Part shown: piece after piece, positions 1 through 64,000 of the stretch
How the letters are laid out: every line of letters begins with the position of its first letter
Position numbering within the stretch: the stretch's first letter is position 1
Assembly: GCF_056712565.1 (NCBI RefSeq)
Contig: NZ_CM160072.1
Length of the DNA stretch: 64,000 nucleotides
Strand: one strand, 5' to 3'
The notes under the pieces: model-generated
Told to the model about the DNA's origin: nothing
The model's database searches: none
What the model saw: the letters and a program-made list of their open reading frames with translations, nothing else
Translations under genes and position numbers: made by a program

Positions 1-487
1 CGCCGATGTACTGGGTAATTGCCCGCAGATCTTTAAAGTCGAGCAGCAACAATCCCTGATCGTCAGCAATGCGGAAAATGATATTCAGCACGCCAGATTG
101 CACATCGTTGAGATTCAACAGTCGTGCCAGCAACAGCGGCCCCAGATCCGAAACCGTCGCCCGCACCGGATGGCCTTTCTCGCCAAAGATATCCCACACC
201 ACCACCGGATTAGTATGAGGTTGCCAGTCATTTACGCCGATATTTTTAAGCCTTGCGAGCAGTTTTTCCGAAGATGTACCTTCCTCCGCAACTCCCGTTA
301 AATCACCTTTCACATCAGCCATAAACACAGGCACGCCGATTTCCGACAATGACTCCGCCAGTTTTTGCAGCGTAACGGTTTTACCCGTCCCCGTTGCGCC
401 GGTAATCAGCCCATGGCGGTTAGCCATTCCCGGCAGTAAAAACAGTTCTGTGTCCGGCGTGCGGGCAATTAACAGGGGTTCGCTCAT
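1..487 (-). CDS. yjgR: YjgR-like P-loop NTPase (DUF853), N-terminal 162 codons only; gene continues beyond window start
   Basis: Minus-strand ATG at 487; translation [41 protein letters not shown] contains a Walker A motif; reading frame open to position 1. Confidence 0.8.
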
Positions 488-564
488 GAGATTTCCTCCA
501 GTTTCCTGCCTGGAGTATAGGCAACGTCCGGCAAAGAGAATATGTGTAATGCAGAGAAAATAAC

Positions 565-1563
565 CTAAAGCGTGTTACCGTGATAAATCTGATACCCGAG
601 GTCAACAGTGTTGTGGTTGTGATCGTTATTCTTAATTTTGCTCAGCAACATTTGGGCGGCCATCCGACCAATATCAAAACGGGGAGTAATTACGCTGGCG
701 AGGCTTGGGATCATTTGCCTGCCAATCTCCAGCCCATGAAAACCCGCAATGGAAATTTGTTCTGGCACGGCGAGGTTTCGCTCGCGGCACAGCAGAAGCG
801 CACCCATCGCAATATCGTCATTGGTGCAAAATACACCGTCTAAATCCGGGTTTGCGCTAAGGGCATCACGCATTAACTGCATTCCTAAATGAATGGATGA
901 GATGGCGCGTGGATTCATGCGTAATGGGGAAAGATTATGCAGCATCATCGCATCGCAATACCCCTGATAACGCTGTTCATCGCGGGTGTCATCTTTGGAA
1001 CCGAGATACAGAATTTTGCGCCTGACTCGCTTATCCAGCATGGTACACACCATGTCAAAAGCAGCCTGCCGATTATCAAAACCGACCTCCATATCCAGCC
1101 GTTCTCCCTGTACATCCATCAATTCCACGACCGGAATGGTGGCTGAACGCAGAAATTTCACCGTCCTGATGGTGTGATATTTTTCCGAAAGAATAATCCC
1201 GTCAATGTTATAAGAGAGCAGGTTAATCACCGACTCTTCTTCGGAATCGCGATCGTAATTGTAATTAGCAATAATGGTCTGATAATTATGCACAGAGGTG
1301 ACGGATTCTATTCCCGCGAGAATGTCAGCGAAGAGTTGATTTTGAAATGACGGAATCAAGATACCGAGGGTATAACTTTGTGCATTCAACAACATGCCGG
1401 GAGCGCGATTAGGGATATAATTGATCTCTTCCATAATTTTGGCGATGCGCTCGCCTGTTTCCTTTGCCACCTTTTTCGGCGAGCGGATATAACGACTCAC
1501 GGTCATTTTTGTTACGCCAGCCAGCGTAGCGATATCCTGTAAAGAAATTCTGTGATTGCGCAT
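565..1563 (-). CDS. idnR: LacI-family transcriptional regulator of the L-idonate/5-ketogluconate genes
   Basis: ORF track 565..1593; start set at [25 protein letters not shown] (LacI-type HTH), 332 aa; position next to idnT. Confidence 0.85.
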
Positions 1564-1629
1564 AACTTCTCCCAACGTCGGGGGAATCTTCAATCTTCCC
1601 CCGAAACTACATCACAATATTTTATTCTT

Positions 1630-2949
1630 TCAGTGCAATACGGCGTTAATGGCTAACACGCCCAGCAAACCCATAATAGAAATAAGGGTTTCCATCACCG
1701 TCCAGGTACGCAACGTTTCACCAACCGTCAGATTAAAATACCCTTTAAATAGCCAGAAGCCAGGGTCGTTTACGTGTGACGCGATCACGCTGCCCGCACC
1801 GGTTGCCAGTACCATTAAAGCGGGATCGGCATGGGTAACGTTGATAATCGGCAACACCACACCCGCGGTGGTAATGGCCGCGACGGTGGCAGAGCCCAGA
1901 GCGATACGCAACAGCGCCGCAACAGTCCAGCACATCAATAACGGCGAAAGCGTAGTTCCGGTCATTAAGTGTGAAATATACTGCCCGACACCGCTATCTA
2001 CTAATACCTGCTTAAACGCGCCGCCGCCAGCGATAATAAACACAATCATCGCGATAGCGCCTATAGAATCCCCAATGATATCCATGATTTGCTCGATGGT
2101 GCGTCCATTACGTCGGCCCAGTGTGAAAATCGCAATAACAATGGCAATAAACAGCGCAACGGCAGGGTTACCGACAAATTCAAAGAAGAGGCGCACGGTG
2201 TTAGTTTTCGGTAACGTAATTTCACAAACGGCGGCGATAGCCATCAGGATGACCGGGATCACTGCAGCAAAAATACTGTTCCAGAAGGAGGGCATCTCCT
2301 CTTCGCTAAACAGATGAGGATTAAATAAGCCTTCCGGTGGTGCTTTCTCAAAGCGAGTTAGCAGTTTAGAAAACAGCGGTCCTGCGACAATAACTGTCGG
2401 AATGGTAATGATAAATCCATACAGTAAAGTCGTTCCGAGATTAGCCTCAAAGATAGTCGCGATGGCAGTAGGCCCTGGATGTGGCGGCAGAAAACAGTGG
2501 GTTACAGAGAGCGCTGCTACCATCGGTACGCCAACATACAACAGGGGTAATCCAGATGATGCCACGATGGTAAATACCAACGGCAACAGCAGGACAAAAC
2601 CCACTTCAAAAAACATGGCGAGGCCCACAACCAGACCGGTGATCACTAGCGCCCATTGCACGCGTTTTTTACCAAAAGTAGCAATCAGCGTAGTGGCGAT
2701 ACGTTGTGCCGCGCCCGTATCAGAAATCAGCTTGCCTAACATGGCCCCGAAACCGAGGATCATTGCCAGCCCGCCGAGTGTGCTGCCGATACCATTTTGT
2801 ATAGAGTGCAGGACGGCCTGTGCATCCATCCCTTCGGCAAATCCGACGACGGCAGCGACCAGAACGAGGGCAATAAAGCCGTTAACTTTAAAGCCGATCA
2901 TCAGGATAAGAAGCAGCGCGACGCCTGCCGCAATAATGATTAATGGCAT
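1630..2949 (-). CDS. idnT: GntP-family L-idonate/D-gluconate permease
   Basis: 439-aa polytopic membrane protein (MPLIIIAAGVALLLILMIGF...), GntP-type; synteny in idn cluster. Confidence 0.85.
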   Translation of the reverse strand: MPLIIIAAGVALLLILMIGFKVNGFIALVLVAAVVGFAEGMDAQAVLHSIQNGIGSTLGGLAMILGFGAMLGKLISDTGAAQRIATTLIATFGKKRVQWALVITGLVVGLAMFFEVGFVLLLPLVFTIVASSGLPLLYVGVPMVAALSVTHCFLPPHPGPTAIATIFEANLGTTLLYGFIITIPTVIVAGPLFSKLLTRFEKAPPEGLFNPHLFSEEEMPSFWNSIFAAVIPVILMAIAAVCEITLPKTNTVRLFFEFVGNPAVALFIAIVIAIFTLGRRNGRTIEQIMDIIGDSIGAIAMIVFIIAGGGAFKQVLVDSGVGQYISHLMTGTTLSPLLMCWTVAALLRIALGSATVAAITTAGVVLPIINVTHADPALMVLATGAGSVIASHVNDPGFWLFKGYFNLTVGETLRTWTVMETLISIMGLLGVLAINAVLH

Positions 2950-3013
2950 AGTCTTTATCTCTTATTAGTGCCAGAAAAGCAGCGCTTTCGCGCTGCACGT
3001 AGGGTAGTAGCTG

Positions 3014-3778
3014 TTAAACAGCCACTAACATGCCGCCATCAACAAACAACAGGTGGCCGTTTACGAAATCAGAGGCTTTTGAAGAAAGGAACACCGCAGC
3101 ACCAATCAGTTCCTGCGGATCTCCCCAGCGTGCGGCGGGGGTCCGTTTGCACAACCAGGCGGTGAAGGCTTCGTCCTCAACCAGTGCTTTAGTCATTTCT
3201 GTTTTGAAATAGCCCGGCGCAATACCGTTGACCTGAATATTGTGGCGCGCCAGCTCGACGCACATGCCGCGGGTGAGCATTTTTACCGCCCCTTTCGATG
3301 CGGCATAAGGGGTGATGGTGTCACGTCCCAGTTCGCTTTGCATCGAGCAAATATTAATAACTTTACCTGCCTTGCGTTCAACCATGTGACGAGTTACCGC
3401 TTGCGACACCAGGAACACGGCGGTCTGGTTTACTGCGATCACATCATTCCACTCTTGTTCAGGGAACTCAGTAAAAGGATGACGGCGCTGGATACCGGCG
3501 TTATTCACCAGCACATCAATGGGGCCGATGTCCTTTTCGATATGTTCAACGGCGGCATCAATTTCATGTTTATGAGTAACATTAAAAGGTGCGGCAACGG
3601 CCTGAATACCCTCCTGGTGGAGTTTTTCTACAGCAAGTTCTGCGCGTTCGGCAGTAATATCATTAATAATTATTTGTGCGCCATATTTACCCAGGCCGGT
3701 CGCCAGTAAAAAGCCAATGCCCTGTGCTGAACCGGTAATCAAGATATTTTTTCCTGCCAGTGAAAATAGATCGTTCAT
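3014..3778 (-). CDS. idnO: 5-keto-D-gluconate 5-reductase (short-chain dehydrogenase/reductase)
   Basis: 254 aa; SDR cofactor motif ITGSAQGIG; synteny. Confidence 0.85.
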   Translation of the reverse strand: MNDLFSLAGKNILITGSAQGIGFLLATGLGKYGAQIIINDITAERAELAVEKLHQEGIQAVAAPFNVTHKHEIDAAVEHIEKDIGPIDVLVNNAGIQRRHPFTEFPEQEWNDVIAVNQTAVFLVSQAVTRHMVERKAGKVINICSMQSELGRDTITPYAASKGAVKMLTRGMCVELARHNIQVNGIAPGYFKTEMTKALVEDEAFTAWLCKRTPAARWGDPQELIGAAVFLSSKASDFVNGHLLFVDGGMLVAV

Positions 3779-3801
3779 TGTATTATTCCTTTATTTATCT
3801 C

Positions 3802-4833
3802 TTAGAAAACAAGCTGGACTTTTGCTGCCTGGGTTTTATCACCGGCGAAACGTAGCGCCTCTTCCAGGTCTGTGAAGGGATATTCAGCACTCAGTAAAGG
3901 CAGTGGATTGATAACGCCATTCGCCAGCCATGACACTGCGGTATTAAATTCGCTGGTAAAACGGAAAGAGCCTTTGAGTGAAATCTCCTTACCAATCAAT
4001 GTCATCATTGGGAATTCTGCCATCGCGCCTCCCATACCTACCTGCACCATTACGCCGCGTGCACGAGTGACCTCCAGACAGGTATTCACTGATGAAGGAT
4101 GACCGGACACTTCAAAGCTGACATCGAAATAGCCTTTTTCCGCTTTCCAGTGATCCATGTCGTCGTTTTGTGGGTTTACGAGCACATCCGCCCCCATCTC
4201 TTTGCCCAGCGAAAGGGAACGGGGACTCACATCGGCACAGACAATTTCCGCGGCCCCCAGTGTTTTCACAGCACTGACAATCAGGCAGCCAATGGGCCCA
4301 ACACCAGAAATAAATACTCGCTTGCCCTGTAACTCGCCGGCCTGATGTGCGGCATGAATCGCGACGGCTAAAGGTTCGGCAAAAGCCATAACCTTTTCGT
4401 CAGCTTTGGCCGGATAAGGGACACATTGCGACGTTTCGACCATTTTATAACGGGTAAAGCCACCATCAACATGAGGGAAATACATGGCACTGCCAAAAAA
4501 ACGCATCTCTGTACACTGATTCTCGTTATGTTCAATGCAGTATTTGCAGTGACCGCACGGTTTAGACGGATTAATGGCTACCGTTTGCCCTTCATGTAAT
4601 TTTGATGAGTCGCTATGAATAACTTTACCGATAACTTCATGACCTAACACCATCGGTGCCTTTATCATGAAATTACCTACTTTTCCTTCCTGATAATAAT
4701 GTAAATCGGAACCGCAAATTCCACCTCGGGTTATTTGTACTAATGTTCCATTATTATTCCAATCTATCGTCTGCTCGGTAACGGCAACAGTTTTCTTGCC
4801 CGCAACAACGCAGGACTGTGTTTTCACTTGCAT
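3802..4833 (-). CDS. idnD: L-idonate 5-dehydrogenase (zinc-dependent medium-chain dehydrogenase)
   Basis: 343 aa; zinc-ADH signature GICGSDLHYY and GxGxxG fold; synteny. Confidence 0.85.
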   Translation of the reverse strand: MQVKTQSCVVAGKKTVAVTEQTIDWNNNGTLVQITRGGICGSDLHYYQEGKVGNFMIKAPMVLGHEVIGKVIHSDSSKLHEGQTVAINPSKPCGHCKYCIEHNENQCTEMRFFGSAMYFPHVDGGFTRYKMVETSQCVPYPAKADEKVMAFAEPLAVAIHAAHQAGELQGKRVFISGVGPIGCLIVSAVKTLGAAEIVCADVSPRSLSLGKEMGADVLVNPQNDDMDHWKAEKGYFDVSFEVSGHPSSVNTCLEVTRARGVMVQVGMGGAMAEFPMMTLIGKEISLKGSFRFTSEFNTAVSWLANGVINPLPLLSAEYPFTDLEEALRFAGDKTQAAKVQLVF

Positions 4834-4932
4834 AAATTCCTCACTGGTCAGGTAGACACCTCGGAAGCATTTAAGCGGTTTTAATTGTCATTATTTGTGA
4901 TGAAGATCACGTTAGAAAATTGTTACATTACT

Positions 4933-4948
4933 ATGTTACGCATAACGT
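4933..4948. promoter_or_regulatory. GntR/IdnR-type operator-like sequence ATGTTACGCATAACGT in the divergent idnD-idnK promoter region
   Basis: Resembles the gnt operator consensus (ATGTTACC..GTAACAT, about 12/16 match) within the 216-bp divergent intergenic region. Confidence 0.35.
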
Positions 4949-5049
4949 GATGTGCCTTGTAATTCTTATCAGCAGAAATAAAAAAACGTGAAATTATTAC
5001 GCCACCAGGCGTAGTATCGCAGCAGGTAAGATGATTCAGGAGATTTTAA

Positions 5050-5613
5050 ATGGCGGGTGAAAGCTTTATTTTGATGGGCGTATCAGGGAGTGGTAAAACA
5101 TTAATTGGTAGCAAGGTTGCCGCGTTATTGTCTGCGAAATTTATTGATGGTGACGATCTTCATCCAGCCAAAAATATAGATAAAATGTCGCAAGGCATTC
5201 CATTATCTGATGAAGATCGACTTCCCTGGCTGGAACGCTTAAATGATGCTTCATACAGTCTTTATAAAAAGAATGAAACAGGATTTATTGTCTGTTCATC
5301 ATTAAAAAAACAGTATCGTGATATTTTACGCAAGGGTAGCCCCCATGTTCATTTCCTCTGGTTAGATGGCGATTATGAAACTATTCTCGCGCGAATGCAG
5401 CGTCGGGCTGGGCATTTTATGCCGGTAGCGTTACTAAAAAGTCAGTTTGAGGCGCTGGAGCGTCCACAAGCAGATGAACAGGATATTGTGCGCATTGATA
5501 TCAACCATGATATTGCCAATGTCACCGAACAATGTCGGCAGGCTGTGCTGGCGATACGACAAAACAGAATATGTGCGAAAGAGGGCAGCGCCTCAGATCA
5601 GCGCTGCGAATGA
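5050..5613 (+). CDS. idnK: Gluconokinase (thermosensitive gluconate kinase)
   Basis: 187 aa; P-loop GVSGSGKT near N-terminus; gluconate kinase family; synteny. Confidence 0.85.
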   Translation: MAGESFILMGVSGSGKTLIGSKVAALLSAKFIDGDDLHPAKNIDKMSQGIPLSDEDRLPWLERLNDASYSLYKKNETGFIVCSSLKKQYRDILRKGSPHVHFLWLDGDYETILARMQRRAGHFMPVALLKSQFEALERPQADEQDIVRIDINHDIANVTEQCRQAVLAIRQNRICAKEGSASDQRCE

Positions 5614-5616
5614 TTT

Positions 5617-6636
5617 TCAAAAATCGGCTTTCAACACCACGCGGTAACGCGCCTTACCGTCGCGCACATGCTGGATGGCGTCGTTAATTTTCGACATCGG
5701 GAACAGTTCGGTAGTCGGCGCAACCTTGCTGCGGGCGGCAAAGCGCATCAGCTTACGCAACTCATAAGGTGTACCGGTAGCAGAGCCAGAGACACTGCGA
5801 TCGCCCGCAATCAGCGTAAAGGCCGGAACCGGCAACGGCGTGAGAACCGCACCGACGGTGTGGAAATTACCGCCATACGTCAGCGCCTCAAAATAAGGCT
5901 GCCAGTCGAGGCTGACGTTCACAGTATTGATAATGAGATCAAACTGCCCCGCCAGAGTTTTCAGTGCCTGCGGATCGCGGCTATTCACCACTTTATCGGC
6001 ACCCATCGCCAGTACTTCCTGCTCTTTCGCCGGATTTGAACTAAAGGCTGTCACCTCGCATCCCATTGCGTGCAGAAGTTTTATAGCGATATGCCCCAGC
6101 CCGCCAATACCAATTACCCCAACGCGGCTGGTAGCAGTGATATGGTGCATCAACAGTGGTTTAAAGACCGTGATACCGCCGCACAACAGCGGCCCGGCGG
6201 ACTCGATATCAATATTTTCTGGCAGTGGAATCACCCATTGCCAGTCCGCACGCAACTTCTCGGCAAAGCCACCGCGATTCATAATCGTCGGCACCGCACC
6301 TTGCTCGCAGTTGATCTGATTACCGCTAATACAGGCGTCGCAGTGACCACAGCTACGCGCCGTCCAGCCAATCCCGACACGCTGACCGACCTGCAAACCT
6401 TTATCCTGCGCGGCGCTCCCGAGTGCCACCACGCGCCCAATCACCTCATGCCCGGCAACCAGCGGATATTGTGAAAATCCCCATTCGTTATCGATCATCG
6501 ACAGATCGGAATGGCAGATCCCGCAGTAATCCACCTGCACTTCAACATCTTGTGGCCTCAGCTCACCGGGATCGTACTCATAAACTTCCAGTTCGCCGCC
6601 CGCTTCTTTTGCGGCATAGCTTTTTATCATCGACAT
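5617..6636 (-). CDS. ahr: NADPH-dependent aldehyde reductase Ahr (YjgB), zinc-ADH family
   Basis: ORF 5617..6678; start set at [14 protein letters not shown] (339 aa); zinc-ADH motif GICHSDL. Confidence 0.8.
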
Positions 6637-6774
6637 TTTTTGGTCCTTCTCTGGTGTTGTTTGGGAAGTGTAGAGCATGGCAGGGCGGGGTGCCTGGAGT
6701 GTGACAAAGGTTACACATCGCTGTATGCAATGCTGAAAATTTCAGCACTTAGCGAGGTGCGAGCAAGCTGGCGC

Positions 6775-6802
6775 TTGCATGGTGGCGTGCGACAGGTATA
6801 AT
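6775..6802 (+). promoter_or_regulatory. Sigma70-type promoter of leuX (-35 TTGCAT, 16-bp spacer, -10 TATAAT)
   Basis: TTGCAT at 6775-6780 and TATAAT at 6797-6802, about 30 bp upstream of the tRNA 5' end. Confidence 0.5.
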
Positions 6803-6831
6803 CCACAACGTTTTCCGCATACCTCTTCAGT

Positions 6832-6916
6832 GCCGAAGTGGCGAAATCGGTAGACGCAGTTGATTCAAAATCAACCGTAGAAATACGTGCCGGTTCGAGT
6901 CCGGCCTTCGGCACCA
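6832..6916 (+). tRNA. leuX: tRNA-Leu (anticodon CAA), 85 nt with encoded CCA end
   Basis: GCCGAAGTGGCGAAATCGGTAGACGCAGTTGATTCAAAATCAACC...GGTTCGAGTCCGGCCTTCGGCACCA: class II tRNA with long variable arm, anticodon loop TTCAAAA. Confidence 0.95.
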
Positions 6917-6930
6917 AAAGTATGTAAATA

Positions 6931-6953
6931 GACCTCAACTGAGGTCTTTTTTT
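6931..6953 (+). terminator. Rho-independent terminator of leuX
   Basis: Hairpin GACCTC-AACT-GAGGTC followed by a run of 7 T. Confidence 0.75.
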
Positions 6954-7176
6954 ATGCCTGAAATCCAGTGTTTATCTATCTTTCCCGCTATATTAACTCT
7001 CTCAAGGTCAACCGATATCAACGTACATCTACCAACATATGTTGGTACAGATGATGGTATTTCCGGTTCGATAATGCTTGTACCAACAGGGAGGGAATAC
7101 GATGGCATTAACAGATATCAAAGTCAGAGCAGCCAAGCCAACGGATAAGCAATATTAGCTGACTGATGGTGGCGGT

Positions 7177-8367
7177 ATGCATCTGCTTGTCCATCCAAAT
7201 GGTTCTAAGTACTGGCGTTTGCAGTACCGTTATGAGGGAAAGCAAAAAATGCTGGCACTTGGGGTTTATCCTGAAATCACACTAGCGGATGCCAGAGTAC
7301 GTCGTGACGAGACGCGTAAGCTGCTTGCGAATGGCGTCGATCCGGGAGACAAAAAGAAAAATGATAAGGTTGAACAGAGTAAAGCACGAACCTTTAAAGA
7401 AGTCGCGATTGAGTGGCATGGCACCAATAAAAAGTGGTCTGAAGATCACGCCCATCGTGTGCTAAAAAGTCTTGAAGATAATCTTTTTGCAGCGCTTGGT
7501 GAACGTAATATCGCTGAGTTAAAAACTCGAGATTTATTAGCACCTATTAAGGCCGTAGAAATGTCTGGACGTCTTGAAGTGGCCGCTCGTCTTCAGCAGC
7601 GCACTACAGCCATCATGCGCTATGCAGTGCAAAGTGGGTTAATTGATTATAACCCGGCACAAGAGATGGCTGGGGCGGTTGCTTCCTGTAATCGACAACA
7701 TCGTCCCGCGCTTGAATTAAAGCGCATCCCTGAGTTGCTTACAAAAATAGATAGCTATACTGGTAGGCCGCTAACCCGATGGGCGATAGAACTCACTTTG
7801 CTGATCTTTATTCGGTCCAGTGAGCTGCGTTTTGCTCGTTGGTCAGAGATCGATTTCGAAGCGTCTATATGGACTATCCCACCGGAGCGGGAGCCTATTC
7901 CTGGAGTGAAACATTCCCATAGAGGCTCAAAAATGCGTACAACGCATCTAGTGCCTCTTTCAACGCAAGCTCTTGCAATTTTAAAGCAGATAAAACAGTT
8001 TTATGGGGCCCATGACTTGATATTTATTGGTGATCACGATTCGCACAAACCCATGAGTGAGAATACGGTAAATAGTGCGTTACGGGTCATGGGGTATGAT
8101 ACAAAAGTAGAGGTTTGTGGTCATGGCTTTCGAACAATGGCCTGTAGTTCATTGGTCGAATCAGGTCTGTGGTCTCGTGATGCTGTTGAACGCCAGATGA
8201 GCCACATGGCGCGAAATTCAGTGAGGGCCGCGTATATCCATAAAGCAGAGCATCTGGAAGAACGGCGATTGATGCTACAGTGGTGGGCCGATTTTCTGGA
8301 TGTAAACAGAGAAAGGTTTATCAGTCCATTTGAATATGCAAAGATTAATAATCCATTAAAACAGTAA
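7177..8367 (+). CDS. intB: P4-type tyrosine integrase; intact ORF begins at internal ATG because the native start (ATG 7102) is followed by an in-frame TAG at 7156-7158
   Basis: 396-aa ORF with tyrosine-recombinase C-terminal region (HGFRTMACSSL...RAAYIHKAE); upstream in-frame MALTDIKVRAAKPTDKQY-stop-LTDGGG is the typical P4-integrase N-terminus; directly downstream of tRNA. Confidence 0.85.
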   Translation: MHLLVHPNGSKYWRLQYRYEGKQKMLALGVYPEITLADARVRRDETRKLLANGVDPGDKKKNDKVEQSKARTFKEVAIEWHGTNKKWSEDHAHRVLKSLEDNLFAALGERNIAELKTRDLLAPIKAVEMSGRLEVAARLQQRTTAIMRYAVQSGLIDYNPAQEMAGAVASCNRQHRPALELKRIPELLTKIDSYTGRPLTRWAIELTLLIFIRSSELRFARWSEIDFEASIWTIPPEREPIPGVKHSHRGSKMRTTHLVPLSTQALAILKQIKQFYGAHDLIFIGDHDSHKPMSENTVNSALRVMGYDTKVEVCGHGFRTMACSSLVESGLWSRDAVERQMSHMARNSVRAAYIHKAEHLEERRLMLQWWADFLDVNRERFISPFEYAKINNPLKQ

Positions 8368-8371
8368 TCAT

Positions 8372-8389
8372 CCCGGGCAAATGCCCGGG
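8372..8389 (+). terminator. Hairpin CCCGGGCA-AA-TGCCCGGG immediately after intB stop (possible terminator, weak T tract)
   Basis: 8-bp perfect stem 5 nt after the intB stop codon. Confidence 0.35.
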
Positions 8390-8539
8390 AATTATTCTAG
8401 GATTATTTTCTTTGTTAAAAAAGACAAACGGTATTAACTGATGTATTTACTATTTACCGCTCCCTGCAGGGGGGATTATCAGAATCCGCGGTTATTCATT
8501 ATTTATATACATTCAATAAAAAAGTAACTGGATTTGCCC

Positions 8540-9445
8540 CTATATTTCCAGACACCTGTTATCACTTAACCCATTACTGGCTTGCTGCCGTAGATATTCC
8601 CGTGGCGAGCGATAACCCAGTGCACTATGCGGATGCCATTCGTTATAATGCTCGAACGCCTCTGCAAGGTTCTTTGCTGCCGTTAACCCGTCTGGTTTGG
8701 GCATGACACTGATGTAGTCACGCTTTATCGTTTTCACGAAGCTCTCTGCTATGCCGTTACTCTCCGGACTCCGCACCGCCGTGCTCTTCGGTTCAAGCCC
8801 CAACATCCGGGCAAACTGCCGTGTTTCATTAGCCCGGTAGCATGAACCATTATCCGTCAGCCACTCTACTGGAGACGCCGGAAGCTCGTTGCCGAAGCGG
8901 CGTTCCACCGCTCCCAGCATGACGTCCTGTACTGTTTCACTGTTGAAGCCGCCCGTAGTGACCGCCCAGTGCAGTGCCTCACGGTCACAGCAGTCCAGCG
9001 CGAACGTGACTCGCAGTTTTTCTCCGTTATCACAGCGGAACTCGAACCCGTCAGAGCACCATCGCTGATTACTTTCTTTCACAGCCACTCTGCCTGTATG
9101 TGCCCGTTTCGATGGCGGTACAGCAGGTTTTCGCTCAAGCAACAGCGCATTCTGGCGCATGATCCGGTAAACACGTTTGGCATTGATCGCAGGCATACCA
9201 TCAAGTTCTGCCTGTCTGCGAAGCAGCGCCCATACCCGACGATAACCATACGTGGGCAGCTCTCCGATAACATGGTGTATACGGAGAAGCACATCCGTAT
9301 CATCAGTGTGACGACTGCGGCGGCCATCCATCCAGTCATCGGTTCGTCTGAGAATGACGTGCAACTGCGCACGCGACACCCGGAGACAACGGCTGACTAA
9401 GCTTACTCCCCATCCCCGGGCAATAAGGGCGCGTGCGCTATCCAC
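8540..9445 (-). CDS. insD: IS2 transposase OrfB (InsD)
   Basis: 301-aa ORF, IS3-family DDE transposase (…[25 protein letters not shown]…). Confidence 0.9.
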
Positions 9446-9768
9446 TTTTTTGCCCGTCCATATTCAACGGCTTCTTTGAGGAGTTCATTTTCCATCGTTT
9501 TCTTGCCGAGCAGGCGCTGGAGTTCTTTAATCTGCTTCATGGCGGCAGCAAGTTCAGAGGCAGGAACAACCTGTTCTCCGGCGGCGACAGCAGTAAGACT
9601 TCCTTCCTGGTATTGCTTACGCCAGAGAAATAACTGGCTGGCTGCTACACCATGTTGCCGGGCAACGAGGGAGACCGTCATCCCTGGTTCAAAGCTCTGC
9701 TGAACAATTGCGATCTTTTCCTGTGTGGTACGCCGTCTGCGTTTCTCCGGTCCTAAGACATCAATCAT
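9403..9768 (-). CDS. insC: IS2 OrfA (InsC), HTH protein
   Basis: ORF 9403..9813; start set at [24 protein letters not shown] (121 aa); overlaps insD in the usual frameshift arrangement. Confidence 0.85.
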
Positions 9769-10103
9769 CTGCTCTCCAATGACTAGTCTAAAAACTAGTA
9801 TTAAGACTATCACTTAAATAAGTGATATTGGTTGTCTGGAGATTCAGGGGGCCAGTCTAGTAACCTCATAAAAAATCCTGTACTCACAGGGTGATGCGGG
9901 ATAACTGACGTAAGGAGTGCTGCAGGGATTTGATGGTCCCTTGTGCTGATATGAATACGGATATTTTATACAGAATACTTTTCAGTACAAGCGACTGTAT
10001 TACAGTCTGCCATATATGATTACCTGTGATCAGGAAGAATAAGTGGCTGAGGTTTCAAACTGTCTGCCGGTATATTCCTCTCTCCCTTAAAAACCATAAC
10101 AGG

Positions 10104-11325
10104 TTAGTTATCTTCGTCTGTCAGCGGATTGAATGGCGGTATATTTTCAGTACAAATACCGGTCATCCACTGAAAAATACCTGCGAAATGACGGGCACTG
10201 ATTTTTCTACTGACGGGCTGATGAGACGTTATGTCACTGGCGGTAATAATCAGTGGCACACTGTAGCCTCCCTGCACATGACCATAATGATGAACAGGAT
10301 TGGCACTGTCGCTGACCGACAGCCCAAGGCCAGAAAAGTAAAGCATGGCGAAATGACGTGAGTACCGGCGAAGGATACCATCAAGCTGGCCAAGAAAGTT
10401 ATCCAGTTTACTGATGCTGGCGAGGTAACAGGCAATTTTTCGGGGATACTGCTCCAGGTAATTATTCGGCTAGGAGTTAAGGCTGTCACACGGATTTGGA
10501 TGAGAACCCATCATGTGCAGGAAAATTATCTTCGGAGAGGATGTATCCGCCAGCGCACGTTCTGTTTCCTGTAACAACAGTTTGTCATCTGTTTTACGGG
10601 AAGCGAAGCTGCCTTTCTTGAGGAAAGTGGCATGCTCCGCATCAGAAGCAATAACAGAGATGCGTGTGTCATGCCCCCCAGTTTTCCTTGATTGGATATC
10701 CACCATGTGCTGTATCCTGCTTTTGCTGCCAGCGCCACCACATTGTTGCCGGAATCAGGGTTCTGCTCATAGTCATAAATCAGTGTCCGGCTCAGGGAAG
10801 ACACTGTACTGGAGGCTGTCGAGGTATAATCGTCAATAAATAAACCGGGTGCCGTATTCAGCCACGGTGTGGTTGGTACGGGATAGTCATACACTGACAT
10901 ATAATCCCTGCGCACACTCTCACCAGTGACAATAACAATCGTATCATATAACGGTGCTCCCGGCTGGATTTTCCAGTTGTCAGCCCCGTGCTACTCAGTT
11001 GTTCATAACGCTGCATTTCACGTAATGTGTCAGTTGTCCCCACAACTGTTCCTTTAACCATCCGCAATGGCCAACGGTTTACAGAGCATAATACGAATAG
11101 CCGTAGAGCCAGCCAGTTACGGTGGTCGCGATGGTGTGTCCGCCAGAAAATCACCACGAATACCAGAATCGCGGCACTGACCAGAAAATGATAAACAGGA
11201 AACACGGGGCGGTTCACTTTGCTTTCTCCTGTAGTGTTTTCTGTAGGTTCTGAACCGGTTCTAGCGGGGTTGTGAGGCTGATGGCAATCGCCGGGCTCTT
11301 CCTGCATGTTACACTGGTACTGCAA
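10104..11325 (-). pseudogene. yjgX: Decayed phosphoethanolamine-transferase/sulfatase-family gene (yjgX-like), broken into at least 5 frame-shifted fragments
   Basis: Consecutive minus-strand ORF fragments (80, 79, 78, 129, 155 aa) in different frames; sulfatase-type motif IIFLHMMGSHPNP; a TM segment in the N-terminal fragment. Confidence 0.6.
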
Positions 11326-11685
11326 GAGGGGGCCTTCGCTCCTCTGACATTACTCAGTATTTTCACTACTACACCCCATCTGCCATCCATAACAACCGAT
11401 TCACCCCCTCGCGAGGCGTTGTTGCCCGTCACCCGGACAGACACCGTTATGGATTTCTCTTGTTGCACGATCGATCAATTGTTATGCATGCTGACACCAC
11501 AACCCCGGTGGGTATGACCGATGCCTTTCTCACTCTCTTCCCGGTCATCGTCGGCCTTCCCCGTTATTGTGGCGTGTCAGCACCCTCGACGGCATTTCGA
11601 TGGCTGCTCAGTGTTCACTCACGTTACGGCCCGCATAACCCGTTGACTTCCTGAAGAAGTCGTTTCAGGGAGAGATTCAGCCCTT

Positions 11686-12015
11686 TTGTTACCTCCTGGA
11701 CCGCTTCTTGTCCTTCCAGTCGGAGCGAGAGTTAGCCGGGGCGGACTTTCACCGACGGAAAGATCGTGCATTTCAAGGCACACACAACAATATCTGCGAG
11801 CGTGCTATCCGTCCGGTCGTTATGGGACGAAAGGCCTGGTTGTTCGCTGGTTCACTGGTGGCCGGGAACCGCGCGGCACAGATAATGAGCCTTCTGGGAA
11901 CCGCAGTCTGGAGCCACATGCTTGGCTGACGGACGTCCTGACGCGTCTGCCGGAGTGGCCGGAGGAGAGGTTGGCTGAGTTACTGCCTCTTGAGGGCTTT
12001 ACCTTCTTCGGGTAA
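11686..12015 (+). CDS. yjgZ: 109-aa ORF that is a C-terminal remnant of an IS66-family transposase (yjgZ-like)
   Basis: Overlapping frames carry NNICERAIRPVVMGRKAWLFAGS and WLTDVLTRLPEWPEERLAELLP, both IS66 TnpC C-terminal signatures; frame-shifted. Confidence 0.45.
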   Translation: MLPPGPLLVLPVGARVSRGGLSPTERSCISRHTQQYLRACYPSGRYGTKGLVVRWFTGGREPRGTDNEPSGNRSLEPHAWLTDVLTRLPEWPEERLAELLPLEGFTFFG

Positions 12016-12503
12016 GTGATACCTGCCGTCAGGTGTTTGTGCACCGGGCCATAACCTGCAGTTGGGAATTGAACGCCTGACAACAGGAAATGAGCTAGAG
12101 CAGTAAACACGCGGGCTGACAATGGGTCAGAATATGAGTTAGCCCGGCGTTATTCCTGGGGTCAGTACTTCAGATCTAGCCTCCGGTACCAGACTAGCTA
12201 GCCCCTACGCAACCAAATAAATCAACCATCGTCAGAGTGCAATCGTTCATATACACTGTCGGTGATGCGCTAAAAAATGCGTTAATGTTGAGTTCCTCGA
12301 ACCCTTACCAATTAAGGGACATAGCCAGATACGCAACTGGCTGATGCAAGCAGTCTAATGTCTTTAGATCCGCTGGCCTGCGGGCATGACAATGTCAAAC
12401 AGTCAAAGATTGTGGCGTTGACGGTCAGTCTTGGGGACAAAAAAGCTCAGTATTCTCGTTGGCAACCAGATAATTTAACAGTTGATGCTGAAACGAAATA
12501 GGC

Positions 12504-12515
12504 ATCTTGGTTCTG
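12504..12515. repeat. Left copy of 12-bp IS4 target-site duplication ATCTTGGTTCTG
   Basis: Identical 12-mer directly abuts both IS4 ends. Confidence 0.85.
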
Positions 12516-13941
12516 TAATGCCAGTCAGTTAAGCAACTGACTGGCTCTTTTTCGGGGCTGTGGGGTATTTCCAGGGCCTCTCCTTTACCACTCTCGGGAA
12601 GGCCCTTTCCCTTCTTGTCGGTAATTTCACAAGTTGTCCCATACTTGCAAGATCGCGCATCAGCTCCGGTATACGTCCCGGTGAAGCGCCCTGCAATGTT
12701 ATCAGCATTCTCATCACCATTCCGCATGATTCTGAGAAACTCAGTTGATTCGGCCAGTAACCTTTCAGATGTTCCGCCATTTTAATCATCTGATATCTCA
12801 CCAGATTATAAGCCAGTAAGACACCCCACAGCTCTTGCTCCACAAGCTCCGGCTTTTTACTTCTCAGCGTCAGCCTGCTCCGTTGCATCGTCTGTTTTAT
12901 CTCCCTGTATCCCAGTTCGATTTCCCAGCGATGACTGTACAGATCCCCCATTTCTCCTCCGGGGAAGCGCATGGCGTCCGTCATCGACGTCAGCAGATGG
13001 CAGACTTTTCCTTTGCGCGTCACGGTCAGCAGGCGGGCAGTCACTTCATTTCCCAGTCCCGGCCACTTTTTTCGTGCCTGCGGGCTGGTTTTCAGCTTCA
13101 CCAGATGATCGCCTTTACCCAGTTTTCTGATCTCTTCATATTGCGCTCCCTTTCTGAGAGGTATCATCCAGTGGCGGTGTTCTCCCGCCAGGCTCCAGGC
13201 ATTTAACAGTCCCAGTGAGTAATAACCTTTATCCATTAACGTCAGAGTGTTATCGCCGGTTTGTTCTATAAGTTGCTCAGCAAGCTCATTTTCGCTGTTC
13301 TTCATCGTGCCGAAGGCTGCAGCCGTCAGCAGATGGCTGGTCAGTTCCATCTGGCAGACCATTTTGACCTGCGGGTAGAGCGCCGGGTTCCCGGCATGTG
13401 TCTGGCGGGGGAAGGCTGCATCGTTCTCTGGTGTATCCGGTGTGCGCCAGAACACACCATCGATGGCCAGCAGGGTCAGGCCGCACCAGTGCGGATGCGG
13501 CGTGGCGTTATGCCAGAGCTGCGCTGTTTTCGTGAACACGCGGCGGACAGCCTCACTTCCCAGGCGCTGGCGGGCCTGAATAACGGCACTGGGGGCAACG
13601 AAGGGGCGATTGCCCGGCAGCATGATGTCCAGGCGATTCACAATCTGGTGAAGAGGTTCTTTACGCTCAAGCGCCATGCCAACAATACACCAGACCATCA
13701 TTTCGAGGGGAAGACGGCGCTTGCGTAGCGTTACAGTACCTGATTCGGCAAGGCAACGAGAGATGAGTTCGGGGTCGAGGTAATCCCCCAGAGAAGTCAG
13801 TGGGTTACGCAGAGAATCGTAACGGGATACCAGATCAAGAGCCTGTCCAATGTGCATAAAAAAATCCGGAAACAAGTGAGCGTTTCCGGATTCTTACACA
13901 GCCACTGGATCGGTCAACTGATCCTTAACTGATCGGCATTA
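12516..13941 (-). mobile_element. IS4 insertion sequence (1426 bp) with 18-bp terminal inverted repeats
   Basis: Ends TAATGCCAGTCAGTTAAG ... CTTAACTGATCGGCATTA; length 1426 bp; encodes the IS4 transposase. Confidence 0.9.
12529..13857 (-). CDS. insG: IS4 transposase (InsG)
   Basis: ORF 12529..13875; start set at [16 protein letters not shown] (442 aa); DDE transposase. Confidence 0.9.
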
Positions 13942-13953
13942 ATCTTGGTTCTG
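13942..13953. repeat. Right copy of 12-bp IS4 target-site duplication ATCTTGGTTCTG
   Basis: Identical to 12504..12515. Confidence 0.85.
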
Positions 13954-14049
13954 GTGTTTGTAACAAACTATCAGCTACAAAAATATGCTCAATTTGTGAC
14001 ATCAGTAACAAAACGCGTTTTGTTATGTGGATTGCTTGTTTTTTGATCT

Positions 14050-14072
14050 GGTATAACAGGTATAAAGGTATA
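14050..14072 (+). promoter_or_regulatory. NanR-type operator: three GGTATA hexamer repeats upstream of yjhBC
   Basis: GGTATAACAGGTATAAAGGTATA, the repeated GGTATA motif bound by the sialic acid regulator NanR. Confidence 0.55.
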
Positions 14073-14483
14073 CAGAAAAGCAAAGAAATACTGCAAAGGA
14101 AAACAGCTATAACGTAAGCTAAAGTAATAACCTCTCAGTCTTTCCTCATTTGACGAAGGGAGTTTTATTCAACCTGAACGGACTACGAAAATGAGCACAA
14201 TGAATAAGTCAATTTTTGAAGCAGGGTTGAACTGTGCCAGTGGTGGAATATCTGGCGAACATTGTTTTTTGTTGGTGACCCAAAACTGTAGGTGGGTATC
14301 AGTTTTATCTTTCATAGAGTGAAATATGTTAAGAAGAAATGGAGGAAAAGATTGTACTGATTAGGTATTGATAACAATCAATAGTACTGGCGTATTTGAA
14401 GACAATATAATTATTTCTGGATATTGTTGAGGCTCCCTAATATTTACTTTAAGGGCTATATTAGAATAACACAGGAAACAAAT

Positions 14484-15701
14484 ATGGCAACAGCATGGTA
14501 TAAACAAGTTAATCCACCACAACGGAAAGCTCTTTTTTCCGCATGGCTTGGATATGTATTTGATGGCTTTGATTTTATGATGATATTTTACATTCTTCAT
14601 ATTATAAAAGCAGATCTTGGCATTACGGATATTCAGGCTACTTTAATAGGGACAGTGGCCTTCATAGCCAGACCTATTGGAGGTGGTTTTTTTGGTGCCA
14701 TGGCTGATAAATATGGTCGTAAGCCAATGATGATGTGGGCAATTTTCATTTACTCAGTCGGAACAGGCCTTAGCGGTATTGCTACAAACTTATATATGCT
14801 CGCAGTTTGCCGTTTTATTGTTGGCTTAGGGATGTCTGGTGAATATGCATGTGCTTCAACTTATGCGGTAGAAAGTTGGCCTAAAAATCTTCAATCTAAA
14901 GCTAGTGCTTTTTTGGTAAGTGGTTTTTCTGTTGGAAATATTATTGCGGCACAAATAATCCCTCAGTTTGCTGAAGTATATGGATGGAGAAACTCTTTTT
15001 TTATAGGCCTGTTACCAGTTTTACTAGTTCTTTGGATCAGAAAAAGTGCTCCAGAAAGTCAGGAGTGGATTGAAGATAAATATAAGGATAAATCAACATT
15101 TTTGTCTGTCTTCAGAAAACCACATCTTTCAATCTCTATGATCGTTTTCCTCGTCTGTTTTTGTCTATTTGGTGCAAACTGGCCGATAAACGGACTACTT
15201 CCTTCCTACCTGGCAGATAATGGAGTTAATACAGTGGTCATTTCAACTCTGATGACAATAGCAGGTTTAGGAACACTGACAGGTACAATATTTTTTGGTT
15301 TTGTTGGTGATAAGATTGGTGTAAAAAAAGCCTTTGTAGTCGGTCTAATAACTTCATTTATTTTCCTTTGTCCTCTTTTTTTTATTTCTGTGAAAAACTC
15401 TTCTCTTATAGGATTATGTCTCTTTGGATTAATGTTTACAAATTTAGGTATTGCAGGGTTGGTTCCAAAATTTATATATGATTACTTTCCAACAAAATTA
15501 AGAGGATTAGGGACCGGTCTTATTTATAACTTAGGGGCAACTGGAGGAATGGCCGCACCTGTATTAGCTACATACATTTCAGGATATTATGGCTTAGGTG
15601 TTTCATTATTCATTGTTACGGTTGCATTCTCTGCCTTATTAATTTTGTTAGTTGGTTTTGATATTCCAGGTAAAATTTATAAACTATCCGTGGCTAAATG
15701 A
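14484..15701 (+). CDS. yjhB: MFS transporter, NanT-like (sialic acid-related)
   Basis: ORF 14424..15701; start set at MATAWYKQVNPPQRKALF (405 aa); 12-TM MFS protein. Confidence 0.8.
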   Translation: MATAWYKQVNPPQRKALFSAWLGYVFDGFDFMMIFYILHIIKADLGITDIQATLIGTVAFIARPIGGGFFGAMADKYGRKPMMMWAIFIYSVGTGLSGIATNLYMLAVCRFIVGLGMSGEYACASTYAVESWPKNLQSKASAFLVSGFSVGNIIAAQIIPQFAEVYGWRNSFFIGLLPVLLVLWIRKSAPESQEWIEDKYKDKSTFLSVFRKPHLSISMIVFLVCFCLFGANWPINGLLPSYLADNGVNTVVISTLMTIAGLGTLTGTIFFGFVGDKIGVKKAFVVGLITSFIFLCPLFFISVKNSSLIGLCLFGLMFTNLGIAGLVPKFIYDYFPTKLRGLGTGLIYNLGATGGMAAPVLATYISGYYGLGVSLFIVTVAFSALLILLVGFDIPGKIYKLSVAK

Positions 15702-15712
15702 TTGGAGGCTTT

Positions 15713-16831
15713 ATGATTAATTATGGCGTTGTTGGTGTTGGATACTTTGGCGCTGAATTAGCTCGTTTTATGAATATGCATGATAATGCAAAAATTACAT
15801 GTGTATACGATCCTGAAAATGGAGAAAATATTGCCCGTGAATTGCAGTGTATCAATATGTCAAGCTTGGATGCTTTAGTCTCAAGTAAATTAGTCGATTG
15901 CGTGATCGTAGCCACCCCAAATTATCTGCATAAAGAACCAGTAATTAAAGCAGCAAAGAATAAGAAGCATGTTTTTTGTGAAAAACCAATTGCATTAAGT
16001 TATGAAGATTGTGTGGATATGGTCAAAGCGTGTAAAGAAGCTGGTGTGACCTTTATGGCCGGGCATATTATGAATTTTTTCAATGGGGTTCAATATGCAC
16101 GGAAGTTAATTAAAGAAGGTGTTATCGGCGAAATATTATCATGTCATACTAAGAGAAATGGCTGGGAAAACAAACAAGAGAGACTTTCCTGGAAAAAGAT
16201 GAAAGAACAATCTGGTGGACATCTATATCATCATATACATGAGTTAGATTGTGTTCAGCATTTACTTGGAGAAATACCAGAGACGGTTACTATGATTGGT
16301 GGAAATTTGGCCCATTCTGGTCCAGGATTTGGCAATGAAGATGATATGTTATTTATGACCTTGGAATTCCCGTCAGGAAAACTAGCAACCTTAGAGTGGG
16401 GGAGTGCATTTAACTGGCCGGAACATTATGTCATCATCAATGGAACTAAAGGCTCTATTAAAATTGATATGCAAGAAACAGCAGGGTCACTTAGGATTGG
16501 CGGTCAGACAAAGCATTTTTTGGTCCATGAAACACAAGAAGAAGATGATGATCGTCGGAAAGGCAATATGACCTCAGAAATGGATGGCGCTATAGCATAT
16601 GGTCATCCAGGAAAAAAAACACCATTATGGCTTGCCAGTTTAATAAGAAAGGAGACGTTATTCCTCCATAATATCCTCTGTGGTGCAAAACCTGAAGAAG
16701 ATTATATTGACCTTCTCAATGGTGAGGCGGCCATGTCGGCGATTGCTACTGCTGATGCTGCCACTCTTTCAAGATCGCAGGACAGGAAAGTGAAAATCAG
16801 TGAGATCATTAAACATACATCAGTAATGTAA
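15713..16831 (+). CDS. yjhC: Gfo/Idh/MocA-family NAD-binding oxidoreductase
   Basis: ORF 15698..16831; start set at MINYGVVGVGYFG (Rossmann motif), 372 aa; 4-bp overlap with yjhB suggests an operon. Confidence 0.8.
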   Translation: MINYGVVGVGYFGAELARFMNMHDNAKITCVYDPENGENIARELQCINMSSLDALVSSKLVDCVIVATPNYLHKEPVIKAAKNKKHVFCEKPIALSYEDCVDMVKACKEAGVTFMAGHIMNFFNGVQYARKLIKEGVIGEILSCHTKRNGWENKQERLSWKKMKEQSGGHLYHHIHELDCVQHLLGEIPETVTMIGGNLAHSGPGFGNEDDMLFMTLEFPSGKLATLEWGSAFNWPEHYVIINGTKGSIKIDMQETAGSLRIGGQTKHFLVHETQEEDDDRRKGNMTSEMDGAIAYGHPGKKTPLWLASLIRKETLFLHNILCGAKPEEDYIDLLNGEAAMSAIATADAATLSRSQDRKVKISEIIKHTSVM

Positions 16832-17051
16832 AAACTATACGCCTCTTGATTTAATTCAGGAGGCCTTTTATGTATGATCAAGAATTTTATCTTCGATAAT
16901 CTCATAATTTTAGCAGTGCCATTTATGATAAAAACATCCCTTAAAACCAATCTAATCTTTTTCTTCCTCTGTGTATTTGTTCCCCATATGGCGTCATAAT
17001 TTACGCTACGTAATACGGGATAGTTACGATACGCAGCGATAGCGCTAAGTT

Positions 17052-17282
17052 TTAGTTAAAATCCCCCATCAGCGGGATATGGGGATCTCTGGGAGGTTCA
17101 GGTTTTAGCATCGCGACTTTAATACGACAGACGCTGGTGACGATGATGCCAAGTAGTGACTCTTCCGAATAAGGTTCCCACTGACCAATTGGCGCGCGCT
17201 TCGCAATAAAATCTCCCTTCGCCCAGTATTGGGAAAAGTAGATACATTCAAACTGTGTACGCTGTTTCGTCTCACAGTTCAC
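17052..17282 (-). CDS. yjhD: Small 76-aa ORF (yjhD-like) with GTG start; function unknown
   Basis: C-terminal 76 codons of a 131-aa minus-strand ORF; GTG at 17282; assignment by position between yjhC and yjhE. Confidence 0.3.
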   Translation of the reverse strand: MNCETKQRTQFECIYFSQYWAKGDFIAKRAPIGQWEPYSEESLLGIIVTSVCRIKVAMLKPEPPRDPHIPLMGDFN

Positions 17283-17286
17283 GACA

Positions 17287-17535
17287 TTGCTGGCCGATGA
17301 GCTGACCATTGGGCCTATCCGGGCTGTCCCGATGGATATTACGCCGAAGTATGTGGGAATTGCCAGCGGATTGATGAACGCCGGTTCCGCTGTCGCCGAC
17401 ATTATTTCACCTATCGCCTTTGGCATTATTATCGACAAAACAGGCAACTGGAGTTTACCATTCTACGGTTCCGTCGCATTGCTTGTTATTGGTATATTCC
17501 TGACGTTCTTCATGCGTCCAGATAAGTCATTGTAA
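17287..17535 (+). pseudogene. yjhE: C-terminal fragment of an MFS transporter gene (yjhE-like remnant)
   Basis: 82-aa ORF with MFS C-terminal TM segments (…IIDKTGNWSLPFYGSVALLVIGIFLTFFM…); ends 16 bp before the IS911 left end. Confidence 0.6.
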
Positions 17536-17622
17536 AAGTCGAATCAGGGCTGAAGTGGCACACTGAATTTGGCCACCTGAACAGAGGTGATATGCTCACC
17601 TCAGAACAACACAGGTGCTCCA

Positions 17623-19137
<1,515 letters not shown>

Positions 19138-19199
19138 TCTGCATTCCCTCATATTGCGGCCGAGATAATAATTGCCGCCCCCAGGACGGCATGTTGCTA

Positions 19200-21203
19200 T
19201 TAACGAACCAGGTGCAGGAAGTGCAGGTGTTTTTCGTACTGGTCCAGTATGTCATTAATCAGCTGTTCCTGGTTCCAGCCCATCACATCATAATTTTGAC
19301 CGCCTTCTTTGAGATAAACCTCAGCGCGATAATATCGATGTTGTTCACTCTGCTGCTCATCATTATCCATTGCGGCGAGCGCGAAGGTCGGTGAGATATA
19401 CCCGCGAAGCCTCACTTCATATATAAAATTCAGCTCGTTGCCCAAATCGACTTCAAGACGAATACGATCGTCGACTGCATCACTAATGTGGCTTATCGTC
19501 CCCTGCTTGTTCAGTTCCTCCTGAACCAGCGTCATGGCGGGCTGGATAACGTCGTCCATAAAACGTTTCACAAGAGATCGCTTCGGCAGATACGCGATAT
19601 TGCGTAACCTTCTCTGCCAAGGAATTGGGTTACGTGCAGCCGTAGGAGCAATTGTCGCCATGCTCAGGCTTTCACGCTTGGTCAAATCCCGGCGCAAAGC
19701 TTTTAAAAGTCCGTATATGGATATTAGTAAGATCACTGAGAAGGGCAATGCACTCGCTATTGTCACCGTTTGCAGCGCACTTAGCCCTCCGGCAAGGAGA
19801 AGCGCAATTGCAACAATGCCCATGAGCGAGGCCCAGAATATTCGCTGCCAGACGGGTGTGTTTGCCACTCCACCTGATGCCAGAGTATCCACAACCATTG
19901 CCCCCGAATCAGCAGACGTTACAAAGAAGACGATGACCATCGCCATTGCAATGAATGACAGCACAGAAGAGAACGGGAAATGCTCCAGGAAATTAAACAG
20001 GGCCAGCGACACATCCTGCTGAACAGTATTGGCGAGGTCTGTGGCCCCCTGGTTCATAATGAGATAGATCGCGCTGTTACCAAACACCGTCATCCACATT
20101 AGCGTAAAACCCGCGGGAACAAACAGCACGCCGGTGACAAACTCGCGAATGGTTCGCCCGCGGGAGACCCGTGCGATGAACATCCCCACAAACGGCGACC
20201 ATGAAAGCCACCATCCCCAGTACAGTAATGTCCAGCCCCCCAGCCAGTTGCTCGACTTGGGCTCATACGCGTAAAGGTTGAACGTTTTACTCACCAGTTC
20301 CGAAAGATAACCGCCCGTATTTTCCACAAATGACTTCAGCAGAAGCACGGTTGGTCCCAGACACAGGACCAGCGCCAGGAGCAACAAAGCCAGACCCAGA
20401 TTGAGTTCAGACAGGATACGTATTCCCTTATCCAGACCGGACACCACTGAAATCGTCGCTAACCCCGTGATGACCACGATCAGAATTACCTGCACCGTTT
20501 CATTGATGGGCACCCCGAAAAGATGGTTCAAACCGGCATTCACCTGCAAAACACCGTAACCCAGTGATGTCGCAACGCCAAAGACCGTGCCTATAACAGC
20601 GAAAATATCAACCGCATGTCCTACAGGTCCGTATATGCGATCGCCAATAATGGGATAGAGTGCGGAGCGCAGAGTTAAAGGCAGACCGTGACGGTAACTG
20701 AAGAACGCCAGAATCAGCGCCACAATGGCATAAATTGCCCATGCGTGCAGTCCCCAGTGGAAAAAGGTCAGACGCATTGCTTCCTTGGCTGCCGCAACGG
20801 TTTCTGGAGTGCCAACGGGTGGCGAAAGATAATGCATTACAGGTTCGGCAACGCCAAAGAACATCAGGCCGATCCCCATCCCTGCCGAAAAAAGCATCGC
20901 AAACCAGGAGTGGTAGCTGAAATCAGGCTGCGCATGGTCCGGGCCCAGCTTGATATCACCGTAGCGTGAGAGTCCAAGGAACGTGACACTCAGTAAAATC
21001 AGGGCCACAGCAAGGATGTAGAACCAGCTGGCATTCGTGAAGATTTGTTGCTGAAGTAGTTTAAAATTTTTGTCGGCGACATCCGGGAATACGGCGGCAA
21101 AGGCGACAAGAAGGAAAATTAGCAAAGCAGATGTAAAGAATACCGCTTTGTTAATCTGACTTGTAGACTTCTTTGGGATTGTATCATTTTCACTCATAAT
21201 CAT
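19200..21203 (-). CDS. BCCT-family transporter, BetT-like (choline/glycine betaine type) with long C-terminal cytoplasmic domain
   Basis: 667 aa; BCCT signatures (…WTLLYWGWWLSWSPFVGMFIARVSRGRTIREF…); C-terminal tail …INDILDQYEKHLHFLHL resembles BetT. Confidence 0.8.
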   Translation of the reverse strand: MIMSENDTIPKKSTSQINKAVFFTSALLIFLLVAFAAVFPDVADKNFKLLQQQIFTNASWFYILAVALILLSVTFLGLSRYGDIKLGPDHAQPDFSYHSWFAMLFSAGMGIGLMFFGVAEPVMHYLSPPVGTPETVAAAKEAMRLTFFHWGLHAWAIYAIVALILAFFSYRHGLPLTLRSALYPIIGDRIYGPVGHAVDIFAVIGTVFGVATSLGYGVLQVNAGLNHLFGVPINETVQVILIVVITGLATISVVSGLDKGIRILSELNLGLALLLLALVLCLGPTVLLLKSFVENTGGYLSELVSKTFNLYAYEPKSSNWLGGWTLLYWGWWLSWSPFVGMFIARVSRGRTIREFVTGVLFVPAGFTLMWMTVFGNSAIYLIMNQGATDLANTVQQDVSLALFNFLEHFPFSSVLSFIAMAMVIVFFVTSADSGAMVVDTLASGGVANTPVWQRIFWASLMGIVAIALLLAGGLSALQTVTIASALPFSVILLISIYGLLKALRRDLTKRESLSMATIAPTAARNPIPWQRRLRNIAYLPKRSLVKRFMDDVIQPAMTLVQEELNKQGTISHISDAVDDRIRLEVDLGNELNFIYEVRLRGYISPTFALAAMDNDEQQSEQHRYYRAEVYLKEGGQNYDVMGWNQEQLINDILDQYEKHLHFLHLVR

Positions 21204-21350
21204 TTATTCCATTAATTAAATTCGCACTGGATAGAAGGTACTACCTCTCACAAAGTAGCAAAGTTCAACTGGCTATGCGGCGTTAATCGGAATGCATGGT
21301 GGAATGTTGAGGTGTACTGGCAATAGCGGACACTACCATTTGTTCTTTTT

Positions 21351-22169
21351 TTAAGCAGCCATCTGATGATATTTTTCCCTGAAGGCTGCCGGGGAGATAT
21401 TCCCCAGACGAGAGTGACGACGCTGACGATTGTAGAAAATCTCAATGTATTCCCGTATTACTGAGATGGCTTCATCCCGGTTATTAAAACGATAGTGGCT
21501 CAGGCTCTCATTTTTCAGCGTTCCCCAGAAGCTTTCCATCGGAGCGTTGTCGTAACAGTTACCTTTACGCGACATTGATGTTTTCAGACCAAACTGCTCC
21601 TGTATGACCCGGTAATCGTATGCGCAGTACTGTGAACCTCGATCAGAGTGGTGGATTAGCCCGGCAGGTGGGCGCTGGCTCCTGAGCGCCATAAACAGGG
21701 CTTTACCTGTCAGCTCTTTTGTCATGCGCTCTCCCATGGCGTAGCCGACAATTTCGCACGTATAAACATCTTTGATGCCAGCGAGGTACAACCATCCCTC
21801 CTGTGTGGCAACATACGTCAGGTCCGCCACCCAGACCTGATTTGGTGCTGTAGGAGCGAACGTCTGGTTCAGCAGATTTGGCGCAACTGGCAGATTGTGG
21901 TTCGAGTTCGTAGTCGCTCTGAACTTGCGTTTCTGCTTACAGCGTAGCCTTAGCTCCTTACGAAGACGTGCCAGTCGGTCACGACCAACGATGATGCCAT
22001 TCTCTGCCAGCTCCGTCTGGAGCCGCCGGGTTCCATATGTTTCGCGAGTGCGGATATGTGCCACCTTAATCTCCAGTTTTAGCCGCTCATCACTTTGTTT
22101 TCTGTCTGAGGGTTCATGCTGTACCCAGTTGTAATAACCGCTCCTGGATACACCAAATACCTGACACAT
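21351..22169 (-). CDS. IS3-family (IS600-like) transposase OrfB
   Basis: 272 aa with DDE motifs (…NQVWVADLTYV…HHSDRGSQYCA…). Confidence 0.8.
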   Translation of the reverse strand: MCQVFGVSRSGYYNWVQHEPSDRKQSDERLKLEIKVAHIRTRETYGTRRLQTELAENGIIVGRDRLARLRKELRLRCKQKRKFRATTNSNHNLPVAPNLLNQTFAPTAPNQVWVADLTYVATQEGWLYLAGIKDVYTCEIVGYAMGERMTKELTGKALFMALRSQRPPAGLIHHSDRGSQYCAYDYRVIQEQFGLKTSMSRKGNCYDNAPMESFWGTLKNESLSHYRFNNRDEAISVIREYIEIFYNRQRRHSRLGNISPAAFREKYHQMAA

Positions 22170-22204
22170 CGCTTCAATGGGAAATTGTTGTCGCCATTGT
22201 TCGA

Positions 22205-22507
22205 TTAACGCGTATTTTTCAGCGACTCCTGTGCAAAATCTACAGTTGCTTTTTTTAATATATCTCGCTCAAGGCGAGCTTCATTTAACGCCTTACGCAG
22301 TTGTAGAATTTCAGATTCCAGTTCAGCCACCGTGCGGGAACCAGGAGTACCGAGCCCTTTTCTGGCGGCGGTAACCCATTGTCCTAAAGTGCCTTCAGGA
22401 AGAGATAATCGGGAAGCGCCTTCACTGATCGAAAGTTGATTTTCAAGAACCGTTCTGACAGCTTCGGCTTTGAACTTTTTAGAGTAACGTTGGGTTTTTC
22501 TGCTCAT
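22205..22507 (-). CDS. IS3-family (IS600-like) OrfA, HTH protein
   Basis: 100 aa, MSRKTQRYSKKFKAEAVRTVLENQLSISEGASRLSLPEGTLGQWV…, leucine-zipper C-terminus. Confidence 0.8.
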   Translation of the reverse strand: MSRKTQRYSKKFKAEAVRTVLENQLSISEGASRLSLPEGTLGQWVTAARKGLGTPGSRTVAELESEILQLRKALNEARLERDILKKATVDFAQESLKNTR

Positions 22508-22572
22508 TATTAGCTCCTTCTGATGCCATTCTATTTCAGGAAGGAGTGTCCGTTAAACTCAGGCTACCTCAG

Positions 22573-23366
<794 letters not shown>

Positions 23367-37462: not shown

Positions 37463-37669
37463 ATGGCTACCCCTGTTTCGCTGATGGATGACCAGATGGT
37501 CGACATGGCGTTTATCACTCAACTTACCGGCTTAACCGATAAGTGGTTTTACAAACTCATCAAAGATGGGGGCTTTCCTGCCCCCATCAAAATGGGGCGC
37601 AGCTCCCGCTGGCTGAAAAGTGAAGTGGAAGCCTGGCTGCAGGCGCGTATTGCACAGTCCCGTCCGTAA
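37463..37669 (+). CDS. alpA: AlpA-family phage-type transcriptional regulator
   Basis: 68 aa, MATPVSLMDDQMVDMAFITQLTGLTDKWFYKLIKDGGFPAPIKMGRSSRWLKSEVEAWLQARI; start by frame within ORF 36959..37669. Confidence 0.75.
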   Translation: MATPVSLMDDQMVDMAFITQLTGLTDKWFYKLIKDGGFPAPIKMGRSSRWLKSEVEAWLQARIAQSRP

Positions 37670-37748
37670 TTTCTGACCGTTATCCGTTCACCCGCAGCAG
37701 ACGTAATCTCCGGCCTGCCGGCGGCATTCTGCTGCCTGTTATATCCCC

Positions 37749-38366
37749 GTGAGGAATATGAAAATGAAACAACAGTATCAGACCCGCTACGAATGGCTCC
37801 ACGAAAGCTACCAGAAATGGCTGACCGGCTTCACCCGGCACGCCGTATTCTGGGGCGTGTGTCATCCGAATATCTACTACTTCCATAATCTGACGCCCGG
37901 TTGGGTGTCATTCAATGGTGAAAAACCGGAGATTGCCATCGTACCCCAGAGCCTGCACCGGCTGATTTATGGCCCTGACAAACGGGCCACACCGCCCCTG
38001 GATGATGATCTGATAGTGAATTTATGCACCAGTGAACATCTGCTGGTTCATCATCCGATGCTGGAAGGCATTCTCCTGTCTGAATGTGAACGTCTGAGGC
38101 AGCGTTCTCTGGCAAATAAACTGATCAGCCTCTTCCGTCAGTTTGGTGGCACGGAGTTGCGCCTCAAACTGGTCTGGCTTTGCTGGCTTGATTTAATGAC
38201 CGGAAACTGCCTTGACGACTGGACGGAGAATCTGAAACGGAAATCAGAAAAAGAGCTGGAGGAATGGATCATCAACCGTCAGAAGCAGAGCGCAGCACTG
38301 ACGGATCTGATGGATCAGTACGTGCTCCTGTCATACCGCACAACGGTTGACGATAAGCGCACCTGA
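37749..38366 (+). CDS. Hypothetical protein, 205 aa, no recognised domain
   Basis: ORF immediately downstream of alpA; Cys/His-containing, no TM segments. Confidence 0.5.
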   Translation: MRNMKMKQQYQTRYEWLHESYQKWLTGFTRHAVFWGVCHPNIYYFHNLTPGWVSFNGEKPEIAIVPQSLHRLIYGPDKRATPPLDDDLIVNLCTSEHLLVHHPMLEGILLSECERLRQRSLANKLISLFRQFGGTELRLKLVWLCWLDLMTGNCLDDWTENLKRKSEKELEEWIINRQKQSAALTDLMDQYVLLSYRTTVDDKRT

Positions 38367-38588
38367 TGCCAGTTGTTTCAGGGAAGCTGGTATCCGGGCA
38401 GGGTGCCAGGGCTGACTGAACGGCCTGTCTGCCTGCCGTTTCGCTCTCCGTGCGTTCTGTCACACGCTGCACCTGAACGCCGGACTGCGGGCACGCAGAC
38501 AGGAAAGTCGCAGGCTGGAACTTCTGACCGGCGGGTATCAGTTATATGCCTGTTGATTCATCACCACCACGCAGCTCCTGAGCTTTAG

Positions 38589-38628
38589 TTCATCACCGAT
38601 ATTCATACATCTGAATATCGGTGATGAA
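38589..38628. repeat. Perfect 17-bp inverted repeat (TTCATCACCGATATTCA-TACATC-TGAATATCGGTGATGAA) between two convergent genes
   Basis: 17/17 complementary arms with 6-nt loop; no flanking T tract on either strand. Confidence 0.6.
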
Positions 38629-38687
38629 ATCCCCATAATAATCAATCATCTAAGTCTGAAGCATAATGGAGAAAAACTGCTCACCGG

Positions 38688-40172
38688 TTACTTCGCTCTC
38701 AGCTTATTGTAGTGATAACCCGAGGTAAAAATACCAGAGACATCAGACAACTTTAAACTGGCTATCTGGGGAAGCAGAACATACATGGTTTTTCCTTCCG
38801 GCACGACAGAAAGCCTGAACTGAGATTCAAGAATGTTCAGCAATGCGTTCAGTTTTTTCCTGTTTCTGAACCGGCCCGGGCCACACTGGAGAATATAATT
38901 TTTCCTGACACGGGGCGGGCATTCTCCGCGGCACTCCTCAATGAGCCAGTCGAACAGCTCCTCGGCGTCCTTCTGCTGCAGTTCAGATTCATCAGGTAAC
39001 GCAAATAATTTTTTATATTCATCTGTGTACCACGAACTTATTACGACAGCAGACGTCATGATATCGGCAGAGATTTTCCCTTCACCATAGCTGAAATACT
39101 GAAATAACGCTGCAATTCTTGCAATGTTTTCTGTTTTTTTTGAAACATGTCCCCGAAACGGGCTTAAGGGTCCGGAAGGGGATAAATCCTGCTCCAGAAC
39201 ATTATAGTGCTCAATAAATATTTTTTGCGCTTCAGGCGAAAAATGCAGACAATACCGTTCATCCTCACTGGATTTTTCAATACTGCCTCTGGCCAGTTCC
39301 ATTAATCGTTCATGAAATGCCGTTAATGATCCTCCCGGAATCACAGCTCCGTTAATAAAGCGTTTCCCCTGCGTGGTTGCAGGTTTACTGATAAGACAAC
39401 GGGCAAGAAAACCACTGTCCCTGGCAACAGAACCTTTTCGCTCCATATATCGGTCAAAAAGACCGGGTTGCACCATGAGGGATAACGTCATTCTGGCATT
39501 TTCAATCATCTGTTCGGGTTCATTCTTTCTGTCCACAGACAATACAGAGCCATCCCACATTTTGTTAATAAAAGGCAACTCAGACAGGGTATATCCATCA
39601 AATATAATACCGGCTTCATCTGACATAATACCAACTGAACGCCATTTACCACAAAGCTGATTCTTAATTGCCGCAGTCGTGGCATCATTAAAAATGAATT
39701 TATACCTCACAGGTTCTTCCGCACTGTTTTTCTGAAGTACTTCCAGTTGTCTGAGGGTTTCTGACTCATCCGCGCCTTTGCGGAGTTCTTTATTCAGTTT
39801 TGACAACAATGCTTTTTTCTGAGCCTTTAAAAGCTCTTCCTTGTTTTTCCAGACAGCCAGTTCACTTTTGTATCTGGAATATAACTGCATCTCCTGCTGG
39901 TACAGGGGCTTCATTAATAATTTGTCCACTGCGGTTTTTCGTTCTCCGGACTCGGCAAGCGTCAGGAAAAAAAGAGAGACCGGCCCCCGCAGTGTATTCA
40001 GTCTGCAGACATCAATCAGATTCTGGCAGACAAGTGAAACAGCGCCCAGGGCAGACGCTGCCACAAGCCCAAGGGGAGCCTGCGTAATTTGCTGAGCTTC
40101 AATAACGGCATCACGAATGAGTGGAGGCAGCGAACTCAGGGGAAACTCATCACAAGGCTGACCGAATGACAT
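38688..40172 (-). CDS. DUF3987-like (YfjI-like) protein of phage-satellite/integrative-element type
   Basis: ORF 38688..40241; start probably MSFGQPCDEFPLSSLPPLIRDAV…; N-terminal pattern typical of DUF3987 (recollection). Confidence 0.5.
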   Translation of the reverse strand: MSFGQPCDEFPLSSLPPLIRDAVIEAQQITQAPLGLVAASALGAVSLVCQNLIDVCRLNTLRGPVSLFFLTLAESGERKTAVDKLLMKPLYQQEMQLYSRYKSELAVWKNKEELLKAQKKALLSKLNKELRKGADESETLRQLEVLQKNSAEEPVRYKFIFNDATTAAIKNQLCGKWRSVGIMSDEAGIIFDGYTLSELPFINKMWDGSVLSVDRKNEPEQMIENARMTLSLMVQPGLFDRYMERKGSVARDSGFLARCLISKPATTQGKRFINGAVIPGGSLTAFHERLMELARGSIEKSSEDERYCLHFSPEAQKIFIEHYNVLEQDLSPSGPLSPFRGHVSKKTENIARIAALFQYFSYGEGKISADIMTSAVVISSWYTDEYKKLFALPDESELQQKDAEELFDWLIEECRGECPPRVRKNYILQCGPGRFRNRKKLNALLNILESQFRLSVVPEGKTMYVLLPQIASLKLSDVSGIFTSGYHYNKLRAK

Positions 40173-41241
40173 AGTAACCTCACTATACACAGATATAAAA
40201 GCACTGCAATTCTGGCTATTAATAGCAAAAATAGCAGTCAAATCAATATGAGGTAAAATTTTTTGTTGATTTAATGGTTAAATAATAACCACAGTGTATT
40301 TTGCTGCTGAAGAAAGACAAAATGAATCTGTGTGTCCCCTCCTTCCCTTCGGAGCACATCCACTATTCAAATTTTACACAACCACGTACGAACAAAAAGC
40401 ATCATCCCGGGTATTGCAGATACCGGTTTCCTGCCGGGAAGAATCATAAACAGAACACCGGGAATAACGCCTTCAGGAATCACCCCCCCTCCTGAAGAAG
40501 AATAAAATAAAGAAGACTACAGTTCCTGCACTGAATGCTGAGTACAATATTTTATGGACAGGATGACATTTTTATAAATAACAAAAACCATTTAATACTG
40601 ATACATCAATAAAATACTTCTTCCCTGCTGACACAGATAAAATGCACCATTTTTTCTTCAAATACTTCTGTATAATCGCCAGCCAATGATGAGAATGGAT
40701 TAAAATAACACTTCTTCGACAAACACAAAAACAGCCTTCATTTTACATCATCATCCAGTTTCAGTTAACCCCGGACGAGCGACAGTGTTTCAGTACAGGA
40801 ATTAAAAGCCAGCTTTTGCTCAGTAAAACACACTCAACTAATAATATCTCAGCAGATATTATCCTGACCAGGACACCTCACATTACTGAATTCTCTTCCG
40901 ACAGTATCACTGCACAAATAAAAAGAACGGGATAAATATTCAGACCGGAAGAATGGTGTCACAAAAGCATTTAATCATTACGCATGACCAGGAAGGGAAA
41001 CACTTAACCACATGGTATCAACAGATATCATTACGTGTGCACTCTTATAAAAAACACACAGAAGAAGTAAGATAATTATAAACGTAAATTTAATATCTCC
41101 CACTGACATCTCCCCCACAATACACTAAAAAATACTCACAGCAGTAAACACAGATACACCTGATAATCATACAGCCGATAAATATTTTCCCCTTTACGGA
41201 GAAATCAGCCTGCTGTTTAACAATAACGGCGTATTTTCATG

Positions 41242-41282
41242 GAAGGAGATCACCCAGTAACGGATAAGTCCTGATCTCCTTC
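41242..41282. repeat. 11-bp perfect inverted repeat with GATC in each arm, about 120 bp upstream of the GTPase gene
   Basis: GAAGGAGATCA-(19 nt)-TGATCTCCTTC. Confidence 0.4.
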
Positions 41283-41401
41283 ATGTTAATACGCAACAAT
41301 CCCATCGATTCAAAACAATTTCAGACAGATATTATCTCCGTGAATCCCCCGCCACCTTTCCGGTGCGCGGGGTTTTGTCTTTTTTCACCGGGAATACATG
41401 T

Positions 41402-42274
41402 ATGAATCCGTCTGATGCCATTGAGGCAATTGAAAAACCGCTCTCCTCCCTGCCTTACTCACTTTCCCGTCACATCCTGGAACATCTGCGCAAACTCACC
41501 AGTCACGAACCCGTGATTGGCATTATGGGTAAAAGCGGGGCCGGTAAATCCTCACTCTGTAATGCACTGTTTCAGGGGGAGGTCACCCCGGTCAGTGATG
41601 TTCACGCCGGCACCCGGGAAGTACGGCGCTTCCGTCTGAGTGGCCACGGTCACAGCATGGTTATCACTGACCTGCCCGGGGTGGGCGAGAGCCGGGACAG
41701 GGATGCAGAGTATGAAGCCCTGTACCGTGACATTCTGCCCGAACTGGACCTGGTGCTGTGGCTGATTAAAGCCGATGACCGCGCCCTGTCTGTGGATGAG
41801 TATTTCTGGCGACACATCCTGCACCGGGGACATCAGCAGGTGCTGTTTGTGGTGACGCAGGCCGACAAAACGGAGCCCTGCCATGAATGGGATATGGCCG
41901 GCATTCAGCCTTCTCCCGCACAGGCACAGAACATTCGGGAGAAAACGGAGGCGGTATTCCGTCTGTTCCGGCCCGTACATCCGGTTGTTGCCGTATCGGC
42001 CCGCACCGGCTGGGAACTGGATACGCTGGTCAGTGCGCTAATGACAGCACTTCCCGACCATGCCGCCAGTCCCCTGATGACCCGCCTGCAGGACGAGCTG
42101 CGCACGGAATCTGTCCGCGCTCAGGCCCGTGAACAGTTTACCGGTGCGGTGGACCGGATATTTGACACGGCGGAGAGCGTCTGTGTTGCCTCTGTTGCCC
42201 GTACGGTTCTGCGTGCCGTCCGTGACACGGTGGTCTCTGTTGCCCGCGCTGTATGGAACTGGATTTTCTTCTGA
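41402..42274 (+). CDS. YeeP/YkfA/YfjP-type GTPase (CP4 prophage family)
   Basis: ORF 41363..42274, start MNPSDAIEAIE; G1 motif GKSGAGKSS, G3 DLPG; precedes the Ag43 gene as in CP4-44. Confidence 0.8.
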   Translation: MNPSDAIEAIEKPLSSLPYSLSRHILEHLRKLTSHEPVIGIMGKSGAGKSSLCNALFQGEVTPVSDVHAGTREVRRFRLSGHGHSMVITDLPGVGESRDRDAEYEALYRDILPELDLVLWLIKADDRALSVDEYFWRHILHRGHQQVLFVVTQADKTEPCHEWDMAGIQPSPAQAQNIREKTEAVFRLFRPVHPVVAVSARTGWELDTLVSALMTALPDHAASPLMTRLQDELRTESVRAQAREQFTGAVDRIFDTAESVCVASVARTVLRAVRDTVVSVARAVWNWIFF

Positions 42275-42392
42275 ACAGTCCGCCAGGGAAATGCCTGATA
42301 ACATTACGTTAACCAACTGAAAACATGACACAAACCCCTCATACTCCTCCTGTTTCTCTTGCGTGACCGCCTTGTCGTTAATAGAATAAAAC

Positions 42393-42428
42393 GATCGATA
42401 AAACAGGTATCGATCGTTACTATCGATC
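42393..42428 (+). promoter_or_regulatory. Antigen 43 phase-variation switch: three GATC (Dam) sites, expected to overlap the OxyR site
   Basis: GATC at 42393, 42412 and 42425 (spacing 19 and 13 bp) about 220 bp upstream of the flu start codon. Confidence 0.65.
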
Positions 42429-42645
42429 GTTTATAGTGGTTAATGGTCTGCGAAAAGGCAGCTGAATCTCTTCATCATGCAGAACGGAATTGCACACAAC
42501 GGACTGATACTTCTCTGGCGGATGAGAGAGGGGAAGCATTTATGTCCGGGAAAAACCACTTTATCTGAGCATGCTGTTTTGTACCTGCCGGTATCCACAT
42601 TTGTGGGTACCGGCTTTTTTATTCACCCTCTGTAAGGAAAAGCTG

Positions 42646-45600
42646 ATGAAACGACATCTGAACACCAGCTACAGGCTGGTATGGAATCACATTACGGGCA
42701 CCCTGGTGGTGGCCTCCGAACTGGCCCGCTCACGGGGAAAACGCGCTGGTGTGGCGGTTGCGCTGTCTCTTGCTGCTGTCACATCAGTCCCGGCACTGGC
42801 TGCTGACAAGGTTGTACAGGCGGGAGAAACCGTGAACGACGGAACACTGACAAATCATGACAACCAGATTGTCCTCGGTACGGCCAACGGAATGACCATC
42901 AGTACCGGTCTGGAGTATGGGCCGGATAACGAGGCCAATACCGGCGGACAATGGATACAAAATGGCGGTATCGCCAACAACACTACTGTCACCGGTGGTG
43001 GTCTTCAGAGAGTGAATGCCGGAGGAAGCGTTTCAGACACGGTTATCAGTGCCGGAGGCGGACAGAGCCTTCAGGGGCAGGCAGTGAACACCACTCTGAA
43101 CGGCGGTGAGCAGTGGGTACATGAAGGCGGGATTGCAACGGGTACCGTCATTAATGAGAAGGGCTGGCAGGCCATCAAATCCGGCGCAGTGGCAACCGAC
43201 ACGGTTGTGAATACCGGCGCGGAAGGGGGACCGGATGCGGAAAATGGTGATACCGGGCAGACCGTCTACGGAGATGCCGTACGCACCACCATCAATAAAA
43301 ATGGTCGTCAGATTGTGGCTGCTGAAGGAACGGCAAATACCACTGTGGTTTATGCCGGCGGCGACCAGACTGTACATGGTCACGCACTGGATACCACGCT
43401 GAATGGGGGGTACCAGTATGTGCACAACGGCGGTACGGCGTCTGGCACTGTTGTAAACAGTGACGGCTGGCAGATTGTCAAAAACGGGGGTGTGGCCGGG
43501 AATACCACCGTTAATCAGAAGGGCAGACTGCAGGTGGACGCCGGTGGTACAGCCACGAATGTCACCCTGAAGCAGGGCGGCGCACTGGTTACCAGTACGG
43601 CTGCAACCGTTACCGGCATAAACCGCCTGGGAGCATTCTCTGTTGTGGAGGGTAAAGCTGATAATGTCGTACTGGAAAATGGCGGACGCCTGGATGTGCT
43701 GACCGGACACACAGCCACTAATACCCGCGTGGATGATGGCGGAACGCTGGATGTCCGCAACGGTGGCACCGCCACCACCGTATCCATGGGAAATGGCGGT
43801 GTACTGCTGGCCGATTCCGGTGCCGCTGTCAGTGGTACCCGGAGCGACGGAAAGGCATTCAGTATCGGAGGCGGTCAGGCGGATGCCCTGATGCTGGAAA
43901 AAGGCAGTTCATTCACGCTGAACGCCGGTGATACGGCCACGGATACCACGGTAAATGGCGGACTGTTCACCGCCAGGGGCGGCACACTGGCGGGCACCAC
44001 CACGCTGAATAACGGCGCCATACTTACCCTTTCCGGGAAGACGGTGAACAACGATACCCTGACCATCCGTGAAGGCGATGCACTCCTGCAGGGAGGCTCT
44101 CTCACCGGTAACGGCAGCGTGGAAAAATCAGGAAGTGGCACACTCACTGTCAGCAACACCACACTCACCCAGAAAGCCGTCAACCTGAATGAAGGCACGC
44201 TGACGCTGAACGACAGTACCGTCACCACGGATGTCATTGCTCAGCGCGGTACAGCCCTGAAGCTGACCGGCAGCACTGTGCTGAACGGTGCCATTGACCC
44301 CACGAATGTCACTCTCGCCTCTGGTGCCACCTGGAATATTCCCGATAACGCCACGGTGCAGTCGGTGGTGGATGACCTCAGCCATGCTGGACAGATTCAT
44401 TTCACCTCCACCCGCACAGGGAAGTTCGTACCGGCAACCCTGAAAGTGAAAAACCTGAACGGACAGAATGGCACCATCAGCCTGCGTGTACGCCCGGATA
44501 TGGCACAGAACAATGCTGACAGACTGGTCATTGACGGTGGCAGGGCAACTGGAAAAACCATCCTGAACCTGGTGAACGCCGGCAACAGTGCGTCGGGGCT
44601 GGCGACCAGCGGTAAGGGTATTCAGGTGGTGGAAGCCATTAACGGTGCCACCACGGAGGAAGGGGCCTTTATCCAGGGGAATAAGCTGCAGGCCGGTGCC
44701 TTTAACTACTCCCTCAACCGGGACAGTGATGAGAGCTGGTATCTGCGCAGTGAAAATGCTTATCGTGCTGAAGTCCCCCTGTATACATCCATGCTGACAC
44801 AGGCAATGGACTATGACCGGATTCTGGCAGGCTCCCGCAGCCATCAGACCGGTGTAAACGGTGAAAATAACAGCGTCCGTCTCAGCATTCAGGGCGGTCA
44901 TCTCGGTCACGATAACAACGGCGGTATTGCCCGTGGAGCCACGCCGGAAAGCAGCGGCAGTTATGGCTTCGTCCGTCTGGAGGGTGACCTGCTGAGAACA
45001 GAGGTTGCCGGTATGTCTCTGACGACAGGGGTGTATGGTGCCGCAGGCCATTCTTCCGTTGATGTTAAGGATGATGACGGTTCCCGCGCCGGCACGGTCC
45101 GGGATGATGCCGGCAGTCTGGGCGGATACCTGAATCTGGTACACACGTCCTCCGGCCTGTGGGCTGACATTGTGGCACAGGGAACCCGCCACAGCATGAA
45201 AGCATCATCGGACAATAACGACTTCCGCGCCCGGGGCTGGGGCTGGCTGGGCTCACTGGAAACCGGTCTGCCCTTCAGTATCACTGACAATCTGATGCTG
45301 GAGCCACAACTGCAGTACACCTGGCAGGGACTCTCCCTGGATGACGGCCAGGATAACGCCGGTTATGTGAAGTTCGGGCATGGCAGTGCACAACATGTGC
45401 GTGCCGGCTTCCGTCTGGGCAGCCACAACGATATGAACTTTGGTAAAGGCACCTCATCCCGTGACACCCTGCGCGACAGTGCCAAACACAGTGTGCGTGA
45501 ATTGCCGGTGAACTGGTGGGTACAGCCTTCTGTTATCCGCACTTTCAGCTCCCGGGGTGACATGAGCATGGGTACAGCCGCCGCCGGCAGTAACATGACG

Positions 45601-45765
45601 TTCTCACCGTCCCGGAATGGCACGTCACTGGACCTGCAGGCCGGACTGGAAGCCCGTGTCCGGGAAAATATCACCCTGGGCGTTCAGGCCGGTTATGCCC
45701 ACAGCGTCAGCGGCAGCAGCGCTGAAGGTTATAACGGTCAGGCCACGCTGAATGTGACTTTTTGA
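42646..45765 (+). CDS. flu: Antigen 43 self-associating autotransporter adhesin
   Basis: ORF 42571..45765; start [52 protein letters not shown] (extended autotransporter signal peptide); repetitive Gly/Thr/Asn beta-helix passenger; C-terminal beta-barrel ending …GQATLNVTF. Confidence 0.9.
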
Positions 45766-45788
45766 TAATCAGGTCACTCTCCTTCAGG

Positions 45789-45815
45789 CCCCGGTCATCA
45801 TGACCGGGGCTTTTT
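45789..45815 (+). terminator. Rho-independent terminator of flu
   Basis: Hairpin CCCCGGTCA-TCA-TGACCGGGG followed by CTTTTT. Confidence 0.7.
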
Positions 45816-45835
45816 ACTTTCAGGGAGCAACAGAT

Positions 45836-45994
45836 ATGCCGGGTTGTACATCTCGTTTATTGCCCGAAGGCCCTTTCTCACGCGAACAGGCTGTTGCCGT
45901 CAAAACAGCTTACCGCAATGTGTTTACTGAAGATGACCAGGGAACATATTCCCGGCTGGTTATCCGTAATGCTGAAGGTCAGTTGCGCTGGTGA
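45836..45994 (+). CDS. Small hypothetical protein (52 aa) of CP4-type modules
   Basis: In-frame ATG downstream of the flu terminator within ORF 45800..45994. Confidence 0.35.
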
Positions 45995-46148
45995 TGCCGG
46001 AACACAGCTTAATACTCAGCTCGCCAGTTAAGGGCTTCTCAGACAATAAACGTCATTCATTTCATCTGTCAGGCCGCGTCTTCTCCGGGAGACGTGGCTT
46101 TTTCATTTATTACACCAGTAAATCGTAACCACCGATAAGGAGCAAATT

Positions 46149-46967
46149 ATGCGACTAGCCAGTCGTTTTGGTTATGCGAACCAGATACGCCGTGACCGTC
46201 CGCTGACACACGAAGAACTGATGCACTATGTTCCCAGTATTTTCGGTGAAGACCGGCATACTTCCCGCAGTAAACGATATGCGTACATTCCCACCATCAC
46301 CGTACTGGAAAGCCTGCAGCGGGAAGGCTTTCAGCCATTCTTCGCCTGCCAGACCCGTGTGCGCGACCCGGGCCGCCGGGGATACACAAAACACATGCTG
46401 CGTCTGCGGCGGGCCGGAGAGATAAACGGAGAACATGTCCCTGAAATCATTCTGCTCAACTCCCATGACGGTACCTCCAGCTACCAGATGCTGCCGGGTT
46501 ACTTCAGGTTCGTCTGTCAGAACGGATGCGTCTGTGGTCAGTCTCTGGGGGAAGTGCGTGTTCCGCACCGGGGAAATGTGGTGGACAGATTCATTGAAGG
46601 GGCTTACGAGGTGGTGGGCGTGTTTGACCGGATAGAGGAGAAGCATGATGCCATGCAGTCGCTGGTCCTGTCGCCACCGGCACGCCAGGCGCTGGCACAG
46701 GCGGCACTGACTTACCGTTATGGTGACGAACATCAGCCAGTCACCACCGCTGACATTCTGACACCACGACGCAGGGAGGGTTACGGTCAGGACCTGTGGA
46801 GCGCATATCAGACCATCCAGGAGAATATGCTGAAAGGCGGAATTTCCGGCCGCAGTGCAAAAGGAAAACGTATCCACACCCGTGCCATTCACAACATCGA
46901 CACCGATATTAAGCTCAACCGCGCATTGTGGGTAATGGCAGAAACGCTGCTGGAGAGCCTGCGCTGA
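46149..46967 (+). CDS. DUF932-like protein (YfjQ/YafZ family)
   Basis: 272 aa; size and position after the GTPase/Ag43 genes match YfjQ/YafZ-type proteins (recollection). Confidence 0.6.
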   Translation: MRLASRFGYANQIRRDRPLTHEELMHYVPSIFGEDRHTSRSKRYAYIPTITVLESLQREGFQPFFACQTRVRDPGRRGYTKHMLRLRRAGEINGEHVPEIILLNSHDGTSSYQMLPGYFRFVCQNGCVCGQSLGEVRVPHRGNVVDRFIEGAYEVVGVFDRIEEKHDAMQSLVLSPPARQALAQAALTYRYGDEHQPVTTADILTPRRREGYGQDLWSAYQTIQENMLKGGISGRSAKGKRIHTRAIHNIDTDIKLNRALWVMAETLLESLR

Positions 46968-47308
46968 TGCAGCATGTCCCTGAAAGCGTGATTCAGGCAC
47001 CAGAATCACCCGACGCCCCGGAGGCGCTGCCGGGGTGTCGTTCCATTTCTGATGATGACCTGTGCGCCTGGTGTACCCGTCTGCTTTACCGTCCCGGAGA
47101 AATCAGTCTGTGCAGACTGAGTATACAGGCAATGGCATCTGGCCATCCGTCTGTGACCGGAACGGTTACGCGTACGGCTGTCCGGAATTTCAGCCGAATA
47201 TCATTCATCCCTGATATTACCGGGTCATCACGGTCAGTGATGAACGTGATGTTGCCAGCTCCCGACCTTTACTCCCTCTCATTTATTCACATTACAAGGA
47301 TTTCATAC

Positions 47309-47782
47309 ATGAAAACATTGTCTCAGAACACCACCTCTTCGGCCTGTGCACCGGAGACTGACCTGCAAAAACTGGTAGCCACTCCCGTCCCTGATGAACG
47401 GCGCATCAGCTTCTGGCCGCAGCACTTTGGCCTCATTCCACAGTGGGTGACCCTGGAGCCCCGTATCTTCGGCTGGATGGACCGTCTGTGTGAAGACTAC
47501 TGCGGTGGTATCTGGAATCTGTACACCCTGAACAACGGCGGGGCATTTATGGCACCCGAACCGGATGACGATGATGACGAAACATGGGTACTGTTCAATG
47601 CCATGAACGGTAACCGCGCTGAAATGAGCCCGGAAGCCGCCGGCATTGCTGCCTGTCTGATGACGTACAGTCATCATGCCTGTCGTACGGAGTGTTATGC
47701 CATGACGGTCCATTATTACCGGCTGCGGGATTACGCCCTGCAGCATCCGGAATGCAGCGCCATTATGCGCATCATCGACTGA
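47309..47782 (+). CDS. Antirestriction protein (KlcA/ArdB-like; YfjX/YafX family)
   Basis: 157 aa from MKTLSQNTTSS…; upstream part of the same ORF (46967..47308) may be a separate small gene or an N-terminal extension. Confidence 0.65.
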   Translation: MKTLSQNTTSSACAPETDLQKLVATPVPDERRISFWPQHFGLIPQWVTLEPRIFGWMDRLCEDYCGGIWNLYTLNNGGAFMAPEPDDDDDETWVLFNAMNGNRAEMSPEAAGIAACLMTYSHHACRTECYAMTVHYYRLRDYALQHPECSAIMRIID

Positions 47783-47797
47783 ATGGAGAGAAGTACA

Positions 47798-48274
47798 ATG
47801 CAACAGCTTTCCTTTCTGCCCGGAGAGATGACGCCCGGCGAGCGCAGCCTCATTCAACGGGCCCTGAAAACCCTGGACCGCCATCTTCATGAACCCGGCG
47901 TGGCCTTCACCTCCACCCGTGCGGCACGAGAATGGCTGATTCTGAACATGGCGGGACTGGAGCGTGAAGAGTTCCGGGTGCTGTATCTGAACAACCAGAA
48001 TCAGCTGATTGCCGGTGAAACCCTCTTCACCGGCACCATCAACCGCACGGAAGTCCATCCCCGGGAAGTGATTAAACGCGCCCTGTATCACAATGCCGCT
48101 GCTGTGGTGCTGGCACACAATCACCCGTCCGGTGAAGTCACACCCAGCAAGGCAGACCGCCTTATCACGGAACGTCTGGTACAGGCACTGGGCCTGGTGG
48201 ATATCCGGGTGCCGGACCATCTGATAGTCGGTGGCAGCCAGGTTTTCTCCTTTGCCGAATATGGTCTGCTTTAA
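47798..48274 (+). CDS. RadC-like JAB-domain protein (YeeS/YkfG/YfjY family)
   Basis: JAMM motif HNHPSGEVTPSKAD; ORF 47783..48274. Confidence 0.8.
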   Translation: MQQLSFLPGEMTPGERSLIQRALKTLDRHLHEPGVAFTSTRAAREWLILNMAGLEREEFRVLYLNNQNQLIAGETLFTGTINRTEVHPREVIKRALYHNAAAVVLAHNHPSGEVTPSKADRLITERLVQALGLVDIRVPDHLIVGGSQVFSFAEYGLL

Positions 48275-48336
48275 CCCGTCACAACCACATCACACCTGTT
48301 TTCACTTTTATCTTCTGTCTTCAGAGGTATCCCACT

Positions 48337-48558
48337 ATGAAAATCATCACCCGTGGCGAAGCCATGCGTATTCACCGTCAGCATCCGGCATCCCGTCTTT
48401 TTCCGTTCTGTACCGGCAAATACCGCTGGCACGGCAGTGCTGAAGCGTATACCGGTCGTGAAGTGCAGGATATTCCCGGTGTGCTGGCCGTGTTTGCAGA
48501 ACGCCGTAAGGACAGTTTTGGTCCGTATGTCCGGCTGATGAGCGTCACCCTGAACTGA
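48337..48558 (+). CDS. YeeT-like small protein (DUF987)
   Basis: 73 aa; position between the RadC-like gene and the antitoxin as in CP4-44. Confidence 0.65.
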   Translation: MKIITRGEAMRIHRQHPASRLFPFCTGKYRWHGSAEAYTGREVQDIPGVLAVFAERRKDSFGPYVRLMSVTLN

Positions 48559-48720
48559 TGTTCCGTCACCCGGAAAACGAGTACGACTGGCAGAGCTCAG
48601 ACGCCGCTGTGGATGAGGTCCTGCTCATCAACGAATACACCTTTACCGAAGCCGGTCTGCGCGCCGGCTGACCCGTCATCGTTAAACTATCATTCACCGA
48701 TTTTCTGTGAGGATTTTATC

Positions 48721-49089
48721 GTGTCAGACACACTTTCCGGGACAACGCATCCCGATGACAATGACGACCATCCCTGGTGGGGACTACCCTGCACAGTGAC
48801 GCCCTGTTTCGGCGCCCGTCTGGTGCAGGAGGGTAACCGGTTGCATTACCTTGCCGACCGTGCCGGTATCAGAGGCCGGTTCAGAGATGCGGATGCGTAC
48901 CCTCTGGACCAGGCCTTTCCGCTGCTGATGAAACAACTGAAATTAATGCTCACCAGTGGTGAACTGAATCCCCGCCATCAGCATACCGTGACACTGTATG
49001 CGAAGGGGCTGACCTGTGAAGCCGACACCCTCGGCTCCTGTGGTTACGTTTATCTGGCTGTTTATCCGACACCTGAAACGAAAAAGTAA
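48721..49089 (+). CDS. cbeA: CbeA/YeeU-family antitoxin, GTG start
   Basis: VSDTLSGTTHPDDNDDHPWWGLPCTVTPCFGARLVQEGNRLHYLADRAGIRG…TPETKK, 122 aa, matches the CbeA family along its length. Confidence 0.75.
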   Translation: MSDTLSGTTHPDDNDDHPWWGLPCTVTPCFGARLVQEGNRLHYLADRAGIRGRFRDADAYPLDQAFPLLMKQLKLMLTSGELNPRHQHTVTLYAKGLTCEADTLGSCGYVYLAVYPTPETKK

Positions 49090-49178
49090 ACCACCAGAAT
49101 AACCTTCTGCTCCGGCCTGGTGTTTTCACCACGCCACTGTCCCATTTTTTATCTCTGCATATCAGGAAAATCTTCAGT

Positions 49179-49409
49179 ATGAAAACATTACCCGACACGC
49201 ATGTACGGGAGGTATCGTGCTGCCCGTCTCCAGTCACCATCTGGCAGACACTGCTCACCCGGTTACTGGACCAGCATTCCCTGATTTCCTCATCGATATC
49301 GAATAAGCACTCGTCGCAGAATTCTTTATCGAGTGAGAGCCTCTGTTCAAGGACGCTTCTTTTTTTTGTTGCAACGTGCACATCCCTTCATCTTTCCGCG
49401 CCTTTGTGA
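49179..49409 (+). pseudogene. cbtA: Truncated CbtA/YeeV-family toxin gene (only about the first 33 codons are toxin-like)
   Basis: MKTLPDTHVREVSCCPSPVTIWQTLLTRLLDQH matches the CbtA/YkfI/YpjF N-terminus; from about 49278 the frame reads unrelated low-complexity sequence. Confidence 0.7.
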
Positions 49410-49546
49410 CCTCGTGATTTGGGGTACATGGAAAATGGGCGTAGCAAGCCTCAGCTAGATAACTAACCGTAATAAAAGGGCTTTTCTGCGAGCAATGTAA
49501 GAGAAGGATAACTAGGCAGGTTGCAAGAAAGATAATCGTTTTGATA

Positions 49547-49581
49547 GATCAGTTTATCGATATTGATCGTTAGTGCCGATC
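49547..49581 (+). promoter_or_regulatory. Second GATC triplet resembling the Ag43 Dam/OxyR switch, about 450 bp upstream of mtnK
   Basis: GATC at 49547, 49565, 49578 (spacing 18 and 13 bp versus 19 and 13 in the flu switch); shared GATCGTTA-N5-GATCG core. Confidence 0.35.
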
Positions 49582-49930
49582 GATAAGAAGTGCGGAAACG
49601 TTAGACTCACCTCTGTTGCTCCATCATGATGATGGGGCTGTTGGCCCTCGAATCTATCTGTCTATTAGCATCGGCATGACAAACACCATTTGTTTCCACA
49701 ACAAAAGACAATAGAAAAGTACATATGTACAAAAAGTGTGATTTATTCTGTCACTTCAGTACTTCCTTTCGCCTAAGTTTGCCCGTAATAATTCCCCGTG
49801 CAGTACTATTGTTGCGACATAACAACATGAATTACATGGTAATAATAGATGTTTTCCTCTGCTGATTCCTGTAAGGATCATGACTCCATACGACATCATT
49901 TTTAATTTTATACAGTTCAAAAAATCTACA

Positions 49931-49980
49931 TGTGTCACAAATAATTTTACATTTGATAATGTATAGTTGTCACATGACAA
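49931..49980 (+). promoter_or_regulatory. Operator-like palindromes TGTGTCACA and TTGTCACATGACAA in the mtnK promoter region
   Basis: Two palindromic sites sharing a TGTCACA core, 37-86 bp upstream of the mtnK ATG, near a GATAAT -10-like hexamer. Confidence 0.3.
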
Positions 49981-50016
49981 GTTGATTATCATTCTGTGTA
50001 GACAAGGAGAACTGTT

Positions 50017-51276
50017 ATGACGGATTCAATTCCATCAGGTTACAAGCCGCTGACATGTGACACGCTGCCGGGTTATCTCTCGTCCAGACTGACCCCTTCA
50101 TGCGAACCGGGAGGGTTACCTGAAGAGTGGAAAGTTTCAGAAGTGGGGGACGGAAACCTGAACATGGTGTTTATCGTTGAGGGGACACATAAAACCATCA
50201 TTGTAAAACAAGCTCTGCCCTGGCTTCGTGCCGGGGGCGAAGGATGGCCTTTATCTCTGAGCCGTGCGGGCTTTGAGTACAACGTCTTATGTCAGGAAGC
50301 CAAGTACGCGGGTCACACACTGATTCCGCAGGTCTATTTTTACGACCCGGAAATGGCGCTGTTTGCCATGGAGTATCTGACTCCTCACGTGATTCTGCGT
50401 AAGGAACTGATTAACGGTAAAAAATTCCCTAAACTAGCTGAAGATATCGGCAGATTTTTAGCACAGACTCTCTTCAATACGTCTGACATTGGCATGTCAG
50501 CAGAACAGAAAAAAGCGCTTACTGCCGAGTTCGCGTTGAATCATGAGCTGTGCAAAATTACGGAAGATCTGATCTTCACAGAGCCCTATTACAACGCTGA
50601 ACGGAATAACTGGACTTCTCCTGAGCTGGACGATGCCGTCCATAAGGCCTGGGCTGATGTAGAGATGATCCAGGTTGCCATGCGTTATAAGTACAAATTT
50701 ATGACAGAAGCGCAGGCATTGTTACATGGCGACCTTCATTCAGGCTCAATCATGGTGACCGACACGGATACCAAAGTGATTGATCCGGAGTTCGGTTTCA
50801 TGGGGCCAATGGCGTTTGATATCGGCAACTATATTGGCAACCTCCTGCTGGCGTACTTCTCACGCCCTGGGTGGGATGCGAATGAGCAACGTCGCGCTGA
50901 CTATCAGGAATGGCTGCTTCAGCAGATTGTCCAAACCTGGTCCGTTTTCACCCGGGAGTTCCGCCAGCTCTGGGACAACAAAACACAGGGCGACGCGTGG
51001 TCGACAGAAATGTATCAACAGAACAGGGCCGCTCTTGAGGACGCACAGGATCAGTTTTTTGCCACGCTGCTTGAAGATTCCCTGGTGAATGCCGGCATGG
51101 AAATGAATCGCCGGATCATTGGTTTTGCTGGCGTTGCCGAGCTGAAACAGATTGAAAATACAGAGCTTCGCGCAGGATGTGAACGACGTGCATTGACCAT
51201 GGCGCGCGATCTTATCGTCAATGCCCGCCAGTTTAAAAATATGGATTCCGTCATCCAGTCTGCGAAGGTTAAGTAA
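50017..51276 (+). CDS. mtnK: 5-methylthioribose kinase-like kinase
   Basis: 419 aa; phosphotransferase fold with HGDLHSGSIMV catalytic motif; first gene of a four-gene co-directional cluster. Confidence 0.8.
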   Translation: MTDSIPSGYKPLTCDTLPGYLSSRLTPSCEPGGLPEEWKVSEVGDGNLNMVFIVEGTHKTIIVKQALPWLRAGGEGWPLSLSRAGFEYNVLCQEAKYAGHTLIPQVYFYDPEMALFAMEYLTPHVILRKELINGKKFPKLAEDIGRFLAQTLFNTSDIGMSAEQKKALTAEFALNHELCKITEDLIFTEPYYNAERNNWTSPELDDAVHKAWADVEMIQVAMRYKYKFMTEAQALLHGDLHSGSIMVTDTDTKVIDPEFGFMGPMAFDIGNYIGNLLLAYFSRPGWDANEQRRADYQEWLLQQIVQTWSVFTREFRQLWDNKTQGDAWSTEMYQQNRAALEDAQDQFFATLLEDSLVNAGMEMNRRIIGFAGVAELKQIENTELRAGCERRALTMARDLIVNARQFKNMDSVIQSAKVK

Positions 51277-51285
51277 GAGGTCATT

Positions 51286-52401
51286 ATGAATATTAAAGGT
51301 AAACACTATCGTACGGTCTGGGTTTCCGGGGATGGAAAAGCGGTAGAAATCATCGATCAGACTAAGTTGCCTTTTAAGTTCGAGGTGGTGGCGCTTACCT
51401 CTGCGGAAATGGCCGCTACGGCTATTCAGGATATGTGGGTTCGTGGCGCTCCGCTTATTGGTGTCGTTGCAGCCTATGGCATCGCGCTGGGAATGAATCA
51501 CGATGCCAGTGACATGGGTCTGCAGCGTTACTATGACCTTCTTATCAAAACCCGACCAACGGCAATTAATCTCAAATGGGCCCTCGACAGGATGATAGAC
51601 ACACTGAAGGATCTCTGTGTATCAGAGCGCAAGGATGTGGCCTGGGCGCTGGCGGCAGAAATTGCCGAGGAAGATGTCGCGTTGTGTGAACAAATTGGAT
51701 TACATGGTGCAGAAGTCATCCGCGAAATAGCCCAGAAAAAACCGGCCGGGAGTGTGGTCAATATCCTGACACATTGTAACGCAGGCTGGCTGGCGACTGT
51801 AGACTGGGGAACCGCGCTTTCTCCCATCTACAAAGCGCATGAAAACGGAATCCCTGTTCACGTCTGGGTGGATGAAACGCGGCCACGTAATCAGGGCGGA
51901 CTCACGGCATTTGAACTGGGCTCACACGGTATTCCTCACACCCTGATCGCCGACAACGCGGGTGGCCACCTGATGCAACACGGTGACGTTGATCTCTGCA
52001 TTGTTGGGACCGATCGAACCACGGCCAGAGGGGATGTCTGTAATAAAATTGGTACCTATCTTAAGGCGCTGGCGGCCCATGATAACCATGTTCCCTTCTA
52101 CGTCGCGTTACCTTCTCCCACTATTGACTGGACTATCGAGGACGGAAAAAGCATTCCGATTGAGCAACGTGACGGAAAAGAGCAGTCCCATGTCTATGGG
52201 ATAAACCCTCAGGGAGAATTGAGCTGGGTCAATACCGCCCCTGAAGGAACCCGTTGTGGGAACTACGCTTTCGACGTCACGCCTGCCCGATACATTACCG
52301 GCTTCATTACTGAGCGGGGAGTCTGTGCTGCCAGTAAGTCAGCGCTGGCGGATATGTTTGCTGACCTGAAGAGTAAAGCACTCCAGGGGGAACAGCATTA
52401 A
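51286..52401 (+). CDS. mtnA: 5-methylthioribose-1-phosphate isomerase (eIF-2B alpha/beta/delta-like family)
   Basis: 371 aa; …[15 protein letters not shown]… and …[10 protein letters not shown]… typical of this isomerase family. Confidence 0.8.
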
Positions 52402-52431
52402 AACAGCGGCCATTGCTATTAAGGATCAGGA

Positions 52432-53073
52432 ATGGAACGGATTAAGTTAGCAGAAAAAATCATTTCCACTTGTCGGGAAATGAATGCGTCAGGTCTTAAT
52501 CAAGGAACATCAGGTAATGTGAGTGCCAGGTATACCGGTGGCATGTTGATTACGCCGAGTGGGATCGCTTATTCAAAGATGACGCCGGACATGATTGTCT
52601 TTGTAGACGATAAGGGAAAACCTGAAGCGGGTAAAATACCATCAAGTGAATGGTTAATTCATCTGGCGTGTTATAAAGCCAGACCAGAATTGAATGCTGT
52701 CATACATACGCATGCGGTGAATTCCACGGCGGTGGCAATACATAATCATTCAATTCCGGCCATTCATTATATGGTGGCGGTATCGGGGACGGATCATATT
52801 CCCTGTATTCCCTATTATACCTTTGGCAGTCCTGAACTGGCCGACGGTGTATCTAAAGGAATCAGAGAAAGTAAGTCCTTGCTGATGCAGCACCACGGTA
52901 TGCTGGCCATGGACGTCACGCTGGAAAAGACGTTGTGGCTGGCGGGTGAAACCGAGACGCTGGCTGATTTATACATCAAATGTGGCGGATTACATCACGA
53001 TGTTCCCGTGCTGTCTGAAGCCGAAATGACCATCGTCCTTGAAAAATTCAAAACGTATGGTTTGAAAGCGTAA
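52432..53073 (+). CDS. Class II aldolase/adducin-family protein (probable 5-methylthioribulose-1-phosphate / 5-deoxyribulose-1-phosphate aldolase)
   Basis: 213 aa; zinc-ligand motifs VIHTHAVNS and HHGMLA; no dehydratase-pathway genes downstream. Confidence 0.75.
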   Translation: MERIKLAEKIISTCREMNASGLNQGTSGNVSARYTGGMLITPSGIAYSKMTPDMIVFVDDKGKPEAGKIPSSEWLIHLACYKARPELNAVIHTHAVNSTAVAIHNHSIPAIHYMVAVSGTDHIPCIPYYTFGSPELADGVSKGIRESKSLLMQHHGMLAMDVTLEKTLWLAGETETLADLYIKCGGLHHDVPVLSEAEMTIVLEKFKTYGLKA

Positions 53074-53176
53074 TTACAGCTTTATTTTAATTAATAACAT
53101 ATGACAGCCATTCGCAGAATGGCTGCTATTCCCTCTGTCCACAACGATTGATTATAACTACCACAAGGAGTTATTT

Positions 53177-54181
53177 ATGTTTATCGTGGAATCGTATGCT
53201 GTCGCCATAATAATGTGTTTTATTACCATGATTTGCTGGGGTTCATGGGCGAATACAACTAAACTTGTCAGCAATAAAAAATGGGAGTTCCCTCTATTCT
53301 ATTGGGATTATTCAATTGGATTATTGCTGTGTTCTTTGTTATTTGCCTTCACGCTGGGTTCTATGGGCGAAGCCGGTCGCAGTTTTATACCTGATATTCA
53401 GCAGGCGAGCAGCAGTAGTCTGATGTCGGCAATACTGGCAGGGATTATCTTCAATATTTCCAATATTCTTCTGGTCGCTTCTATTAATCTTGCCGGTATG
53501 GCGGTAGCTTTTCCTGTGGGTGTGGGGCTGGCACTGGCTCTGGGTGTGATCACCACCTATATCGGCAATCCGCAGGGCGATCCGCTCATTCTGTTCCTCG
53601 GTGTCGTCTGCGTTGTGATCGCCATTATTTTTACCGCGATAGCCTATGGTCGTGTCACGCAGGAGGCGGATAAATCTCGCCGTAATAAAGGTCTCATTAC
53701 TGCCATTCTGGCGGGTATCATCATGGGATGGTTTTTCCGCTTCCTGGCGGACTCCATGTCTGACAATTTCAGCCAGCCTGCCAGCGGTCTGATGACGCCT
53801 TACTCAGCACTTGTTCTGTTTGCCGTGGGGCTGTTTTTGTCGAACTTTGTCCTTAACAGGCTGGTCATGAAAAAACCTATTTCAGGAGAACCGGTCAACG
53901 GGAAAATGTATTTTTCCGGGAGTTTACGGGATCATGTTTGCGGCTGGCTGGGCGGTATGATTTGGTGTGTCGGTCTGGCATTCAGTCTGATTGCGTCTGG
54001 TCAGGCGGGGTATGCCATTTCCTACGGTCTGGGACAGGGGGCCACAATGATTGCCGTGATCTGGGGAGTCTTCATCTGGAGAGAATTTGCCAGTGCGCCA
54101 GCCGGAACCAATAAACTGCTGCTGACCATGTTTATTTCATACATTGTGGGTATTGTTCTTATTATCGCCGCTAATCAATAA
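53177..54181 (+). CDS. DMT-superfamily sugar permease (GRP/RhaT-like), 10 predicted TM segments
   Basis: 334 aa, highly hydrophobic, two repeated 5-TM halves; last gene of the mtn cluster. Confidence 0.65.
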   Translation: MFIVESYAVAIIMCFITMICWGSWANTTKLVSNKKWEFPLFYWDYSIGLLLCSLLFAFTLGSMGEAGRSFIPDIQQASSSSLMSAILAGIIFNISNILLVASINLAGMAVAFPVGVGLALALGVITTYIGNPQGDPLILFLGVVCVVIAIIFTAIAYGRVTQEADKSRRNKGLITAILAGIIMGWFFRFLADSMSDNFSQPASGLMTPYSALVLFAVGLFLSNFVLNRLVMKKPISGEPVNGKMYFSGSLRDHVCGWLGGMIWCVGLAFSLIASGQAGYAISYGLGQGATMIAVIWGVFIWREFASAPAGTNKLLLTMFISYIVGIVLIIAANQ

Positions 54182-54185
54182 AATC

Positions 54186-54223
54186 CTGCCCCATATCTAC
54201 ATGGGGCAGTTGTTCATTCTTTT
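54186..54223. terminator. Bidirectional terminator-like hairpin between the permease gene and convergent yjhU
   Basis: CTGCCCCAT-ATCTAC-ATGGGGCAG followed by TTGTTCATTCTTTT. Confidence 0.5.
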
Positions 54224-55208
54224 AGTGTGGTAATTCACACGCCAGCAAAAACTCTGCCGTTCCTTCATCAACAATCAGGTCCGTGACATATCCTCCCAGC
54301 AGGGCACCCAACGTTGCGTCATAGCCTCTTTCCCCACCAGCAAGGAAGATCTTCCGTTCAATCTGCCTTAGCTGAGCCAGACTGATTCCCAGAATACGCT
54401 GGTCAACATCAGCCACGACGGGCATCCCTTCCTTGTCATAGAAGCGACCACAAATGACACCTACTGCGCCTAAATCCCGATACGTCTGCATTTCCTTCTT
54501 ATTCAGCACGCCCACCCGAATCAGGGGATTTTCATCAAGCGCGTTACCCACGACAAAAAAGGCTTTCGTACAGCGAGTCAGAACGTCAAAATTCGATCGA
54601 ATAATAGGCTCTGCCTGTAACTCCATGGCCAGTCTGGCGCTTGATACCACGGCGGGCACGTGCAGCGAGGCGACACGGCCTGAAAGCTTGTAGGCGATTT
54701 GCGATGAGGATTCAATGATCGTCAGGTCTGGCTGAGATGGCATGGAACCGAGCATCTGTATAACGGTGACATTTTTACATGACTTCGGCGTCATGGTTTT
54801 GCTCATCTGATGGATTGTTCTTCCCCAGGCAACCCCCAGCACATCACCATTCTCAATCACCTGATTCAGATACATGCCACCGGCACGTGAAAGGCGAGTC
54901 CGCATCAGCTTTGTATCATCACGTTTTCCGGCATGTTCGCCATCCGGCACGATGATCACTCTCTGGAGATTGAATTTATCGCGAATTTGCAAAGCAGCGT
55001 CGATAGAGCCAAAGACATTCACATCCAGGTTGATATGAACCAGTCCATTTTCCCGGGCTGTTTGCAGGTATTTGACAACCGTGACGCGGGACACCCCCAT
55101 GATAGCTGCAACTTCAGTCTGGCTTTTACCTTCCTGATAGTACAGCCATGTTGCATGAAGTACGGGATCATCATTGAACAGGCTGCTGTTTGTTTGATCT
55201 CTATCCAC
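54222..55208 (-). CDS. yjhU: SorC/DeoR-family sugar-binding transcriptional regulator
   Basis: 328 aa; HTH …SQTEVAAIMGVSRVTVVKYLQTAR…; SorC-type sugar-binding domain. Confidence 0.8.
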   Translation of the reverse strand: MDRDQTNSSLFNDDPVLHATWLYYQEGKSQTEVAAIMGVSRVTVVKYLQTARENGLVHINLDVNVFGSIDAALQIRDKFNLQRVIIVPDGEHAGKRDDTKLMRTRLSRAGGMYLNQVIENGDVLGVAWGRTIHQMSKTMTPKSCKNVTVIQMLGSMPSQPDLTIIESSSQIAYKLSGRVASLHVPAVVSSARLAMELQAEPIIRSNFDVLTRCTKAFFVVGNALDENPLIRVGVLNKKEMQTYRDLGAVGVICGRFYDKEGMPVVADVDQRILGISLAQLRQIERKIFLAGGERGYDATLGALLGGYVTDLIVDEGTAEFLLACELPH

Positions 55209-55554
55209 TTTTGTATACCTGTATTAAACCGGGGAAATGCTCATCTTAACCCTGTTTACCCGGAGAGTTGATGCAGATTGCCAGTGGCATGATTTTATAG
55301 AGATATTTTATTCTTTTACATGAAATAAACCAGCATACCATTTGAGCGATCGCCCGCTGTTCCCCCATACTGTAAAGCCGGAGACATGCTCCGGCTTTAC
55401 AGTATTACTGAGAATACACCCATCAAGCATAATCGAAGGTTCAATATCGCCCCTTTTTGATCGCCAGCGATTCGTCACAGTGCAGACGGTTGCCGTCACT
55501 CACTAAATTATGGGGGACAGTGAACAACAGGTTGGCTCACTGGCAAGAACCCGA

Positions 55555-56904
55555 TTATAAAACTAAGCTGGCGAGCAGAATAAAAATCAGCCCACTGATG
55601 GATAAGAGTGTGGACATCAGCGTCCAGGATAACAGCGTTTCTTTGGTGGTCAGGCCAAAAAAGTCTTTAATCATCCAGAAACTGGCATCGTTAACGTGAG
55701 AACAAATACAGGATCCGGCACCGGTAGCCAGCGTAATCAAGGCCAGGTTGGTATTGGGATGTACTGCCAACAATGGGATGACCAGACCGGCGGTAGAGAT
55801 CGCCGCGACGGTGGCTGAACCCAGACAAATACGCAGGAATGCGGCCACGCCCCAGGCCATCAGGATCGGGTTAATATCCATACCCGAAACCAGGGTGGAA
55901 ATATACTGACCAACGCCAGAGTCGATGAGAACTTGCTTGAATGCACCACCACCACCGATAATCAGCAGCAGACCGGCAATACCCGCGATAGCTTTTCCGC
56001 AAGAATCCATCAGGTCAGGGATTGTTTTCCCGCGCCCCAGGCCCATGGTATAGATCGCGAATAGCAGTGAAATCAGCATGGCGATCGTTGAATTACCTAA
56101 GAACAGTATCACGTTGTAAAATAAGCCTGAATCCGCGGCACTTTTGGCATGAGTCATCTGGATGATGGTGACAACCGCCATCAGGATCACCGGCAGCATT
56201 GCCGTGAGAAAACTGATCCCAAAGCCTGGCATTTCGCTTTCGCTGAATCGGCGGGTCGCGCCGAGAGAGGCTATATTCCCCTCTTTTTTAAAGGCGTCCG
56301 GAATAATGCGCTGGCAGAATTTATTCAATACCGGGCCGCAAAGAATAAAGGTTGGAATGCCGACAATGATACCGTATATCAGTACCAATCCTACATCAGC
56401 GCCATATTCCCTGGCGATAACAGTCGGGCCGGGGTGCGGCGGCAAAAAACCGTGTGCGACCAGCAAACCAGAAAGCATCGGCACACACATAAACATCGGT
56501 GATATTTTTGCTTCACGGGCAATAGCGAATAAAATAGGTACCAGAAGAATTAAACCGACTTCGAAAAAAAGTGCGATACCGACAATAAACGCCGAACAGA
56601 CCACTGCCCAGTCAAGTTTATTTTTCCCGAAATAATTCAGCATGGTCAGCGCTATTCGCTGCGCACCACCCGCATCGGCCAGCAAGCGACCGAGCATAAC
56701 ACCGAAGCCAAATATCAAACCAATATGGCCCAGCGTACCGCCAAGTCCGGATTCGACTGAGGTGACGACTTTACTCAAATCCATACCACTGGCGATGGCG
56801 ACAGCAATCGAGACAATAATTAACGAAACAAACGTATTAAGCTTAATTTTTATGGTTAAAAGCAGGAGTAAAGCAATCCCTGCCACAACGATAATTAGTG
56901 GCAT
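55555..56904 (-). CDS. yjhF: GntP-family permease
   Basis: 449 aa GntP-family transporter (paralogous to idnT); synteny with yjhGHI. Confidence 0.85.
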
Positions 56905-57010
56905 AACGTCCTCTCATAACAGGGTAGCGACCCATCATTATCCGACTGAGCAAATAACGAATGATGCAGAGTCGGATAATTCAGGTGTCTGGATGTTTTT
57001 ATTTATGCTT

Positions 57011-64000: not shown

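Follow-up and report, generated by a model that had tools for sequence, protein, structure and literature searches.

The leuX–intB junction as the probable left end of a decayed, immobile P4-family integrative island

Phage P4 integrates in a leucine tRNA gene, and its integrase, Int, represses its own promoter (PMC7286903). PAI II536 excises from and integrates at leuX, with 18-bp repeats, and does so also in K-12 (PMC3202238, PMC9686529), and the leuX islands listed for strains S88 and ED1a, PAI-S88-leuX and PAI-ED1a-leuX, carry Fec and Ag43 (PMC7545054). KpLE2 has likewise been described at leuX (PMC3032704). In the RefSeq record of MG1655, intB is annotated as a pseudogene, and the "cryptic prophage PR-Y" is exactly its 1266-nt frame, 4496675–4497940. 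Here we compare with these systems the leuX locus of a 64,000-nt stretch of DNA, which as a whole is referred to as the window. In our assessment the region is very probably the attL of a decayed P4-family integrative island at leuX, the long form of KpLE2/"PR-Y", and immobile. The leuX–intB junction itself is real and ordinary, established biology of a well-annotated locus that is already known, and it matters little beyond correct annotation. The analysis settles that the island of the window strain is fixed in place: attL is present, and attR and an intact integrase are absent.

The leuX junction and its attachment site

The sole tRNA gene that ARAGORN finds in the 64-kb window is that of a tRNA-Leu(CAA), at 6832–6916 on the plus strand, and the Rfam tRNA model (RF00005) matches 6832–6913 with 59.4 bits. 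In genomes identical to the window, the annotation of this gene and of the flanking idnR-idnK and ahr is that of the E. coli ahr-leuX region. The features of the junction up to the integrase frame are the following.

6832–6916, plus strand: leuX, tRNA-Leu(CAA), intact (ARAGORN; Rfam RF00005; annotated as tRNA-Leu/leuX in near-identical genomes and in K-12)
6897–6916, plus strand: att core of attL, the last 20 nt of leuX, GAGTCCGGCCTTCGGCACCA (identity to the P4 attP core; divergence of other islands at 6916–6919)
6917–6966, plus strand: first 50 nt of the island-side arm, carrying the leuX terminator (terminator scan)
7016–7090, both strands: five TACCAACATA/TGTTGGTA-type 10-mers, candidate arm-type Int sites (shuffle test, P4 layout)
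7030–7037 (minus), 7040–7047 (plus) and 7081–7088 (minus): exact 8-mers of the repeat cluster
7016–7025 and 7050–7059: degenerate copies of the repeat cluster
7089–7095, plus strand: Shine-Dalgarno-like GGGAGGG, 6 nt before the ATG at 7102 (read from the sequence)

The ahr-leuX flank is kept in 5424 of the 5426 complete E. coli genomes, as determined by megablast. In genomes with other island types the alignment ends at the tRNA 3' end (query 317–320, corresponding to window 6916–6919), and with the CFT073-type island it ends at 6966, the terminator segment being common to that island and the window. CFT073, Ec387 and isolate 624 each have different content at the leuX 3' end. The conservation of the flank and the divergence of other island types at the tRNA 3' end argue that the leuX–intB junction is not a chance pairing, and the first-pass annotation of this DNA, which described a tRNA-targeting-island junction, is borne out on this point. 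Indeed, of the features expected of a tRNA-borne island, the locus has an intact tRNA gene with an att core, a downstream three-domain integrase in the same orientation, and content that varies among strains from a breakpoint at the tRNA 3' end onward; at the far border, no direct repeat of this 3' end is present.

The last 20 nt of leuX (6897–6916) are identical at 20 of 20 positions to the annotated "attP core sequence" of phage P4 (X51522/X05947), in agreement with the earlier proposal that the 3' portion of leuX is the left attachment site. Within the 185-nt spacer between leuX and int lie the leuX terminator and clustered repeats of the TGTTGGTA type. The terminator scan places a hairpin at 6930–6947, followed by a T run, and the 50 nt that include it (6917–6966) recur unchanged in the CFT073-type island and are also repeated at the isolate 624 attR. 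Five copies of the repeat are not attained in any of 200 shuffles, and only three exact TGTTGGTA octamers exist in the whole 64 kb, all of them at 7030–7088. The TGTTGGTA copies lie +122 to +174 from the core. P4 has three annotated "attP arm sequence repeats" shortly before int, at +113 to +163 nt counted from the core. Two of these are direct and one is inverted, and the first overlaps the annotated −10 of the P4 int promoter. Alignment of the leuX-proximal spacers of four island types reveals a conserved scaffold (terminator, GTCAACC, TTCGATA) in which the repeat motifs are type-specific. On the basis of the P4-like layout and of this scaffold with its type-specific motifs, we infer that the repeats at 7016–7090 would act as arm-type Int-binding sites overlapping the int regulatory region. 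A consensus scan of 6650–7250 finds no sigma-70-like promoter for int. Separately, GTGAGTATAC-type repeats can be seen by eye in the aligned CFT073 spacer, where the automatic repeat search was drawn to the terminator instead.

An integrase frame with an amber codon

The integrase frame opens with the ATG at 7102, which is 6916 plus 186, and its stop codon is at 8365–8367. The P4-type integrase gene was earlier said to begin 186 bp after the tRNA 3' end; that type and that start are correct, and the span of 6832–8367 given for tRNA and integrase together is exact. The amber codon within the frame is absent from that annotation.

7102–8367, plus strand: intB, P4-type tyrosine integrase frame of 421 codons, an amber-interrupted pseudogene (translation, Pfam, identity to P4 Int)
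7156–7158, plus strand: amber codon at codon 19, AAG (Lys) to TAG, inside the arm-binding domain (alignment to intact alleles)
7177–8367, plus strand: longest uninterrupted ATG ORF, 396 aa from Met26, the frame annotated as intB in K-12
8529–9859, minus strand: IS2 copy immediately downstream of int (97.7% identical to MG1655 IS2K, inverted; annotated IS3-family transposase)

The conceptual IntB matches three Pfam domains, Arm-DNA-bind_3 at residues 3–87, Phage_int_M at 98–192 and Phage_integrase at 207–383, and aligns with phage P4 Int along 97% of its length at 58.5% identity. Intact 421-aa alleles with AAG (Lys) at codon 19 occur in strains AR_0019, isolate 624 and CUVET24. By exact 41-mer, the TAG allele is present in 922 and the AAG allele in 1148 of the 5426 complete E. 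coli genomes, which form a redundant collection with many clones and laboratory strains, so that the counts are not independent events. The 41-nt megablast queries were centred on the variable base, and every 28-nt seed therefore includes that base. The window intB differs from one intact allele by only three amino acids besides the stop, and from the isolate 624 allele at 8 of 421 codons, stop included. Synonymous versus non-synonymous differences between amber and intact alleles number 3 versus 4 and 7 versus 8, counts too small to speak for or against selection. These comparisons settle the nature of the 396-aa "IntB" ORF: it represents the rear part of a 421-codon integrase gene that an amber codon interrupts.

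The 396-codon frame after the amber is otherwise intact, and judged from its sequence a protein initiated at Met26 might retain some residual activity. It could even be proposed that the amber allele is alive, with the 396-aa or a read-through product serving as a recombinase, as a repressor at arm and core sites, or as a modulator of incoming elements that target leuX. The open frame after codon 19, with its central and catalytic domains matched, is in keeping with this proposal, as are the wide distribution of the allele (the 922 genomes above) and the three amino-acid differences from an intact allele. However, by the Pfam profile the Met26 product would be without about the first 23 of the 83 positions of the arm-binding domain, and there is no attR for it to act on; the low divergence fits a recent mutation without selection equally well. 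Moreover, PAI II536 integrates at leuX of K-12 SY327 (PMC3202238), and no blocking is evident if SY327 carries the MG1655 amber allele. We therefore consider a live amber allele very improbable. Slightly less credible still is the idea that the allele has been kept for a role of its own, in which a truncated or read-through integrase would bind the leuX core and arm sites and modulate either how the locus is expressed or the arrival of P4- and PAI II-type elements. Read-through of the amber could arise, for example, after a CAA to CUA supP-type change in the adjacent leuX.

The right-hand end of the island

The window ends inside sgcC, in agreement with the earlier statement that it stops within the sgc operon, and the far side of the variable region was followed in a closely matching genome. 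Window 26800–64000 is the same as strain Z0117EC0054 with one mismatch, and window 1–28499 is 99.99% identical to strain 104. The Z0117EC0054 locus (L002) reaches 12.7 kb past the window, through sgcX, yjhPQ-topAI, yjhR', nanS', nanM, nanC and fimB. Sequence common to CFT073 and Ec387 resumes only at 44477–44696 of this locus, about 71.3–71.5 kb in window terms, and the variable region is therefore about 64 kb long, from leuX to nanS. Downstream of leuX the GC content varies from 0.36 to 0.59, as in a mosaic.

A complete, potentially mobile leuX island, with its right-hand direct repeat simply past the end of the window, would be in line with the classical tRNA–int arrangement and with the flanking repeats of related leuX islands (PMC9686529). 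A second leuX 3' end was sought in the window and the Z0117EC0054 locus with 23-, 18- and 15-mers, allowing 2–3 mismatches without gaps, and only leuX itself was found. Gapped blastn-short searches with attL (6832–7101), the 47 nt of the tRNA 3' end and the attR relic of Ec387 returned only chance matches of at most 14 nt. One of these is a 13/14 match inside agn43 (45036–45049, minus strand), and the others are exact 9- to 12-mers, several on the wrong strand, with E values of at least about 0.5. Neither the 50 nt following leuX (6917–6966; gapless or gapped) nor the cognate arm-repeat pair (window plus Z0117EC0054 locus) has a second copy between leuX and fimB. As a specific candidate, the right edge of the variable region, at about 44.4–44.7 kb of the Z0117EC0054 locus, was inspected, and no att site was found there. 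In K-12 MG1655, too, there is no right-hand repeat up to fimE.

The first-pass annotation had placed the right-hand direct repeat beyond the window and proposed a search of the downstream sequence for it, with its absence there to count against the reading. From leuX to fimB, in the genome with one mismatch as in K-12, there is none, and the former end likely lay inside the window. As regards a mobile island, that reading is formally refuted, and the island status of the region is still shown by the comparison among strains. With no repeat-like sequence in the 12.7 kb that lead to the conserved nanS-nanM-nanC-fimB flank, and with a stop at codon 19 of the integrase, the mobile island is largely refuted, and we give it hardly any weight. 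Since there is neither an attR nor an intact integrase, no excision is to be expected.

Where the right end may have been is suggested by the backbone of the island, which contains the following features.

37463–37669, plus strand: AlpA-family small HTH protein, 68 aa (Pfam Phage_AlpA, 5e-08, above cut-off)
38688–49277: CP4-type backbone with yfjI/DUF3987, GTPase, agn43, DUF905', DUF932, antirestriction, RadC/JAB, DUF987, yeeU and cbtA' (annotation of an identical genome, Pfam)
49277/49278: breakpoint inside cbtA, the backbone ending in truncated cbtA (homology to isolate 624 stops)

AlpA has a role in CP4-57 excision, and the AlpA-family protein encoded here would be a candidate excision or directionality factor of the island backbone. 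The most informative comparator is isolate 624 (NZ_OW967003.1), which has an intact integrase and a 23.4-kb island at leuX. The right end of that island consists of GTPase...yeeU-cbtA-DUF5983-DUF957, followed by two direct TGTTGGTA repeats and then by the leuX-end repeat, which the arm repeats precede by 64–76 nt. Its attR is a 74-nt imperfect repeat of the leuX 3' end, with one gap, three mismatches and a 17-nt exact core, and after it comes a CFT073-type integrase remnant, so that two islands stand in tandem. The arm motif that precedes int in the window recurs at this attR, which ties the two ends of the island together.

The window backbone is 85–92% identical to the right-end module of isolate 624 up to 49278, where the homology ends, and this breakpoint (megablast query 578/579) is common to 404 genomes. 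The isolate 624 island runs 1.45 kb beyond the equivalent point to reach its attR. A deletion at 49277/49278 probably took the cbtA 3' end, DUF5983, DUF957, the P arm and, as we infer, attR. On the most economical view of this sequence comparison, the former right end may have lain about 1.5 kb past 49278, inside the window, and have been deleted since, a placement for and against which we see about equal weight. Backbone modules are multi-copy per genome and the identity is 85–92%, and for these reasons both the link of the backbone to IntB and the placement of attR near 49.3 kb are tentative. An att site at the cbtA'/mtnK breakpoint itself was also considered and rejected: strain KFu023, which has a different left neighbour for the mtnK segment, carries other accessory DNA there, with restriction-system genes and no att site.

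The same data bear on the reading that only the int remnant is a P4-type relic and that the DNA to its right stems from unrelated IS-mediated or recombinational insertions, with alpA-cbtA' from an island of another integrase. The MG1655 RefSeq record limits PR-Y to the int frame, IS copies are many, GC changes are abrupt, the backbone is no closer than 85–92% to an isolate 624 module that is multi-copy in genomes, and the mtnK segment has other left neighbours in other strains; all of these would fit. However, the same backbone type in isolate 624 ends directly at an attR with IntB-specific TGTTGGTA arm repeats, and 1370 genomes have the isolate 624-type right end along with the leuX repeat, which makes the backbone the usual partner of leuX integrases. 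We consider an int remnant among unrelated DNA unlikely. It differs from a decayed island in degree, and the region is an immobile relic under both.

For a decayed island, the following course may be proposed. The attP of an ancestral circular element would have comprised the final ~20 nt of leuX, a terminator and TGTTGGTA arm-type repeats. Its integrase would have recombined attP with the leuX 3' end, as suggested by the anatomy of the junction and by P4 and PAI II536, and in so doing would have rebuilt the tRNA gene from element DNA and set int 186 nt downstream. The attL anatomy survives in the core at 6897–6916, the terminator at 6930–6947 and the arm repeats at 7016–7090. Mobility has been lost with the amber at codon 19, in the arm-binding domain, and with the right-hand site, both its core copy and its P-arm repeats, the latter loss most likely through the deletion ending inside cbtA at 49277/49278. 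In the about 64 kb from leuX to nanS, IS elements are now mixed with cargo genes (nanXY, fec, agn43, mtnKA, yjh, sgc) and with what is left of older insertions, and leuX is still a usable attB for incoming elements.

Comparison with known systems

The closest relative is KpLE2/PR-Y of K-12 MG1655. The ahr-leuX-intB junction is 99.8% identical in the two, with the same attL anatomy and no attR, and the intB 5' sequence is identical, TAG at codon 19 included. The nanXY-fec-yjh-sgc cargo and its gene order are shared as well, and the window and MG1655 4495500–4542500 align in colinear blocks of 99.8–99.96% identity. The window has an additional 21.3 kb at 32805–54123 (alpA, yfjI, GTPase, agn43, yeeU, cbtA' and the mtnK/mtnA cluster), a further difference is a BCCT transporter/IS600 segment in the window, where IS2 moreover has the opposite orientation and a position shifted by 79 bp. 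In K-12 the edge of the missing 21.3-kb segment abuts IS1F exactly, and K-12 therefore carries a deleted derivative of the longer form. This comparison settles the window island as the long, undeleted form of K-12 KpLE2.

With prophages of the CP4-57 (alpA-intA) type, the island has in common an AlpA-family regulator, a P4-type integrase and a yfjI...yeeU/cbtA-type backbone; those prophages, however, use another tRNA or tmRNA target, and in the window alpA lies 30 kb from int and the system is disabled. The IntB-type island of isolate 624 has the same attL, arm motif and backbone type, whereas its integrase is intact, its length is 23.4 kb, its attR is present, and it stands in tandem before the CFT073-type integrase remnant. 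CFT073 itself has at leuX a type III restriction/helicase island behind a broken integrase.

P4 (int-attP, X51522 and X05947) shares with the window the leuX 3' end as target, the identical 20-nt core, a three-domain Int and the position of int beside attL, the gene being closely preceded by two direct arm repeats and an inverted one. It differs in that the two Int proteins are only 58.5% identical and the arm motif is GGGGGCAT in P4 versus TGTTGGTA in the window, where in addition the integrase is broken and attR absent. P4 genes for replication, regulation or capsid size are lacking: of the set that spans about 11.6 kb between the repeats of a P4 prophage (alpha primase-helicase, cI/icd, sid, delta, psu), none is annotated in the window island. 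A true P4-like prophage is found at leuX in strain Ec387, where 15-nt exact repeats lie 11,637 nt apart.

Finally, PAI II536 and other ExPEC leuX islands resemble the window in having a P4-like integrase beside leuX, fec and Ag43 cargo and an IS mosaic (PMC7545054, PMC9686529, PMC3202238). PAI II536, however, still has an active integrase and is flanked by 18-bp repeats, and both its excision and its re-integration occur; the window island has neither an active integrase nor flanking repeats. P4 and IntB-type islands stack in tandem at leuX, which remains a docking site for P4-like satellites and PAI II-type islands.

The leuX end and its copies

Three features of the window frame the left end of the island:
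6832-6916, leuX, tRNA-Leu(CAA), whose 3' end is the left attachment site
7102-8367, intB, the P4-type integrase frame
7156-7158, amber codon at position 19 of intB

A CAA to CUA change in the leuX anticodon yields the classical amber suppressor supP. Just 240 nt separate leuX from the amber codon of intB, and this closeness to a potential supP gene is probably a coincidence. Beside the integrase, the IS2 copy (8529-9938 region) has the opposite orientation to IS2K of MG1655 and a position displaced by 79 bp; the 79-bp segment is thereby found on different sides of the element in the two genomes.

Sequence of the leuX end also occurs elsewhere. On the 92-kb plasmid pCP53-92k (NZ_CP033095.1), a 44-nt stretch flanked by two tyrosine-recombinase genes matches the leuX 3' end without a difference (L011, the plasmid locus, 4001-4044; window 6874-6917). 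It may represent an attP of the plasmid or an att site that the plasmid has captured. In strain Ec387, at the attR of a P4-like prophage (L004, the locus of that strain, 31934-31974), the displaced leuX end precedes an 8-nt unit present three times in tandem, CCTTCGCA, after which comes a relic homologous to window 6917-7100 (the terminator and int upstream region) with no integrase behind it.

Defence genes past attR in isolate 624

Isolate 624 has a second layer past attR, behind a CFT073-type integrase remnant (L009, its locus, 1-26136). The defence genes there encode a JetD-domain protein, a WYL regulator, a full-length phosphorothioate-DNA-binding restriction endonuclease, an HNH endonuclease and type II Zorya. 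In the window's strain, CFT073 and Ec387, the phosphorothioate-DNA-binding endonuclease is reduced to fragments beside nanS, and no such fragment is annotated at nanS in the K-12 record.

Cargo composition and the segment missing from K-12

GC content is extreme over nanX/nanY (0.357, window 14000-16000) and over fecBCD/fecA (0.59, 26000-30000), which points to different origins for these cargo blocks.

K-12 MG1655 lacks a 21.3-kb segment of the window:
32805-54123, ariR-like gene, phytase-like esterase, IS66', alpA, yfjI, GTPase, agn43, yeeU, cbtA' and mtnK-mtnA-aldolase-GRP transporter

The edge of the corresponding gap in MG1655 falls exactly against IS1F, an alignment that suggests an IS1-adjacent deletion in K-12.

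The mtnK-mtnA-fuculose-phosphate-aldolase-like-GRP transporter cluster (50017-54181) sits within the leuX variable region, its left edge being the breakpoint at 49278, and is similar to the gene cluster for salvage of SAM by-products ("DHAP shunt") that has been described from leuX islands of ExPEC.

Follow-up and report, generated by a model that had tools for sequence, protein, structure and literature searches.

The stretch of DNA analysed here (the window, 64 kb of one strand) covers the ahr-leuX-intB junction of E. coli. This region matches strain 104 from chicken with 100% identity, and the genome of that strain is also the best match to the window (99.86% over 49.9 kb). A tRNA gene, leuX, is followed by the integrase gene intB, and intB is followed by an IS2 copy. 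The features are:

6832..6916, + strand: leuX, tRNA-Leu with wild-type anticodon CAA, the island integration target (ARAGORN; Rfam tRNA, 59.4 bits)
6897..6916, + strand: attL core, formed by the final 20 bp of leuX and the same as the annotated P4 attP core GAGTCCGGCCTTCGGCACCA
6930..6954, + strand: Rho-independent terminator of leuX, hairpin at 6930-6947 and T-run (terminator scan)
7030..7088, no strand: three TACCAACA motifs: a perfect palindrome of 18 bp (7030-7047) and one more copy (7079-7088; motif search)
7089..7095, + strand: Shine-Dalgarno sequence GGGAGGG with a 6-nt spacer to ATG 7102 (anti-SD duplex energy)
7102..8367, + strand: whole intB, very probably a pseudogene, ancestrally a 421-codon P4-type tyrosine integrase (Pfam, intact alleles, K-12 feature)
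7156..7158, + strand: amber codon TAG, K19* (AAG to TAG; alleles and homologues)
7159..7161, + strand: CTG at which RefSeq PGAP starts a 402-aa CDS for amber alleles (annotation)
7177..7179, + strand: internal Met26 codon, the first ATG past the stop, which opens the 396-codon residual ORF
7312..7314, + strand: A71T, found only in the sub-lineage of the amber allele to which the window belongs (Ala in 120/120 homologues)
8209..8211, + strand: E370A, common to all amber alleles sampled (n=8; Glu in 120/120 homologues)
8529..9859, - strand: IS2 copy downstream of the integrase (BLAST, 97.7% identity to K-12 IS2K)

An earlier note on this DNA described an integrase frame that opens at ATG 7102, stops at TAG 7156-7158, continues as LTDGGG and restarts at ATG 7177. 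Direct reading of the sequence gives exactly this arrangement. The ATG at 7102-7104 and the 17 sense codons after it together encode MALTDIKVRAAKPTDKQY, and the in-frame TAG at 7156-7158 follows. The next six codons are CTG ACT GAT GGT GGC GGT, after which ATG 7177-7179 lies in the same frame. The residual ORF in the ORF list (7177..8367) has 396 aa. As the same note had stated, an in-frame amber codon interrupts a conserved N-terminus, and the residual ORF is without the first 25 residues.

We reconstructed the 421-aa protein and found three domains with Pfam: arm-binding, central and catalytic. The arm-binding domain covers model positions 1-82 of 83 of PF13356 (Arm-DNA-bind_3; E 1.2e-27). 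The central, core-binding domain is PF22022 (E 1.1e-26), which PDB entries 2KKV and 2KJ9 also match, and the catalytic domain is PF00589 (E 1.7e-18). The protein had been called a P4-type integrase, and it aligns with P4 Int (NP_042035.1) from residue 1, with 58.5% identity over residues 1-408 (97% coverage, E 6e-160, tblastn). P4 shares the three-domain architecture, the identical att core and the presence of arm-type repeats immediately upstream of int. Unlike the allele in the window, P4 Int is intact and functional, and the P4 arm repeat is of the TTGGGGGCAT type and not of the TACCAACA type.

The amber-interrupted intB is already known and is curated as a pseudogene in K-12, a match that the earlier note had not made. 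In the record NC_000913.3, intB (b4271) is a pseudogene at 4496750-4497940, which corresponds to 7177-8367 in the window; the curated feature thus starts at the Met26 codon. The K-12 feature 'cryptic prophage PR-Y' (4496675-4497940) starts further upstream, and its start maps exactly to 7102. We regard the allele as known because of this curated annotation. In the literature on intB, KpLE2 and leuX we found no paper that discusses the intB amber codon. RefSeq PGAP treats amber alleles differently: they are annotated as a 402-aa CDS from CTG 7159 and not as a pseudogene (WP_223362169.1, WP_223293345.1). There is no Shine-Dalgarno sequence at this CTG, and we regard the start as an annotation artefact.

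The translation signals belong to the upstream ATG. The anti-SD duplex at ATG 7102 has an energy of -11.6 kcal/mol, which is equalled by only 0.06% of random 20-mers from the window. Before CTG 7159 (-3.3 kcal/mol) and before ATG 7177 (-5.4 kcal/mol) the energies are within background. Since a strong Shine-Dalgarno sequence exists only at 7102, the expression signals belong to the ancestral start. A promoter scan of 6700-7400 found no sigma-70 consensus promoter for either start. The distance from the stop codon to ATG 7177 is 19 nt, and re-initiation so close behind a stop is mechanistically possible. From these signals, re-initiation at ATG 7177 is the only way in which the residual frame could be translated, and weakly at most.

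The ancestral codon and the arm-binding domain

The amber codon replaces a lysine codon. Intact E. coli alleles have 421 codons, and their annotation starts at the upstream ATG; their DNA identity is 96.7-99.4%. All those sampled have AAG (Lys) at codon 19. The earlier note had expected a Trp codon at 7156-7158, but the codon is AAG in all intact alleles and the residue is Lys in 120/120 homologues. Comparison of the alleles indicates that the lesion is a single A-to-T transversion at 7156, which turns AAG (Lys19) into TAG.

The close homologues were obtained by searching a large protein database with the reconstructed protein (n=120, from many Enterobacterales genera). They are uniform: 118 of the 120 have 415-422 aa, every one aligns from Met1, and none deviates from Lys19. 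A stop at codon 19 is conserved in no homologue, neither among the 120 nor among the intact E. coli alleles. For the wider family we used 150 more distant cluster representatives of the arm domain, where position 19 is Lys or Arg in 133. Phage P4 Int also has Lys at the position equivalent to 19, and the printed alignment with 3JU0 likewise shows Lys where the amber codon lies. Position 26, the internal Met, is less uniform. It is Met in the close homologues, yet Leu in 86/150 and Met in 62/150 of the distant representatives, and Leu in P4 Int.

No intact homologue was found that naturally starts at the internal Met. Only 4 of the 150 representatives begin at Met26, and all of them are short fragments (90-181 aa). 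Two are, by sequence, copies of the E. coli amber allele itself. The other two genes were inspected at the DNA level: in one the ATG has changed to ATT and 1 nt is deleted, and the other contains several in-frame stops and an IS that cuts its 3' end.

The alignments indicate that the 25 codons upstream of ATG 7177 are genuine coding sequence and not a chance ORF, since they supply positions 1-23 of the Pfam model and align residue for residue with the homologues, P4 Int, 3JU0 and 3JTZ. The model of Arm-DNA-bind_3 has 83 positions, and the residual ORF starts at position 24.

To place the lesion in the fold, we used an AlphaFold model of the arm domain alone, built from a diverse alignment (mean pLDDT 92.9). 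A full-length model from 49 close homologues was left unused (mean pLDDT 53.9, with residues 1-21 below 50). The domain model contains a helix (5-9), four strands (β1 18-21, β2 26-30, β3 36-44 and β4 47-56) and a second helix (61-76). It agrees with the crystal structure of the arm-type binding domain of the HAI7 integrase (3JU0) at 0.6 Å rmsd and also fits 3JTZ and 3RMP (0.6-1.0 Å rmsd overall across structures). The PDB title of 3RMP is 'Structural basis for the recognition of attP substrates by P4-like integrases'. The arm domains of the HAI7 and HPI integrases (3JU0, 3JTZ, 3RMP) are 72% and 52% identical to ours, respectively, when aligned from residue 1. They are intact and come from active island integrases, whereas the domain in the window is interrupted in β1.

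In the domain model Lys19, and with it the amber codon, lies within β1, and Met26 is the first residue of β2. A product that starts at Met26 would be without the N-terminal helix, the conserved basic loop (K12, K16) and β1. As β1 belongs to a four-stranded sheet, the model suggests that what is left of the arm domain would probably be unable to fold. The arm-binding domain of lambda integrase is essential in directing integration and excision (PMC8138268). By analogy, the arm domain is presumably essential in related integrases carried by mobile elements. In the uropathogenic strain UPEC 536, P4-like integrases encoded by pathogenicity islands catalyse the excision of the islands (PMC3202238).

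Population frequency, linked substitutions and the island

The amber allele is widespread. Its 81-mer is found without mismatch in 922 of 5,426 complete E. coli genomes (about 17%). Of the same 5,426 genomes, 2,077-2,160 carry the integrase 5' end. Among these carriers, 922 have the exact TAG 81-mer (roughly 43%) and 867 the exact AAG 81-mer; the remaining carriers have additional SNPs, and their codon 19 state lies outside both exact counts. Genomes with the amber allele include K-12 MG1655, DH5alpha and isolates from humans, chicken and pork, for example an O102:H6 strain.

A second substitution travels with the stop. The 81-mer of E370A is exact in 917 genomes, compared to 922 for the amber 81-mer. 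From these numbers, E370A and the amber codon form one haplotype, whichever of the two arose first. E370 follows the invariant His368 by two residues and precedes the invariant Tyr378 by eight. The codon of Tyr378, the presumed nucleophile in the motif RAAY, is at 8233-8235, and the allele in the window retains both Tyr378 and His368.

The amber alleles are very similar to each other. The eight sampled show at most 2 differences per 1,266 nt, and in all eight the 396-codon downstream frame is open. This open frame carries little weight, because such a small divergence leaves too little time for further disruption. All lineage-specific residue changes (K19*, E370A and A71T) hit invariant positions. 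The pattern suggests relaxed constraint; as the numbers are small, we treat it as supportive only. An estimate of dN/dS within the amber clade was dropped as uninformative at this divergence (at most 2 differences per 1,266 nt).

The closest known system is intB of K-12 itself (b4271, KpLE2, leuX). The order of the locus is the same (ahr-leuX-intB-IS2-yjgX...fec), and so are the TAG codon and E370A. The two intB sequences differ at 2 of 1,266 nt, which are A71T and a synonymous change at 8193, both in the window. The islands are collinear (intB, IS2, yjgX, nanXY, fecIRABCDE, yjhU and further genes), with BLAST blocks 99.8-99.96% identical to NC_000913 4495500-4540000, and the collinearity is broken by IS-associated inserts. 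Compared to KpLE2, the island in the window has two extra inserts of about 4.4 kb and 21 kb, the larger of which contains Ag43 and a YeeU/CbtA module. The IS2 copy behind intB is inverted and displaced by 79 bp relative to IS2K of K-12, and its InsC and InsD ORFs are in the ORF list. The island is riddled with IS elements. Together with a dead integrase, this IS load fits an immobilised, domesticated island.

Only one end of the island is marked by an attachment core. The last 20 bp of leuX form the attL core, and no second copy of the leuX 3' end (attR, with up to 3 mismatches) is present in the 64-kb window, which ends inside the island, such that the search there covers the island from its leuX end up to the end of the window. 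The 44.5-kb KpLE2 locus of K-12 also contains no attR at the same threshold.

The TACCAACA motif occurs only three times in the 64-kb window, and all three copies are within 59 bp. It is kept in an allele whose coding sequence is just 75% identical. By analogy with P4 the cluster is a candidate set of arm-type or operator sites for the integrase. The position just upstream of int is analogous to that of the P4 attP arm repeats, while the sequences are unrelated.

Integrases of other leuX islands show what an undamaged copy looks like. WP_001218934.1, WP_001218930.1 and WP_047088530.1 (421 aa) share the position at leuX, the Shine-Dalgarno sequence and the upstream TACCAACA repeats with the window. 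They differ from its allele by AAG (Lys) at codon 19 and by Glu at 370. The integrase of PAI II536 in UPEC 536 is also island-encoded, P4-like and leuX-targeting, and it carries out both site-specific steps, integration and excision (PMC3202238). This integrase is functional: excision occurs at 1e-5 to 1e-6 and leuX of K-12 serves as an integration site, whereas the allele in the window is nonsense-inactivated.

Explanations for the amber allele

We consider it very probable that intB is the nonsense-inactivated integrase pseudogene of a leuX-inserted, KpLE2-type island, produced by ordinary gene decay. An ancestral 421-codon P4-type tyrosine integrase would have gained one A-to-T change at 7156. 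Ribosomes would still load at the Shine-Dalgarno sequence before ATG 7102, make an 18-residue peptide and terminate. Any product of re-initiation at ATG 7177 would be without the N-terminal helix, the basic loop and β1, and would carry E370A near the active-site tyrosine. The island, with fec, nanXY, sgc, Ag43 and other genes, would then be without its own integrase and without a detectable attR. It would be fixed in the chromosome and either inherited vertically or moved by homologous recombination. A junction in ahr at about 6037/6038 is a candidate trace of such a transfer. Two observations are typical of a pseudogene: a premature stop in a conserved domain, set against all functional homologues (K19* in β1), and a residual ORF without a translation signal of its own (anti-SD energies). 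We infer that there is no protein, no recombination activity and an immobile island.

The stop itself is real. An error of sequencing or assembly has a practically negligible probability and is refuted by the identical 81-mer, which recurs in 922 complete genomes assembled independently, K-12 MG1655 among them. It is also extremely unlikely that ATG 7177 is the natural start of a subfamily, with the upstream frame being a leader or an ORF by chance. Simple ORF callers and the curated feature of K-12 do begin there, and so do four database proteins, but these four are fragments or independently damaged genes. Moreover, the alignments with 120 close homologues, P4 Int, 3JU0 and 3JTZ all begin at Met1, most relatives (86/150) have Leu at position 26, and the Shine-Dalgarno sequence serves ATG 7102. 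The homologue alignments, the residues at position 26 and the placement of the Shine-Dalgarno sequence thus refute a natural start at ATG 7177.

Could the stop be read through? The amber codon might act as a conditional switch, with the full-length integrase made through a supP-type leuX, another suppressor or natural readthrough. The earlier note had named supP as an allele of the adjacent leuX and had raised a functional link as speculation. The allele is named correctly, as supP is a leuX mutant with the anticodon changed from CAA to CUA (PMC7969014). The link to the amber codon is unsupported. In the window, leuX has the wild-type anticodon CAA (ARAGORN), is the only tRNA in 64 kb and lies 186 nt upstream of the integrase gene. 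It is a separate transcription unit, terminated ahead of that gene by a terminator that is efficient in vivo (PMC2811032). Furthermore, relatives do not share the stop: Lys occupies this position in all intact alleles and in the 120 homologues. Suppression would put Leu or Gln in place of the invariant Lys, and E370A would stay. Rfam, run on both strands of 6500-8600, found nothing besides the tRNA, and hence no readthrough-promoting RNA element. Some suppression is conceivable in the laboratory: DH5alpha and some K-12 laboratory derivatives with the amber allele presumably carry supE44 (glnV44), going by their published genotypes. In such carriers some insertion of Gln at codon 19 would be expected, which does not apply to the strain of the window. 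We therefore judge a conditional switch very unlikely; the wild-type anticodon of leuX largely refutes it.

A function for the truncated protein is the remaining alternative, and we think it improbable. According to this idea IntB, translated by re-initiation at ATG 7177, retains a function, and selection explains the frequency of the allele. The protein could be an arm-independent recombinase, a dominant-negative form or competitor of leuX-targeting integrases, or a DNA-binding regulator. The gap of 19 nt and the very strong upstream Shine-Dalgarno sequence would deliver terminating ribosomes close to ATG 7177, but there is no Shine-Dalgarno sequence at 7177 itself. Pfam still gives full scores to the central and catalytic domains, while the truncation removes β1 from the four-stranded sheet and, judged by the model, probably leaves the remaining arm domain unfolded. 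E370A and A71T, at positions invariant in 120/120 homologues, look like relaxed constraint. All 8 sampled amber alleles keep the 396-codon frame open, yet a divergence of at most 2 differences is too low for an open frame to signal selection. Finally, the allele is common: 922 genomes carry it, and their sources include humans, chicken, pork and the laboratory. Such a frequency is accounted for if the allele hitchhikes with an island that is itself useful (fec), and no role of IntB is needed. There is a small chance, in our view, that a selected, low-level truncated integrase occupies the leuX core and modulates the acquisition or excision of P4 or PAI II536-like elements. If true, this would be part of the reason for the wide spread of the haplotype, which about 17% of complete E. 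coli genomes carry.

Consequences for leuX islands

The allele matters in three ways. For the island, the locus would illustrate a textbook route to fixation, in which the integrase is lost to a point mutation and the attachment repeat is lost too. For annotation, the 402-aa PGAP calls in hundreds of genomes would inflate the number of 'intact' island integrases in predictions of mobility. For the species, the amber/E370A haplotype is a convenient marker of one widespread lineage of leuX islands.

A mosaic haplotype at leuX

Comparison with the K-12 reference (NC_000913) reveals 23 differing sites at this end of the window, and all of them fall within one short segment of ahr.

5713-6037, minus strand: divergent segment inside ahr, with the junction at about 6037/6038

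Divergence within these 325 bp is approximately 7%. From 6038 to 7311 the two sequences do not differ at a single site, and only two further differences occur as far as 8528. Because the 23 differences are confined to 5713-6037 and the sequences are nearly identical from 6038 to 8528, K-12-like DNA lies directly beside a divergent distal part of ahr. Hence, the haplotype carrying leuX and the amber allele of intB (the P4-type integrase gene with TAG at codon 19) is K-12-like DNA fused to this divergent part. The junction is mosaic, and this arrangement suggests homologous recombination inside ahr.

Island content compared with KpLE2 of K-12

Three features 3' of intB distinguish the island from KpLE2 of K-12:

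8529-9859: IS2 copy, inverted and displaced by 79 bp relative to IS2K of K-12, 97.7% identical to it
17884-22237: insert absent from K-12 KpLE2
32804-54124: larger insert of about 21 kb, absent from K-12 KpLE2, at the IS1F position

Several strains with the amber allele have no IS2 at the spot downstream of intB. Given these IS2-free strains and the inverted, displaced and only 97.7% identical copy in the window, different lineages acquired IS2 independently, at almost the same position. According to the annotation of strain 104 (the chicken isolate that matches the window best), the 21 kb insert contains a CP4-like module, with Ag43, antirestriction, YeeU/CbtA and YfjI-family genes among its contents.

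Repeats and spacer upstream of intB

The motif TACCAACA occurs three times in the 64 kb window, and all three copies lie within 59 bp (7030-7088) just 5' of the integrase Shine-Dalgarno sequence.

7030-7047: perfect 18-bp palindrome TACCAACAT/ATGTTGGTA, comprising two of the three copies
7079-7088: TGTACCAACA, the third copy

An allele with only 75% identity in the coding sequence still has the repeats. They occupy a position analogous to that of the arm repeats of phage P4 attP, but their sequence is different. The repeats are candidates for arm-type or operator sites. Between the Shine-Dalgarno sequence and the ATG, the spacer (7096-7101) carries a 1-nt indel polymorphism and is 6 or 7 nt long: ATACG-ATG is the form in the window and in the K-12-type and PRO_A alleles, and the remaining intact alleles have ATACGCATG.

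Annotation and decay of the integrase

In many genomes with the amber allele, NCBI PGAP calls an intact integrase of 402 aa (WP_223362169.1, WP_223293345.1) that starts at CTG 7159, immediately 3' of the TAG. The curated K-12 record lists intB as a pseudogene. The PGAP calls are a systematic over-call of "intact" integrases.

In ST131 genomes (L008, strain 2019_APHA; database matches H17-H19) the same integrase gene is cut off about 460 nt in and adjoins a phosphoethanolamine-transferase fragment; codon 19 is still AAG. This lesion is a deletion-type inactivation, distinct from the amber. Related integrases on two metagenome/Logan contigs have been damaged independently, in the N-terminal stretch that the amber also hits (L016:511-690, L017:480-640). 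One has lost its start (ATG to ATT) and carries a 1-nt deletion; the other contains multiple in-frame stops, and its 3' end is cut by an IS. For both, gene callers likewise choose the internal Met. Decay of the 5' end is recurrent in these integrases.

Follow-up and report, generated by a model that had tools for sequence, protein, structure and literature searches.

Which gene gave rise to the interrupted minus-strand reading frames that lie beside a P4-type integrase in this Escherichia coli chromosome, where does that gene begin and end, and does any function survive in it? The window considered here, a stretch of 64,000 nucleotides from contig NZ_CM160072.1 (assembly GCF_056712565.1), was initially annotated as carrying a decayed phosphoethanolamine-transferase-like gene at 10104-11325, represented by at least five consecutive fragments in different frames and interpreted as the relic of a lipid A or glucan modifying enzyme. 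The core of this reading, a decayed sulfatase-fold phosphoethanolamine-transferase gene on the minus strand, is borne out by tblastn, blastn, the Pfam Sulfatase family, the PGAP annotation and the yjgX gene of K-12. The minus-strand sequence between 10020 and 11204 is almost certainly the E. coli pseudogene yjgX, the defunct remains of an OpgE-like phosphoethanolamine transferase of the inner membrane that was carried on a genomic island. The locus is already known, as yjgX is catalogued and annotated as a pseudogene (K-12 b4575), and the finding is real but ordinary.

The identification rests on comparison with intact relatives. Scanned singly against Pfam, the six listed open reading frames gave weak or partial sulfatase matches (1.9e-9 for 10526-10915, 5e-4 for 10470-10706 and 0.035 for 10104-10346), and two of them, 10250-10489 and 11214-11468, gave no such match in this ORF-by-ORF scan; it was the frame-aware comparison with an intact homologue that decided the matter. 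Frameshift-aware alignment, the check proposed with the initial annotation, returned collinear matches throughout. In blastn, nucleotides 314-1500 of the intact gene align with window positions 11204-10020 as a single 1187-nt alignment with 91.6% nucleotide identity and two 1-nt gaps, while tblastn of the intact protein yields one HSP in each of the frames -3, -2 and -1 (137, 207 and 401 bits), all in collinear order. After repair of the frame, the translation of the relic matches Pfam Sulfatase (PF00884) at 2.2e-32. The relic is collinear with each of the intact references, WP_016231426.1 (strain 30EVA2, L002:5165-6664, minus strand), WP_001026224.1 (strain 536) and WP_310984757.1, and the sequence homology is far beyond chance. 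PGAP labels the gene 'phosphoethanolamine transferase; frameshifted; internal stop; incomplete; missing N-terminus', and the PGAP pseudogene of strain 104, whose sequence is identical there, maps onto window positions 10020-11202. The relic region is 100% identical in several complete E. coli chromosomes, strain 104 among them, and 1066 complete E. coli records, the K-12 reference being one, match it with an identity of 99% or higher.

Several particulars of the initial annotation change under this comparison. Four of its five fragments derive, in collinear order, from one and the same gene and so are not mutually unrelated, but they occupy three frames rather than five; the remaining one, ORF 10250-10489, lies in the wrong frame and matches neither a Pfam family nor the intact protein. 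The frameshifts that had been postulated are real, but there are two of them: 10470-10706, 10104-10346 and 10020-10097 all lie in a single frame, which the stop codons TAG and TAA interrupt. Sulfatase motifs, which had been ascribed to the fragments in general, are found by Pfam on three of them, while 10858-11325 encodes membrane helices 4 and 5 instead. The extent also shifts at both ends. Position 10104, given as the lower limit, belongs to an internal TAA, and the last 27 codons leading to the native stop were missed; the upper limit of 11325 overshoots by about 120 nt into an unrelated IS repeat and a group II intron, since no stop codon closes ORF 10858-11325 where the homology ends. A relic reaching up to 11325 is ruled out, as homology stops at 11204. 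The coordinates of the relic, its lesions and its surroundings are collected in Table 1.

Table 1. The yjgX relic, its lesions and neighbouring features, in window coordinates. Codon numbers are those of the intact 499-aa homologue.
Feature	Position	Strand	Basis and remarks
tRNA-Leu(CAA) leuX, island edge	6832-6916	+	ARAGORN
P4-type integrase intB, island edge	7177-8367	+	ORF list, annotations
IS2, 1331 bp, in the integrase-yjgX intergenic region	8529-9859	-	97.7% identity to K-12 IS2K
Whole yjgX relic	10020-11204	-	Codons 105-499 and native stop of the intact 499-aa OpgE-like enzyme; blastn
Codons 473-499 (last 27) and native stop TAA (10020-10022), frame C	10020-10103	-	Alignment, codon walk
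Nonsense change GAA to TAA, codon 472	10104-10106	-	Codon walk
Frame C continued, codons 351-471	10107-10469	-	tblastn; Pfam on ORF 10104-10346
Codons 397-398, GAC CAT (Asp-His) to GGC CTT (Gly-Leu), SDHG to SGLG	10326-10331	-	Codon walk
Nonsense change TGG to TAG, codon 350	10470-10472	-	Codon walk; common to K-12, absent from LR-17-1
Frame C segment, codons 283-349	10473-10674	-	tblastn frame -1; Pfam on ORF 10470-10706
Frameshift 2, 1-bp deletion, A of GAG codon 282, makes a GGGGGG run	between 10674 and 10675	-	Codon walk
Frame B segment, codons 176-282, start of sulfatase domain	10675-10992	-	tblastn frame -2; Pfam
Frameshift 1, 1-bp deletion, C of CAG codon 176	between 10992 and 10993	-	Codon walk
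Frame A segment, codons 105-175, membrane helices 4 and 5 and linker	10993-11204	-	tblastn frame -3, codon walk, hydrophobicity
IS3-family (presumably IS629-like) terminal inverted repeat, 21 nt, 5' junction	11196-11216	-	Pattern search
Group II intron 5' fragment, about 570 nt, GTGTG 5' end at 11783	11217-11783	-	Rfam, blastn
yjgZ	11686-12015		Annotated ORF
IS66-family element 3' end, frameshifted transposase C-terminus, site of the intron insertion	11784-12190	+	Pfam DDE_Tnp_IS66, DDE_Tnp_IS66_C
IS4 transposase	12529-13875		ORF list

The surroundings of the relic agree with this assignment. The order leuX, intB, IS2, yjgX, yjgZ, IS4 in the window is the order of K-12, in which insG of IS4 and then nanX follow. 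The yjgX gene of K-12 MG1655 (b4575, NC_000913.3 4499593-4500791) occupies the same syntenic locus, at the edge of the leuX genomic island, and is 99.9% identical; over window positions 9939-12140 the two sequences show two differences, only one of which, the deletion in codon 282, falls within the relic. The two copies have in common the truncation junction (nt 314), the codon-176 deletion, TAG350, TAA472 and the replacement of Asp-His by Gly-Leu, and the window allele differs from that of K-12 by the one extra frameshift, the A deleted in codon 282. The IS2 of the window sits 160 nt downstream of the stop codon of the relic, which is 80 bp further away than in K-12, and in the opposite orientation; its overlapping flanks suggest a 5-bp target duplication.

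What remains of the enzyme after these lesions? The reading frame of the relic contains two frameshifts and two premature stops, and its native start is absent together with the first 313 nt (104 codons) of the intact gene. The N-terminus of the intact protein comprises five hydrophobic stretches, the first three of which are taken by the truncation, leaving the relic without a complete N-terminal membrane domain; the match to EptA_B_N is found only in the intact homologue. The catalytic set is likewise incomplete: the frame B segment keeps the GES metal-ligand motif and an STV motif whose Thr aligns with the nucleophile, but the Asp-His pair is gone. Codons 397-398, where this pair was replaced, align with the Asp-His of the SDHG motif of EptC (5zzu) and MCR-1 (5k4p), and SDHG is conserved in both. 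The Asp and His of this motif are metal ligands in the MCR-1 and EptA structures. Because it has neither a start, nor a complete membrane anchor, nor an intact frame, nor a complete metal site, the relic is enzymatically inert.

How was the 5' part of the gene lost? The sequence that now precedes codon 105 is made up of the remains of mobile elements. The repeat at 11216-11196, TGAACCGCCCCGTGTTTCCTG, has one mismatch to the terminal repeat that immediately follows an IS3-family transposase CDS in L002, and a second, exact copy of it lies at 34103-34123 in the window, where the pattern search expected 0 by chance. We take this 21-nt terminal repeat to be IS629-like. Its inner 7-9 nt match the first bases of yjgX about equally well, a microhomology that points to a microhomology-mediated deletion. 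The adjoining intron fragment matches the Rfam family RF02003 (group-II-D1D4-4) over the full model length; this match, at 11619-11758 on the minus strand, scores 69.1 bits where the gathering score is 49 and corresponds to ribozyme domains I-IV. In blastn the fragment aligns with the sequence preceding an RT gene on an Enterobacter plasmid (90% identity) and with that preceding ltrA in Azotobacter (76%), and the homology to related introns ends at 11209-11217, where the IS repeat and yjgX start. The fragment contains neither a reverse-transcriptase ORF nor domains V-VI, and the Intron_gpII search returned no match for it. Beyond the 5' end of the intron, the IS66 remnant matches the 3' end of L010, an intact element of the IS66 family, at 84% identity. 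The annotated yjgZ crosses the intron/IS66 boundary, and the 'uncharacterized protein' YjgZ of K-12 appears to be a chimeric ORF spanning it. Among the titles and abstracts listed for group II introns and IS66 in E. coli, there was nothing specific to the yjgX locus.

Since these elements are nested, an order of insertion can be proposed. An IS66-family element would initially have been present upstream of the transferase gene, and a group II intron would have inserted into its transposase gene, to be itself invaded by an IS3-family (IS629-like) element. A single deletion would then have joined the first 21 nt of this IS to codon 105 of the transferase through the 7-9 nt microhomology. Lost in this event would have been the promoter, membrane helices 1-3, the adjacent gene for an outer-membrane protein and the bulk of the mobile elements. 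We infer the single deletion and the sequence of insertions from the junction sequences, which are themselves observed.

The alleles available for comparison form a graded series. The LR-17-1 allele carries the truncation, the Gly-Leu change and TAA472; the K-12 allele has these lesions together with the codon-176 deletion, absent from LR-17-1, and TAG350; the window allele has all lesions of K-12 and the codon-282 deletion. The Gly-Leu change and TAA472 are present in all three non-mosaic K-12-type alleles compared. The series from LR-17-1 through K-12 to the window shows stepwise, ongoing decay. The last step is narrowly distributed: a 71-nt probe across the codon-282 site is at least 99% identical in 19 records only ('ecoli_genomes'), and the deletion therefore marks a small clade. 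Raised dN/dS, considered as a signal of decay, was not seen: comparing the relic with intact alleles gave 0.14-0.15, and comparing intact alleles with one another gave 0.11-0.22. The similarity of these ratios implies that both alleles still functioned during most of the 8% divergence and that inactivation was comparatively recent; there is no statistical sign of long neutral drift, and the decay is shallow. A further allele, in strain BHUCD01 (97.7% identity), is a mosaic of K-12-type and intact-type sites, which may reflect either recombination or an assembly artefact.

Could the gene nevertheless be functional, with the lesions being errors of sequencing or assembly, or bypassed by programmed recoding? 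The codon-282 deletion does lie in a G run, where sequencing is liable to homopolymer errors. However, the same lesions are found in hundreds of independent complete genomes, K-12 among them, and the codon-282 deletion itself in 19 independent assemblies; moreover, if all point lesions were repaired, the 104 N-terminal codons and the Asp-His pair would still be missing. The recurrence of the lesions and the missing N-terminus exclude this explanation for practical purposes, and we give it next to no credence. A different proposal, marginally less improbable and still very hard to sustain, is that the truncated allele was co-opted for a non-catalytic role in the membrane or periplasm, as a chimeric ORF starting from GTG 11217 and translated from signals located in the intron/IS junction. 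An AGGAG motif stands 9 nt upstream of this GTG (11217-11215), which is in frame and places 'VNRPV' ahead of helix 4, and dN/dS is low. The chimeric ORF is 119 aa long in the window. In strains of the LR-17-1 type it reaches 371 aa, and the allele of LR-17-1 itself corresponds to a predicted protein of that length (P0009) that begins with 'MNRPVFPVYHF' at the GTG corresponding to window position 11217, and this uninterrupted version represents a cluster of 501 member sequences. Yet the frame has been broken repeatedly and independently in the derived alleles of K-12 and the window, as would be expected without selection, an in-frame fusion has a chance expectation of 1 in 3, and the low dN/dS is explained by a divergence older than the inactivation. 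Nor does deletion of the gene in K-12 have a confirmed phenotype: the delta-yjgX mutant was a false positive in a screen for susceptibility to defensin, an antimicrobial peptide, and complementation had no effect (PMC4808223). It is similarly far-fetched, on our assessment, that the 371-aa product of the LR-17-1 type, with two membrane helices and a sulfatase-like domain devoid of the Asp-His pair, was retained for a while as an envelope protein lacking catalytic activity, of which the window copy would be a later, fully broken descendant. No observation speaks against the window copy being a pseudogene.

The remaining question concerns the enzyme from which this pseudogene derives, and here too there are competing candidates. 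The intact homologue belongs to a family of mostly enterobacterial proteins of about 500 aa and carries the catalytic motifs GES, Thr, GSH and SDHG; it matches Pfam Sulfatase at 1e-36 and, marginally, EptA_B_N (23.6 bits against a cut-off of 22.3). The suggestion that the relic stems from a lipid A or glucan modifying enzyme is upheld, and it can be narrowed to the OpgE-like type. OpgE (YbiP, b0815) aligns with the intact homologue end to end at 31% identity (residues 20-492 against 22-527, 240 bits, E 2e-77), and the two share the same architecture of N-terminal membrane helices and a periplasmic sulfatase domain (PMC3818809). At 31% identity OpgE is a paralogue, not an orthologue, and it is a core-genome gene located beside ompX. 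The match of YhbX to the intact homologue amounts to 105 bits and covers the catalytic domain only; EptC (5zzu), the best solved structure, reaches 67 bits (1.1e-17), and the PDB search gives MCR-1 a score of 22 bits (E about 4e-4). Because the OpgE match is much stronger than those to YhbX, EptC and MCR-1, the ancestor was probably OpgE-like: OpgE is the closest characterised relative, and the relic would descend from an OpgE-like paralogue. OpgE adds phosphoethanolamine to osmoregulated periplasmic glucans, an activity shown for OpgE itself (PMC3818809).

Descent from a lipid A enzyme of the EptA/MCR type, the type linked to polymyxin resistance, is by comparison unlikely, even though superfamily and architecture are the same, Pfam recognises EptA_B_N and sulfatase domains in the intact homologue, and some database entries call the homologues 'lipid A phosphoethanolamine transferase'. 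EptC/CptA, EptA, EptB and MCR belong to the same superfamily as the intact homologue, but it is a member of none of these subfamilies, and all NCBIfam models for CptA, EptA, EptB and MCR score far under their cut-offs on it. The best subfamily score is that of CptA, with 107.3 bits against 404, and the CptA domain model gives 81.5 against 900; the EptA models reach 37.7 bits against 660 and 57.3 against 561, and the MCR models 16-30 bits against about 1250. The contrast between 22 bits for MCR-1 and 240 for OpgE likewise favours the OpgE-like origin. Common ancestry of the ompX-opgE and tia/hek-yjgX gene pairs was also considered and set aside: OmpX resembles the Tia/Hek-like protein only weakly and locally (E 7e-5 over 53 residues), and the two pairs differ in the orientation of their genes.

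What did the locus look like before its decay? In intact islands, at leuX, pheV and other tRNA genes, the layout consists of the tRNA, a P4-type integrase, the 499-aa enzyme and a Tia/Hek-type outer-membrane protein, often followed by a pap operon. Like the relic, the intact 'putative opgE' copies of ExPEC adjoin a P4-type integrase, and in TUM12368 and 536 they are found at leuX. These copies encode an uninterrupted protein of 499 aa with five N-terminal hydrophobic helices and the SDHG motif, all of which are lost or broken in the relic, and the tia/hek-type outer-membrane-protein gene upstream of them is gone at the relic. Phosphoethanolamine transferases described as 'YjgX or YhbX' have been reported at the pheU, pheV and selC integration sites of islands (PMC6174562), and in a genome-wide association study of bloodstream infection, 'putative opgE' genes near integrases and the pap operon were associated with a urinary portal of entry (PMC8946752). 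To judge from matching description and context, the latter are presumably the same genes as the intact homologues of yjgX. Our literature search found no paper joining phosphoethanolamine transferase, leuX and pathogenicity island.

The discovery value of the relic is small, since it is a catalogued pseudogene into which metabolic engineers already integrate constructs on the chromosome (PMC9509612). The detail added here is an ancestry nearer to OpgE than to the lipid A enzymes, and a 5' truncation that can be read base by base through an IS3-family repeat, a group II intron fragment and an IS66 remnant. Recognition of YjgZ as a chimera would help to clean up annotation. The intact homologue, which stands beside pap in extraintestinal pathogenic strains and is linked to urinary entry by the association study, is a more interesting target than the relic itself.

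The sequence beyond the truncated end of the yjgX pseudogene, the relic of an OpgE-like phosphoethanolamine transferase gene, is assembled from pieces of several mobile elements. Codon 105 of yjgX is joined to the remaining 5' part of a group II intron through a 21-nt IS3-family (IS629-like) terminal inverted repeat. No copies of this repeat would be expected by chance, and the second one, elsewhere in the island, lies ~23 nt beyond the remnant of an IS3-family transposase. The intron fragment has an Rfam match of 69 bits (11619-11758), and its 5' end is GTGTG at 11783; in the K-12 reference record the intron is not annotated as a feature in the interval 11217-11783.

The yjgZ reading frame begins within this fragment, its first ~33 codons running antisense to the 5' end of the intron, and the C-terminus of its product is the C-terminal motif of an IS66 transposase (Pfam DDE_Tnp_IS66_C, 3.6e-10). 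The yjgZ frame appears to be a chimeric ORF and in all likelihood is no genuine gene. Recent papers keep counting the b4277 product as a hypothetical protein. For K-12, a study using Hfq co-immunoprecipitation reports that an RNA of ~300 nt from the yjgZ-insG interval is bound by Hfq (PMC4152368). The counterpart of that interval in the window, 12140-12530, starts approximately where the IS66-family remnant ends.

Features of the window discussed in the text
Feature	Position	Strand	Context
IS2, 1331 bp	8529-9859	-	integrase-yjgX spacer; 5-bp target duplication
IS3-family (IS629-like) terminal inverted repeat, 21 nt, copy 1	11196-11216	-	joins intron fragment to yjgX codon 105
Group II intron 5' fragment, ~570 nt	11217-11783	-	Rfam group-II-D1D4-4
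yjgZ ORF (K-12 'uncharacterized protein YjgZ', b4277)	11686-12015	+	putative intron antisense and IS66 C-terminus chimera
IS3-family (IS629-like) terminal inverted repeat, 21 nt, copy 2	34103-34123	+	elsewhere in island
IS102 RNA	42391-42627		Rfam match

On the other side of the relic, the spacer separating it from the integrase gene contains IS2 in the window, whereas strain LR-17-1, which carries a less decayed yjgX allele, has the spacer without IS2. The IS2K element of K-12 sits 80 bp further right and in the opposite orientation; the two are independent insertions into the same 320-bp spacer. The yjgX allele of strain BHUCD01 (NZ_CM183442.1), 94.8% identical to the intact gene, combines the K-12-type sites delC176 and TAA472 with the intact-type sites TGG350 and Asp397; the mixture reflects either recombination or an artefact of the assembly.

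Both OpgE of K-12 and its island-borne paralogue (loci L002, L007 and L008) adjoin a small outer-membrane-protein gene, encoding OmpX and a Tia/Hek-like protein, respectively. The similarity between these two neighbours is weak and only local (E 7e-5), and the gene orientations within the two pairs are not alike.

The gene content of ~14000-64000 was taken from coordinate mapping to strain 104, identity having been verified over 9850-11700 only. By these coordinates the region should be a KpLE2-like leuX island, in which nanX, nanY, the fecIRABCDE ferric-citrate operon, Ag43, a CbtA/YeeU toxin-antitoxin remnant, mtnK, mtnA, yjhFGHIU and the sgc genes are expected, along with many IS remnants (IS911, IS600, ISEc52, IS1 and a further IS66 transposase fragment).

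The intron fragment itself lies antisense within an IS66-family transposase gene, with the insertion point at the conserved 'DNNxCERxIR' motif. An Azotobacter plasmid carries a related intron in the same IS66 context, and the comparison suggests that introns of this lineage use IS66 transposase genes as their homing sites.

Follow-up and report, generated by a model that had tools for sequence, protein, structure and literature searches.

IS4 and IS2 as probable simple insertions and IS1F as a probable rearrangement junction in a leuX island of Escherichia coli

The locus and the genomes compared

The DNA analysed here, called the window, is a 64,000-nucleotide stretch of NCBI RefSeq assembly GCF_056712565.1 (contig NZ_CM160072.1). 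Judged by the annotation of near-identical genomes, it is a KpLE2-type genomic island of E. coli at the leuX tRNA gene; KpLE2 is located at leuX and contains fec and sgc (PMC3032704). The left part of the window carries, in order, idnR-idnK, ahr, a tRNA-Leu gene (6832-6916) and a P4-type integrase gene (int), which are followed by IS2, an eptA-like pseudogene, yjgZ, IS4 (insG), nanX and nanY. After nanY come an IS911 copy, a BCCT transporter gene, IS600 and then fecEDCBA-fecR-fecI on the minus strand. Beyond fecI lie an IS1 of the IS1F type, fragments of IS3, IS5 and IS66, a set of CP4-type island genes (Ag43, an antirestriction gene and yeeU/cbtA), mtnK and mtnA. Last in this order are yjhU-yjhF-yjhGHI and sgc. 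The window is 99.84-99.99% identical to the chicken isolate strain 104, and its host is not K-12.

All genome counts refer to the 5426 complete E. coli genomes in RefSeq, a set in which laboratory and clinical lineages are over-represented. The in-silico excisions proposed in a preliminary description of the window were performed for IS4 and IS2 by removing the element together with one copy of its flanking repeat and searching the joined sequence with BLAST. The IS4-less join combines positions 12004-12515 and 13954-14453 (1012 bp) and the IS2-less join positions 8024-8528 and 9865-10364, each with a single repeat copy retained. Occupied IS4 sites were probed with a 140-bp query spanning the junction of flank and IS. 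For IS1, an initial excision query of 500 + 500 bp was uninformative because the two pieces get joined across the 768-bp IS1, and the site was queried with a 141-bp junction sequence.

Structure of IS4 and IS2

IS4 occupies positions 12516..13941 on the minus strand. It is 1426 bp long, has terminal inverted repeats (TAATGCCAGTCAGTTAAG and TAATGCCGATCAGTTAAG) that match at 16 of 18 positions, and contains insG (12529-13875, minus strand), a single intact ORF of 448 codons annotated as an IS4 family transposase. As had been described, the element is bordered by a perfect 12-bp direct repeat, ATCTTGGTTCTG, with its left copy at 12504..12515 and its right copy at 13942..13953. This 12-mer has exactly two matches in the 64-kb window, both on the plus strand and both abutting IS4; 0.01 matches are expected by chance, and two or more were seen in none of 100 shuffles. 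The bases just beyond the two repeat copies differ (C versus A on the left, T versus G on the right), and the duplication is therefore exactly 12 bp. IS4 is moved by a DDE transposase, which in the IS4 subgroup is expected as one long ORF with a YREK motif, and its staggered target cuts are 11-13 bp apart. The IS4 subgroup is characterized by 10-13-bp duplications and -AATR- ends, with IS4 itself measuring 1426 bp (PMC2266710, Table 1). The window copy has this length, its ends read TAATGCC... and thus show the -AATR- start of the subgroup, and its 12-bp duplication falls within the subgroup range.

IS2 is present at positions 8529..9859 on the minus strand as a 1331-bp variant, the length typical of the element. 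Its termini are TGGATTTGCC... (IRR) and TAGACTGGCC... (IRL), and the imperfect terminal repeats of IS2 have been described as 41/42 bp long (PMC3299598). The element has the two overlapping reading frames of IS2, orfA and orfB; the A6G frameshift motif AAAAAAG begins at position 409 of the element, and PGAP annotates it as an intact IS3-family transposase with a predicted programmed -1 frameshift. The protein is identical to a transposase of plasmid pIP72 (WP_102384962.1). The 5-bp repeat GTAAC noted in the preliminary description flanks the element at 8524..8528 on the left and 9860..9864 on the right, and a 5-bp match at these fixed abutting positions has a chance probability of ~0.0014 given the local composition. 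IS2 moves by a copy-out-paste-in route via a figure-of-eight and a minicircle, and its catalytic centres act 5 bp apart (PMC3299598), a spacing that accounts for a 5-bp duplication. Duplications of this length surround IS2 elsewhere as well (TCAGA, ATACC and CCTTG). With their intact ORFs, both IS4 and IS2 may still be active.

The repeats would lose their meaning as target duplications if the element boundaries had been mis-set and the repeated bases were in fact IS termini, which the preliminary description had named as the outcome that would overturn its reading. Some Shigella plasmid matches to IS4 do overrun the proposed ends (query 49-1494 versus an expected 51-1476), one IS2 plasmid match (pIP72) extends to query 39-1387, and the base before the right GTAAC is also an A, which makes a 6-bp repeat (AGTAAC) visible. 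At the base level, however, the overruns in IS4 and IS2 reflect a chance resemblance of targets that differ in sequence. Four independent IS4 copies in unrelated plasmid or chromosomal contexts are all 1426 bp long and end at identical bases, with four different duplications around them (CTCCGGGATGTG, CAGCTAGGCTG, CTCCGCTCGCTG and CGGCGTTATGCCG, of 11, 12, 12 and 13 bp). The boundaries curated for IS4 in MG1655 (4502090-4503515) coincide with those of the window copy, and ATCTTGGTTCTG lies on either side. Three independent IS2 copies, each of 1331 bp, share the termini ...CAGTCTA and TGGATTTGCC... and then run into unrelated DNA, with TCAGA, ATACC or no duplication beside them, and plasmid homology to the window's IS2 is bounded exactly at 8529 and 9859. 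In all three copies the last base of the element is invariably the A seen at 9859; this A therefore belongs to the IS2 end, and the IS2 duplication is 5 bp. Because the termini are constant and the duplications differ among copies of both elements, the repeats are target DNA. The empty sites described below, which keep one copy of each repeat, agree, and the probability that the repeats are IS ends is considered negligible.

Empty and occupied sites

The IS4-less join was found end to end, as one 1012/1012 piece, in 169 complete E. coli genomes, and the IS2-less join as a single uninterrupted piece, at 99.9% identity, in 1149. Base-level inspection of the empty IS4 site in IAI39 shows the 12-mer once in the 92-bp junction, together with one SNP at a distance of 38 bp. 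For IS2, E. coli C has the exact 85-bp join, and inspection base by base shows that K-12 MG1655 is likewise empty, with one copy of GTAAC in both. Each of the two elements is thus accompanied by a duplication typical of its family and by an empty site with one repeat copy, in line with the earlier proposal that both arrived by simple transposition and that no rearrangement followed; nothing in the present analysis contradicts a simple-insertion reading of either. IAI39, which has neither IS4 nor IS2, also lacks ~630 bp within the eptA-like pseudogene (window 10262-10892), and its island haplotype is 0.4-0.7% diverged from the window.

IS4 is present at exactly the window site in 966 genomes, MG1655 among them, versus the 169 in which the site is empty. 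The chromosomal IS4 of K-12 (insG, b4278) corresponds to the window copy in site, length, termini and ATCTTGGTTCTG duplication as well as in orientation relative to yjgZ and nanX, and nothing of substance differs between them. The element itself shows one SNP in 1426 bp relative to the curated K-12 sequence, and within 11 kb around it the flanks of the window and K-12 are 99.90-99.95% identical. The best IS4-empty haplotype is only 99.5% identical (IAI39 has 6 differences per 1012 bp), and with no empty haplotype above this value, the empty and occupied forms are distinct island haplotypes.

Side by side, the IS4 targets share a pattern. In all five that were examined (window 12490-13967 and the four independent copies), the duplication is preceded by an A-run 3-5 bp upstream, and in three of the five a T-run follows ~3 bp downstream, which suggests a symmetric target preference. 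The older IS4 literature gives a target consensus of AAA-N20-TTT; among the five sites, the window matches it exactly and one other matches within a range of spacings, so that it does not hold for all five.

A target preference of this kind raises the possibility that the window site is a hotspot at which IS4 inserted repeatedly and independently. IS4 is known for strong target preference, and recurrent insertion at one site is conceivable; the A-runs at five of five targets and T-runs at three of five point the same way, and empty and occupied sites both occur among strains of mixed origin. Against repeated insertion, all 966 occupied sites carry IS4 in one orientation and the inverted arrangement was found at the window site in none of the 5426 genomes. 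The near-identity of the K-12 and window copies (1/1426 bases) over flanks that agree at 99.9% for 11 kb, together with the separation of all empty sites on other island haplotypes, also speaks against it, and a hotspot is regarded as very unlikely. The observations fit a single old IS4 insertion that would have been carried on one island haplotype, a single origin that is judged from orientation, near-identity and flank haplotype rather than from a phylogeny.

The IS2 site is occupied in only 101 genomes, and the flanks of empty sites differ from the window at 1 position per 1005 bp. This restricted distribution, together with the 99.9% identity of the empty flanks, argues that the IS2 insertion is probably younger than that of IS4 and restricted to a minority lineage. 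The age of an insertion cannot be read from an intact duplication. The proposal that duplications would separate recent insertions from recombination breakpoints consequently holds in part: IS1 does turn out to mark a probable junction, as described below, but the word 'recent' fails for IS4, which is shared by 966 genomes including K-12, and only IS2 is lineage-restricted.

The nearest annotated neighbour of the window's IS2 is IS2K of K-12 (insC6/insD6), which also has 1331 bp, two overlapping ORFs with the A6G frameshift and the same termini and shares the int-yjgX intergenic region and the 5-bp length of the duplication. IS2K is nevertheless an independent insertion, located 80 bp to the right of the window's IS2 in the opposite orientation and flanked by CCTTG versus GTAAC; its target is present and unoccupied in the window at 9939..9943, and the two elements are 97.7% identical (30/1331 mismatches). 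The idea that IS2K occupies the same site as the window's IS2 was discarded on account of the 80-bp offset and the opposite orientation. With two independent insertions within 80 bp, the int-yjgX spacer may be a preferred landing zone for IS2.

To the right of IS4, three GGTATA repeats (GGTATAACAGGTATAAAGGTATA) are found at 14050-14072, ~110 bp from the end of the element, and the nanX ATG is at 14484. These repeats resemble the operator of NanR in the sialic-acid regulon. IS4 is thus placed just upstream of a putative nanXY control region in the 966 genomes.

The IS1F junctions

The IS1 copy at 32037..32804 on the plus strand has the length (768 bp) and the inverted repeats of ~23 bp expected of IS1, and is of the IS1F type. 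The 23-nt inverted repeats are 87% complementary, and identity to IS1A copies is 90.4-90.6%. In keeping with the insA/insB' arrangement of IS1, the element has an InsA-like reading frame, but stop codons interrupt the transposase frames, and the annotation lists a pseudogene with an internal stop. IS1F has been reported to carry 73 mismatches to the consensus, to adjoin fecIR and to show essentially no transposition, and IS1 normally generates 8-9-bp duplications (PMC12428005). The lack of a duplication, which the preliminary description had already pointed out for this copy, was confirmed: the flanking 9-mers GGGGATTTC and TCCTCCCGA agree at 0/9 positions, and no repeat of 6-12 bp exists within 3 bp of either end. 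Neither flank occurs beside another IS end in the window, and the only recurrence of GGGGATTTC there, as a reverse complement, is at 38626, a position that is not next to an IS.

The IS1-less join was detected in 0/5426 genomes with the 141-bp junction query, and all matches stop at the IS1 boundary. Neither an 8-9-bp duplication nor an empty site thus accompanies this element. The fec-side flank ends at one and the same base in about 2700 genomes and continues without IS1 in seven. One of the sequences in which it continues is the IncF plasmid p4422IncF (NZ_CP076283.1), where the fecI-side end of a fec operon runs past GGGGATTTC without IS1 (TGCTGTCAGACTGC...); with seven genomes only, this IS1-free end was not callable as the ancestral state.

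On the right, the first ~71 bp next to IS1 (32805-32875) match, at 95.8% identity, an internal part of a gene for an omptin (OmpT-like) protease on ColV-type plasmids; they are thus a gene remnant, and IS1 abuts a truncated omptin gene. The arrangement of the window, with fec, IS1 and the omptin remnant, is found in about 1580 genomes when two junction queries are combined. The IS1F of K-12 by fecIR is 99.6% identical to the window copy and shares with it the left junction to the fec upstream region, the degenerate transposase and the lack of a duplication. The two differ at the right junction, where the window copy abuts the omptin remnant and 21.3 kb of island DNA and the K-12 copy abuts the yjhU side. 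Beyond IS4, this extra 21.3 kb by IS1 and the different position of IS2 distinguish the window host from K-12.

The segment that is absent from K-12-type genomes measures 21,319 bp (32805..54123) and starts exactly at the right terminus of IS1. In the K-12-like strain 9A, which has the order fecI / IS1F / yjhU, the alignment jumps from window position 32804 to 54124, and this deletion junction is present in 357/5426 genomes. A deletion that starts at an IS1 terminus is the classical footprint of IS1-promoted adjacent deletion, and by comparison of the sequences the K-12 state is an IS1-adjacent deletion of 21,319 bp relative to the window. The segment contains the omptin remnant, IS fragments, an ariR-like gene, a gene for a phytase-like esterase and Ag43, and also holds the antirestriction, yeeU/cbtA, mtnK and mtnA genes.

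A third configuration is found in strain STB20-1 (NZ_CP050173.1), where IS1F and the right-hand block are as in the window but the partner on the left is another one, a pair of genes for an arginine decarboxylase and an antiporter. This block is located in a tRNA-Phe island with several IS1A copies, and its occurrence there indicates that it is common to different tRNA islands. The three IS1F copies carry no recombination signal in their SNPs, each having only three private SNPs. None of the three configurations includes a duplication, and the ancestral simple-insertion state was not recovered from them.

The missing duplication could also be explained if IS1 had inserted at a double-strand break or in the course of a large rearrangement, so that no duplication was ever made. 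IS movements accompanied by large deletions or duplications have been directly observed without target duplications (bioRxiv 10.1101/2024.06.02.596822), and the genomes compared yielded no duplication-bearing ancestral state. One IS1F copy, 99.6% identical between occurrences, is nonetheless joined to at least three combinations of partners, and K-12 has cleanly lost, from the IS1 terminus onward, DNA that the window retains. The varied partners and the K-12 deletion argue for events on a resident IS1 rather than a single break-repair insertion, which is accordingly considered improbable. Because no IS1-less join exists in the 5426 genomes and the partners vary between strains, IS1F is best read as a rearrangement (mosaic) junction. 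The element is inactive alone, but its two ends, and its homology with further IS1 copies, may still serve as substrates.

Proposed history of the elements

We are confident in the overall account that IS4 and IS2 are simple insertions, that IS4 is the older of the two, and that IS1F is a junction produced by an IS1-end-promoted event in the leuX island. The order of events and the IS1 mechanism behind the window's own junctions are the parts that we infer. IS4 and IS2 would each have entered intergenic DNA by one simple transposition, in which the filling-in of staggered target cuts, 12 bp apart (IS4) and 5 bp apart (IS2), produced the direct repeats on either side, and neither junction would have been rearranged after insertion. 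The IS4 insertion would have occurred once, long ago, and have been inherited with its island haplotype as the classical chromosomal IS4 of K-12. The insertion of IS2 would have come later and remained confined to a minority lineage.

The decayed IS1F, for its part, marks the outer limit of the fec module, which is fixed. One or both of the IS1F junctions would stem from an IS1-end-promoted event instead of a simple insertion, which would leave no duplication; the event may have been an adjacent deletion via intramolecular transposition or homologous recombination between IS1 copies. A broader and more tentative idea, which we consider somewhat more apt to be wrong than right, is that the decayed IS1F is a conserved portable edge of the fec module that has repeatedly been used as a point of homology or deletion, with the IS2 landing zone between int and yjgX as a related possibility. 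If this is true, IS1F would shuffle fec and neighbouring island blocks among tRNA islands (leuX and pheV) and plasmids.

For mosaic islands, these comparisons provide a simple rule: an IS marks a clean insertion if its duplication is typical of the family and an empty site exists, and an IS with neither marks a rearrangement junction. Under this rule IS1F, and not IS4 or IS2, is the structurally unstable point of the leuX island, and it explains the 21 kb by which K-12 differs from strains like that of the window. All three elements are already known, with IS4 being the reference K-12 insertion and IS1F at fec being annotated before. The insertion of IS2 is a strain polymorphism of the ordinary sort, and none of these results is new in kind. 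The importance of the result thus lies in correct structural annotation, with little beyond such bookkeeping.

One further repeat pair was noted between nanY and the fec operon. Two direct, partial IS911-like copies of ~791 bp each (18003-18793 and 22572-23362) bracket a DUF2254 fragment, the BCCT transporter gene and IS600. The initial 300 nt of the two copies are 100% identical and the remainder is 92-94% identical, and the pair is a possible composite or recombination-prone unit.

Follow-up and report, generated by a model that had tools for sequence, protein, structure and literature searches.

Aec62, a conserved AlpA-linked protein of enterobacterial islands, and its YfjI-family neighbor as the probable backbone of a decayed CP4-57/CP4-44-type island

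Introduction

Two genes lie beside an alpA regulator gene in a 64,000-nucleotide stretch of contig NZ_CM160072.1 (NCBI RefSeq assembly GCF_056712565.1; hereafter the window), one for a small protein and one, convergent to it, for a larger DUF3987-like protein. An earlier note on this DNA suggested that the pair might form an accessory or anti-phage defense module carried as island cargo. The question is whether these genes are cargo at all, or instead belong to the backbone of the island that carries them, and what the small protein, here called Aec62, might do. Searches of the literature on Aec62, YfjI, and DUF3987 with AlpA found names and no functional data.

Locus Layout and Gene Starts

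The features of the locus are as follows (coordinates of the window; basis in brackets).

36155..37144, minus strand: remnant of an IS66-family transposase gene (tnpC), N-terminus gone (RefSeq annotation of the identical region)
37145..37462, no strand: native island DNA upstream of alpA, about 320 bp, a survivor of the IS66 event (95% identical to the O104:H4 copy)
37463..37669, plus strand: alpA, 68-aa AlpA-family HTH protein of the excisionase/regulator family (Pfam, PHROG, RefSeq)
37688..37742, plus strand: two-tier stem-loop in the aec62 leader, with outer stem GCAGCAGA/UCUGCUGC and inner hairpin CCGG-N4-CCGG
37764..38366, plus strand: aec62, 200-aa conserved island-backbone protein (family alignments, synteny, dN/dS, UniProt name)
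38589..38628, no strand: perfect 17-nt inverted repeat with a 6-nt spacer in the convergent gap between aec62 and yfjI, about 60 nt past the yfjI stop
38688..40172, minus strand: yfjI, 494-aa YfjI-family/DUF3987 protein (Pfam DUF3987, PHROG 2373, identity to K-12 YfjI)
40173..41401, no strand: A+T-rich spacer of 1.2 kb (36–44% G+C) between the divergent yfjI and GTPase genes (composition, ORF list)
41402..42274, plus strand: YeeP/YfjP-type GTPase gene (RefSeq annotation, tblastn map)

The alpA gene, the small ORF and the convergent larger ORF all lie where the earlier note had placed them, but the protein lengths that it gave (205 and 517 aa) come from over-extended starts. The longest ORF at aec62 (37749–38366, plus strand) runs from a GTG, whereas RefSeq, alignments of homologs and a GAGGAA Shine–Dalgarno sequence 7 nt upstream place the start at ATG 37764, giving 200 aa. 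Likewise, the longest ORF at yfjI (38688–40241, minus strand) runs from a TTG, and ATG 40172 gives 494 aa. The alpA product matches Pfam Phage_AlpA (PF05930; E 5.9e-8, model positions 3–51 of 51), HTH_17 (E 1.6e-6), and PHROG 66, "excisionase and transcriptional regulator" (E 1.3e-9).

A 100% match to the IS66 tnpC of O104:H4 stops at 37144, and homology with other islands begins at 37134; the remnant thus abuts the upstream region of alpA, with native island DNA from about 37134–37145. By these alignments, the IS66 remnant truncates the island DNA upstream of alpA. A promoter is presumed to lie in 37145..37462. The earlier note had expected an integrase next to alpA and took the IS66 remnant to have replaced it: the remnant is there, but in islands of the Aec62 type the integrase stands at the far end of the cargo rather than beside alpA. 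The integrase of the composite island (7159–8367) lies next to tRNA-Leu(CAA) (6832–6916), about 29–30 kb from the alpA locus, with a mosaic of IS elements and genes in between.

The inverted repeat in the convergent gap, which has no T-run on either side, occurs once in the window and otherwise only in the two other yfjI-bearing loci; by this distribution it is part of the yfjI segment. The A+T-rich spacer contains no ORF over 64 aa and may hold promoters or an origin. A search of it for iterons or an origin returned just weak repeats of two to four copies, and promoter-like matches occur there at background frequency, with no excess over shuffled sequence.

The GTPase gene opens a conserved block of the same island (GTPase...DUF932–antirestriction–RadC–CbeA/CbtA). 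Together with alpA, annotation and a tblastn map place YeeP/YfjP GTPase, DUF932, antirestriction, RadC, and CbeA/CbtA genes in the island of the window, which bears out the alpA-bearing integrative setting proposed before. The island is damaged: in addition to the IS66 cut upstream of alpA, it has a truncated cbtA and a frameshift in the DUF905 gene. The tblastn map also found no Gp2-like (YagK/YfjJ) Rep gene in the window. This gene sits upstream of alpA in fuller E. coli copies, and therefore it was probably lost here together with the IS66 event.

Aec62 Is a Conserved Family of Enterobacterales

The name Aec62 is that of a UniProt entry (Q5K5T0, 98%) and reflects an ORF number, carrying no function. 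The window protein is 97% identical to E. coli cluster P0002 (4113 members) and has both motifs of its family (G-[IV]-L-[LI]-S-E-C-x-R-L and L-L-C-W; alignments A1 and A2), the members of which are about 190–205 aa long. Because about 190 relatives are found in databases, 55–65% identical and nearly free of indels across genera, and because dN/dS values of 0.06–0.25 (0.22 between E. coli copies) point to purifying selection, aec62 is, as judged from these alignments, a real gene and not a chance ORF.

The gene is present in 3530 of 5426 complete E. coli genomes (65%), in up to seven copies each. Searches of plasmid and phage collections found it on no genuine plasmid or phage: the matches were mislabeled chromosomes or unplaced fragments, and a 37-kb "plasmid" with aec62 was a linear assembly fragment. 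The family is confined to Enterobacterales; an exhaustive profile search of 1.84 billion representative proteins recovered the family itself alone, including about 10 full-length divergent members, and none beyond that order. Distant homologs (23–32% identity) occupy the same kind of island.

As the earlier note had described it, the small protein has no recognizable domain: Pfam gave no match up to E 10, and neither did NCBIfam, PHROGs, and PADLOC or the sequences of PDB; Pfam was searched with the single sequence and with all 13 members of A2, and PDB sequences with phmmer and with a profile. The only near-match, one of 30 residues to ICT1 (E 0.08), was dismissed. Homology to a replication or packaging protein of P4-like satellites, which the note had named as evidence against a defense role, was not found either, and PHROGs contains no relative. 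Comparison by hhalign of the family with YfjI, with a divergent neighbor of about 305 aa, and with the Gp2-like protein detected no relationship. Structure prediction, which had been advised for both proteins, yielded an AlphaFold model of Aec62 that matches nothing outside its own family among solved, AFDB, and viral (BFVD) folds. The N-terminus of this model forms a helix-helix-hairpin region, and the pI of the protein is 6.7.

The Gene aec62 Follows alpA and Borders a Variable Cargo Slot

Conservation of the neighborhood was assessed in 30 non-E. coli species-representative loci, 28 of which have upstream DNA and hence are assessable for alpA. All 28 have aec62 on the strand of alpA and 3' of it, directly so in 27, with a gap of about 85–130 nt where direct. 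In nearly all species loci, a Gp2-like Rep gene lies directly 3' of aec62 or directly 5' of alpA. By contrast, yfjI adjoins aec62 in none of the 30, and the adjacency is seen only in E. coli loci of the window type. Thus, it is the alpA–aec62 pair that is conserved across Enterobacterales loci, not the pair that had been put forward for such a check, and on this gene-order evidence the alpA–aec62–yfjI arrangement is an E. coli-specific rearrangement.

The suggestion that the alpA neighborhood is an anti-phage hotspot is well supported. PADLOC recognizes defense genes just downstream in 14 of 17 related loci tested, and others have BREX, Dnd, or LlaJI; the cargo past the alpA–aec62 block further includes Gabija, ZacABC with a type III methylase, type I R-M, PDC-M27, PD-Lambda-4, Ppl, PDC-M54, and Shango. 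Mutual homology among the E. coli copies of aec62 ends 16 nt past its stop, and the copies are often truncated there; in the window, UTI89, and O104, the gene occurs with no cargo following it. From these comparisons, aec62 is a constant element bordering a variable cargo slot.

A Conserved Stem-Loop in the aec62 Leader

The stem-loop between alpA and aec62 lacks a proper U-tract. Scanning with a covariance model (R1) placed a single copy immediately 5' of aec62 in every locus (29 of 29, E < 0.01), and the rest of the 726 kb contained no match of similar quality. In an alignment that was fitted to R1 itself, 83.6% of the cells of the stem are paired, against 36–52% with a slid partner; both sides change in 8 of the 16 pairs, and many G–U pairs occur on the sense strand. 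Single-sequence stability is unremarkable (MFE −19.8 kcal/mol; z −1.5). The hairpin keeps with aec62 where another gene parts aec62 from alpA. Given a plain MAFFT alignment of the spacer between alpA and aec62, RNAalifold missed the stem, owing to a misaligned 5' arm, and a hand-given structure and the covariance model were needed. Rfam gave no match to the leader at gathering thresholds, and none at E ≤ 1 in 37400–38800 except chance eukaryotic matches elsewhere in that stretch.

YfjI Is a Putative Helicase-Like Protein

The assignment of the larger protein as DUF3987-like proved correct, with a full-length match to Pfam DUF3987 (PF13148; E 1.8e-95, residues 54–414 on model positions 1–363 of 364). 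It is 53% identical to K-12 YfjI over 465 aa, is named "YfjI family protein" in RefSeq, and matches PHROG 2373, "DNA helicase" (E 3.2e-82), the helicase label of DUF3987 being an annotation-level one. Two family-invariant motifs, AESGERK[ST] and MSDEAG, are similar to Walker A and B, the former departing from GxxxxGK[ST]. These matches and motifs make YfjI, as part of the island backbone, a putative P-loop protein of helicase-like type. Only DUF3987 was detected in the protein, with no primase domain; searches of PDB, including with a profile, returned no sequence relatives; and PADLOC gave no significant match, the lone hit being to a CARF model (E 0.031, 40 residues). The AlphaFold model is too poor for fold comparison (pLDDT 59.7, core below 50).

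Comparison With Known Islands and Satellites

In CP4-57 of E. coli K-12, the gene order is intA-yfjH-alpA-yfjI-yfjJ-(abpBA, rnlAB)-yfjP...yfjZ/ypjF, and this island and those of Enterobacter and Dickeya share the order int-unknown-alpA-yfjI-yfjJ-defense cargo. The aligned gene orders show YfjI in CP4-57-type islands filling the slot that is held here by Aec62 (alpA-X-Gp2-like-cargo). CP4-57 and the window have in common alpA, a YfjI/DUF3987 protein (53% identical), the YfjP/YeeP GTPase, DUF932, antirestriction, RadC, and a CbeA/CbtA-type block, and a layout of alpA, one backbone gene, Gp2-like gene, and defense cargo is that of both island types. They differ in that CP4-57 has no aec62 and no leader hairpin found by R1, whereas in the window aec62 comes right after alpA, yfjI is inverted and convergent, and there is no Gp2-like gene, adjacent integrase, or defense cargo. 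K-12 CP4-44 has neither alpA nor aec62. K-12 YfjH is not detectably related to the neighbors of about 305 aa in other genera, and these are therefore not termed YfjH-like.

Aec62-type islands of Klebsiella (with BREX, as in CP025629.1) and of Yersinia ruckeri and Pantoea (with dnd) share with the window the order alpA-leader hairpin-aec62 (55–65% protein identity) and the GTPase...CbtA block. Unlike the window, they have the GTPase block divergent from alpA, a Gp2-like gene flanking the alpA–aec62 pair, defense cargo, and no yfjI. Judged by gene order, E. coli seems to have acquired its arrangement through an inversion or rearrangement together with IS-mediated loss.

A similar logic is found in tmRNA-integrated islands of Pseudomonas, which carry intY, alpA, an inovirus Gp2-like gene, RadC, and defense cargo, and for which transfer by jumbo phage has been shown (PMC12595487). 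A tyrosine integrase, AlpA, Gp2-like protein, RadC, many unknown backbone ORFs, and variable cargo are common to both. However, those islands belong to another bacterial order, and the exhaustive profile search found no Aec62 homolog outside Enterobacterales.

In P4-like satellites, PICIs, and PICMIs, as here, alpA adjoins a replication-type gene, and DUF3987 serves as a primase/replicase marker for PICMI satellites (PMC10803314). Unlike in these elements, no capsid-redirection, packaging, Psu/Sid/Delta, or Fis genes are annotated around the locus, and neither PHROGs nor BFVD contains a counterpart of Aec62. Within 29 kb around the locus, none of the hallmarks of P4-like elements or PICIs (integrase beside alpA, primase-helicase, psu, sid, delta, ppi, terS) is annotated.

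Proposed Role of Aec62 and Alternatives

We consider that aec62 and yfjI probably represent the backbone of a decayed CP4-57/CP4-44-type island within the tRNA-Leu composite island. That Aec62 has a backbone life-cycle function, rather than being defense cargo, is the part of this explanation that we hold with good confidence; our best guess is an accessory of the AlpA operon for the life cycle or for replication. From its spacing, aec62 would be transcribed from the alpA promoter. AlpA of P. aeruginosa is an antiterminator (PMC7969949, PMC9371919), and for this reason the leader hairpin, which would modulate read-through or mRNA fate, is possibly under the control of AlpA. Aec62 would then act in the induced life cycle of the island, that is, in excision, replication, or transfer.

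For islands without a DUF3987 helicase of their own, it can tentatively be proposed that Aec62 is an adaptor giving the Gp2-like initiator access to the host helicase or replisome, as a functional stand-in for YfjI; this is a guess, and a doubtful one. No known protein of replication, regulation, or recombination is similar to Aec62 in sequence or fold, and the pI of Aec62 does not suggest nucleic-acid binding. A position shared with YfjI is not a shared function, and the window carries both genes.

In the window itself, with the Gp2-like gene missing and the CbtA toxin gene truncated, aec62 and yfjI may be inert. The best surviving alternative, possible though we would not favor it, goes further, and holds that both genes in this strain are relics of a degraded island, intact through recent decay or hitch-hiking. 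It accounts for the IS66 cut, the missing Gp2-like gene, the frameshifted DUF905 gene and truncated cbtA, an integrase 30 kb off amid many IS elements, and E. coli copies that often break off just past aec62. Nevertheless, both ORFs are intact, the locus region is 100% identical in the genomes listed and at least 80% of it is present in 171, dN/dS between E. coli copies is 0.22 and not about 1, and the leader hairpin has been kept along with the DNA upstream of alpA.

An unlikely alternative is a partnership with AlpA in transcription or recombination directionality, in which Aec62 would control integrase expression or excision instead of serving replication. The invariable linkage to alpA and the structured leader would fit such a role, as would the regulation of int and excision by AlpA members in CP4-57, as annotated there and as cited in PMC12595487, or their action as antiterminators; the helix-helix-hairpin of the predicted model could be a small DNA-binding module. 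On the other hand, no library gives Aec62 a match to an HTH or DNA-binding family, its pI is near neutral, and CP4-57-type islands have alpA without Aec62 and a helicase-like protein in that slot.

A defense-related role, whether as a constant sensor, regulator, or anti-anti-defense partner, or with YfjI as a new anti-phage pair, is very unlikely: although Aec62 always borders a defense hotspot, and with its orphan fold, in which Cys, Glu, and Arg positions never vary (GxLxSECxRL, LLCW), might have an enzymatic or sensing function, it stays constant beside mechanistically unrelated systems (BREX, Dnd, R-M, Gabija, Shango), occurs where no cargo follows, matches no PADLOC model, and is tightly linked to alpA and the Gp2-like gene rather than to cargo, and since yfjI is adjacent in none of the 30 non-E. 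coli loci there is no conserved pair. The accessory or defense module of the earlier note is accordingly not supported, and for the claim of a new defense pair the result is negative.

Implications for Island Biology

Few mobile elements are commoner in E. coli than the islands of this family. In related species, the stretch that follows alpA–aec62 (or after the Gp2-like gene, where that follows) is a site of exchange for BREX, Dnd, R-M, Gabija, and other systems, and aec62, which marks the fixed edge of this slot, is a practical anchor for mining defense cargo. The protein and its leader RNA element may control the induction and copying of such islands. The most far-reaching version, which we think improbable, is that the AlpA regulon has in Aec62 an effector of new fold, restricted to Enterobacterales, whose expression is gated by the leader hairpin and its read-through by AlpA-modified RNA polymerase, and which replaces the island-encoded DUF3987 helicase by bringing a host helicase or replisome to the Gp2-like initiator. 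If true, this would represent a second, helicase-less replication strategy for the commonest family of defense-carrying islands in E. coli and its relatives.

Locus and Gene Starts

The window comes from an Escherichia coli chromosome. The 5.4 kb around alpA, aec62, and yfjI is 100% identical to the corresponding DNA of Escherichia coli strains including HS13-1 and SF-468. An ORF scan places three genes here:

37463-37669, + strand: alpA
37749-38366, + strand: small ORF (aec62), 205 aa from a GTG
38688-40241, - strand: large ORF (yfjI), 517 aa from a TTG, convergent

In RefSeq, this region comprises an IS66 remnant, HTH/AlpA regulator, 200-aa hypothetical protein, 494-aa 'YfjI family protein', and GTPase, then Ag43, DUF905, DUF932, antirestriction protein, RadC/JAB protein, DUF987, YeeU antitoxin, and truncated CbtA. 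For aec62, an ATG at 37764 is preceded at 7 nt by GAGGAA, and every homologue begins MK; homologues of YfjI start with the methionine of the 494-aa form. The shorter starts are preferable for both genes. ORF scan, RefSeq, and start evidence thus confirm the two ORFs that the earlier note described beside alpA, each slightly over-extended.

Conservation of Gene Order

Loci bearing aec62 were collected from species-representative genomes (30 loci) and by exact-protein look-up (a dozen more), and backbone genes were mapped by tblastn. In all 28 loci having upstream DNA, alpA lies upstream of aec62 on the same strand, directly so in 27 (gap ~85-130 nt) and with a zinc-ribbon gene between them in the remaining one. 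A Gp2-like gene (Pfam YagK_YfjJ_C / REP_ORF2-G2P) directly follows aec62 or directly precedes alpA in nearly all loci, and on the other side, divergently oriented, are genes for a ~305-aa unknown protein, a YeeP-type GTPase, DUF932, antirestriction, RadC, and CbeA/CbtA proteins. The proposal of a novel pair, aec62 plus yfjI, with a defence or accessory role is unsupported: yfjI adjoins aec62 in 0 of the 30 species-representative loci, and only in E. coli loci of the window type (1128 of 3530 aec62-bearing genomes). No DUF3987 gene lies within 10 kb in any of the 30 Aec62-type loci. The two are not a module; they are backbone genes, aec62 being tightly linked to both alpA and the Gp2-like gene, and they probably serve the life cycle of the island rather than defence as cargo.

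The Aec62 Family

Neither the single Aec62 sequence nor a 13-member divergent alignment has a match in Pfam (even at E<=10), NCBIfam, PHROGs, PADLOC, or PDB sequences, which bears out its description as a small protein without recognisable domain. The family comprises ~190 database proteins of 191-204 aa (44-65% identity, nearly indel-free) from Escherichia, Salmonella, Klebsiella, Enterobacter, Yersinia, Hafnia, Serratia, Pantoea, Pectobacterium, Photorhabdus, Providencia, Morganella, and others; when 1.84 billion representatives were searched exhaustively with a profile, only a few more full-length relatives emerged, at 23-32% identity. Positions invariant in all relatives include Y16, Q17, G31, P61, G102, S106, E107, C108, R110, L111, C140, and W141, forming the motifs GxLxSECxRL and LLCW. 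The histidines pointed out previously are unconserved. Purifying selection acts on the gene (dN/dS 0.06-0.10 among close orthologues, 0.13-0.25 against the window copy). Of 5426 complete E. coli genomes, 3530 carry it, at a median of 2 and a maximum of 7 places per genome, nearly all chromosomal; genuine plasmids and phages lack it. Aec62 is confined to Enterobacterales, and none of the structural libraries searched contains a relative; both points are new, in a modest sense.

An island of Salmonella diarizonae (locus L021) encodes two divergent paralogues, at 10001-10579 (62% identity to the window protein) and 13073-13591 (34%); as at locus L013, the latter is preceded by Gp2-like and zinc-ribbon genes of its own. 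Three contigs assigned to Bacillota, Clostridiales, and Collinsella MAGs (L026, L030, L046) bear the enterobacterial island block at enterobacterial identity levels, and are probably mis-binned rather than evidence of transfer.

YfjI and the Slot Beside alpA

The large protein was correctly placed as DUF3987-like: the match is complete (E 1.8e-95), and PHROG 2373, annotated 'DNA helicase', is matched at E 3.2e-82. It is 53% identical to K-12 YfjI. AESGERK[ST] (residues 73-80) and MSDEAG (183-188), invariant in 20 family members, may correspond to Walker A and B, the former departing from canonical GxxxxGK[ST]. The AlphaFold model is poor (pLDDT 59.7, core <50), and sequence profiles found no relatives of solved structure. 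DUF3987 has been used as a primase/replicase marker of AlpA-bearing satellites (PMC10803314); our literature search returned no experimental work on YfjI itself.

CP4-57 of K-12 has the order intA, yfjH, alpA, yfjI, yfjJ (Gp2-like), abpBA and rnlAB (defence), and GTPase block, and Enterobacter and Dickeya islands have integrase, unknown gene, alpA, yfjI, yfjJ-like, and then BREX or type III R-M. Comparison with Aec62-type loci therefore shows an equivalent slot, alpA - X - Gp2-like - cargo, in which X is YfjI in one backbone type and Aec62 in the other. The aec62 gene is probably expressed together with alpA, and its product probably acts once the island is induced. Because of the positional equivalence with YfjI, and because Aec62-type islands encode no helicase, Aec62 might tentatively be seen as a small adaptor letting the Gp2-like initiator use a host helicase or replisome.

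In the window, aec62 occupies the canonical slot, followed by inverted yfjI and a GTPase block oriented as alpA. Set against other genera, the alpA-aec62 segment seems to have been rearranged, and the Gp2-like, Hha, and zinc-ribbon genes, which fuller E. coli copies retain upstream of alpA, seem to have been lost; an IS66 remnant truncates the island at 37144. It is possible, though doubtful, that both genes are inert relics in this decayed copy, which would be compatible with the other readings. The copy lies in a mosaic island that begins at a tRNA gene:

6832-6916: tRNA-Leu(CAA), start of the composite island
7159-8367: integrase, beside tRNA-Leu(CAA)

From 6832-8367 on to ~49300, this island carries the integrase, many IS elements, nanXY, a BCCT transporter, the fec operon, a YmgB/AriR-like gene, a phytase-like esterase, and then the CP4-44-like block, in which the toxin gene cbtA is truncated, its antitoxin is intact, and the DUF905 gene carries a frameshift. 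The divergent yfjI and GTPase genes are separated by 1.2 kb (40173-41401) that is A+T-rich (36-44% G+C) and ORF-free, has only weak repeats, and could hold promoters or an origin. An Rfam IS102 RNA match (RF00124; 42391-42627, + strand; 74.6 bits) lies between the GTPase and Ag43 genes, the position of the IsrC small RNA in K-12 CP4-44. A perfect 17-nt inverted repeat (38589-38628; TTCATCACCGATATTCA, 6-nt spacer) lies ~60 nt past the yfjI stop codon; the window has no second copy, only loci with yfjI have the repeat, and, lacking a T-run, it does not qualify as a canonical terminator.

A Leader Hairpin Upstream of aec62

The alpA-aec62 spacer holds a two-tier hairpin at 37694-37735 (element 37688-37742, + strand; -19.8 kcal/mol, z -1.5). 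A covariance model built from ten sequences, with the structure supplied by hand, gave a single strong match in each locus, invariably immediately 5' of aec62 (29/29 loci, E<0.01), with none comparable elsewhere in 726 kb and none in CP4-57. The hairpin stays with aec62 in the sole locus where a zinc-ribbon gene parts it from alpA. In the alignment, 83.6% of cells are paired, against 36-52% with the partner slid, and 8 of 16 pairs have changed on both sides; these figures carry the caveat of an alignment fitted to the model itself. G-U pairs are frequent on the sense strand, which points to a structure in RNA or in sense-strand single-stranded DNA. It lacks a proper U-tract and matches no Rfam family. 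At the equivalent position, Pantoea (L009) and Providencia (L045) carry different hairpins.

Because AlpA of Pseudomonas aeruginosa is a processive antiterminator (PMC7969949, PMC9371919), one reading by analogy is that the hairpin would be a leaky stop or pause overridden by AlpA. That Aec62 itself is a partner of AlpA in excision or transcription control seems unlikely.

A Defence Hotspot Bordered by Aec62

The DNA after the alpA-aec62(-Gp2-like) block varies island by island, and 14 of 17 PADLOC-tested loci carry defence genes.

Systems found after the block
BREX: Klebsiella
DndBCDE with DndFGH-like genes: Yersinia ruckeri, Pantoea
LlaJI-type system
Gabija; ZacABC with type III methylase; type I R-M (eight loci): PADLOC
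PDC-M27 with GajB-like helicase; PD-Lambda-4; Ppl; PDC-M54; Shango SngA: PADLOC

In those islands whose integrase could be reached, it is located beyond the cargo, at its far end, and between E. coli copies similarity ends 16 nt past the aec62 stop codon. Thus, Aec62 is the constant edge of the hotspot, not its content: the earlier note's idea of a hotspot beside alpA was sound, and was applied to the wrong genes. It is improbable that Aec62 is a constant component linked to defence. Within 10 kb downstream of aec62 in loci L005-L045, three large ORFs occupy the defence slot yet have no PADLOC match at the cut-offs applied, and are candidates for uncharacterised cargo: L025 13392-15116 (574 aa; cut-off E<=1e-10), L037 12810-14567 (585 aa), and L039 16125-19235 (1036 aa; cut-off for both E<=1e-20).

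The island type is already known, and both proteins have RefSeq/UniProt entries, as hypothetical protein (Aec62) and YfjI family protein. What is new is modest: Aec62 forms the fixed boundary of a hotspot rich in defence systems, takes the position that YfjI has in the other backbone type, and is encoded by a gene bearing a conserved leader hairpin.

Follow-up and report, generated by a model that had tools for sequence, protein, structure and literature searches.

Genetic Organization of the Locus

The window analyzed in this work, the whole stretch of 64 kb, comes from an E. coli chromosome, and 601 bp of it were 100% identical to many complete genomes. From the RefSeq annotation of strain 7/2 and from Pfam, the locus was recognized as a decayed CP4-type island lying downstream of the fec operon. 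Within it, alpA and hypA were followed by a palindrome and by yfjI (on the minus strand); after an AT-rich non-coding stretch of 1.1 kb came a YeeP-like GTPase gene and Ag43, and the usual DUF905, DUF932, antirestriction, RadC, YeeT, YeeU and CbtA genes were found beyond Ag43. The features around the palindrome were the following:

37463-37669, plus strand: alpA-type HTH regulator gene (Pfam Phage_AlpA and annotation), heading the plus-strand unit that runs towards the hairpin
37764-38366, plus strand: hypA, an uncharacterized gene of ~200 aa (205-aa ORF) after alpA (annotation)
~38460-38556, plus strand: relic of a hypB-type gene (190 aa; pseudogene, 3' end only), stop codon at 38554-38556
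38557-38565, plus strand: TTCATCACC 9-mer, third copy, 32 nt before the left arm
38562-38755, no strand assigned: lineage-specific segment of ~195 bp, containing the palindrome and the codons for the last ~25 aa of YfjI (alignment and protein comparison)
38589-38605, no strand assigned: left arm of the palindrome, TTCATCACCGATATTCA (sequence and repeat search)
38606-38611, no strand assigned: spacer or loop of the palindrome, TACATC, 6 nt (GAUGUA in the minus-strand RNA)
38612-38628, no strand assigned: right arm of the palindrome, TGAATATCGGTGATGAA (sequence and repeat search)
38688-40172, minus strand: yfjI-family gene (DUF3987, predicted mobile-element helicase; WP_001297234.1, RefSeq)

No match to hypA was obtained in Pfam, PHROG or NCBIfam. 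The product of yfjI matched the Pfam profile DUF3987 (E = 1.5e-95) and the PHROG 2373 DNA helicase profile (E = 5.5e-82), and no sequence match to it was found among solved structures. The DUF3987 domain is a helicase domain found in mobile elements; 5'-3' helicase activity has been demonstrated for one member (PMC11724360), and the domain has been predicted to stand in for known replicative helicases beside primases (PMC5862659).

Several other observations were made on the island. The 1.1 kb of non-coding DNA between the yfjI start and the GTPase gene (40242-41362; 28-45% GC) contained several promoter-like sites. When the window was compared with strain 7/2, a stretch of 4.37 kb (L001 6464-10834) was found to be missing at a junction located at ~37134-37144, where there was an 11-bp overlap. 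The missing DNA held the 5' part of the IS66 tnpC gene, tnpB, tnpA and two zinc-ribbon genes, together with an inovirus-Gp2/YagK-YfjJ-like gene and two small ORFs. The hyp family of ~200 aa was always located after AlpA (37764-38366; L002 3227-3799; L037-L043) and was widespread beside it. In Klebsiella, Salmonella and Yersinia, the core of the island consisted of GTPase and ~300-aa genes diverging from AlpA, hyp and a Gp2-like gene, and defense cargo, namely BREX (L037) and Dnd (L042), was located beyond the AlpA-hyp core of these genera.

Sequence and Predicted Folding of the Palindrome

The arms of the palindrome were 100% complementary in a repeat search, and hence formed the perfect 17/17 inverted repeat with a 6-nt loop that had been described in the first-pass annotation. 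The distances given there to the two flanking genes were accurate as well. The right arm ended 59 nt before the stop codon of yfjI (38688-38690, minus strand), which had been described as a DUF3987-like stop 60 bp away, and the left arm began 222 nt beyond the end of the 205-aa ORF (38366), for a claimed distance of about 220 bp. A hypA transcript would meet the hairpin 222 nt after its stop codon, and the yfjI mRNA would hold it 60 nt into its 3' UTR.

The absence of a U tract was also borne out: no T run followed the stem on either strand, the tails located 3' of it being AUCCCCAUAAUAAUC (plus) and CUAAAGCUCAGGAGC (minus). The stem was AT-rich, with six G-C pairs out of 17, and the region 38589-38628 was left unflagged by a simple terminator scan of the window. 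Since the U tract was absent and the stem was AT-rich, the palindrome does not correspond to a canonical intrinsic terminator, in agreement with what had been proposed for it. With bidirectional intrinsic terminators it shares a symmetric hairpin centered between convergent stop codons, but it has neither their A/U-tract flanks nor their G+C-rich stem. Both of these traits were present in a second perfect 17-bp palindrome of the window (55367-55405, ATACTGTAAAGCCGGAG-ACATG-CTCCGGCTTTACAGTAT), which, with its G+C-rich core and its AAA and TTT flanks, looks like an ordinary bidirectional intrinsic terminator.

The number of perfect stems of at least 17 bp with loops of 3-10 nt expected per 64 kb was estimated, under equal base frequencies, to be ~3e-5, and the longest perfect stem obtained in 60 first-order Markov simulations of the window was 13 bp. 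A stem of this kind is therefore unlikely to have arisen by chance, as had been claimed. Nevertheless, the argument that a stem so improbable must be functional is unsafe, because a perfect stem can be created by a single template-switch mutation (PMC8794818).

The folding energy predicted for the palindrome as RNA was -25.4 kcal/mol for the plus strand (z = -8.4) and -26.2 kcal/mol for the minus strand (z = -7.2), and as folded DNA it was -17 kcal/mol. In a sliding 50-nt scan, the palindrome was the most stable window of its 6-kb region (top 0.2%). A known RNA family was rejected, since no Rfam covariance model matched the region 37000-41500 at E values up to 1.

Distribution of the Palindrome

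A single copy of the palindrome was present in the window, even when 3 mismatches were allowed, and a second copy was not found in the 24-kb island. A 171-bp query was detected in 1178 of the 5426 complete E. coli genomes, in a total of 1461 places and with no more than three per genome, and all 1461 places lay under or beside a gene of the YfjI family. The first-pass annotation had considered that the same palindrome might recur across the genome as a generic repetitive element; the search returned a single locus type, beside yfjI. Since every genome copy was beside yfjI and the other matches were to the same locus, the palindrome is locus-specific. A dispersed REP-like repeat was rejected, because there was only one locus type in 5426 E. 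coli genomes, with one to three places per genome. The palindrome resembles REP/BIME elements in being intergenic, in the absence of a U tract and in that it could stabilize the upstream mRNA, but it differs from them in its single locus, its AT-rich and perfect stem, and the lack of a GTAG-type head and of a RAYT.

Plasmids and phages yielded no genuine match, the sole "plasmid" matches being mislabelled chromosomes, and the one IMG/VR contig that contained the palindrome pattern was the same locus in reverse orientation. On these grounds, a plasmid or phage origin was rejected. In metagenomes, a loose 9-N6-9 pattern retrieved 64 further copies of the yfjI locus together with unrelated short palindromes.

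The geometry of the palindrome, with inverted arms around a 6-bp asymmetric spacer in a mosaic region, could correspond to the core of a site-specific recombination system (17-6-17, lox/dif/hix-like), and the orientation of yfjI, inverted relative to the alpA-yfjI order of K-12, would count in favor of such a core. Abutted ends or a remnant of a mobile element could also be considered. We regard this group of explanations as most improbable. A partner site was found neither in the window nor in the 24-kb island, no recombinase gene was annotated within 12 kb, and by inspection the palindrome was unlike dif and the IS ends of this window. The ends of a mobile element are argued against by the single context observed in 5426 genomes, plasmids and phages and by the lack of target duplications. 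Compared by eye, the palindrome does not appear to fit the consensus sequences of dif, CRP, ArgR, LexA, Fur or the DnaA box.

Regarding the flanking gene families, 16 generic YfjI loci (from relatives ~50% identical) had no conserved downstream palindrome, and no unusual hairpin followed the stop codon in 14 generic YfjI loci with a co-directional downstream gene. A conserved feature of YfjI genes was rejected for this reason. The identities within the YfjI family left a gap between at least 81% (E. coli only) and ~55%, and because of this gap there were no intermediate relatives for covariation. The comparison of hyp genes comprised hypA variants that were 82-85% identical and ~60% homologues in Klebsiella, Salmonella and Yersinia. 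The DNA downstream of them was unrelated and had no long palindrome, and thus a conserved feature after hyp genes was also rejected.

Allelic Variation in the Stem

When a 60-nt query was used, 1092 of the 1178 genomes were identical, which is explained by the whole locus being at least 99% identical, and most of the others differed at position 38634, outside the stem. A diverged group of alleles, A', was ~5% different over 181 nt. In H10407 and A41, the change 38596 C>T occurred alone and gave a T.G pair, and in UMNF18 and the STEC1575 group it was accompanied by 38621 G>A, giving a T-A pair. All four A' alleles carried 38626 G>A and an inserted A, by which the third pair from the base was broken, and all of them kept a 14-bp stem of -17 to -18 kcal/mol. 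The pair 38596/38621 was seen as C-G, U.G and U-A across alleles, and as a T.T mismatch (38621 G>T) in the metagenome contig L110. Additionally, 38617 A>G was found in strain THO-008. The loop TACATC was invariant in every allele seen.

In a covariation test with 8 alleles, one pair had changed on both sides, and the same occurred in 388 of 500 shuffles. A depletion of SNPs in the palindrome was not seen either, with variable sites at ~4 of 40 positions inside it and at ~14 of 140 in the flanks. There was no sign of primary-sequence constraint, and the evidence for constraint on individual pairs was weak.

These results bear on a neutral explanation, according to which the palindrome is the by-product of one replication template switch (an inverted duplication) in a recombination-prone spacer and has no function. 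The hairpin would hitch-hike in a young, nearly clonal island lineage, and the re-symmetrization of its arms would be mechanistic, not selected. We consider this unlikely, while giving it serious weight. Template switching can make a perfect stem in one event and can repair existing stems (PMC8794818), the near uniformity of the 1178 genomes is accounted for by the identity of the locus as a whole, conservation was not in excess of that of the flanks, and in the diverged alleles the stem is eroding, with 14 of its 17 bp left and T.G and T.T states at one pair. On the other side, a 14-bp perfect core has outlived ~5% divergence of the flanks, which is not decisive. The palindrome shares with the template-switch hairpins of Monttinen and Loytynoja (2022; PMC8794818) the perfect arms, the short spacer, the restriction to one lineage and one re-symmetrized pair; it differs from them in that the switch points were unseen and lineage B was unalignable in this segment (see below). 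Template switching may well describe the origin of the hairpin even if it is now used.

A hypB Relic in the Spacer

The hypA-yfjI interval of 322 bp was not simply intergenic. The relic located at ~38460-38556 had 73-77% identity to the 3' ends of hypB genes, and its frame, ending with the TGA at 38554-38556, reads ...ARRQESRRLELLTGGYQLYAC, the hypB equivalent being ...ARKREKRELELMIDEYLLYAC. This stop codon lay 33 nt ahead of the palindrome. The left neighbor had been given as the 205-aa ORF, and this convergent ORF is indeed present, but the hypB-type relic is closer to the palindrome.

An intact hypB, with the palindrome straight after it and the same YfjI, was found in a few genomes and in a metagenome contig (L031/L032, L137). 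On the basis of these forms, the ancestral arrangement had the hairpin at the center of a 131-bp spacer between convergent genes, 33 nt from the hypB stop codon and 60 nt from that of yfjI. The presence of the hypB relic in the spacer indicates, therefore, that the locus is a recombinant of two island lineages.

An Unrelated Hairpin in the Sister Lineage B

The same order of AlpA, hypB and a convergent YfjI was found in lineage B (L002; 786 genomes, ~795 copies). The YfjI protein of this lineage was 91% identical to that of the window; the two were identical through residues ~420-465 and unrelated in the last ~25 residues. The comparison of lineage B with the intact-hypB form showed identity through the hypB stop codon and the following TTCAT, then ~195 bp that were unalignable, comprising the spacer and the last ~75 nt of yfjI, and then ~92% identity. 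The C-terminal tail of YfjI (38688-38755, the last ~25 codons) runs past the conserved core of the family, which ends near residue 465. From their sequences, 3'-end replacement seems to have given rise to the tails of both lineage A and lineage B.

No trace of the palindrome was found in the segment of lineage B, and no half-site at up to 3/14 mismatches was found in 8.6 kb. At the equivalent position this lineage had a hairpin of unrelated sequence, CCGTCACCC...GGGTGACGG, with predicted folding energies of -24.0 (plus) and -20.5 (minus) kcal/mol, which was in the top 1.9% of the 50-nt windows at its locus. The hairpin of a diverged B' allele (L174, ~9%) reached -21.3 and -26.3 kcal/mol. In all, four alleles, two of which are non-homologous, keep a hairpin at this position.

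The same L174 (NZ_CM149575.1, 470-830) represented a fourth mosaic form, composed of hypA, part of a window-type spacer, and the B-type hairpin and YfjI, and joined at a short CCGG(G/A)C homology. In the four configurations (A, B, C and D) the breakpoints fell to the left of the hairpins and were clustered in ~130 bp. As for other copies, of the contigs P0001 and P0005 one was an IS3-truncated copy and the other B-type, and neither was informative. In one E. coli assembly, the yfjI homologue was interrupted near its 3' end by an IS3 (L020 4440-4547), resulting in a chimeric 494-aa ORF.

The location of the palindrome in a ~195-bp lineage-specific segment of a mosaic region, with the breakpoints of four configurations so close to each other, is consistent with a neutral template-switch product. 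The occurrence in lineage B of an unrelated hairpin of equal stability at the same position, kept in a 9%-diverged allele, speaks against it, although again not decisively.

Possible Functions at the DNA Level

A protein-binding site had been among the functions proposed for the palindrome. This option was weakened, because the arms were no more conserved than the flanks, one pair had changed symmetrically and the half-site was absent from lineage B. In particular, we find it very unlikely that the palindrome is an operator to which a dimeric regulator (AlpA or the hyp protein, for instance) binds. The two-fold symmetry and the nearby HTH gene would suit such a role, but both genes end towards the palindrome, which is a long way from any start codon and has no promoter-like site adjacent to it. 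In addition, half-sites of 17 bp would be unusually long, no other copy was found in the island, the symmetric change from C-G to T-A would weaken both half-sites instead of compensating, and the palindrome was absent from sister islands with AlpA and hyp homologues.

Origins of replication are located next to replication-helicase genes in several satellites and islands, as in the case of the ori of SaPI/PICI elements and of ori/crr in P4; in SaPI/PICI elements the origins lie directly downstream of rep genes. Palindromic helicase-loading sites are found in papilloma and polyoma viruses. The palindrome resembles the SaPI/PICI/P4 origins in its proximity to a mobile-element helicase gene, its short repeated motif and, possibly, its AT-rich neighborhood. 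It differs from them in that it has no iterons, is absent beside a 91%-identical helicase and is not kept in the wider YfjI family.

The repeated motif is the 9-mer that opens each arm. Four exact copies of it were present in the window, three of them within 72 bp and at spacings of 32 and 31 bp, that is, ~3 helical turns. The first 5 nt of the copy at 38557-38565 are part of the conserved context of the hypB stop codon. This third copy is probably not essential, as a natural 22-bp deletion (L073) removes it with the palindrome intact. The GC content at 38550-38700 was 37-40%, compared with 50-66% to the left; the 3' part of yfjI has this composition in any case.

These features could be the remnant of a replication module, in which the palindrome would be an origin-like loading site or an extruded cruciform for YfjI, or a nick site for an inovirus-Gp2/YagK-like protein. 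We find this improbable. DUF3987 proteins serve mobile elements as replicative helicases (PMC11724360, PMC5862659; PHROG), the palindrome lies 60 bp from the helicase gene with the AT-rich stretch next to it, the three 9-mers are in phase, the variable C-terminal tail of YfjI was swapped along with the segment, and a REP_ORF2-G2P-like protein is encoded where the island is more complete. Nevertheless, the 9-mers do not form an iteron array, since there are just three, two of them being the palindrome arms and the third one deleted in L073. Furthermore, lineage B lacks the half-site in spite of its closely related YfjI, a conserved palindrome was found neither at generic YfjI loci nor after hyp in the AlpA-hyp-Gp2 islands of other species, and the sequence of the arms was not conserved above background. 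In this window a function at the DNA level would be vestigial, because the Gp2 gene has been deleted and there is no integrase nearby. The literature on the CP4-57 origin offered nothing relevant. A more specific proposal, in which the hairpin or cruciform would belong to an undescribed CP4-type replication module, acting in YfjI loading or in HUH-type nicking by the Gp2/YagK-like protein and with the YfjI tail giving specificity, seems quite improbable to us.

Discussion

The explanation that we favor, tentatively and with somewhat less than even confidence, is that the palindrome encodes a stem-loop without U tract that defines and protects the transcript 3' ends of alpA-hyp, of yfjI or of both. 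Among the functions proposed in the first-pass annotation, that of an RNA stability or 3'-end element fits best, because the palindrome is central between convergent stop codons, lineage B has a hairpin of equal strength and the U-less form corresponds to that of Rho-dependent 3' ends. The central position, the unrelated hairpin of lineage B, the persistence of a hairpin and the unconserved arms suggest that the structure matters as a hairpin and not as a duplex recognition site. The lack of any unusual hairpin at generic YfjI loci with a co-directional downstream gene lends further support to a role at convergent 3' ends. Most likely, the palindrome is an ordinary type of feature, another case of a known class of hairpins.

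In Rho-dependent transcripts of E. coli, stable stem-loops without U tract are found at the steady-state 3' ends, where they protect against PNPase and RNase II, and a region with C>G follows (Dar and Sorek, 2018; PMC6061677). The palindrome agrees with this description in being stable (-25.4/-26.2 kcal/mol), in its location 33 and 60 nt past two stop codons and in having no U tract. As in these stem-loops, an upstream A tract and a U-rich tail are both absent, and the hairpin would be expected to act as a barrier to PNPase and RNase II; on the plus strand, the sequence just past it has a mild excess of C over G, which may correspond to their C>G region. Unlike them, it has a stem of 17 bp that is perfect and AT-rich, it would serve both strands, and the minus strand shows no C>G. 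The 80 nt of plus strand located just 3' of the hairpin (38629-38708) were AT-rich, with 20 C and 11 G, and would fit a Rho-utilization region for read-through following the published pattern (PMC6061677). On the minus strand, the 80 nt downstream of the hairpin contained 20 C and 23 G, with no C>G enrichment.

According to the mechanism that we propose, the palindrome would be the DNA template of a very stable stem-loop located midway between the alpA-hyp (plus) and yfjI (minus) units. With no intrinsic terminator on either transcript, RNA polymerase would run past the stop codon, through the hairpin and into untranslated or antisense sequence, and termination beyond it would depend on a factor (Rho) or on collision. 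The 3'-5' exonucleases would then trim the transcripts back to the hairpin, by which the 3' end of each mRNA would be fixed and protected, and the hairpin would also limit antisense read-through into the opposing gene. That the arms are perfectly symmetric is most likely due to a single template-switch mutation rather than to stepwise selection.

Several aspects go against this 3'-end function. Compared with typical terminator-like hairpins, this one has a longer and more perfect stem with a higher AT content. The support from covariation is statistically empty, with a T.T mismatch in L110 and the third pair broken in four alleles. The variability inside the palindrome equals that of the flanks, the minus strand lacks C>G, and just two independent lineages back the idea that a hairpin is wanted at this position.

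Should the hairpin instead be a loading or nicking site for YfjI, it would open a way into the question of how CP4-type islands replicate, if they do. If it is a 3'-end hairpin, as we tentatively propose, it would help to place transcript boundaries in the annotation of an island that is very common in E. coli, occurring in about one fifth of the complete genomes, and it would serve as a clean example from nature of a hairpin that was probably made in one step by template switching.

Follow-up and report, generated by a model that had tools for sequence, protein, structure and literature searches.

We identified an intergenic interval of 1229 nt (40173-41401) in the window, the 64,000-nucleotide stretch of DNA analysed here, which separates two divergently transcribed genes, one of the yfjI family and one for a YeeP/YkfA-type GTPase. 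The YfjI-family (DUF3987) gene lies on the minus strand at 38688-40172, with its start at 40172, and is transcribed away from the spacer; it matches Pfam DUF3987 with E = 1.5e-95 and is named "YfjI family protein" by RefSeq in an identical copy of the locus (L001, 10447-11931). The GTPase gene, of the YeeP/YkfA/YfjP family, lies on the plus strand at 41402-42274, beginning with an ATG at 41402 (Pfam MMR_HSR1, E = 1e-14; RefSeq "GTPase family protein"). RefSeq annotates nothing within the interval in identical copies. Both flanking genes belong to an integrative island like CP4-44 and CP4-57, and the spacer occupies the variable cargo position of that island. At the same position, other E. coli islands have unrelated genes encoding 340-383 aa or the debris of insertion sequences, and the K-12 CP4-57 island has abpAB, yfjM, and rnlAB between yfjI and yfjP. 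Other genera have genes of either orientation there, without A/C skew.

The IsrC small RNA (Rfam IS102, RF00124; 74.6 bits, gathering score 46) is found on the plus strand together with the agn43 regulatory region and its clustered GATC sites at 42391-42627, downstream of the GTPase gene and between that gene and agn43. In K-12, isrC is located between yeeP and flu. The first-pass annotation had pointed to this K-12 RNA in suggesting that 40242-41401 might be a small RNA locus, but IsrC lies outside that region, and an Rfam scan of 40242-41401 at E <= 1 returned no match of any kind. The resemblance to IsrC and the Dam-OxyR phase-variation region of agn43 (flu) is one of setting, with the same island, a small RNA adjoining the GTPase gene, and clustered GATC sites; the difference is that IsrC is downstream of the GTPase gene, and 40242-41401 contains nothing that matches it. 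Annotations of this locus should place the small RNA accordingly.

The interval had been described as gene-free, with a top strand rich in A and C and poor in G, and with an 11-bp inverted repeat bearing GATC, and all three features are present in 40173-41401. Two ORFs of at least 60 aa overlap 40242-41401, one of 64 aa with a TTG start (40301-40495), which had been reported, and the other the GTPase ORF extended to a GTG start. Because the longest stop-free run in the interval, 80 codons, matches that of shuffled sequences (82 +/- 19) and the period-3 signal is 0.34, compared with 6-17 for the flanking genes, the interval is plain non-coding DNA and not DNA depleted of ORFs. Its base composition is A 35.5%, C 23.1%, G 15.2%, and T 26.2%. 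The A+C content of 58.6% is about 3 sd over the mean of 1160-nt windows (50.3 +/- 2.8%), and the A+C extreme of the whole 64 kb falls in windows overlapping the interval. The log2(C/G) of 0.62, compared with 0.00 +/- 0.22, is near the maximum of the 64 kb. Both values bear out the strand asymmetry.

Most of the interval is spacer DNA without detectable function. The body of the spacer (40173-41227) is AT-rich (about 37% GC), A+C-skewed, and non-coding. Of 5426 complete E. coli genomes, 1853-1872 (about 34%) have 80% or more of the region, unannotated in every one; only its last 90-98 nt are present in 4177-4269 genomes. The body was seen in E. coli only and is absent from the other genera sampled. 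Conservation of the region and its hairpin in homologous elements had been proposed as a check on function; neither the body nor the GATC hairpin is kept, and the homologous islands of other E. coli strains, like those of about 11 further genera, have unrelated genes in their place. Alleles of the body are 84-100% identical, that of E. coli Nissle 1917 being the 86% allele, and they differ by substitutions and by deletions and insertions of 2-71 nt that are flanked by microhomology. One block (40488-40787) is 95-98% identical between alleles, a conservation equal to that of the flanking genes, and the motif AGATATYAT occurs four times within 500 bp, so that some function may reside in the body. 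At the left edge, an imperfect palindrome around GCTATTAATAGC (40203-40238; 19-nt arms, 84% complementary; fold z = -2.2/-2.8 for the window at 40173) lies 30-65 bp upstream of the yfjI start, and a near-palindrome is kept in the Nissle-type allele. It may be an operator of the yfjI promoter.

The body could be what extensive decay has left of one or more earlier cargo genes, an explanation that concerns its origin and overlaps with our description of it as spacer. Genes occupy this position in all other variants of the island, and indels at microhomologies, together with the insertion of a miniature insertion sequence (discussed below), are typical of decaying DNA. However, no recognisable pseudogene was found. 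The period-3 signal of coding DNA is missing, tblastn against the cargo genes of the other variants gave only chance matches (E >= 0.36), a six-frame Pfam search of the body gave a single meaningless match (E = 0.013), and a concatenate of the six-frame translation had no match at E <= 0.01 among 5.8 billion protein clusters. Nor does a coding gene, in either orientation, usually leave an A+C skew. We therefore regard an origin in decayed cargo as possible but unlikely.

The composition of the body suggests a second explanation, in which it is a selected insulator or silencer, loaded by Rho at rut-like sequence and bound by H-NS, that blocks plus-strand read-through from promoters on the yfjI side into the GTPase operon while passing minus-strand transcription, whose RNA would be G/U-rich. 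The plus strand does have rut-like character, with weak folding and a C/G ratio of 1.3-5.5 (at least 1.4 in most 80-nt windows), as well as the log2(C/G) of 0.62 over 1 kb, and the GC content of about 37% is typical of H-NS targets. This evidence is all compositional. Other variants of the island manage without the body and carry genes in its place, the hairpin in the GTPase leader would already insulate the operon, and the body shows drift and indels without a pattern of purifying selection. Selection for an insulator is consequently quite unlikely in our estimation.

The body could also be a plus-strand gene for a long non-coding or small RNA, an A/C-rich transcript of about 700 nt running from a TATAAT hexamer to the terminator-like hairpin at 41347-41385. 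A TATAAT-like hexamer had been noted near 40667; a perfect TATAAT exists, but at 40671-40676 on the plus strand. It is identical in three alleles and falls in the block with 95-98% identity between alleles, the leader hairpin is the only strong plus-strand terminator downstream, and selection acting on a transcript could have produced the strand-specific composition. Against this, the hexamer lacks a convincing -35 element and was not called in a promoter scan, which found 5 sites compared with 4.1 +/- 1.7 expected. Sliding 120-nt folds of the body gave z of about -2 to +1 except at the insertion-sequence palindrome and the palindrome near yfjI, one 120-nt window folds at only -2.5 kcal/mol, and the Rfam scan was empty. 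The putative RNA would moreover contain the allelic indels of 2-71 nt, and the region is missing from homologous islands elsewhere. Untranslated RNA that is rich in C and poor in G is expected to be stopped by Rho, and this transcript would be such an RNA. We think an RNA gene very doubtful here. The gap of about 1 kb that roughly one complete E. coli genome in three has at this position shows no sign of a hidden gene or RNA.

A replication origin acted on by the neighbouring YfjI, whose DUF3987 domain we take to be helicase/primase-associated, is highly improbable. The DNA adjoining yfjI is AT-rich and strand-asymmetric, and CAGATA occurs 5 times compared with 0.4 expected, but a regular iteron array is lacking (the direct repeats have two copies each, with 72-92% matches), only four of the six ACAGATA sites recur in the Nissle-type allele, and the yfjI of K-12 stands in a different arrangement without the spacer DNA.

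The inverted repeat to the right of the body has the structure that had been reported for it. Its arms, GAAGGAGATCA (41242-41252) and TGATCTCCTTC (41272-41282), are 100% complementary across a 19-nt loop, with GATC sites at 41248-41251 and 41273-41276, and the repeat continues imperfectly to 41229-41294. Folded as RNA, it has a free energy of -30 kcal/mol (z = -5.9). We identified the source of this structure by comparison with the ends of a complete copy of ISEc12 that has a 5-bp target duplication. The left arm matches the left end of ISEc12 at 30 of 33 positions and the right arm matches the right end at 21 of 23, and the 1-nt bulge that tells the two ISEc12 ends apart is also present in the arms. 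Judged by these end matches, the GATC hairpin is an ISEc12-like left end and right end joined back to back with the interior deleted, a miniature IS21-family element (41228-41295) without a transposase. The unit is 68 bp in total, with 19 nt between the perfect arms and neither istA nor istB. The insertion explains the perfect 11-bp repeat, both GATC sites, and the mini-ORF of 11 codons that had been noted as overlapping the left arm (its ATG is at 41239 and not at 41238). The ends of ISEc12 carry repeated GAGATC/AGATC motifs, which we take to be binding repeats for the IstA transposase.

Similar units of 62-66 nt occur in unrelated contexts, namely plasmids of the pVir68 type (after cdtC), a Yokenella plasmid, and pB17EC0157. 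The element resembles miniature, MITE-like derivatives of insertion sequences formed by internal deletion: its ISEc12-type left and right ends stand back to back, include the GAGATC motif that is repeated in the ISEc12 ends, and enclose no transposase. Where ISEc12 has T as the outermost base of its left TG end, the element has G and its counterpart in the Nissle-type allele has C; a clean target-site duplication is also missing. The flanks are ATAAC and ACAAT, with ACAAT recurring 4 nt further left, and a former duplication may have decayed. An RfaH ops element was not seen in reading the sequence; GGCGTATT at 41228 bears only a resemblance to GGCGGTAG.

A perfect, strongly folding 11-bp repeat with two GATC sites, some 110-170 bp upstream of the GTPase ATG, could be taken for a Dam-methylation-sensitive switch or operator of that gene like those of agn43 and pap, but this explanation is largely refuted: both arms are the ends of an insertion sequence, the element recurs in unrelated plasmid contexts, homologous GTPase genes in other islands and genera do not have it upstream, and the Nissle-type E. 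coli allele retains the promoter and the gene although neither GATC site nor the inner stem survives in it. The "Dam hairpin" is what remains of an insertion sequence and ought not to be annotated as a regulatory switch.

Conservation across bacterial genera is restricted to the last 90 bp or so of the interval (41309-41401). The first-pass annotation had offered a silenced regulatory region as one reading of the whole; a regulatory role holds for this final segment only. The segment begins with a predicted sigma-70 promoter of the GTPase gene (41309-41335, plus strand), consisting of a -35 element TTCAAA (41309-41314), a 15-bp spacer, and a -10 element TATTAT (41330-41335), with the conserved core AATAATTTCAGAYAGATATTATC. 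In most loci the 30-nt core shows 83-97% identity, and in 3 of 18 it shows 63-80%, compared with 59-67% nucleotide identity for the GTPase genes; each locus has a single copy of the motif, 66-82 nt upstream of the ATG. With a conserved sigma-70 promoter only about 70-90 bp from the ATG, the leader would be short, about 60 nt, and the long leader that had also been suggested is not supported. Only 3 viral contigs matched the promoter motif, and we rejected it as a phage feature.

The -10 element and the spacer are conserved across genera, while the -35 element is poor and weakly conserved. A 15-bp spacer with a poor -35 is suboptimal for sigma-70, and the near-invariance of the spacer sequence suggests that it is read by something besides RNA polymerase. 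A dyad, TTCAGACAGATA-T-TATCTCCGTGAA (41320-41344), is centred on the -10 element and resembles an operator, its half-sites matching at 9 of 12 positions. Over 20 leaders, conservation of the dyad parts TTCA/TGAA and AGATA/TATC is 90% or higher. Compared by eye with consensus sequences, the dyad gave no convincing match to a LexA, Fur, IHF, or DnaA box.

A literature search on the gene names and exact motif strings produced one relevant paper, that of Shimada et al. (2014, PMC3946193), in which the K-12 ykfA and yfjP genes have "constitutive promoters" for the RpoD holoenzyme, of the form TTGAAA-15-TATCAT, identified by genomic-SELEX binding. These promoters have the same position relative to the ATG and equivalent hexamers, and they too are followed by a hairpin and U-tract. 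The K-12 copies differ in belonging to diverged sub-families with other stem sequences, and the portions of the paper available to us mention neither the hairpin nor the dyad.

About 5 nt after the predicted transcription start, a hairpin resembling an intrinsic terminator begins (41347-41372, plus strand, -18.5 kcal/mol), followed by the U-tract TTTTGTCTTTTTT (41373-41385); both folding and a terminator scan found it. It has a 10-bp GC-rich stem, after which comes UUUUGUCUUUUUU, the stem-loop and U-tract of an intrinsic terminator. All 20 leaders that were folded have the hairpin, with dG of -10 to -22 kcal/mol, and the 10 bases after it contain 5-9 U in all but one of the 20. At least six different stem sequences keep the hairpin at the same position in about 11 genera, so the stem changes are compensatory. 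The covariation score of 0.209 was not reached in any of 500 shuffles (0.128 +/- 0.02) and is above that of every slid register. Stems were compared by folding each sequence and by covariance-model alignment, which pairs only 66% of cells because bulge positions vary between sequences; RNAalifold on a MAFFT alignment mis-registered the stems. From these features, the hairpin is probably an attenuator. The Pectobacterium leaders keep the hairpin with a weak U-tract, a pattern as compatible with a stem that stabilises the 5' end as with a terminator. In the available supplements of a K-12 3'-end mapping study (PMC7815308), neither the yfjP nor the ykfA leader has a listed 3' end, and this may reflect only low expression.

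We considered and rejected a leader peptide in this region. The candidate, a 40-aa ORF (41283-41405), has PPPP over the 5' arm of the terminator and overlaps the GTPase start as ATGA, but its ATG is inside the right end of the insertion sequence, the sequence upstream of 41309 is not conserved, and its frame relative to the hairpin shifts between genera. The conserved GTGAAT near the transcription start was likewise rejected as a start codon, being replaced elsewhere by CTGAAC, GCGAAT, or CAGAAC.

This arrangement, in which an intrinsic terminator stands between the promoter and the first gene and within tens of nucleotides of the former, resembles units controlled by Q-type antiterminators, which bypass promoter-proximal terminators, as in lambda (PR'-tR') and with Pseudomonas aeruginosa AlpA at PalpB and PA0807 (PMC7969949, PMC9371919). 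The terminator differs in its position at about +5, nearer to the start than +26 or +54. A -10-like sigma-pause element, for which A2 and T6 are diagnostic (PMC9371919), was not found near the start, where GTGAAT and its variants CTGAAC and ATGAAT lack A2. No Q-like protein was identified; the only candidate noticed, the island's own "AlpA", a 68-aa PF05930/HTH_17 protein encoded at 37463-37669, was rejected, as it is much shorter than P. aeruginosa AlpA, in which functional residues extend to at least position 142 (PMC9371919). We take the shared name to be a coincidence and the two proteins not to be of the same family.

We think it likely that the interval is a non-coding spacer built of three layers, an E. 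coli-only body without detectable function, a miniature insertion sequence, and a real control region for the GTPase gene. In the first layer (40173-41227), AT-rich DNA would contribute at most a promoter or operator for yfjI at its left edge. A top-strand transcript of this layer would be rich in C, poor in G, and almost unstructured, and therefore presumably a good substrate for Rho. The second layer (41228-41295) would be the 68-bp IS21-family element. The third (41309-41401) would control the GTPase operon through the promoter with its dyad, the hairpin and U-tract, a weak ribosome-binding site, and the ATG. RNA polymerase would start at about 41342, and most transcripts would end at the hairpin and U-tract as RNAs of about 40 nt. 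Termination there would keep the arm containing the GTPase gene, agn43, and the antirestriction and toxin/antitoxin genes low unless termination, or a factor bound to the dyad, were relieved. The same hairpin would block read-through from cargo upstream.

The control region of about 90 bp may merit further study: it is better conserved than the GTPase gene that it precedes (83-97% in most loci, compared with 59-67%), and it couples a promoter to an immediate terminator-like hairpin in about 11 genera. If the hairpin attenuates, it would set how strongly a widespread island module, Ag43 adhesins and CbtA/CbeA toxin-antitoxin genes included, is expressed. The control region would then also mark the right-hand boundary of the variable position in which K-12 carries the defence genes abpAB and rnlAB.

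A more far-reaching interpretation is that 41309-41401 is an undescribed attenuation/antitermination switch found throughout the Enterobacterales, gating the whole conserved arm of CP4/P4-like islands, with a conserved host or island factor reading the dyad and the A/C-rich spacer acting as a Rho-loading insulator. We consider this combination unlikely. The arm that such a switch would gate comprises the genes for the GTPase, Ag43, an antirestriction protein, a RadC-like protein, and the CbtA/CbeA toxin-antitoxin pair.

The region at 40242-41401 lies inside a CP4-44/CP4-57-like integrative island, between a minus-strand yfjI-family gene (38688-40172; DUF3987, E = 1.5e-95) and a YeeP/YkfA/YfjP-type GTPase gene (41402-42274), 3' of which are an Rfam IS102 (IsrC) match and then the Ag43 autotransporter gene. 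Strain DA33137, which has an identical copy, carries the same annotation, with no annotated feature between the yfjI-family and GTPase genes and with the usual set downstream (DUF905, DUF932, antirestriction, RadC-like, DUF987 and CbeA/CbtA). Given this gap and the limits of the flanking genes, the true intergenic interval is 40173-41401 (1229 nt). The left part of the island also contains a plus-strand gene for a 68-aa AlpA-family protein (PF05930; 37463-37669) and, approximately 250 bp upstream of it, an IS66-family transposase ORF (36155-37198; DDE_Tnp_IS66, E = 1.8e-77). In K-12 CP4-57, alpA, yfjI and yfjJ share an orientation, whereas here the yfjI-family gene is inverted. The IS66 element is seemingly further off in the otherwise identical copy of DA33137, so this part of the island looks rearranged between strains.

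All of the features listed in the first-pass annotation are present in the spacer. The only ORF of at least 60 aa wholly inside the interval is, as had been described, one of 64 aa with a TTG start (40301-40495), and no other ORF of that size overlaps the interval except a GTG-start extension of the GTPase ORF. The longest stop-free run is 80 codons, against 82 +/- 19 in shuffles, and the absence of ORFs is not unusual in itself; the region differs from the flanking genes by its missing period-3 signal (0.34, versus 6-17 in those genes). The top strand is A/C-rich and G-poor (A 35.5%, C 23.1%, G 15.2%, T 26.2%). A and C together make up 58.6%, which exceeds the mean by about 3 sd, with the extreme of the 64 kb held by windows overlapping the region, and the log2(C/G) is 0.62, versus 0.00 +/- 0.22. 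The TATAAT hexamer is at 40671-40676. The inverted repeat has perfect arms at 41242-41252 and 41272-41282, each with one GATC, which extend imperfectly out to 41229-41294 and fold at -30 kcal/mol (z = -5.9). The mini-ORF exists, with its start at 41239 instead of the 41238 assigned to it. Among the interpretations offered (a long leader, a small RNA locus or a silenced regulatory region), only a regulatory role survives, and only for the last 90 bp; the GATC hairpin is an insertion sequence relic and the small RNA is elsewhere.

BLAST searches of 5426 complete E. coli genomes gave matches in 4177-4269. At least 80% of the region is present in 1853-1872 of the 5426 (approximately 34%), always without an annotated feature, and the remaining matched genomes have only the last 90-98 nt, roughly 41304-41401. 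The DNA directly 5' of the GTPase gene in those other islands is unrelated to the window's spacer, being filled by a plus-strand 383-aa or 340-aa hypothetical gene, a frameshifted gene or IS66 debris; comparison of this DNA with the spacer at the protein level revealed no resemblance. In K-12 CP4-57, abpAB, yfjM and rnlAB occur between yfjI and yfjP. We conclude that the cargo at this position varies between islands and that the window carries one gene-free filling of it. Conservation in homologous elements does not extend to the body of the spacer (40173-41227), which was not found in the other E. coli islands or in 31 GTPase loci of other species, including E. albertii with its 98% identical GTPase. 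Those 31 loci have upstream genes in either orientation and no A/C skew. Five short contigs from MAGs labelled Lachnospiraceae or Collinsella (L013, L037, L039, L041 and L042) encode the GTPase at 97-100% identity, and L013 also carries a 181-nt piece of the spacer (99%). All five are, almost certainly, of E. coli origin and were mis-binned.

The conserved promoter-hairpin cassette next to the GTPase gene (41309-41401) is the sole part of the region that we consider worth experiment. For an alignment, the 110 nt that precede the GTPase ATG were taken from the window, K-12 yfjP, E. albertii, Citrobacter, Yersinia, Hafnia and Photorhabdus, together with further leaders from Serratia, Edaphovirga, Salmonella diarizonae, Enterobacter, Lelliottia, Cedecea, Pectobacterium and Xenorhabdus. 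These sequences share a near-invariant core, AATAATTTCAGAYAGATATTATC...GTGAA, present a single time in each locus at 66-82 nt upstream of the ATG, with an identity of 83-97% in most loci and 63-80% in three of 18; the GTPase genes of these loci share 59-67% nucleotide and 42-65% protein identity. The predicted promoter of the window's GTPase gene has the -35 hexamer TTCAAA (41309-41314) and, 15 bp from it, the -10 hexamer TATTAT (41330-41335). This layout recurs in the K-12 ykfA leader, and the ykfA and yfjP promoters of K-12 (TTGAAA-15-TATCAT), homologues that RpoD holoenzyme binds, are listed among its "constitutive promoters" by Shimada et al. (PMC3946193). The -35 hexamer is poorly conserved; the spacer and -10 are nearly invariant and form a dyad, TTCAGACAGATA-T-TATCTCCGTGAA (41320-41344, 9/12 matching), whose halves TTCA/TGAA and AGATA/TATC are at least 90% conserved. 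This conserved dyad suggests that a dimeric protein may read the site as well as RNA polymerase.

Every leader folded has a GC-rich hairpin 11-23 nt after the -10 (dG -10 to -22 kcal/mol), and in all leaders but one U makes up 5-9 of the 10 bases that follow; the window's own hairpin (-18.5 kcal/mol) spans 41347-41372 and is followed by the U-tract (41373-41385). Compensatory changes maintain the stem across at least six unrelated sequences (CCCCGCCACC/GGUGCGCGGGG, CCCCGCAUCC/GGAUNGCGGGG, CCCCCGAAGCC/GGCUCGGGGG, GGCGAAUCC/GGAUUCGCC, GGCAGAACC/GGUUCUGCC and GUGGCGG/CCGCCAC). With a covariance model derived from the main group of leaders, the covariation score is 0.209, versus 0.128 +/- 0.02 in shuffles (0/500 reach 0.209), and is lower in every slid register. 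In this alignment just 66% of cells pair, because bulge positions differ between sequences. With a predicted start near 41342, the stem would begin at about +5 and termination would yield an RNA of approximately 40 nt. The available supplements of a K-12 3'-end mapping study (PMC7815308) contain no 3' end for the yfjP or ykfA leaders.

As the most probable mechanism, we propose that RNA polymerase initiates at the conserved promoter and that a large share of transcripts would end at the promoter-proximal terminator, keeping the long downstream module low. The hairpin would also terminate read-through from any upstream cargo, and a repressor or loading factor may occupy the dyad. In several variants the stop codon of the upstream gene is inside the promoter. 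Alternatively, the hairpin could serve to stabilise the 5' end, combined with a U-rich translational enhancer, which would fit the weak ribosome-binding site and the two Pectobacterium leaders, with four U in one and five in the other. The layout of promoter and hairpin is similar to that of lambda PR'-tR' and the P. aeruginosa AlpA targets. Unlike these, the cassette is without a -10-like pause hexamer carrying an A in position 2. A Q-like partner protein was not identified either, so we file it as a promoter with an attenuator-type terminator, outside the Q/AlpA class. The island's own AlpA was rejected on size as a Q-like antiterminator of the P. aeruginosa type, which is much longer, and the E. 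coli-type protein, although it bears the same name, is taken to be unrelated to it, as judged by the size difference.

The GATC hairpin proves to be a miniature insertion sequence. Searching a plasmid collection with the spacer returned short matches spanning exactly 41229-41298 in unrelated contexts: 3' of cdtC on pVir68-type plasmids, on a Yokenella plasmid and on pB17EC0157. In one E. coli island the left-arm sequence recurs where ISEc12 (IS21 family) interrupts the GTPase gene. Compared with a complete ISEc12 in ypfH, which has a 5-bp target duplication (CCTTG), the window's left arm is identical to the left end at 30/33 positions (GCGTATTTTCATGGAAGGAGATCACCCAGTAAC) and its right arm to the right end at 21/23; even the single-base bulge of the long stem is an inherited difference between the two ends. 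On these matches, 41228-41295 is an ISEc12-like left end and right end with the interior deleted, and pB17EC0157 has the two ends joined in a similarly compact junction. No clean target duplication remains around 41228-41295. The GATC sites belong to a GAGATC/AGATC motif repeated in the ISEc12 ends, taken to be putative transposase-binding sites, and the 11-codon ORF is a by-product of the IS end. Both GATC sites and the inner stem are gone from the Nissle-type allele (GGATATCA ... TGCCCTCC), which nevertheless retains everything downstream; this argues against a Dam-dependent role.

The K-12 small RNA mentioned in the first-pass annotation corresponds to isrC, which lies between yeeP and flu. 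Its Rfam model, IS102, matches the window at 42391-42627 (74.6 bits), downstream of the GTPase gene, and a covariance scan of 38000-46500 at E <= 1 gave no match inside 40242-41401. The match spans the region upstream of agn43 and its cluster of GATC sites (ACGATCGATA...TCGATCGTT...ATCGATCG), which we take to be the Dam/OxyR phase-variation switch, and a strong terminator (42587-42614) is found directly before the annotated agn43 start (mapping to ~42647).

Found in E. coli only, the body is a spacer whose composition is unexplained and for which no function was detected. Rfam, six-frame Pfam and a six-frame concatenate searched against 5.8 billion protein clusters all failed to indicate a function for it, as did RNA folding (z about -2 to +1, one 120-nt window folding at only -2.5 kcal/mol), repeat analysis (only weak two-copy repeats) and promoter scans (5 sites, versus 4.1 +/- 1.7 expected). 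In an alignment of the window, Nissle 1917 and 20KM2300 alleles, its identity to the Nissle allele is 70-81% beside yfjI, 95-98% at 40488-40787 and 85-92% beyond, with flanking genes at approximately 95-97%. Indels between alleles are of 2, 3, 7, 29 and 71 nt, several with flanking microhomology. The 71 nt are extra in the Nissle-type and 20KM2300 alleles, between window positions 40982 and 40983 (~3774-3844 of L009, the Nissle locus). They have a perfect palindrome (CGATCACGGTTTGGCCAAACCGTGATCG), start with TGCGTATT like an IS21-family end and have TACG on either side; possible explanations are a second miniature element and a microhomology deletion in the window.

The predicted plus-strand transcript of the body is C-rich, G-poor and almost unstructured, a composition preferred by Rho, from which we infer that Rho might be relevant here. 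The motif AGATATYAT, which forms the core of the conserved -10 element and dyad, occurs five times in the 64 kb (0.9 expected), four of them within 500 bp (40841 on the minus strand, 40854, 41023 and 41327; 40841-41335 overall). The sites at 40841 and 40854 make a 9-bp palindrome, ATAATATCT-cagc-AGATATTAT. Such a cluster may represent additional operator-like sites, or it may have arisen by chance in AT-rich DNA. CAGATA also occurs five times (0.4 expected); some of these sites are lost from the Nissle allele. An imperfect palindrome with GCTATTAATAGC (40203-40238), 30-65 bp upstream of the yfjI-family start codon, is retained as a near-palindrome in the Nissle-type allele and is a candidate operator of the yfjI promoter.

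Follow-up and report, generated by a model that had tools for sequence, protein, structure and literature searches.

The window analyzed here is a stretch of 64,000 nucleotides (NCBI RefSeq assembly GCF_056712565.1, contig NZ_CM160072.1), given as a single strand from 5' to 3'. It contains a leuX-associated island with the gene order idn genes, tRNA-Leu, integrase, many IS elements, nanXY, fec operon, YfjI, YeeP-type GTPase and flu (agn43), followed by DUF932, an antirestriction gene, RadC/JAB, YeeU and a truncated cbtA. The right end of the island is located at approximately 49276, beyond which the mtnK operon begins. The whole window is collinear with the genome of Escherichia coli MCJCHV-1 (approximately 99.9% identity), and the closest genome is that of a CSF isolate. 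According to the MCJCHV-1 annotation of the right end of the island (about 49179–49277), the cbtA toxin gene is truncated and the YeeU-type antitoxin gene is intact.

The preliminary description of this DNA had reported an intact 1039-aa reading frame for antigen 43 (Ag43), which was confirmed by our analysis (table 1). The encoded protein contains the Pfam domains ESPR, AIDA (five copies), AC_1 and Autotransporter, and reached 1913 bits against the NCBIfam equivalog auto_Ag43 (cutoff 1200). Its architecture comprises an ESPR signal peptide, AIDA repeats, an autochaperone domain and a beta-barrel. It is 95% identical to K-12 Flu in a gapless alignment and keeps the D551-P552 processing site; among solved structures, it matches the Ag43a passenger most closely (PDB 4kh3, E = 1e-237). 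A longer open reading frame (ORF) starting from an ATG at 42571 was rejected as the flu start, as the leader terminator is located downstream of this ATG and K-12 uses the other, conserved start.

The region downstream of flu (45789–46031) contains a strong terminator and a frameshifted DUF905 gene. Neither yeeR nor irmA is present there, unlike in CFT073, in which agn43, yeeR and irmA form an operon (PMC4807369). Because the terminator hairpin directly follows the gene, flu is probably monocistronic here, and the switch upstream probably controls flu alone. On the other side of the switch, the MCJCHV-1 locus, which is 99.97% identical, has the GTPase gene annotated as "GTPase family protein". 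A YeeP-type GTPase gene also precedes the operator in K-12, O157, UTI89, CFT073, CE10 and Citrobacter braakii.

Table 1. Features of the flu locus and of its regulatory region, in window coordinates
Feature	Position	Strand	Remarks
YeeP-family GTPase gene	41402..42274	+	Immediately upstream of the switch; Pfam MMR_HSR1, 1e-14; island backbone
-35-like hexamer TTGCGT	42359..42364	+	3/6 to TTGACA; 17 bp from the -10; aligns with K-12 TTGTCC
Stretch equivalent to the reported K-12 OxyR(C199S) footprint	42377..42434		Coordinates carried over by K-12 alignment
OxyR half-site A, ATAGAATAAAACGAT	42381..42395		Predicted; 8/10 to ATAGnTnnnAnCTAT, consensus scan
-10 hexamer TAGAAT	42382..42387	+	Identical in K-12, O157 cah, UTI89, CFT073, CE10 and C. 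braakii alleles
flu leader RNA, IS102/IsrC sRNA (Rfam RF00124)	42391..42627	+	74.6 bits vs. gathering score 46; E 1.5e-12; full model 1-206
GATC-I	42393-42396		Read from sequence
GATC-II	42412-42415		Overlaps left arm of half-site C
OxyR half-site C, ATCGTTACTATCGAT	42413..42427		Predicted; 8/10, consensus scan; 32 bp from half-site A
GATC-III	42425-42428		Overlaps right arm of half-site C
Intrinsic terminator in leader	42587..42620	+	12-bp stem (42587-42614) then T6; terminator scan; forms in RNA fold
Shine-Dalgarno AAGGA	42634..42638	+	7 nt before ATG; conserved in K-12
flu/agn43, intact 1039-aa Ag43 autotransporter	42646..45765	+	Pfam, NCBIfam, K-12 alignment, PDB
Terminator hairpin CCCCGGTCATCATGACCGGGG then CTTTTT	45789..45815	+	3' of flu; read from sequence

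Promoter and Leader of flu

A strict consensus promoter scan revealed no promoter at the switch, where the -35 is too weak. We set this result aside as evidence against a promoter because the -10 hexamer is identical to that of the proven K-12 promoter. The distance from the -10 to GATC-I is 5 nt, the same as in K-12. In the K-12 gene, agn43 transcription was reportedly mapped by Wallecha and colleagues in 2002 to the G of GATC-I, and the corresponding start in the window would be G 42393 or an adjacent base. The K-12 isrC annotation begins at the G equivalent to 42393, and the start of the Rfam IS102 match in the window (42391) is also near GATC-I.

The leader is 253 nt long in the window versus 222 nt in K-12 (31 nt longer) and diverges from approximately +40 to +190, and its terminator is kept in K-12. 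The locus as a whole is a mosaic: the coding sequence (42646–45765) is K-12-like at 95% amino acid identity, and the promoter, operator and mid-leader (within 42275–42646) belong to the lineage of UTI89 flu and O157 cah. Within this regulatory part, high identity to K-12 is limited to roughly the final 70 bp in front of the ATG. This structure implies recombination within the leader.

Three GATC Sites and a Pair of Predicted OxyR Half-Sites

It had been proposed that three GATC sites lie within 36 bp, approximately 220 bp upstream of the flu start. Both values hold: the span 42393–42428 is exact, and the distance from the last GATC to the ATG at 42646 is 218 bp. The start-to-start spacing of the three sites (19/13 bp) is identical to that of the K-12 flu operator (2318, 2337 and 2350 in K-12 locus L001), and the same spacing was found in flu/cah alleles of O157:H7, UTI89, S4, EC18, 2014C-3097, 64EVA and CFT073. 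Promoters with three similarly spaced GATC sites have been described for both Ag43 allele groups (PMC2808357).

To judge how unusual such a cluster is, we compared the window with a first-order Markov simulation, which predicted 1.2 three-GATC clusters within 36 bp per 64 kb; four were observed (starting at 6493, 13908, 42393 and 49547). A triplet of this size is thus not rare by itself, and it is homology that identifies the site. On the other hand, the exact 19/13 spacing is expected only ~0.002–0.003 times per window (calculated at one GATC per 300 bp), and the three operator sites are the sole GATCs between 41273 and 49547 (8.3 kb). The 19/13 spacing and its GATC-poor setting are nonrandom.

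OxyR half-sites were scored against the consensus ATAGnTnnnAnCTAT (PMC2909390). On average, the window contains one match of at least 8/10 per ~4.3 kb, and nowhere else in the 64 kb are two such matches separated by 32 bp as half-sites A and C are. Half-site A holds most of the -10 hexamer and its right arm overlaps GATC-I, and GATC-II and GATC-III overlap the two arms of half-site C, so that all three GATC sites are overlapped by the pair. The operator is two-fold symmetric about 42404, and its inner arms are connected by an 11-bp inverted repeat (AACGATCGATA / TATCGATCGTT).

The spacing of 32 bp is one helical turn above the contiguous 22-bp arrangement of half-sites. Reduced OxyR is said to contact DNA in just this way, with one helical turn beyond the contiguous 22-bp arrangement (work of Toledano and colleagues, 1994). 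The OxyR(C199S) footprint on K-12 agn43 reportedly extends from -16 to +42 (Wallecha and colleagues, 2002), and the predicted pair would fit within the equivalent stretch of the window.

Comparison of Operator Alleles

We compared the window with the K-12 operator base by base. Shared segments include AATAGAATAAAACGATC, running from the -10 through GATC-I, and the cores TATCGATCGTT at GATC-II and ATCGATCG at GATC-III. Half-site A is identical to that of K-12, and both half-sites match K-12 at every position specified by the consensus. The loss of OxyR half-sites on alignment with characterized agn43 regulatory regions, which the preliminary description had named as evidence against a switch, was therefore not observed for the outer half-sites A and C over the three GATCs. 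The differences lie elsewhere: between GATC-I and GATC-II, 8 of 15 bases differ (GATAAAACAGGTATC in the window vs. AATATCTATTTTATC in K-12), two more bases differ between GATC-II and GATC-III, and behind GATC-III the window has GTTTATAG and K-12 has GATAAGCT.

Multiple alignment of 11 alleles with 19/13 spacing (window, K-12, O157 cah, UTI89, S4, EC18, 2014C-3097, 64EVA, C. braakii, Citrobacter amalonaticus and Citrobacter werkmanii) revealed where variation is tolerated. Within half-sites A and C, the specified positions are identical in 10.9 of 11 alleles on average, versus 8.4 of 11 at the n positions, and half-site A is near-invariant at its specified positions. The differences between alleles in the two half-sites are found mainly at these noncontact (n) positions. 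The most variable part of the operator is formed by seven central columns (+9 to +15), at which 5–6 of the 11 alleles are identical.

These data bear on how the operator should be described. A contiguous 37-bp OxyR consensus register, with half-sites 22 bp apart, scores 14/20 in K-12 and falls to 10/20 in the window because the K-12 ATCTAT element is gone, having been replaced by other sequence. Considered by itself, this drop would suggest that a half-site has been partly lost. The 11 alleles instead conserve half-sites 32 bp apart. Since its columns are the most variable in all lineages, the 37-bp register is probably not the constrained one. The elements under constraint appear to be half-sites A and C together with the three GATC sites, all of which are intact in the window, and the central element of K-12 appears to be unconstrained.

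The same divergence raises the question of whether a homologous operator might behave differently here. In addition to the lower score of the 37-bp register, the -35 hexamer matches the consensus at 3/6 positions versus 4/6 in K-12, and the leader is longer and divergent over much of its length; OxyR affinity or promoter strength may have changed, which might lead to a strong bias toward ON or OFF or to other switching rates. However, the divergent central columns are the least conserved in all lineages, which argues that they are noncontact positions, the outer half-sites and the three GATCs are unchanged, and a defective switch would not be expected to be the majority allele. We consider altered behavior improbable, although it is the strongest of the alternatives to an ordinary agn43 switch.

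The window-type operator (126-bp query, at least 80% coverage) was detected in 3451 of 5426 complete E. coli genomes and is the majority E. coli allele. A 376-bp stretch upstream of and into flu, which is 100% identical to that of MCJCHV-1, was covered to at least 80% in 3445 of the 5426 genomes, always annotated beside agn43 or cah. The agn43b gene of CFT073 carries a K-12-type operator.

Several unusual cases were observed among related loci. In E. coli E7-1N7 (locus L022, about 2480–2510), the promoter has been lost naturally: the -35 and -10 hexamers have given way to an IS200 insertion, which extends as far as the AAAAC preceding GATC-I. In E. coli STEC2018-553, an IS3 element is found in place of the whole operator upstream of flu. 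A 1.56-kb contig labeled as a Collinsella sp. metagenome-assembled genome (JAIJJM010000733.1) carries a flu regulatory region that agrees with the cah type of E. coli at almost every base and is very probably E. coli contamination of a metagenome bin.

Identity of the Switch and Its Expected Behavior

The preliminary description had concluded that the cluster matches the architecture of the agn43 epigenetic switch. This conclusion is supported by the GATC spacing, the -10 hexamer, the leader with its terminator, the upstream GTPase gene and the intact Ag43 frame, and all features of such a switch that sequence can address appear to be present. Alignment indicates that the site is orthologous to the characterized K-12 agn43 operator. 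We are therefore confident that the cluster is a genuine agn43 (flu) epigenetic switch, in the allele of most E. coli.

The behavior of such switches is known from K-12, in which OxyR acts as a repressor when bound to the unmethylated operator and protects the GATC sites from Dam, OxyR and Dam compete for hemimethylated DNA, and cells switch between ON and OFF at approximately 1e-2 to 1e-3 per generation (PMC4872104, PMC3764049, PMC13337833). In K-12, OxyR no longer binds once the GATC sites are methylated, and these sites carry methyl groups in ON cells but not in OFF cells (PMC4872104, PMC13337833). In EC958, the agn43 transcript was increased 121-fold in an oxyR mutant (PMC4807369), and flu promoter fusions of EAEC 042 gave both ON and OFF clones (PMC9431211). 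A literature search for methylome or genetic data or experiments on the exact operator allele of the window found none in the papers covered. OxyR binding, methylation sensitivity and switching are published results for K-12, and we infer the same behavior for the window allele.

By analogy with K-12, a sigma-70 promoter (TTGCGT, 17-bp spacer, TAGAAT) would start transcription at or next to G 42393. An OxyR tetramer would occupy the two 15-bp half-sites, whose centers are 32 bp apart; since bound OxyR would cover the -10 and the start, RNA polymerase would be blocked and the cell would be OFF. Of the four ATAG-type arms in the operator, three overlap a GATC, one site each. Methylation of the GATC adenines by Dam would stop OxyR binding and turn the cell ON, and bound OxyR would in turn shield the GATCs from Dam. 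Replication would yield a hemimethylated operator for which OxyR and Dam compete, and because of this competition both states would be heritable but reversible. Transcripts made in the ON state would have to pass the 253-nt leader with its intrinsic terminator before reaching the 1039-aa frame, and this terminator may add a second control point.

The genes oxyR and dam were each found in 5425 of the 5426 complete E. coli genomes; the host very likely carries the two genes outside the window. Because they are near-universal in E. coli, flu transcription is very likely phase variable. It had also been suggested that Ag43 autoaggregation would be phase variable in this strain. Our analysis supports the expectation that transcription switches, whereas clumping goes one step beyond what the sequence can indicate. 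Visible autoaggregation is less certain than switching of transcription, as other surface structures can mask clumping; type 1 fimbriae and capsule have reportedly been found to shield Ag43 (Hasman and colleagues in 1999; Schembri and colleagues in 2004).

Another possibility is that the CGATCG palindromes do not serve as a switch based on DNA methylation but act mainly in RNA, where they would form the 5' stem-loop of the IS102/IsrC leader. In the Rfam IS102 model, a 5' hairpin arises by pairing of the segments at GATC-II and GATC-III, and folding of the leader is somewhat more stable than that of shuffled sequence (z = -2.5). However, published genetics and biochemistry of K-12 place control at the DNA (PMC4872104, PMC13337833), and the same operator is found with unrelated leaders in CE10 and Citrobacter, which makes a mainly RNA-based role very unlikely. 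RNA and DNA roles of these motifs are not mutually exclusive. As for a chance grouping of GATC sites without function, the four triplets observed versus 1.2 simulated might point to it, but the exact 19/13 spacing, the positional homology to the K-12 operator, the conservation in thousands of genomes and the otherwise GATC-free 8.3 kb leave it a negligible probability, and we rejected it as already refuted by the alignments.

The agn43 switch is an already known textbook element, and nothing new about its biology is reported here beyond two points on its alleles. First, the central part of the operator in the commonest E. coli allele is unlike the textbook sequence of K-12, which is unrepresentative there. 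Second, the conserved feature is the pair of half-sites 32 bp apart. With regard to the annotation of the window, the strain very probably shows heritable ON/OFF expression of Ag43. Such heritable states affect how aggregation, biofilm and transcriptome data from single colonies are read (PMC3764049).

Comparison with Related Dam-Dependent Systems

The locus is most similar to agn43/flu of the K-12 CP4-44 prophage. Both share the 19/13 GATC sites, TAGAAT, the AAAAC spacer before GATC-I, half-sites A and C, the IS102/IsrC leader with its terminator, a yeeP-type gene upstream and an Ag43 of 1039 aa. They differ in that yeeP is a pseudogene in K-12 but intact in the window, that yeeR is absent downstream of flu in the window, and that the regulatory lineage of the window is that of UTI89 flu and O157 cah, whereas its coding sequence is K-12-like.

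Lrp-Dam systems of the pap type likewise rely on a heritable methylation pattern that arises from competition between Dam and a DNA-binding regulator, but there Lrp acts with PapI on two GATC boxes ~102 bp apart within Lrp sites. No GATC was found at such a spacing at this locus, which is not a switch of the pap type. In the mom operator of phage Mu, Dam methylation of clustered GATC sites blocks the repressor OxyR, and the sites lie upstream of the mom promoter; mom is not known to be phase variable. This operator is also mentioned in a study of the Salmonella/P22 gtr system (PMC2909390).

The gtr system shares with the window the competition between OxyR and Dam and a GATC pair 13 bp apart inside one OxyR half-site, as is the case for GATC-II and GATC-III. 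However, the four GATCs of gtr form two pairs, and its three half-sites offer OxyR a choice of two positions, one of which activates and the other represses; all of these elements lie upstream of the start (PMC2909390). In contrast, the start in the window is covered by a single site, predicted to be repressing, and a second GATC pair is absent within 1 kb; apart from the three sites, no GATC was found within 1.1 kb upstream or 7.1 kb downstream, and the architecture is not that of gtr. Salmonella opvAB also has OxyR half-sites interleaved with GATC sites, opposite methylation patterns in the ON and OFF lineages and independence of OxyR's oxidation state, but its four half-sites and four GATCs lie upstream of the promoter, and activation requires OxyR (PMC4856963).

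Occurrence of the Operator Upstream of Other Genes

We examined the distribution of the operator module by a pattern scan of 100,044 species genomes and by searches of E. coli. In E. coli CE10 (locus L019, 2480–2620; also loci L028 and L027), a module with TTGCGT, TAGAAT, three GATC sites spaced 18/13 and two half-sites of 8/10 each was detected between a YeeP-type GTPase gene and a gene for a 798-aa dynamin-family (CrfC/RdcA-like) protein, which is followed by an RdcB-family gene. This arrangement, covered to at least 80%, is present in at least 1981 of the 5426 E. coli genomes. In O157:H7, the dynamin gene is located 110 bp behind cah and has no operator of its own.

Outside E. coli, homologous three-GATC operators with 19/13 spacing were detected in C. 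werkmanii (L011, 7175–7212, minus strand), C. braakii (L012, 5108–5145, minus strand) and C. amalonaticus (L017, 941–978). In C. werkmanii, the operator is followed by two ORFs of unknown function, a 2TM/SLATT effector and an oligonucleotide cyclase, a CBASS-like arrangement (PADLOC, E = 1e-115 and 6e-72). The C. braakii operator is flanked by a YeeP-type GTPase gene on one side and, on the other, by two unknown ORFs (154 and 157 aa) whose N-termini resemble signal peptides; DUF932 is located behind these ORFs. Three cyanobacterial or verrucomicrobial matches of the scan were discarded, as they look like chance occurrences in CGATCG-rich DNA. A literature search for a link between these cargo genes (including the dynamin-family gene) and OxyR/Dam control found none in the papers covered.

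Considering these cases, it is conceivable, and we suggest it tentatively, that the three-GATC OxyR operator is not specific to Ag43 but represents a portable promoter-operator cassette of the YeeP-GTPase (CP4-44-like) island family, with copies in front of nonadhesin cargo. If these other copies do switch, Dam/OxyR phase variation would reach nonadhesin cargo, including antiphage defense.

GATC-Free Tract and Other GATC Triplets

The flu ORF and the island backbone behind it (42429–49276, 6848 bp) contain no GATC, versus 23–26 expected (about 26 from dinucleotide content; P ~ 4e-12). The backbone genes of this tract are DUF905', DUF932, the antirestriction gene, RadC/JAB, DUF987, YeeU and cbtA'. 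The GTPase gene also lacks GATC (3.7 expected). Similar avoidance was observed in the flu and backbone genes of K-12 and CFT073 and is absent in yeeR, irmA and the dynamin-family cargo; TCGA and ACGT are likewise low in the tract. Possibly the tract insulates the switch from effects of SeqA and Dam, or it helps a mobile element to avoid restriction. If the other operator copies switch, the GATC-free tract of flu and backbone might be an adaptation that isolates the switch. Both this tract and the presence of the operator upstream of other cargo could merit separate study.

The remaining triplets of the window were also analyzed. A second triplet (49547, 49565 and 49578; 49547–49581) has 18/13 spacing and 7/10 OxyR-like half-sites at 49535 and 49566, 31 bp apart. 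Its geometry is that of the CE10-type operator, and it is present in 1075 of the 5426 genomes. It is located 436 bp upstream of mtnK, in DNA of the mtnK segment outside the flu island; a test for homology to the flu operator or to a remnant of yeeP was negative, and neither a promoter-like site nor an Rfam match was found for it. This triplet could be either a remote OxyR/Dam site or a chance cluster.

The triplet at 6493–6520 lies inside the ahr coding sequence, and neither it nor the triplet at 13908–13934 has OxyR-like half-sites. The latter is located 33–59 bp upstream of an IS4 transposase ORF (12529–13875, minus strand), inside the IS4 end, and might be related to Dam control of transposition.

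Follow-up and report, generated by a model that had tools for sequence, protein, structure and literature searches.

A 33-codon cbtA remnant beside an intact cbeA antitoxin gene: the probable scar of a ~12-kb deletion in the tRNA-leuX island of Escherichia coli

How does a type IV antitoxin gene come to stand, apparently whole, beside a toxin gene that breaks off after 33 codons, and what could such an antitoxin still do? The question is raised by a locus in a stretch of 64,000 nucleotides (hereafter the window), which is the tRNA-leuX genomic island of E. coli, with tRNA-Leu(CAA) at 6832-6916. To the left of the antitoxin gene lies a CP4-type module on the plus strand (47309..48558), made up of genes for an antirestriction protein (47309-47782), a RadC/JAB protein (47798-48274, with an NCBIfam RadC match) and a DUF987/YeeT-like protein (48337-48558)—an order that follows that of yeeS-yeeT-cbeA-cbtA in K-12 CP4-44. 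These assignments follow RefSeq, which annotates the corresponding part of FDAARGOS_497; that strain is 99.6-99.7% identical to the window in this region and 99.6-99.9% identical overall, but differs by indels in the left 37 kb.

The surroundings of the locus hold several further features. An unannotated 37-codon ORF (48558-48671, +), whose ATG overlaps the DUF987 stop, spans most of the DNA that separates the DUF987 gene from cbeA; strain EC958 has an ISEc12 insertion just 5' of this ORF, at about window position 48535-48540. Further left, the DUF905 gene 3' of Ag43 (45836-46031, +) is frameshifted, and it is annotated as a pseudogene in the matching RefSeq genomes and in EC958 as well. An Rfam IS102 RNA (RF00124, 74.6 bits) was found at 42391-42627 (+), just 5' of the Ag43 gene—the same position that the isrC sRNA of K-12 CP4-44 holds upstream of flu—and group II intron domains D1-D4 (RF02003, 69 bits, above the gathering score) at 11619-11758 (-); an Rfam scan of the 48-50 kb region found no RNA family. 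Moreover, an IS2-like element (8529-9859), with InsC/InsD-type ORFs at 9403-9813 and 8540-9445 on the minus strand, follows shortly after the integrase gene of the leuX island (7177-8367) and is absent from FDAARGOS_497, which is otherwise 99-99.9% identical.

The antitoxin gene itself, cbeA/yeeU (48721-49089, +), opens with a GTG start, carries a GAGGA Shine-Dalgarno sequence 7 nt 5' of it, and runs for 122 aa without stops (WP_001295723.1). Its product aligns with model positions 1-100 of 101 of the Pfam family CbeA_antitoxin (PF06154, E=4.5e-53), a full-length family match; residues 1-121 match the solved YeeU structures 2H28 and 2INW (E about 1e-74), and identity to K-12 CbeA amounts to 109/121. 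In identical genomes, RefSeq/PGAP names the gene 'type IV toxin-antitoxin system YeeU family antitoxin'. The same protein adjoins intact toxins in CFSAN061763, 120899 and EC958, and at the nucleotide level there are 0/369 differences from the EC958 copy. The preliminary description of this DNA had called the antitoxin ORF intact and had named a disruption of it as the finding that would count against its reading; the ORF is indeed uninterrupted, and no disruption is seen in a protein identical to copies beside intact toxins. The family assignments came from Pfam, as an NCBIfam scan of the antitoxin, the toxin remnant, the DUF987 protein and the 37-aa ORF returned no family.

The neighbouring toxin gene is a fragment. 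A chimeric ORF of 76 aa (49179-49409, +) starts ninety bases after cbeA and joins codons 1-33 of a CbtA-family toxin gene (the cbtA remnant, a pseudogene, 49179-49277, +) to a read-through tail of 43 codons that ends at a TGA stop (49278-49409, +). In undeleted strains, the DNA of this tail is part of the non-coding 799-bp region 5' of mtnK. Compared with a full-length toxin domain (~112 profile positions in a protein of ~110-125 aa), the ORF covers only model positions 1-34 of 112 of Pfam CbtA_toxin (PF06755, E=4.8e-14), and its first 33 residues agree at every position (33/33) with the start of WP_000854759.1, the intact EC958 toxin of 125 aa. RefSeq/PGAP labels 49179-49277 as 'TA system toxin CbtA family protein; incomplete; missing C-terminus'. 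A tblastn search with K-12 CbtA against all 64 kb recovered residues 1-33 only, with no displaced C-terminal piece and no frameshifted continuation; since no further piece of cbtA is present in the window, neither a frameshift nor an insertion accounts for the truncation. The preliminary estimate that the CbtA match is limited to some 33 codons therefore agrees with the Pfam profile and with the alignments to intact genes, and the full-length toxin frame that it had set against its own reading is absent from every frame of the window. What stands here is accordingly not a complete type IV toxin-antitoxin module of two adjacent, co-oriented and intact genes, the toxin being reduced to a remnant of 33 codons.

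Such a remnant lacks about 90 of the 125 toxin residues. The deleted part includes F65 of the family alignment, the conserved residue needed for FtsZ binding by CbtA, YpjF and YkfI (PMC5624674). With most of the fold missing, F65 included, and a 43-codon tail of former intergenic sequence in its place, the remnant is almost certainly inert and without toxin activity. Residue 15 of the remnant is naturally a Cys, as in YpjF and YkfI. In K-12 CbtA, R15C abolishes MreB binding; the same residue-15 discrepancy was noted by Heller et al., with C15R having no effect in the paralogues.

To place the break, the closest intact loci were located with a chimeric query, in which the window cbeA and the 99-nt remnant were fused to the 3' part of K-12 cbtA. 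Homology to the intact cbtA of 120899, CFSAN061763 and K-12 is lost directly after codon 33 (...CAG CAT / T, the slash marking the joint), so that alignment to full-length cbtA puts the joint at 49277/49278, in agreement with the break near 49278 described earlier. Over the cbeA-cbtA spacer and the opening 99 nt of cbtA, strain 120899 and the window differ by a single synonymous base; past codon 33, strain 120899 reads ...CAG CAT TAC AGC CTT ACG... (H-Y-S-L-T), whereas the window reads ...CAG CAT TCC CTG ATT TCC.... To the right of the joint, the window follows the interior of the conserved mtnK upstream region as it occurs in EC958 (...CTTCTT TCCCTGATTTCC...). A four-way alignment shows microhomology of 1-2 nt at the joint, the TT being assignable to either parent—cbtA (...CAT/TAC...) or the mtn upstream region (...CTTCTT/TCCCTG...). 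The joint carries no IS ends, and the two endpoints share no direct repeat at matching positions. An IS- or repeat-mediated deletion was considered and rejected, as no IS lies at the joint and the longest repeat near the endpoints, 7 nt, is not in register.

The DNA that once separated the two sides can be read from EC958 (ST131), whose leuX island has the undeleted form, with the nucleotide-identical cbeA, a full-length 125-aa cbtA and the mtn cluster further right. Its left part runs from the fec genes to genes for a GTPase, Cah/Ag43, DUF905, DUF932, antirestriction, RadC and DUF987 proteins, followed by ISEc12, cbeA and cbtA. After cbtA come DUF5983 (yeeW-like) and DUF957 genes and three gene fragments (HTH gene fragments); next an adenine methyltransferase of the Alw26I/Eco31I/Esp3I family, a C5 methyltransferase and an endonuclease; then McrC-family and AAA-ATPase (McrB-like) genes, an 84-aa glycosyltransferase-2 fragment and 799 bp of intergenic DNA; and, at the right end, the mtnK-mtnA-aldolase-transporter genes and yjhU (mtnR). 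By blastn, window 48535-49276 corresponds to positions 35081-35822 of the EC958 sequence (L008rc) at 99.6% identity, and window 49277-50470 to positions 47809-49001 at 99.3%. The window thus has the EC958 layout minus 11,986 bp (NZ_CP138232.1 371193-383178), which are missing between window positions 49277 and 49278; this stretch has a GC content of 0.41, and a search for it in the window found it nowhere else. Near the break, the EC958 cbtA differs from the window at three synonymous positions. Given these differences and an ISEc12 of its own, EC958 is not the literal parent, and the ancestor is a reconstruction rather than an observed genome.

On this basis, we consider it highly likely that a single illegitimate deletion of ~12 kb in the leuX island gave rise to this locus, leaving an inactive toxin remnant and a cbeA gene that is still made and able to buffer paralogous toxins, or that is passively kept. 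The ancestral island, EC958-like in layout, carried cbeA-cbtA, the restriction-modification genes, the McrBC-like genes, the glycosyltransferase fragment, the 799 bp and mtnK. A deletion, of 11,986 bp when measured against EC958, then fused cbtA, cut after codon 33, to the intergenic DNA at a distance of 739 bp from mtnK, by way of the 1-2 nt of microhomology. It took away two thirds of the toxin at the C-terminal end, all that follows as far as the glycosyltransferase fragment, and 61 bp from the left end of the intergenic region. The product, a 33-residue remnant followed by 43 junk codons, would have no toxin activity, and cbeA, unchanged, would still be produced and could buffer CbtA/YkfI/YpjF-type toxins encoded by other islands. 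Passive retention would be equally possible: the deletion may have chanced to end in cbtA, with too little time since then for cbeA to decay.

The joint is not confined to the window. Among 5,426 complete E. coli genomes, 402 carry an identical 1,501-bp junction sequence, and 1,082 carry the mtnK upstream segment (99.1-100% identity in 1,027 genomes). The undeleted right-hand junction, in which the upstream region is joined to the glycosyltransferase fragment, was found in 465 genomes, EC958 among them, which carry the mtn cluster with its full 799-bp upstream region; that region is known from ATCC 25922 as well (PMC12632272). On the left side, thousands of genomes continue into the remainder of cbtA. 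Since each flank is continuous with its own neighbour elsewhere, the joint is the derived state—a deletion. In another class of genomes, ISEc52 sits 25 bp to the right of the deletion endpoint (E. coli E41-1, L003 4824-5993; window ~49302/49303), so that, with the deletion counted, the short stretch upstream of mtnK has undergone at least two independent rearrangements. In a spread sample of the deletion class, 10/10 among the matches listed start at the same base (query position 401), and identity to the window over the 1,501 bp is 100% among the matches listed; the shared start and the lack of divergence point to a single event, since inherited or exchanged. Among the sources of the genomes that bear the joint are human, pig, dog and poultry hosts, and surface water.

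To the right of the joint, the window retains 738 bp of the 799-bp mtnK upstream region (49279-50016, +; GC 0.39), which is conserved across genomes, followed on the same strand by the ORFs, also annotated in RefSeq, of mtnK (50017-51276), mtnA (51286-52401), the class II aldolase gene ald2 (52432-53073) and a GRP-family transporter gene (53177-54181). [quoted passage not shown] GC content falls from 0.56 in the island module (42571-49277) to 0.39 in 49278-50016 and returns to 0.49 in the mtn genes, the window average being 0.504. The step at the break is therefore real, and it arises from the AT-rich 738-bp intergenic/promoter stretch, with the mtn genes near the window average. The preliminary description, which took the break for the left edge of an AT-rich segment carrying the mtn cluster, was correct about the drop, but the AT-rich part is only the intergenic DNA.

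That description also offered two causes for the truncation, acquisition of the mtn cluster or a deletion. Only the deletion agrees with the comparison to EC958. An arriving cluster that inserted into cbtA or replaced its 3' part would fit the coincidence of the break with the fall in GC from 0.56 to 0.39, and the cluster is accessory, being present in only about 1,080 of the 5,426 genomes. However, EC958 has the same cluster in the same place and, ~12 kb to its left in the same island, an intact cbtA; the undeleted right-hand junction stands beside mtnK in 465 genomes; what adjoins the break on the right is internal to a longer, conserved 799-bp intergenic region rather than the end of an element; and no cbtA 3' fragment lies beyond the cluster within the window, whose mtn genes are of average GC (0.49). 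An origin by mtn acquisition is thus very improbable in our judgment. Even less credit can be given to the idea that the toxin is really of full length and that its truncation reflects a sequencing or assembly error, whether a frameshift or a misjoin: CbtA residues beyond 33 occur in no frame of the window, and the identical joint in 402 independently assembled complete genomes from varied isolates excludes such an error.

Does a microhomology deletion leave the two flanking operons as they were? In ATCC 25922, mapping has placed the mtnK promoters P1 and P2 at 72 bp and 188-218 bp before the gene (PMC12632272). Both positions fall inside the retained 738 bp, so that regulation of the DHAP shunt should be intact, and a consensus scan gave sigma-70-like sites at 49916-49960. 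The scan of 47700-50100 found no terminator-like site on the plus strand, hence none between cbeA and mtnK, and transcripts of the island operon may now run on into the DHAP-shunt operon, from the joint 739 bp before mtnK.

As for the antitoxin, we infer that cbeA is still made in deletion strains, because the gene is unchanged, its ribosome-binding site is kept and its operon context is that of intact loci. Immediately before cbeA, the consensus promoter/terminator scan showed no convincing promoter-like site on the plus strand, a result that fits co-transcription with the preceding genes, as has been proposed for the K-12 paralogues (PMC5371832). What an orphan CbeA might do is suggested by published work on close relatives. 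Rather than binding its toxin, CbeA bundles polymers of FtsZ and MreB, and its protection extends to other inhibitors of FtsZ (PMC5624674); in two-plasmid assays in K-12, CbeA, YafW and YfjZ each neutralise non-cognate toxins (PMC5371832). Cross-neutralisation of paralogous toxins by the orphan CbeA is therefore plausible and mechanistically sound, given that the protein acts on FtsZ/MreB filaments rather than on the toxin, and it is not a new idea for such antitoxins.

Potential partners are common. A composite query of the junction and the cbtA 3' part detected one or more further cbtA-like places in 56 of 60 deletion-bearing genomes sampled; the remaining four (strains 190, NDM1, TUM1887 and 4012) showed no other cbtA-like locus at megablast sensitivity. 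At the guessed CP4-44-equivalent position of MCJCHV-1, a pdu operon lies next to tmaR, and the corresponding guessed coordinates of MLI106K4 fall in a yersiniabactin island; neither place holds a toxin. Strain 190, with no paralogue detected, nevertheless has a locus 100% identical to the window, which means that retention need imply neither selection nor a partner toxin. Given the near-zero divergence of the locus, moreover, selection on cbeA cannot be told from recency.

The deletion also removed more than a toxin. The two lost methyltransferases and the endonuclease correspond to an Eco31I-type IIS restriction-modification system (EcoMI, GGTCTC), and a McrBC-like system went with them, so that strains with the joint are without two restriction barriers of the leuX island. 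In EC958 the Eco31I-type system adjoins the McrBC-type system and is active, adenine methylation of GAGACC having been detected, and it is variably present in ST131 (PMC4659465).

These losses bear on whether the deletion could have been fixed by selection—for shedding the Eco31I and McrBC barriers or the toxin, or for an orphan CbeA useful as an anti-addiction or cytoskeleton-stabilising factor. One joint common to 402 genomes from varied hosts, an active yet variable restriction system among the DNA lost (PMC4659465), toxin-independent protection by CbeA against several FtsZ inhibitors (PMC5624674) and experimentally demonstrated cross-neutralisation (PMC5371832) would all be in keeping with it. 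However, clonal descent and island exchange suffice to explain the frequency of the joint, the left endpoint within cbtA has no special feature, and with 100% identity over 1,501 bp among the matches listed, purifying selection is inseparable from recency; we regard fixation by selection as distinctly unlikely. A bolder combination would make the orphan CbeA a retained and expressed free cytoskeleton-protecting factor that buffers the toxins of other islands, with a deletion that spread by shedding Eco31I and McrBC and that possibly reads through into the DHAP-shunt operon; this we rate as unlikely. A single illegitimate deletion, with cbeA still made or passively kept, remains the reading that we prefer.

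The significance of the locus is small: it is an ordinary gene remnant, a routine pseudogene scar in a well-studied island, already annotated as such by RefSeq. What is added here is its exact origin—a microhomology deletion of 11,986 bp rather than the arrival of mtn—together with the restriction-modification and McrBC-like systems lost along with the toxin and the occurrence of the joint in ~400 genomes. The joint could serve as a marker for leuX-island lineages, and the deletion strains offer a natural 'antitoxin-only' background for tests of cross-protection among CbtA-family modules.

Compared with known systems, the window pair belongs to the same two protein families as YkfI/YafW of CP4-6 and YpjF/YfjZ of CP4-57. 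Its CbeA is more distant from these antitoxins (66/98 identical to YfjZ and 63/101 to YafW) than from K-12 CbeA, and both lack the 17-residue N-terminal extension of CbeA. Closer at hand is CbtA/CbeA (YeeV/YeeU) of K-12 CP4-44, which shows the same order RadC/yeeS-DUF987/yeeT-cbeA-cbtA downstream of an Ag43 gene, with the same GTG start of cbeA and the same intergenic spacing; K-12 CbtA is identical to the intact EC958 toxin at 108/124 positions. The window differs from CP4-44 in that its island lies at tRNA-leuX, its toxin is cut to 33 codons, and yeeW and everything downstream are gone. The leuX island of ATCC 25922 has the DHAP-shunt operon at its end, as do those of EC958 and the window. 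A further counterpart is the leuX island of EC958: it carries the 11,986 bp from the cbtA 3' part to the GT2 fragment, and the ISEc12 upstream of cbeA, both of which the window lacks, and it shares with the window the same backbone from the fec genes through cbeA and again from 739 bp upstream of mtnK on, with flanks 99.3-100% identical and the same mtn operon and mtnR/yjhU.
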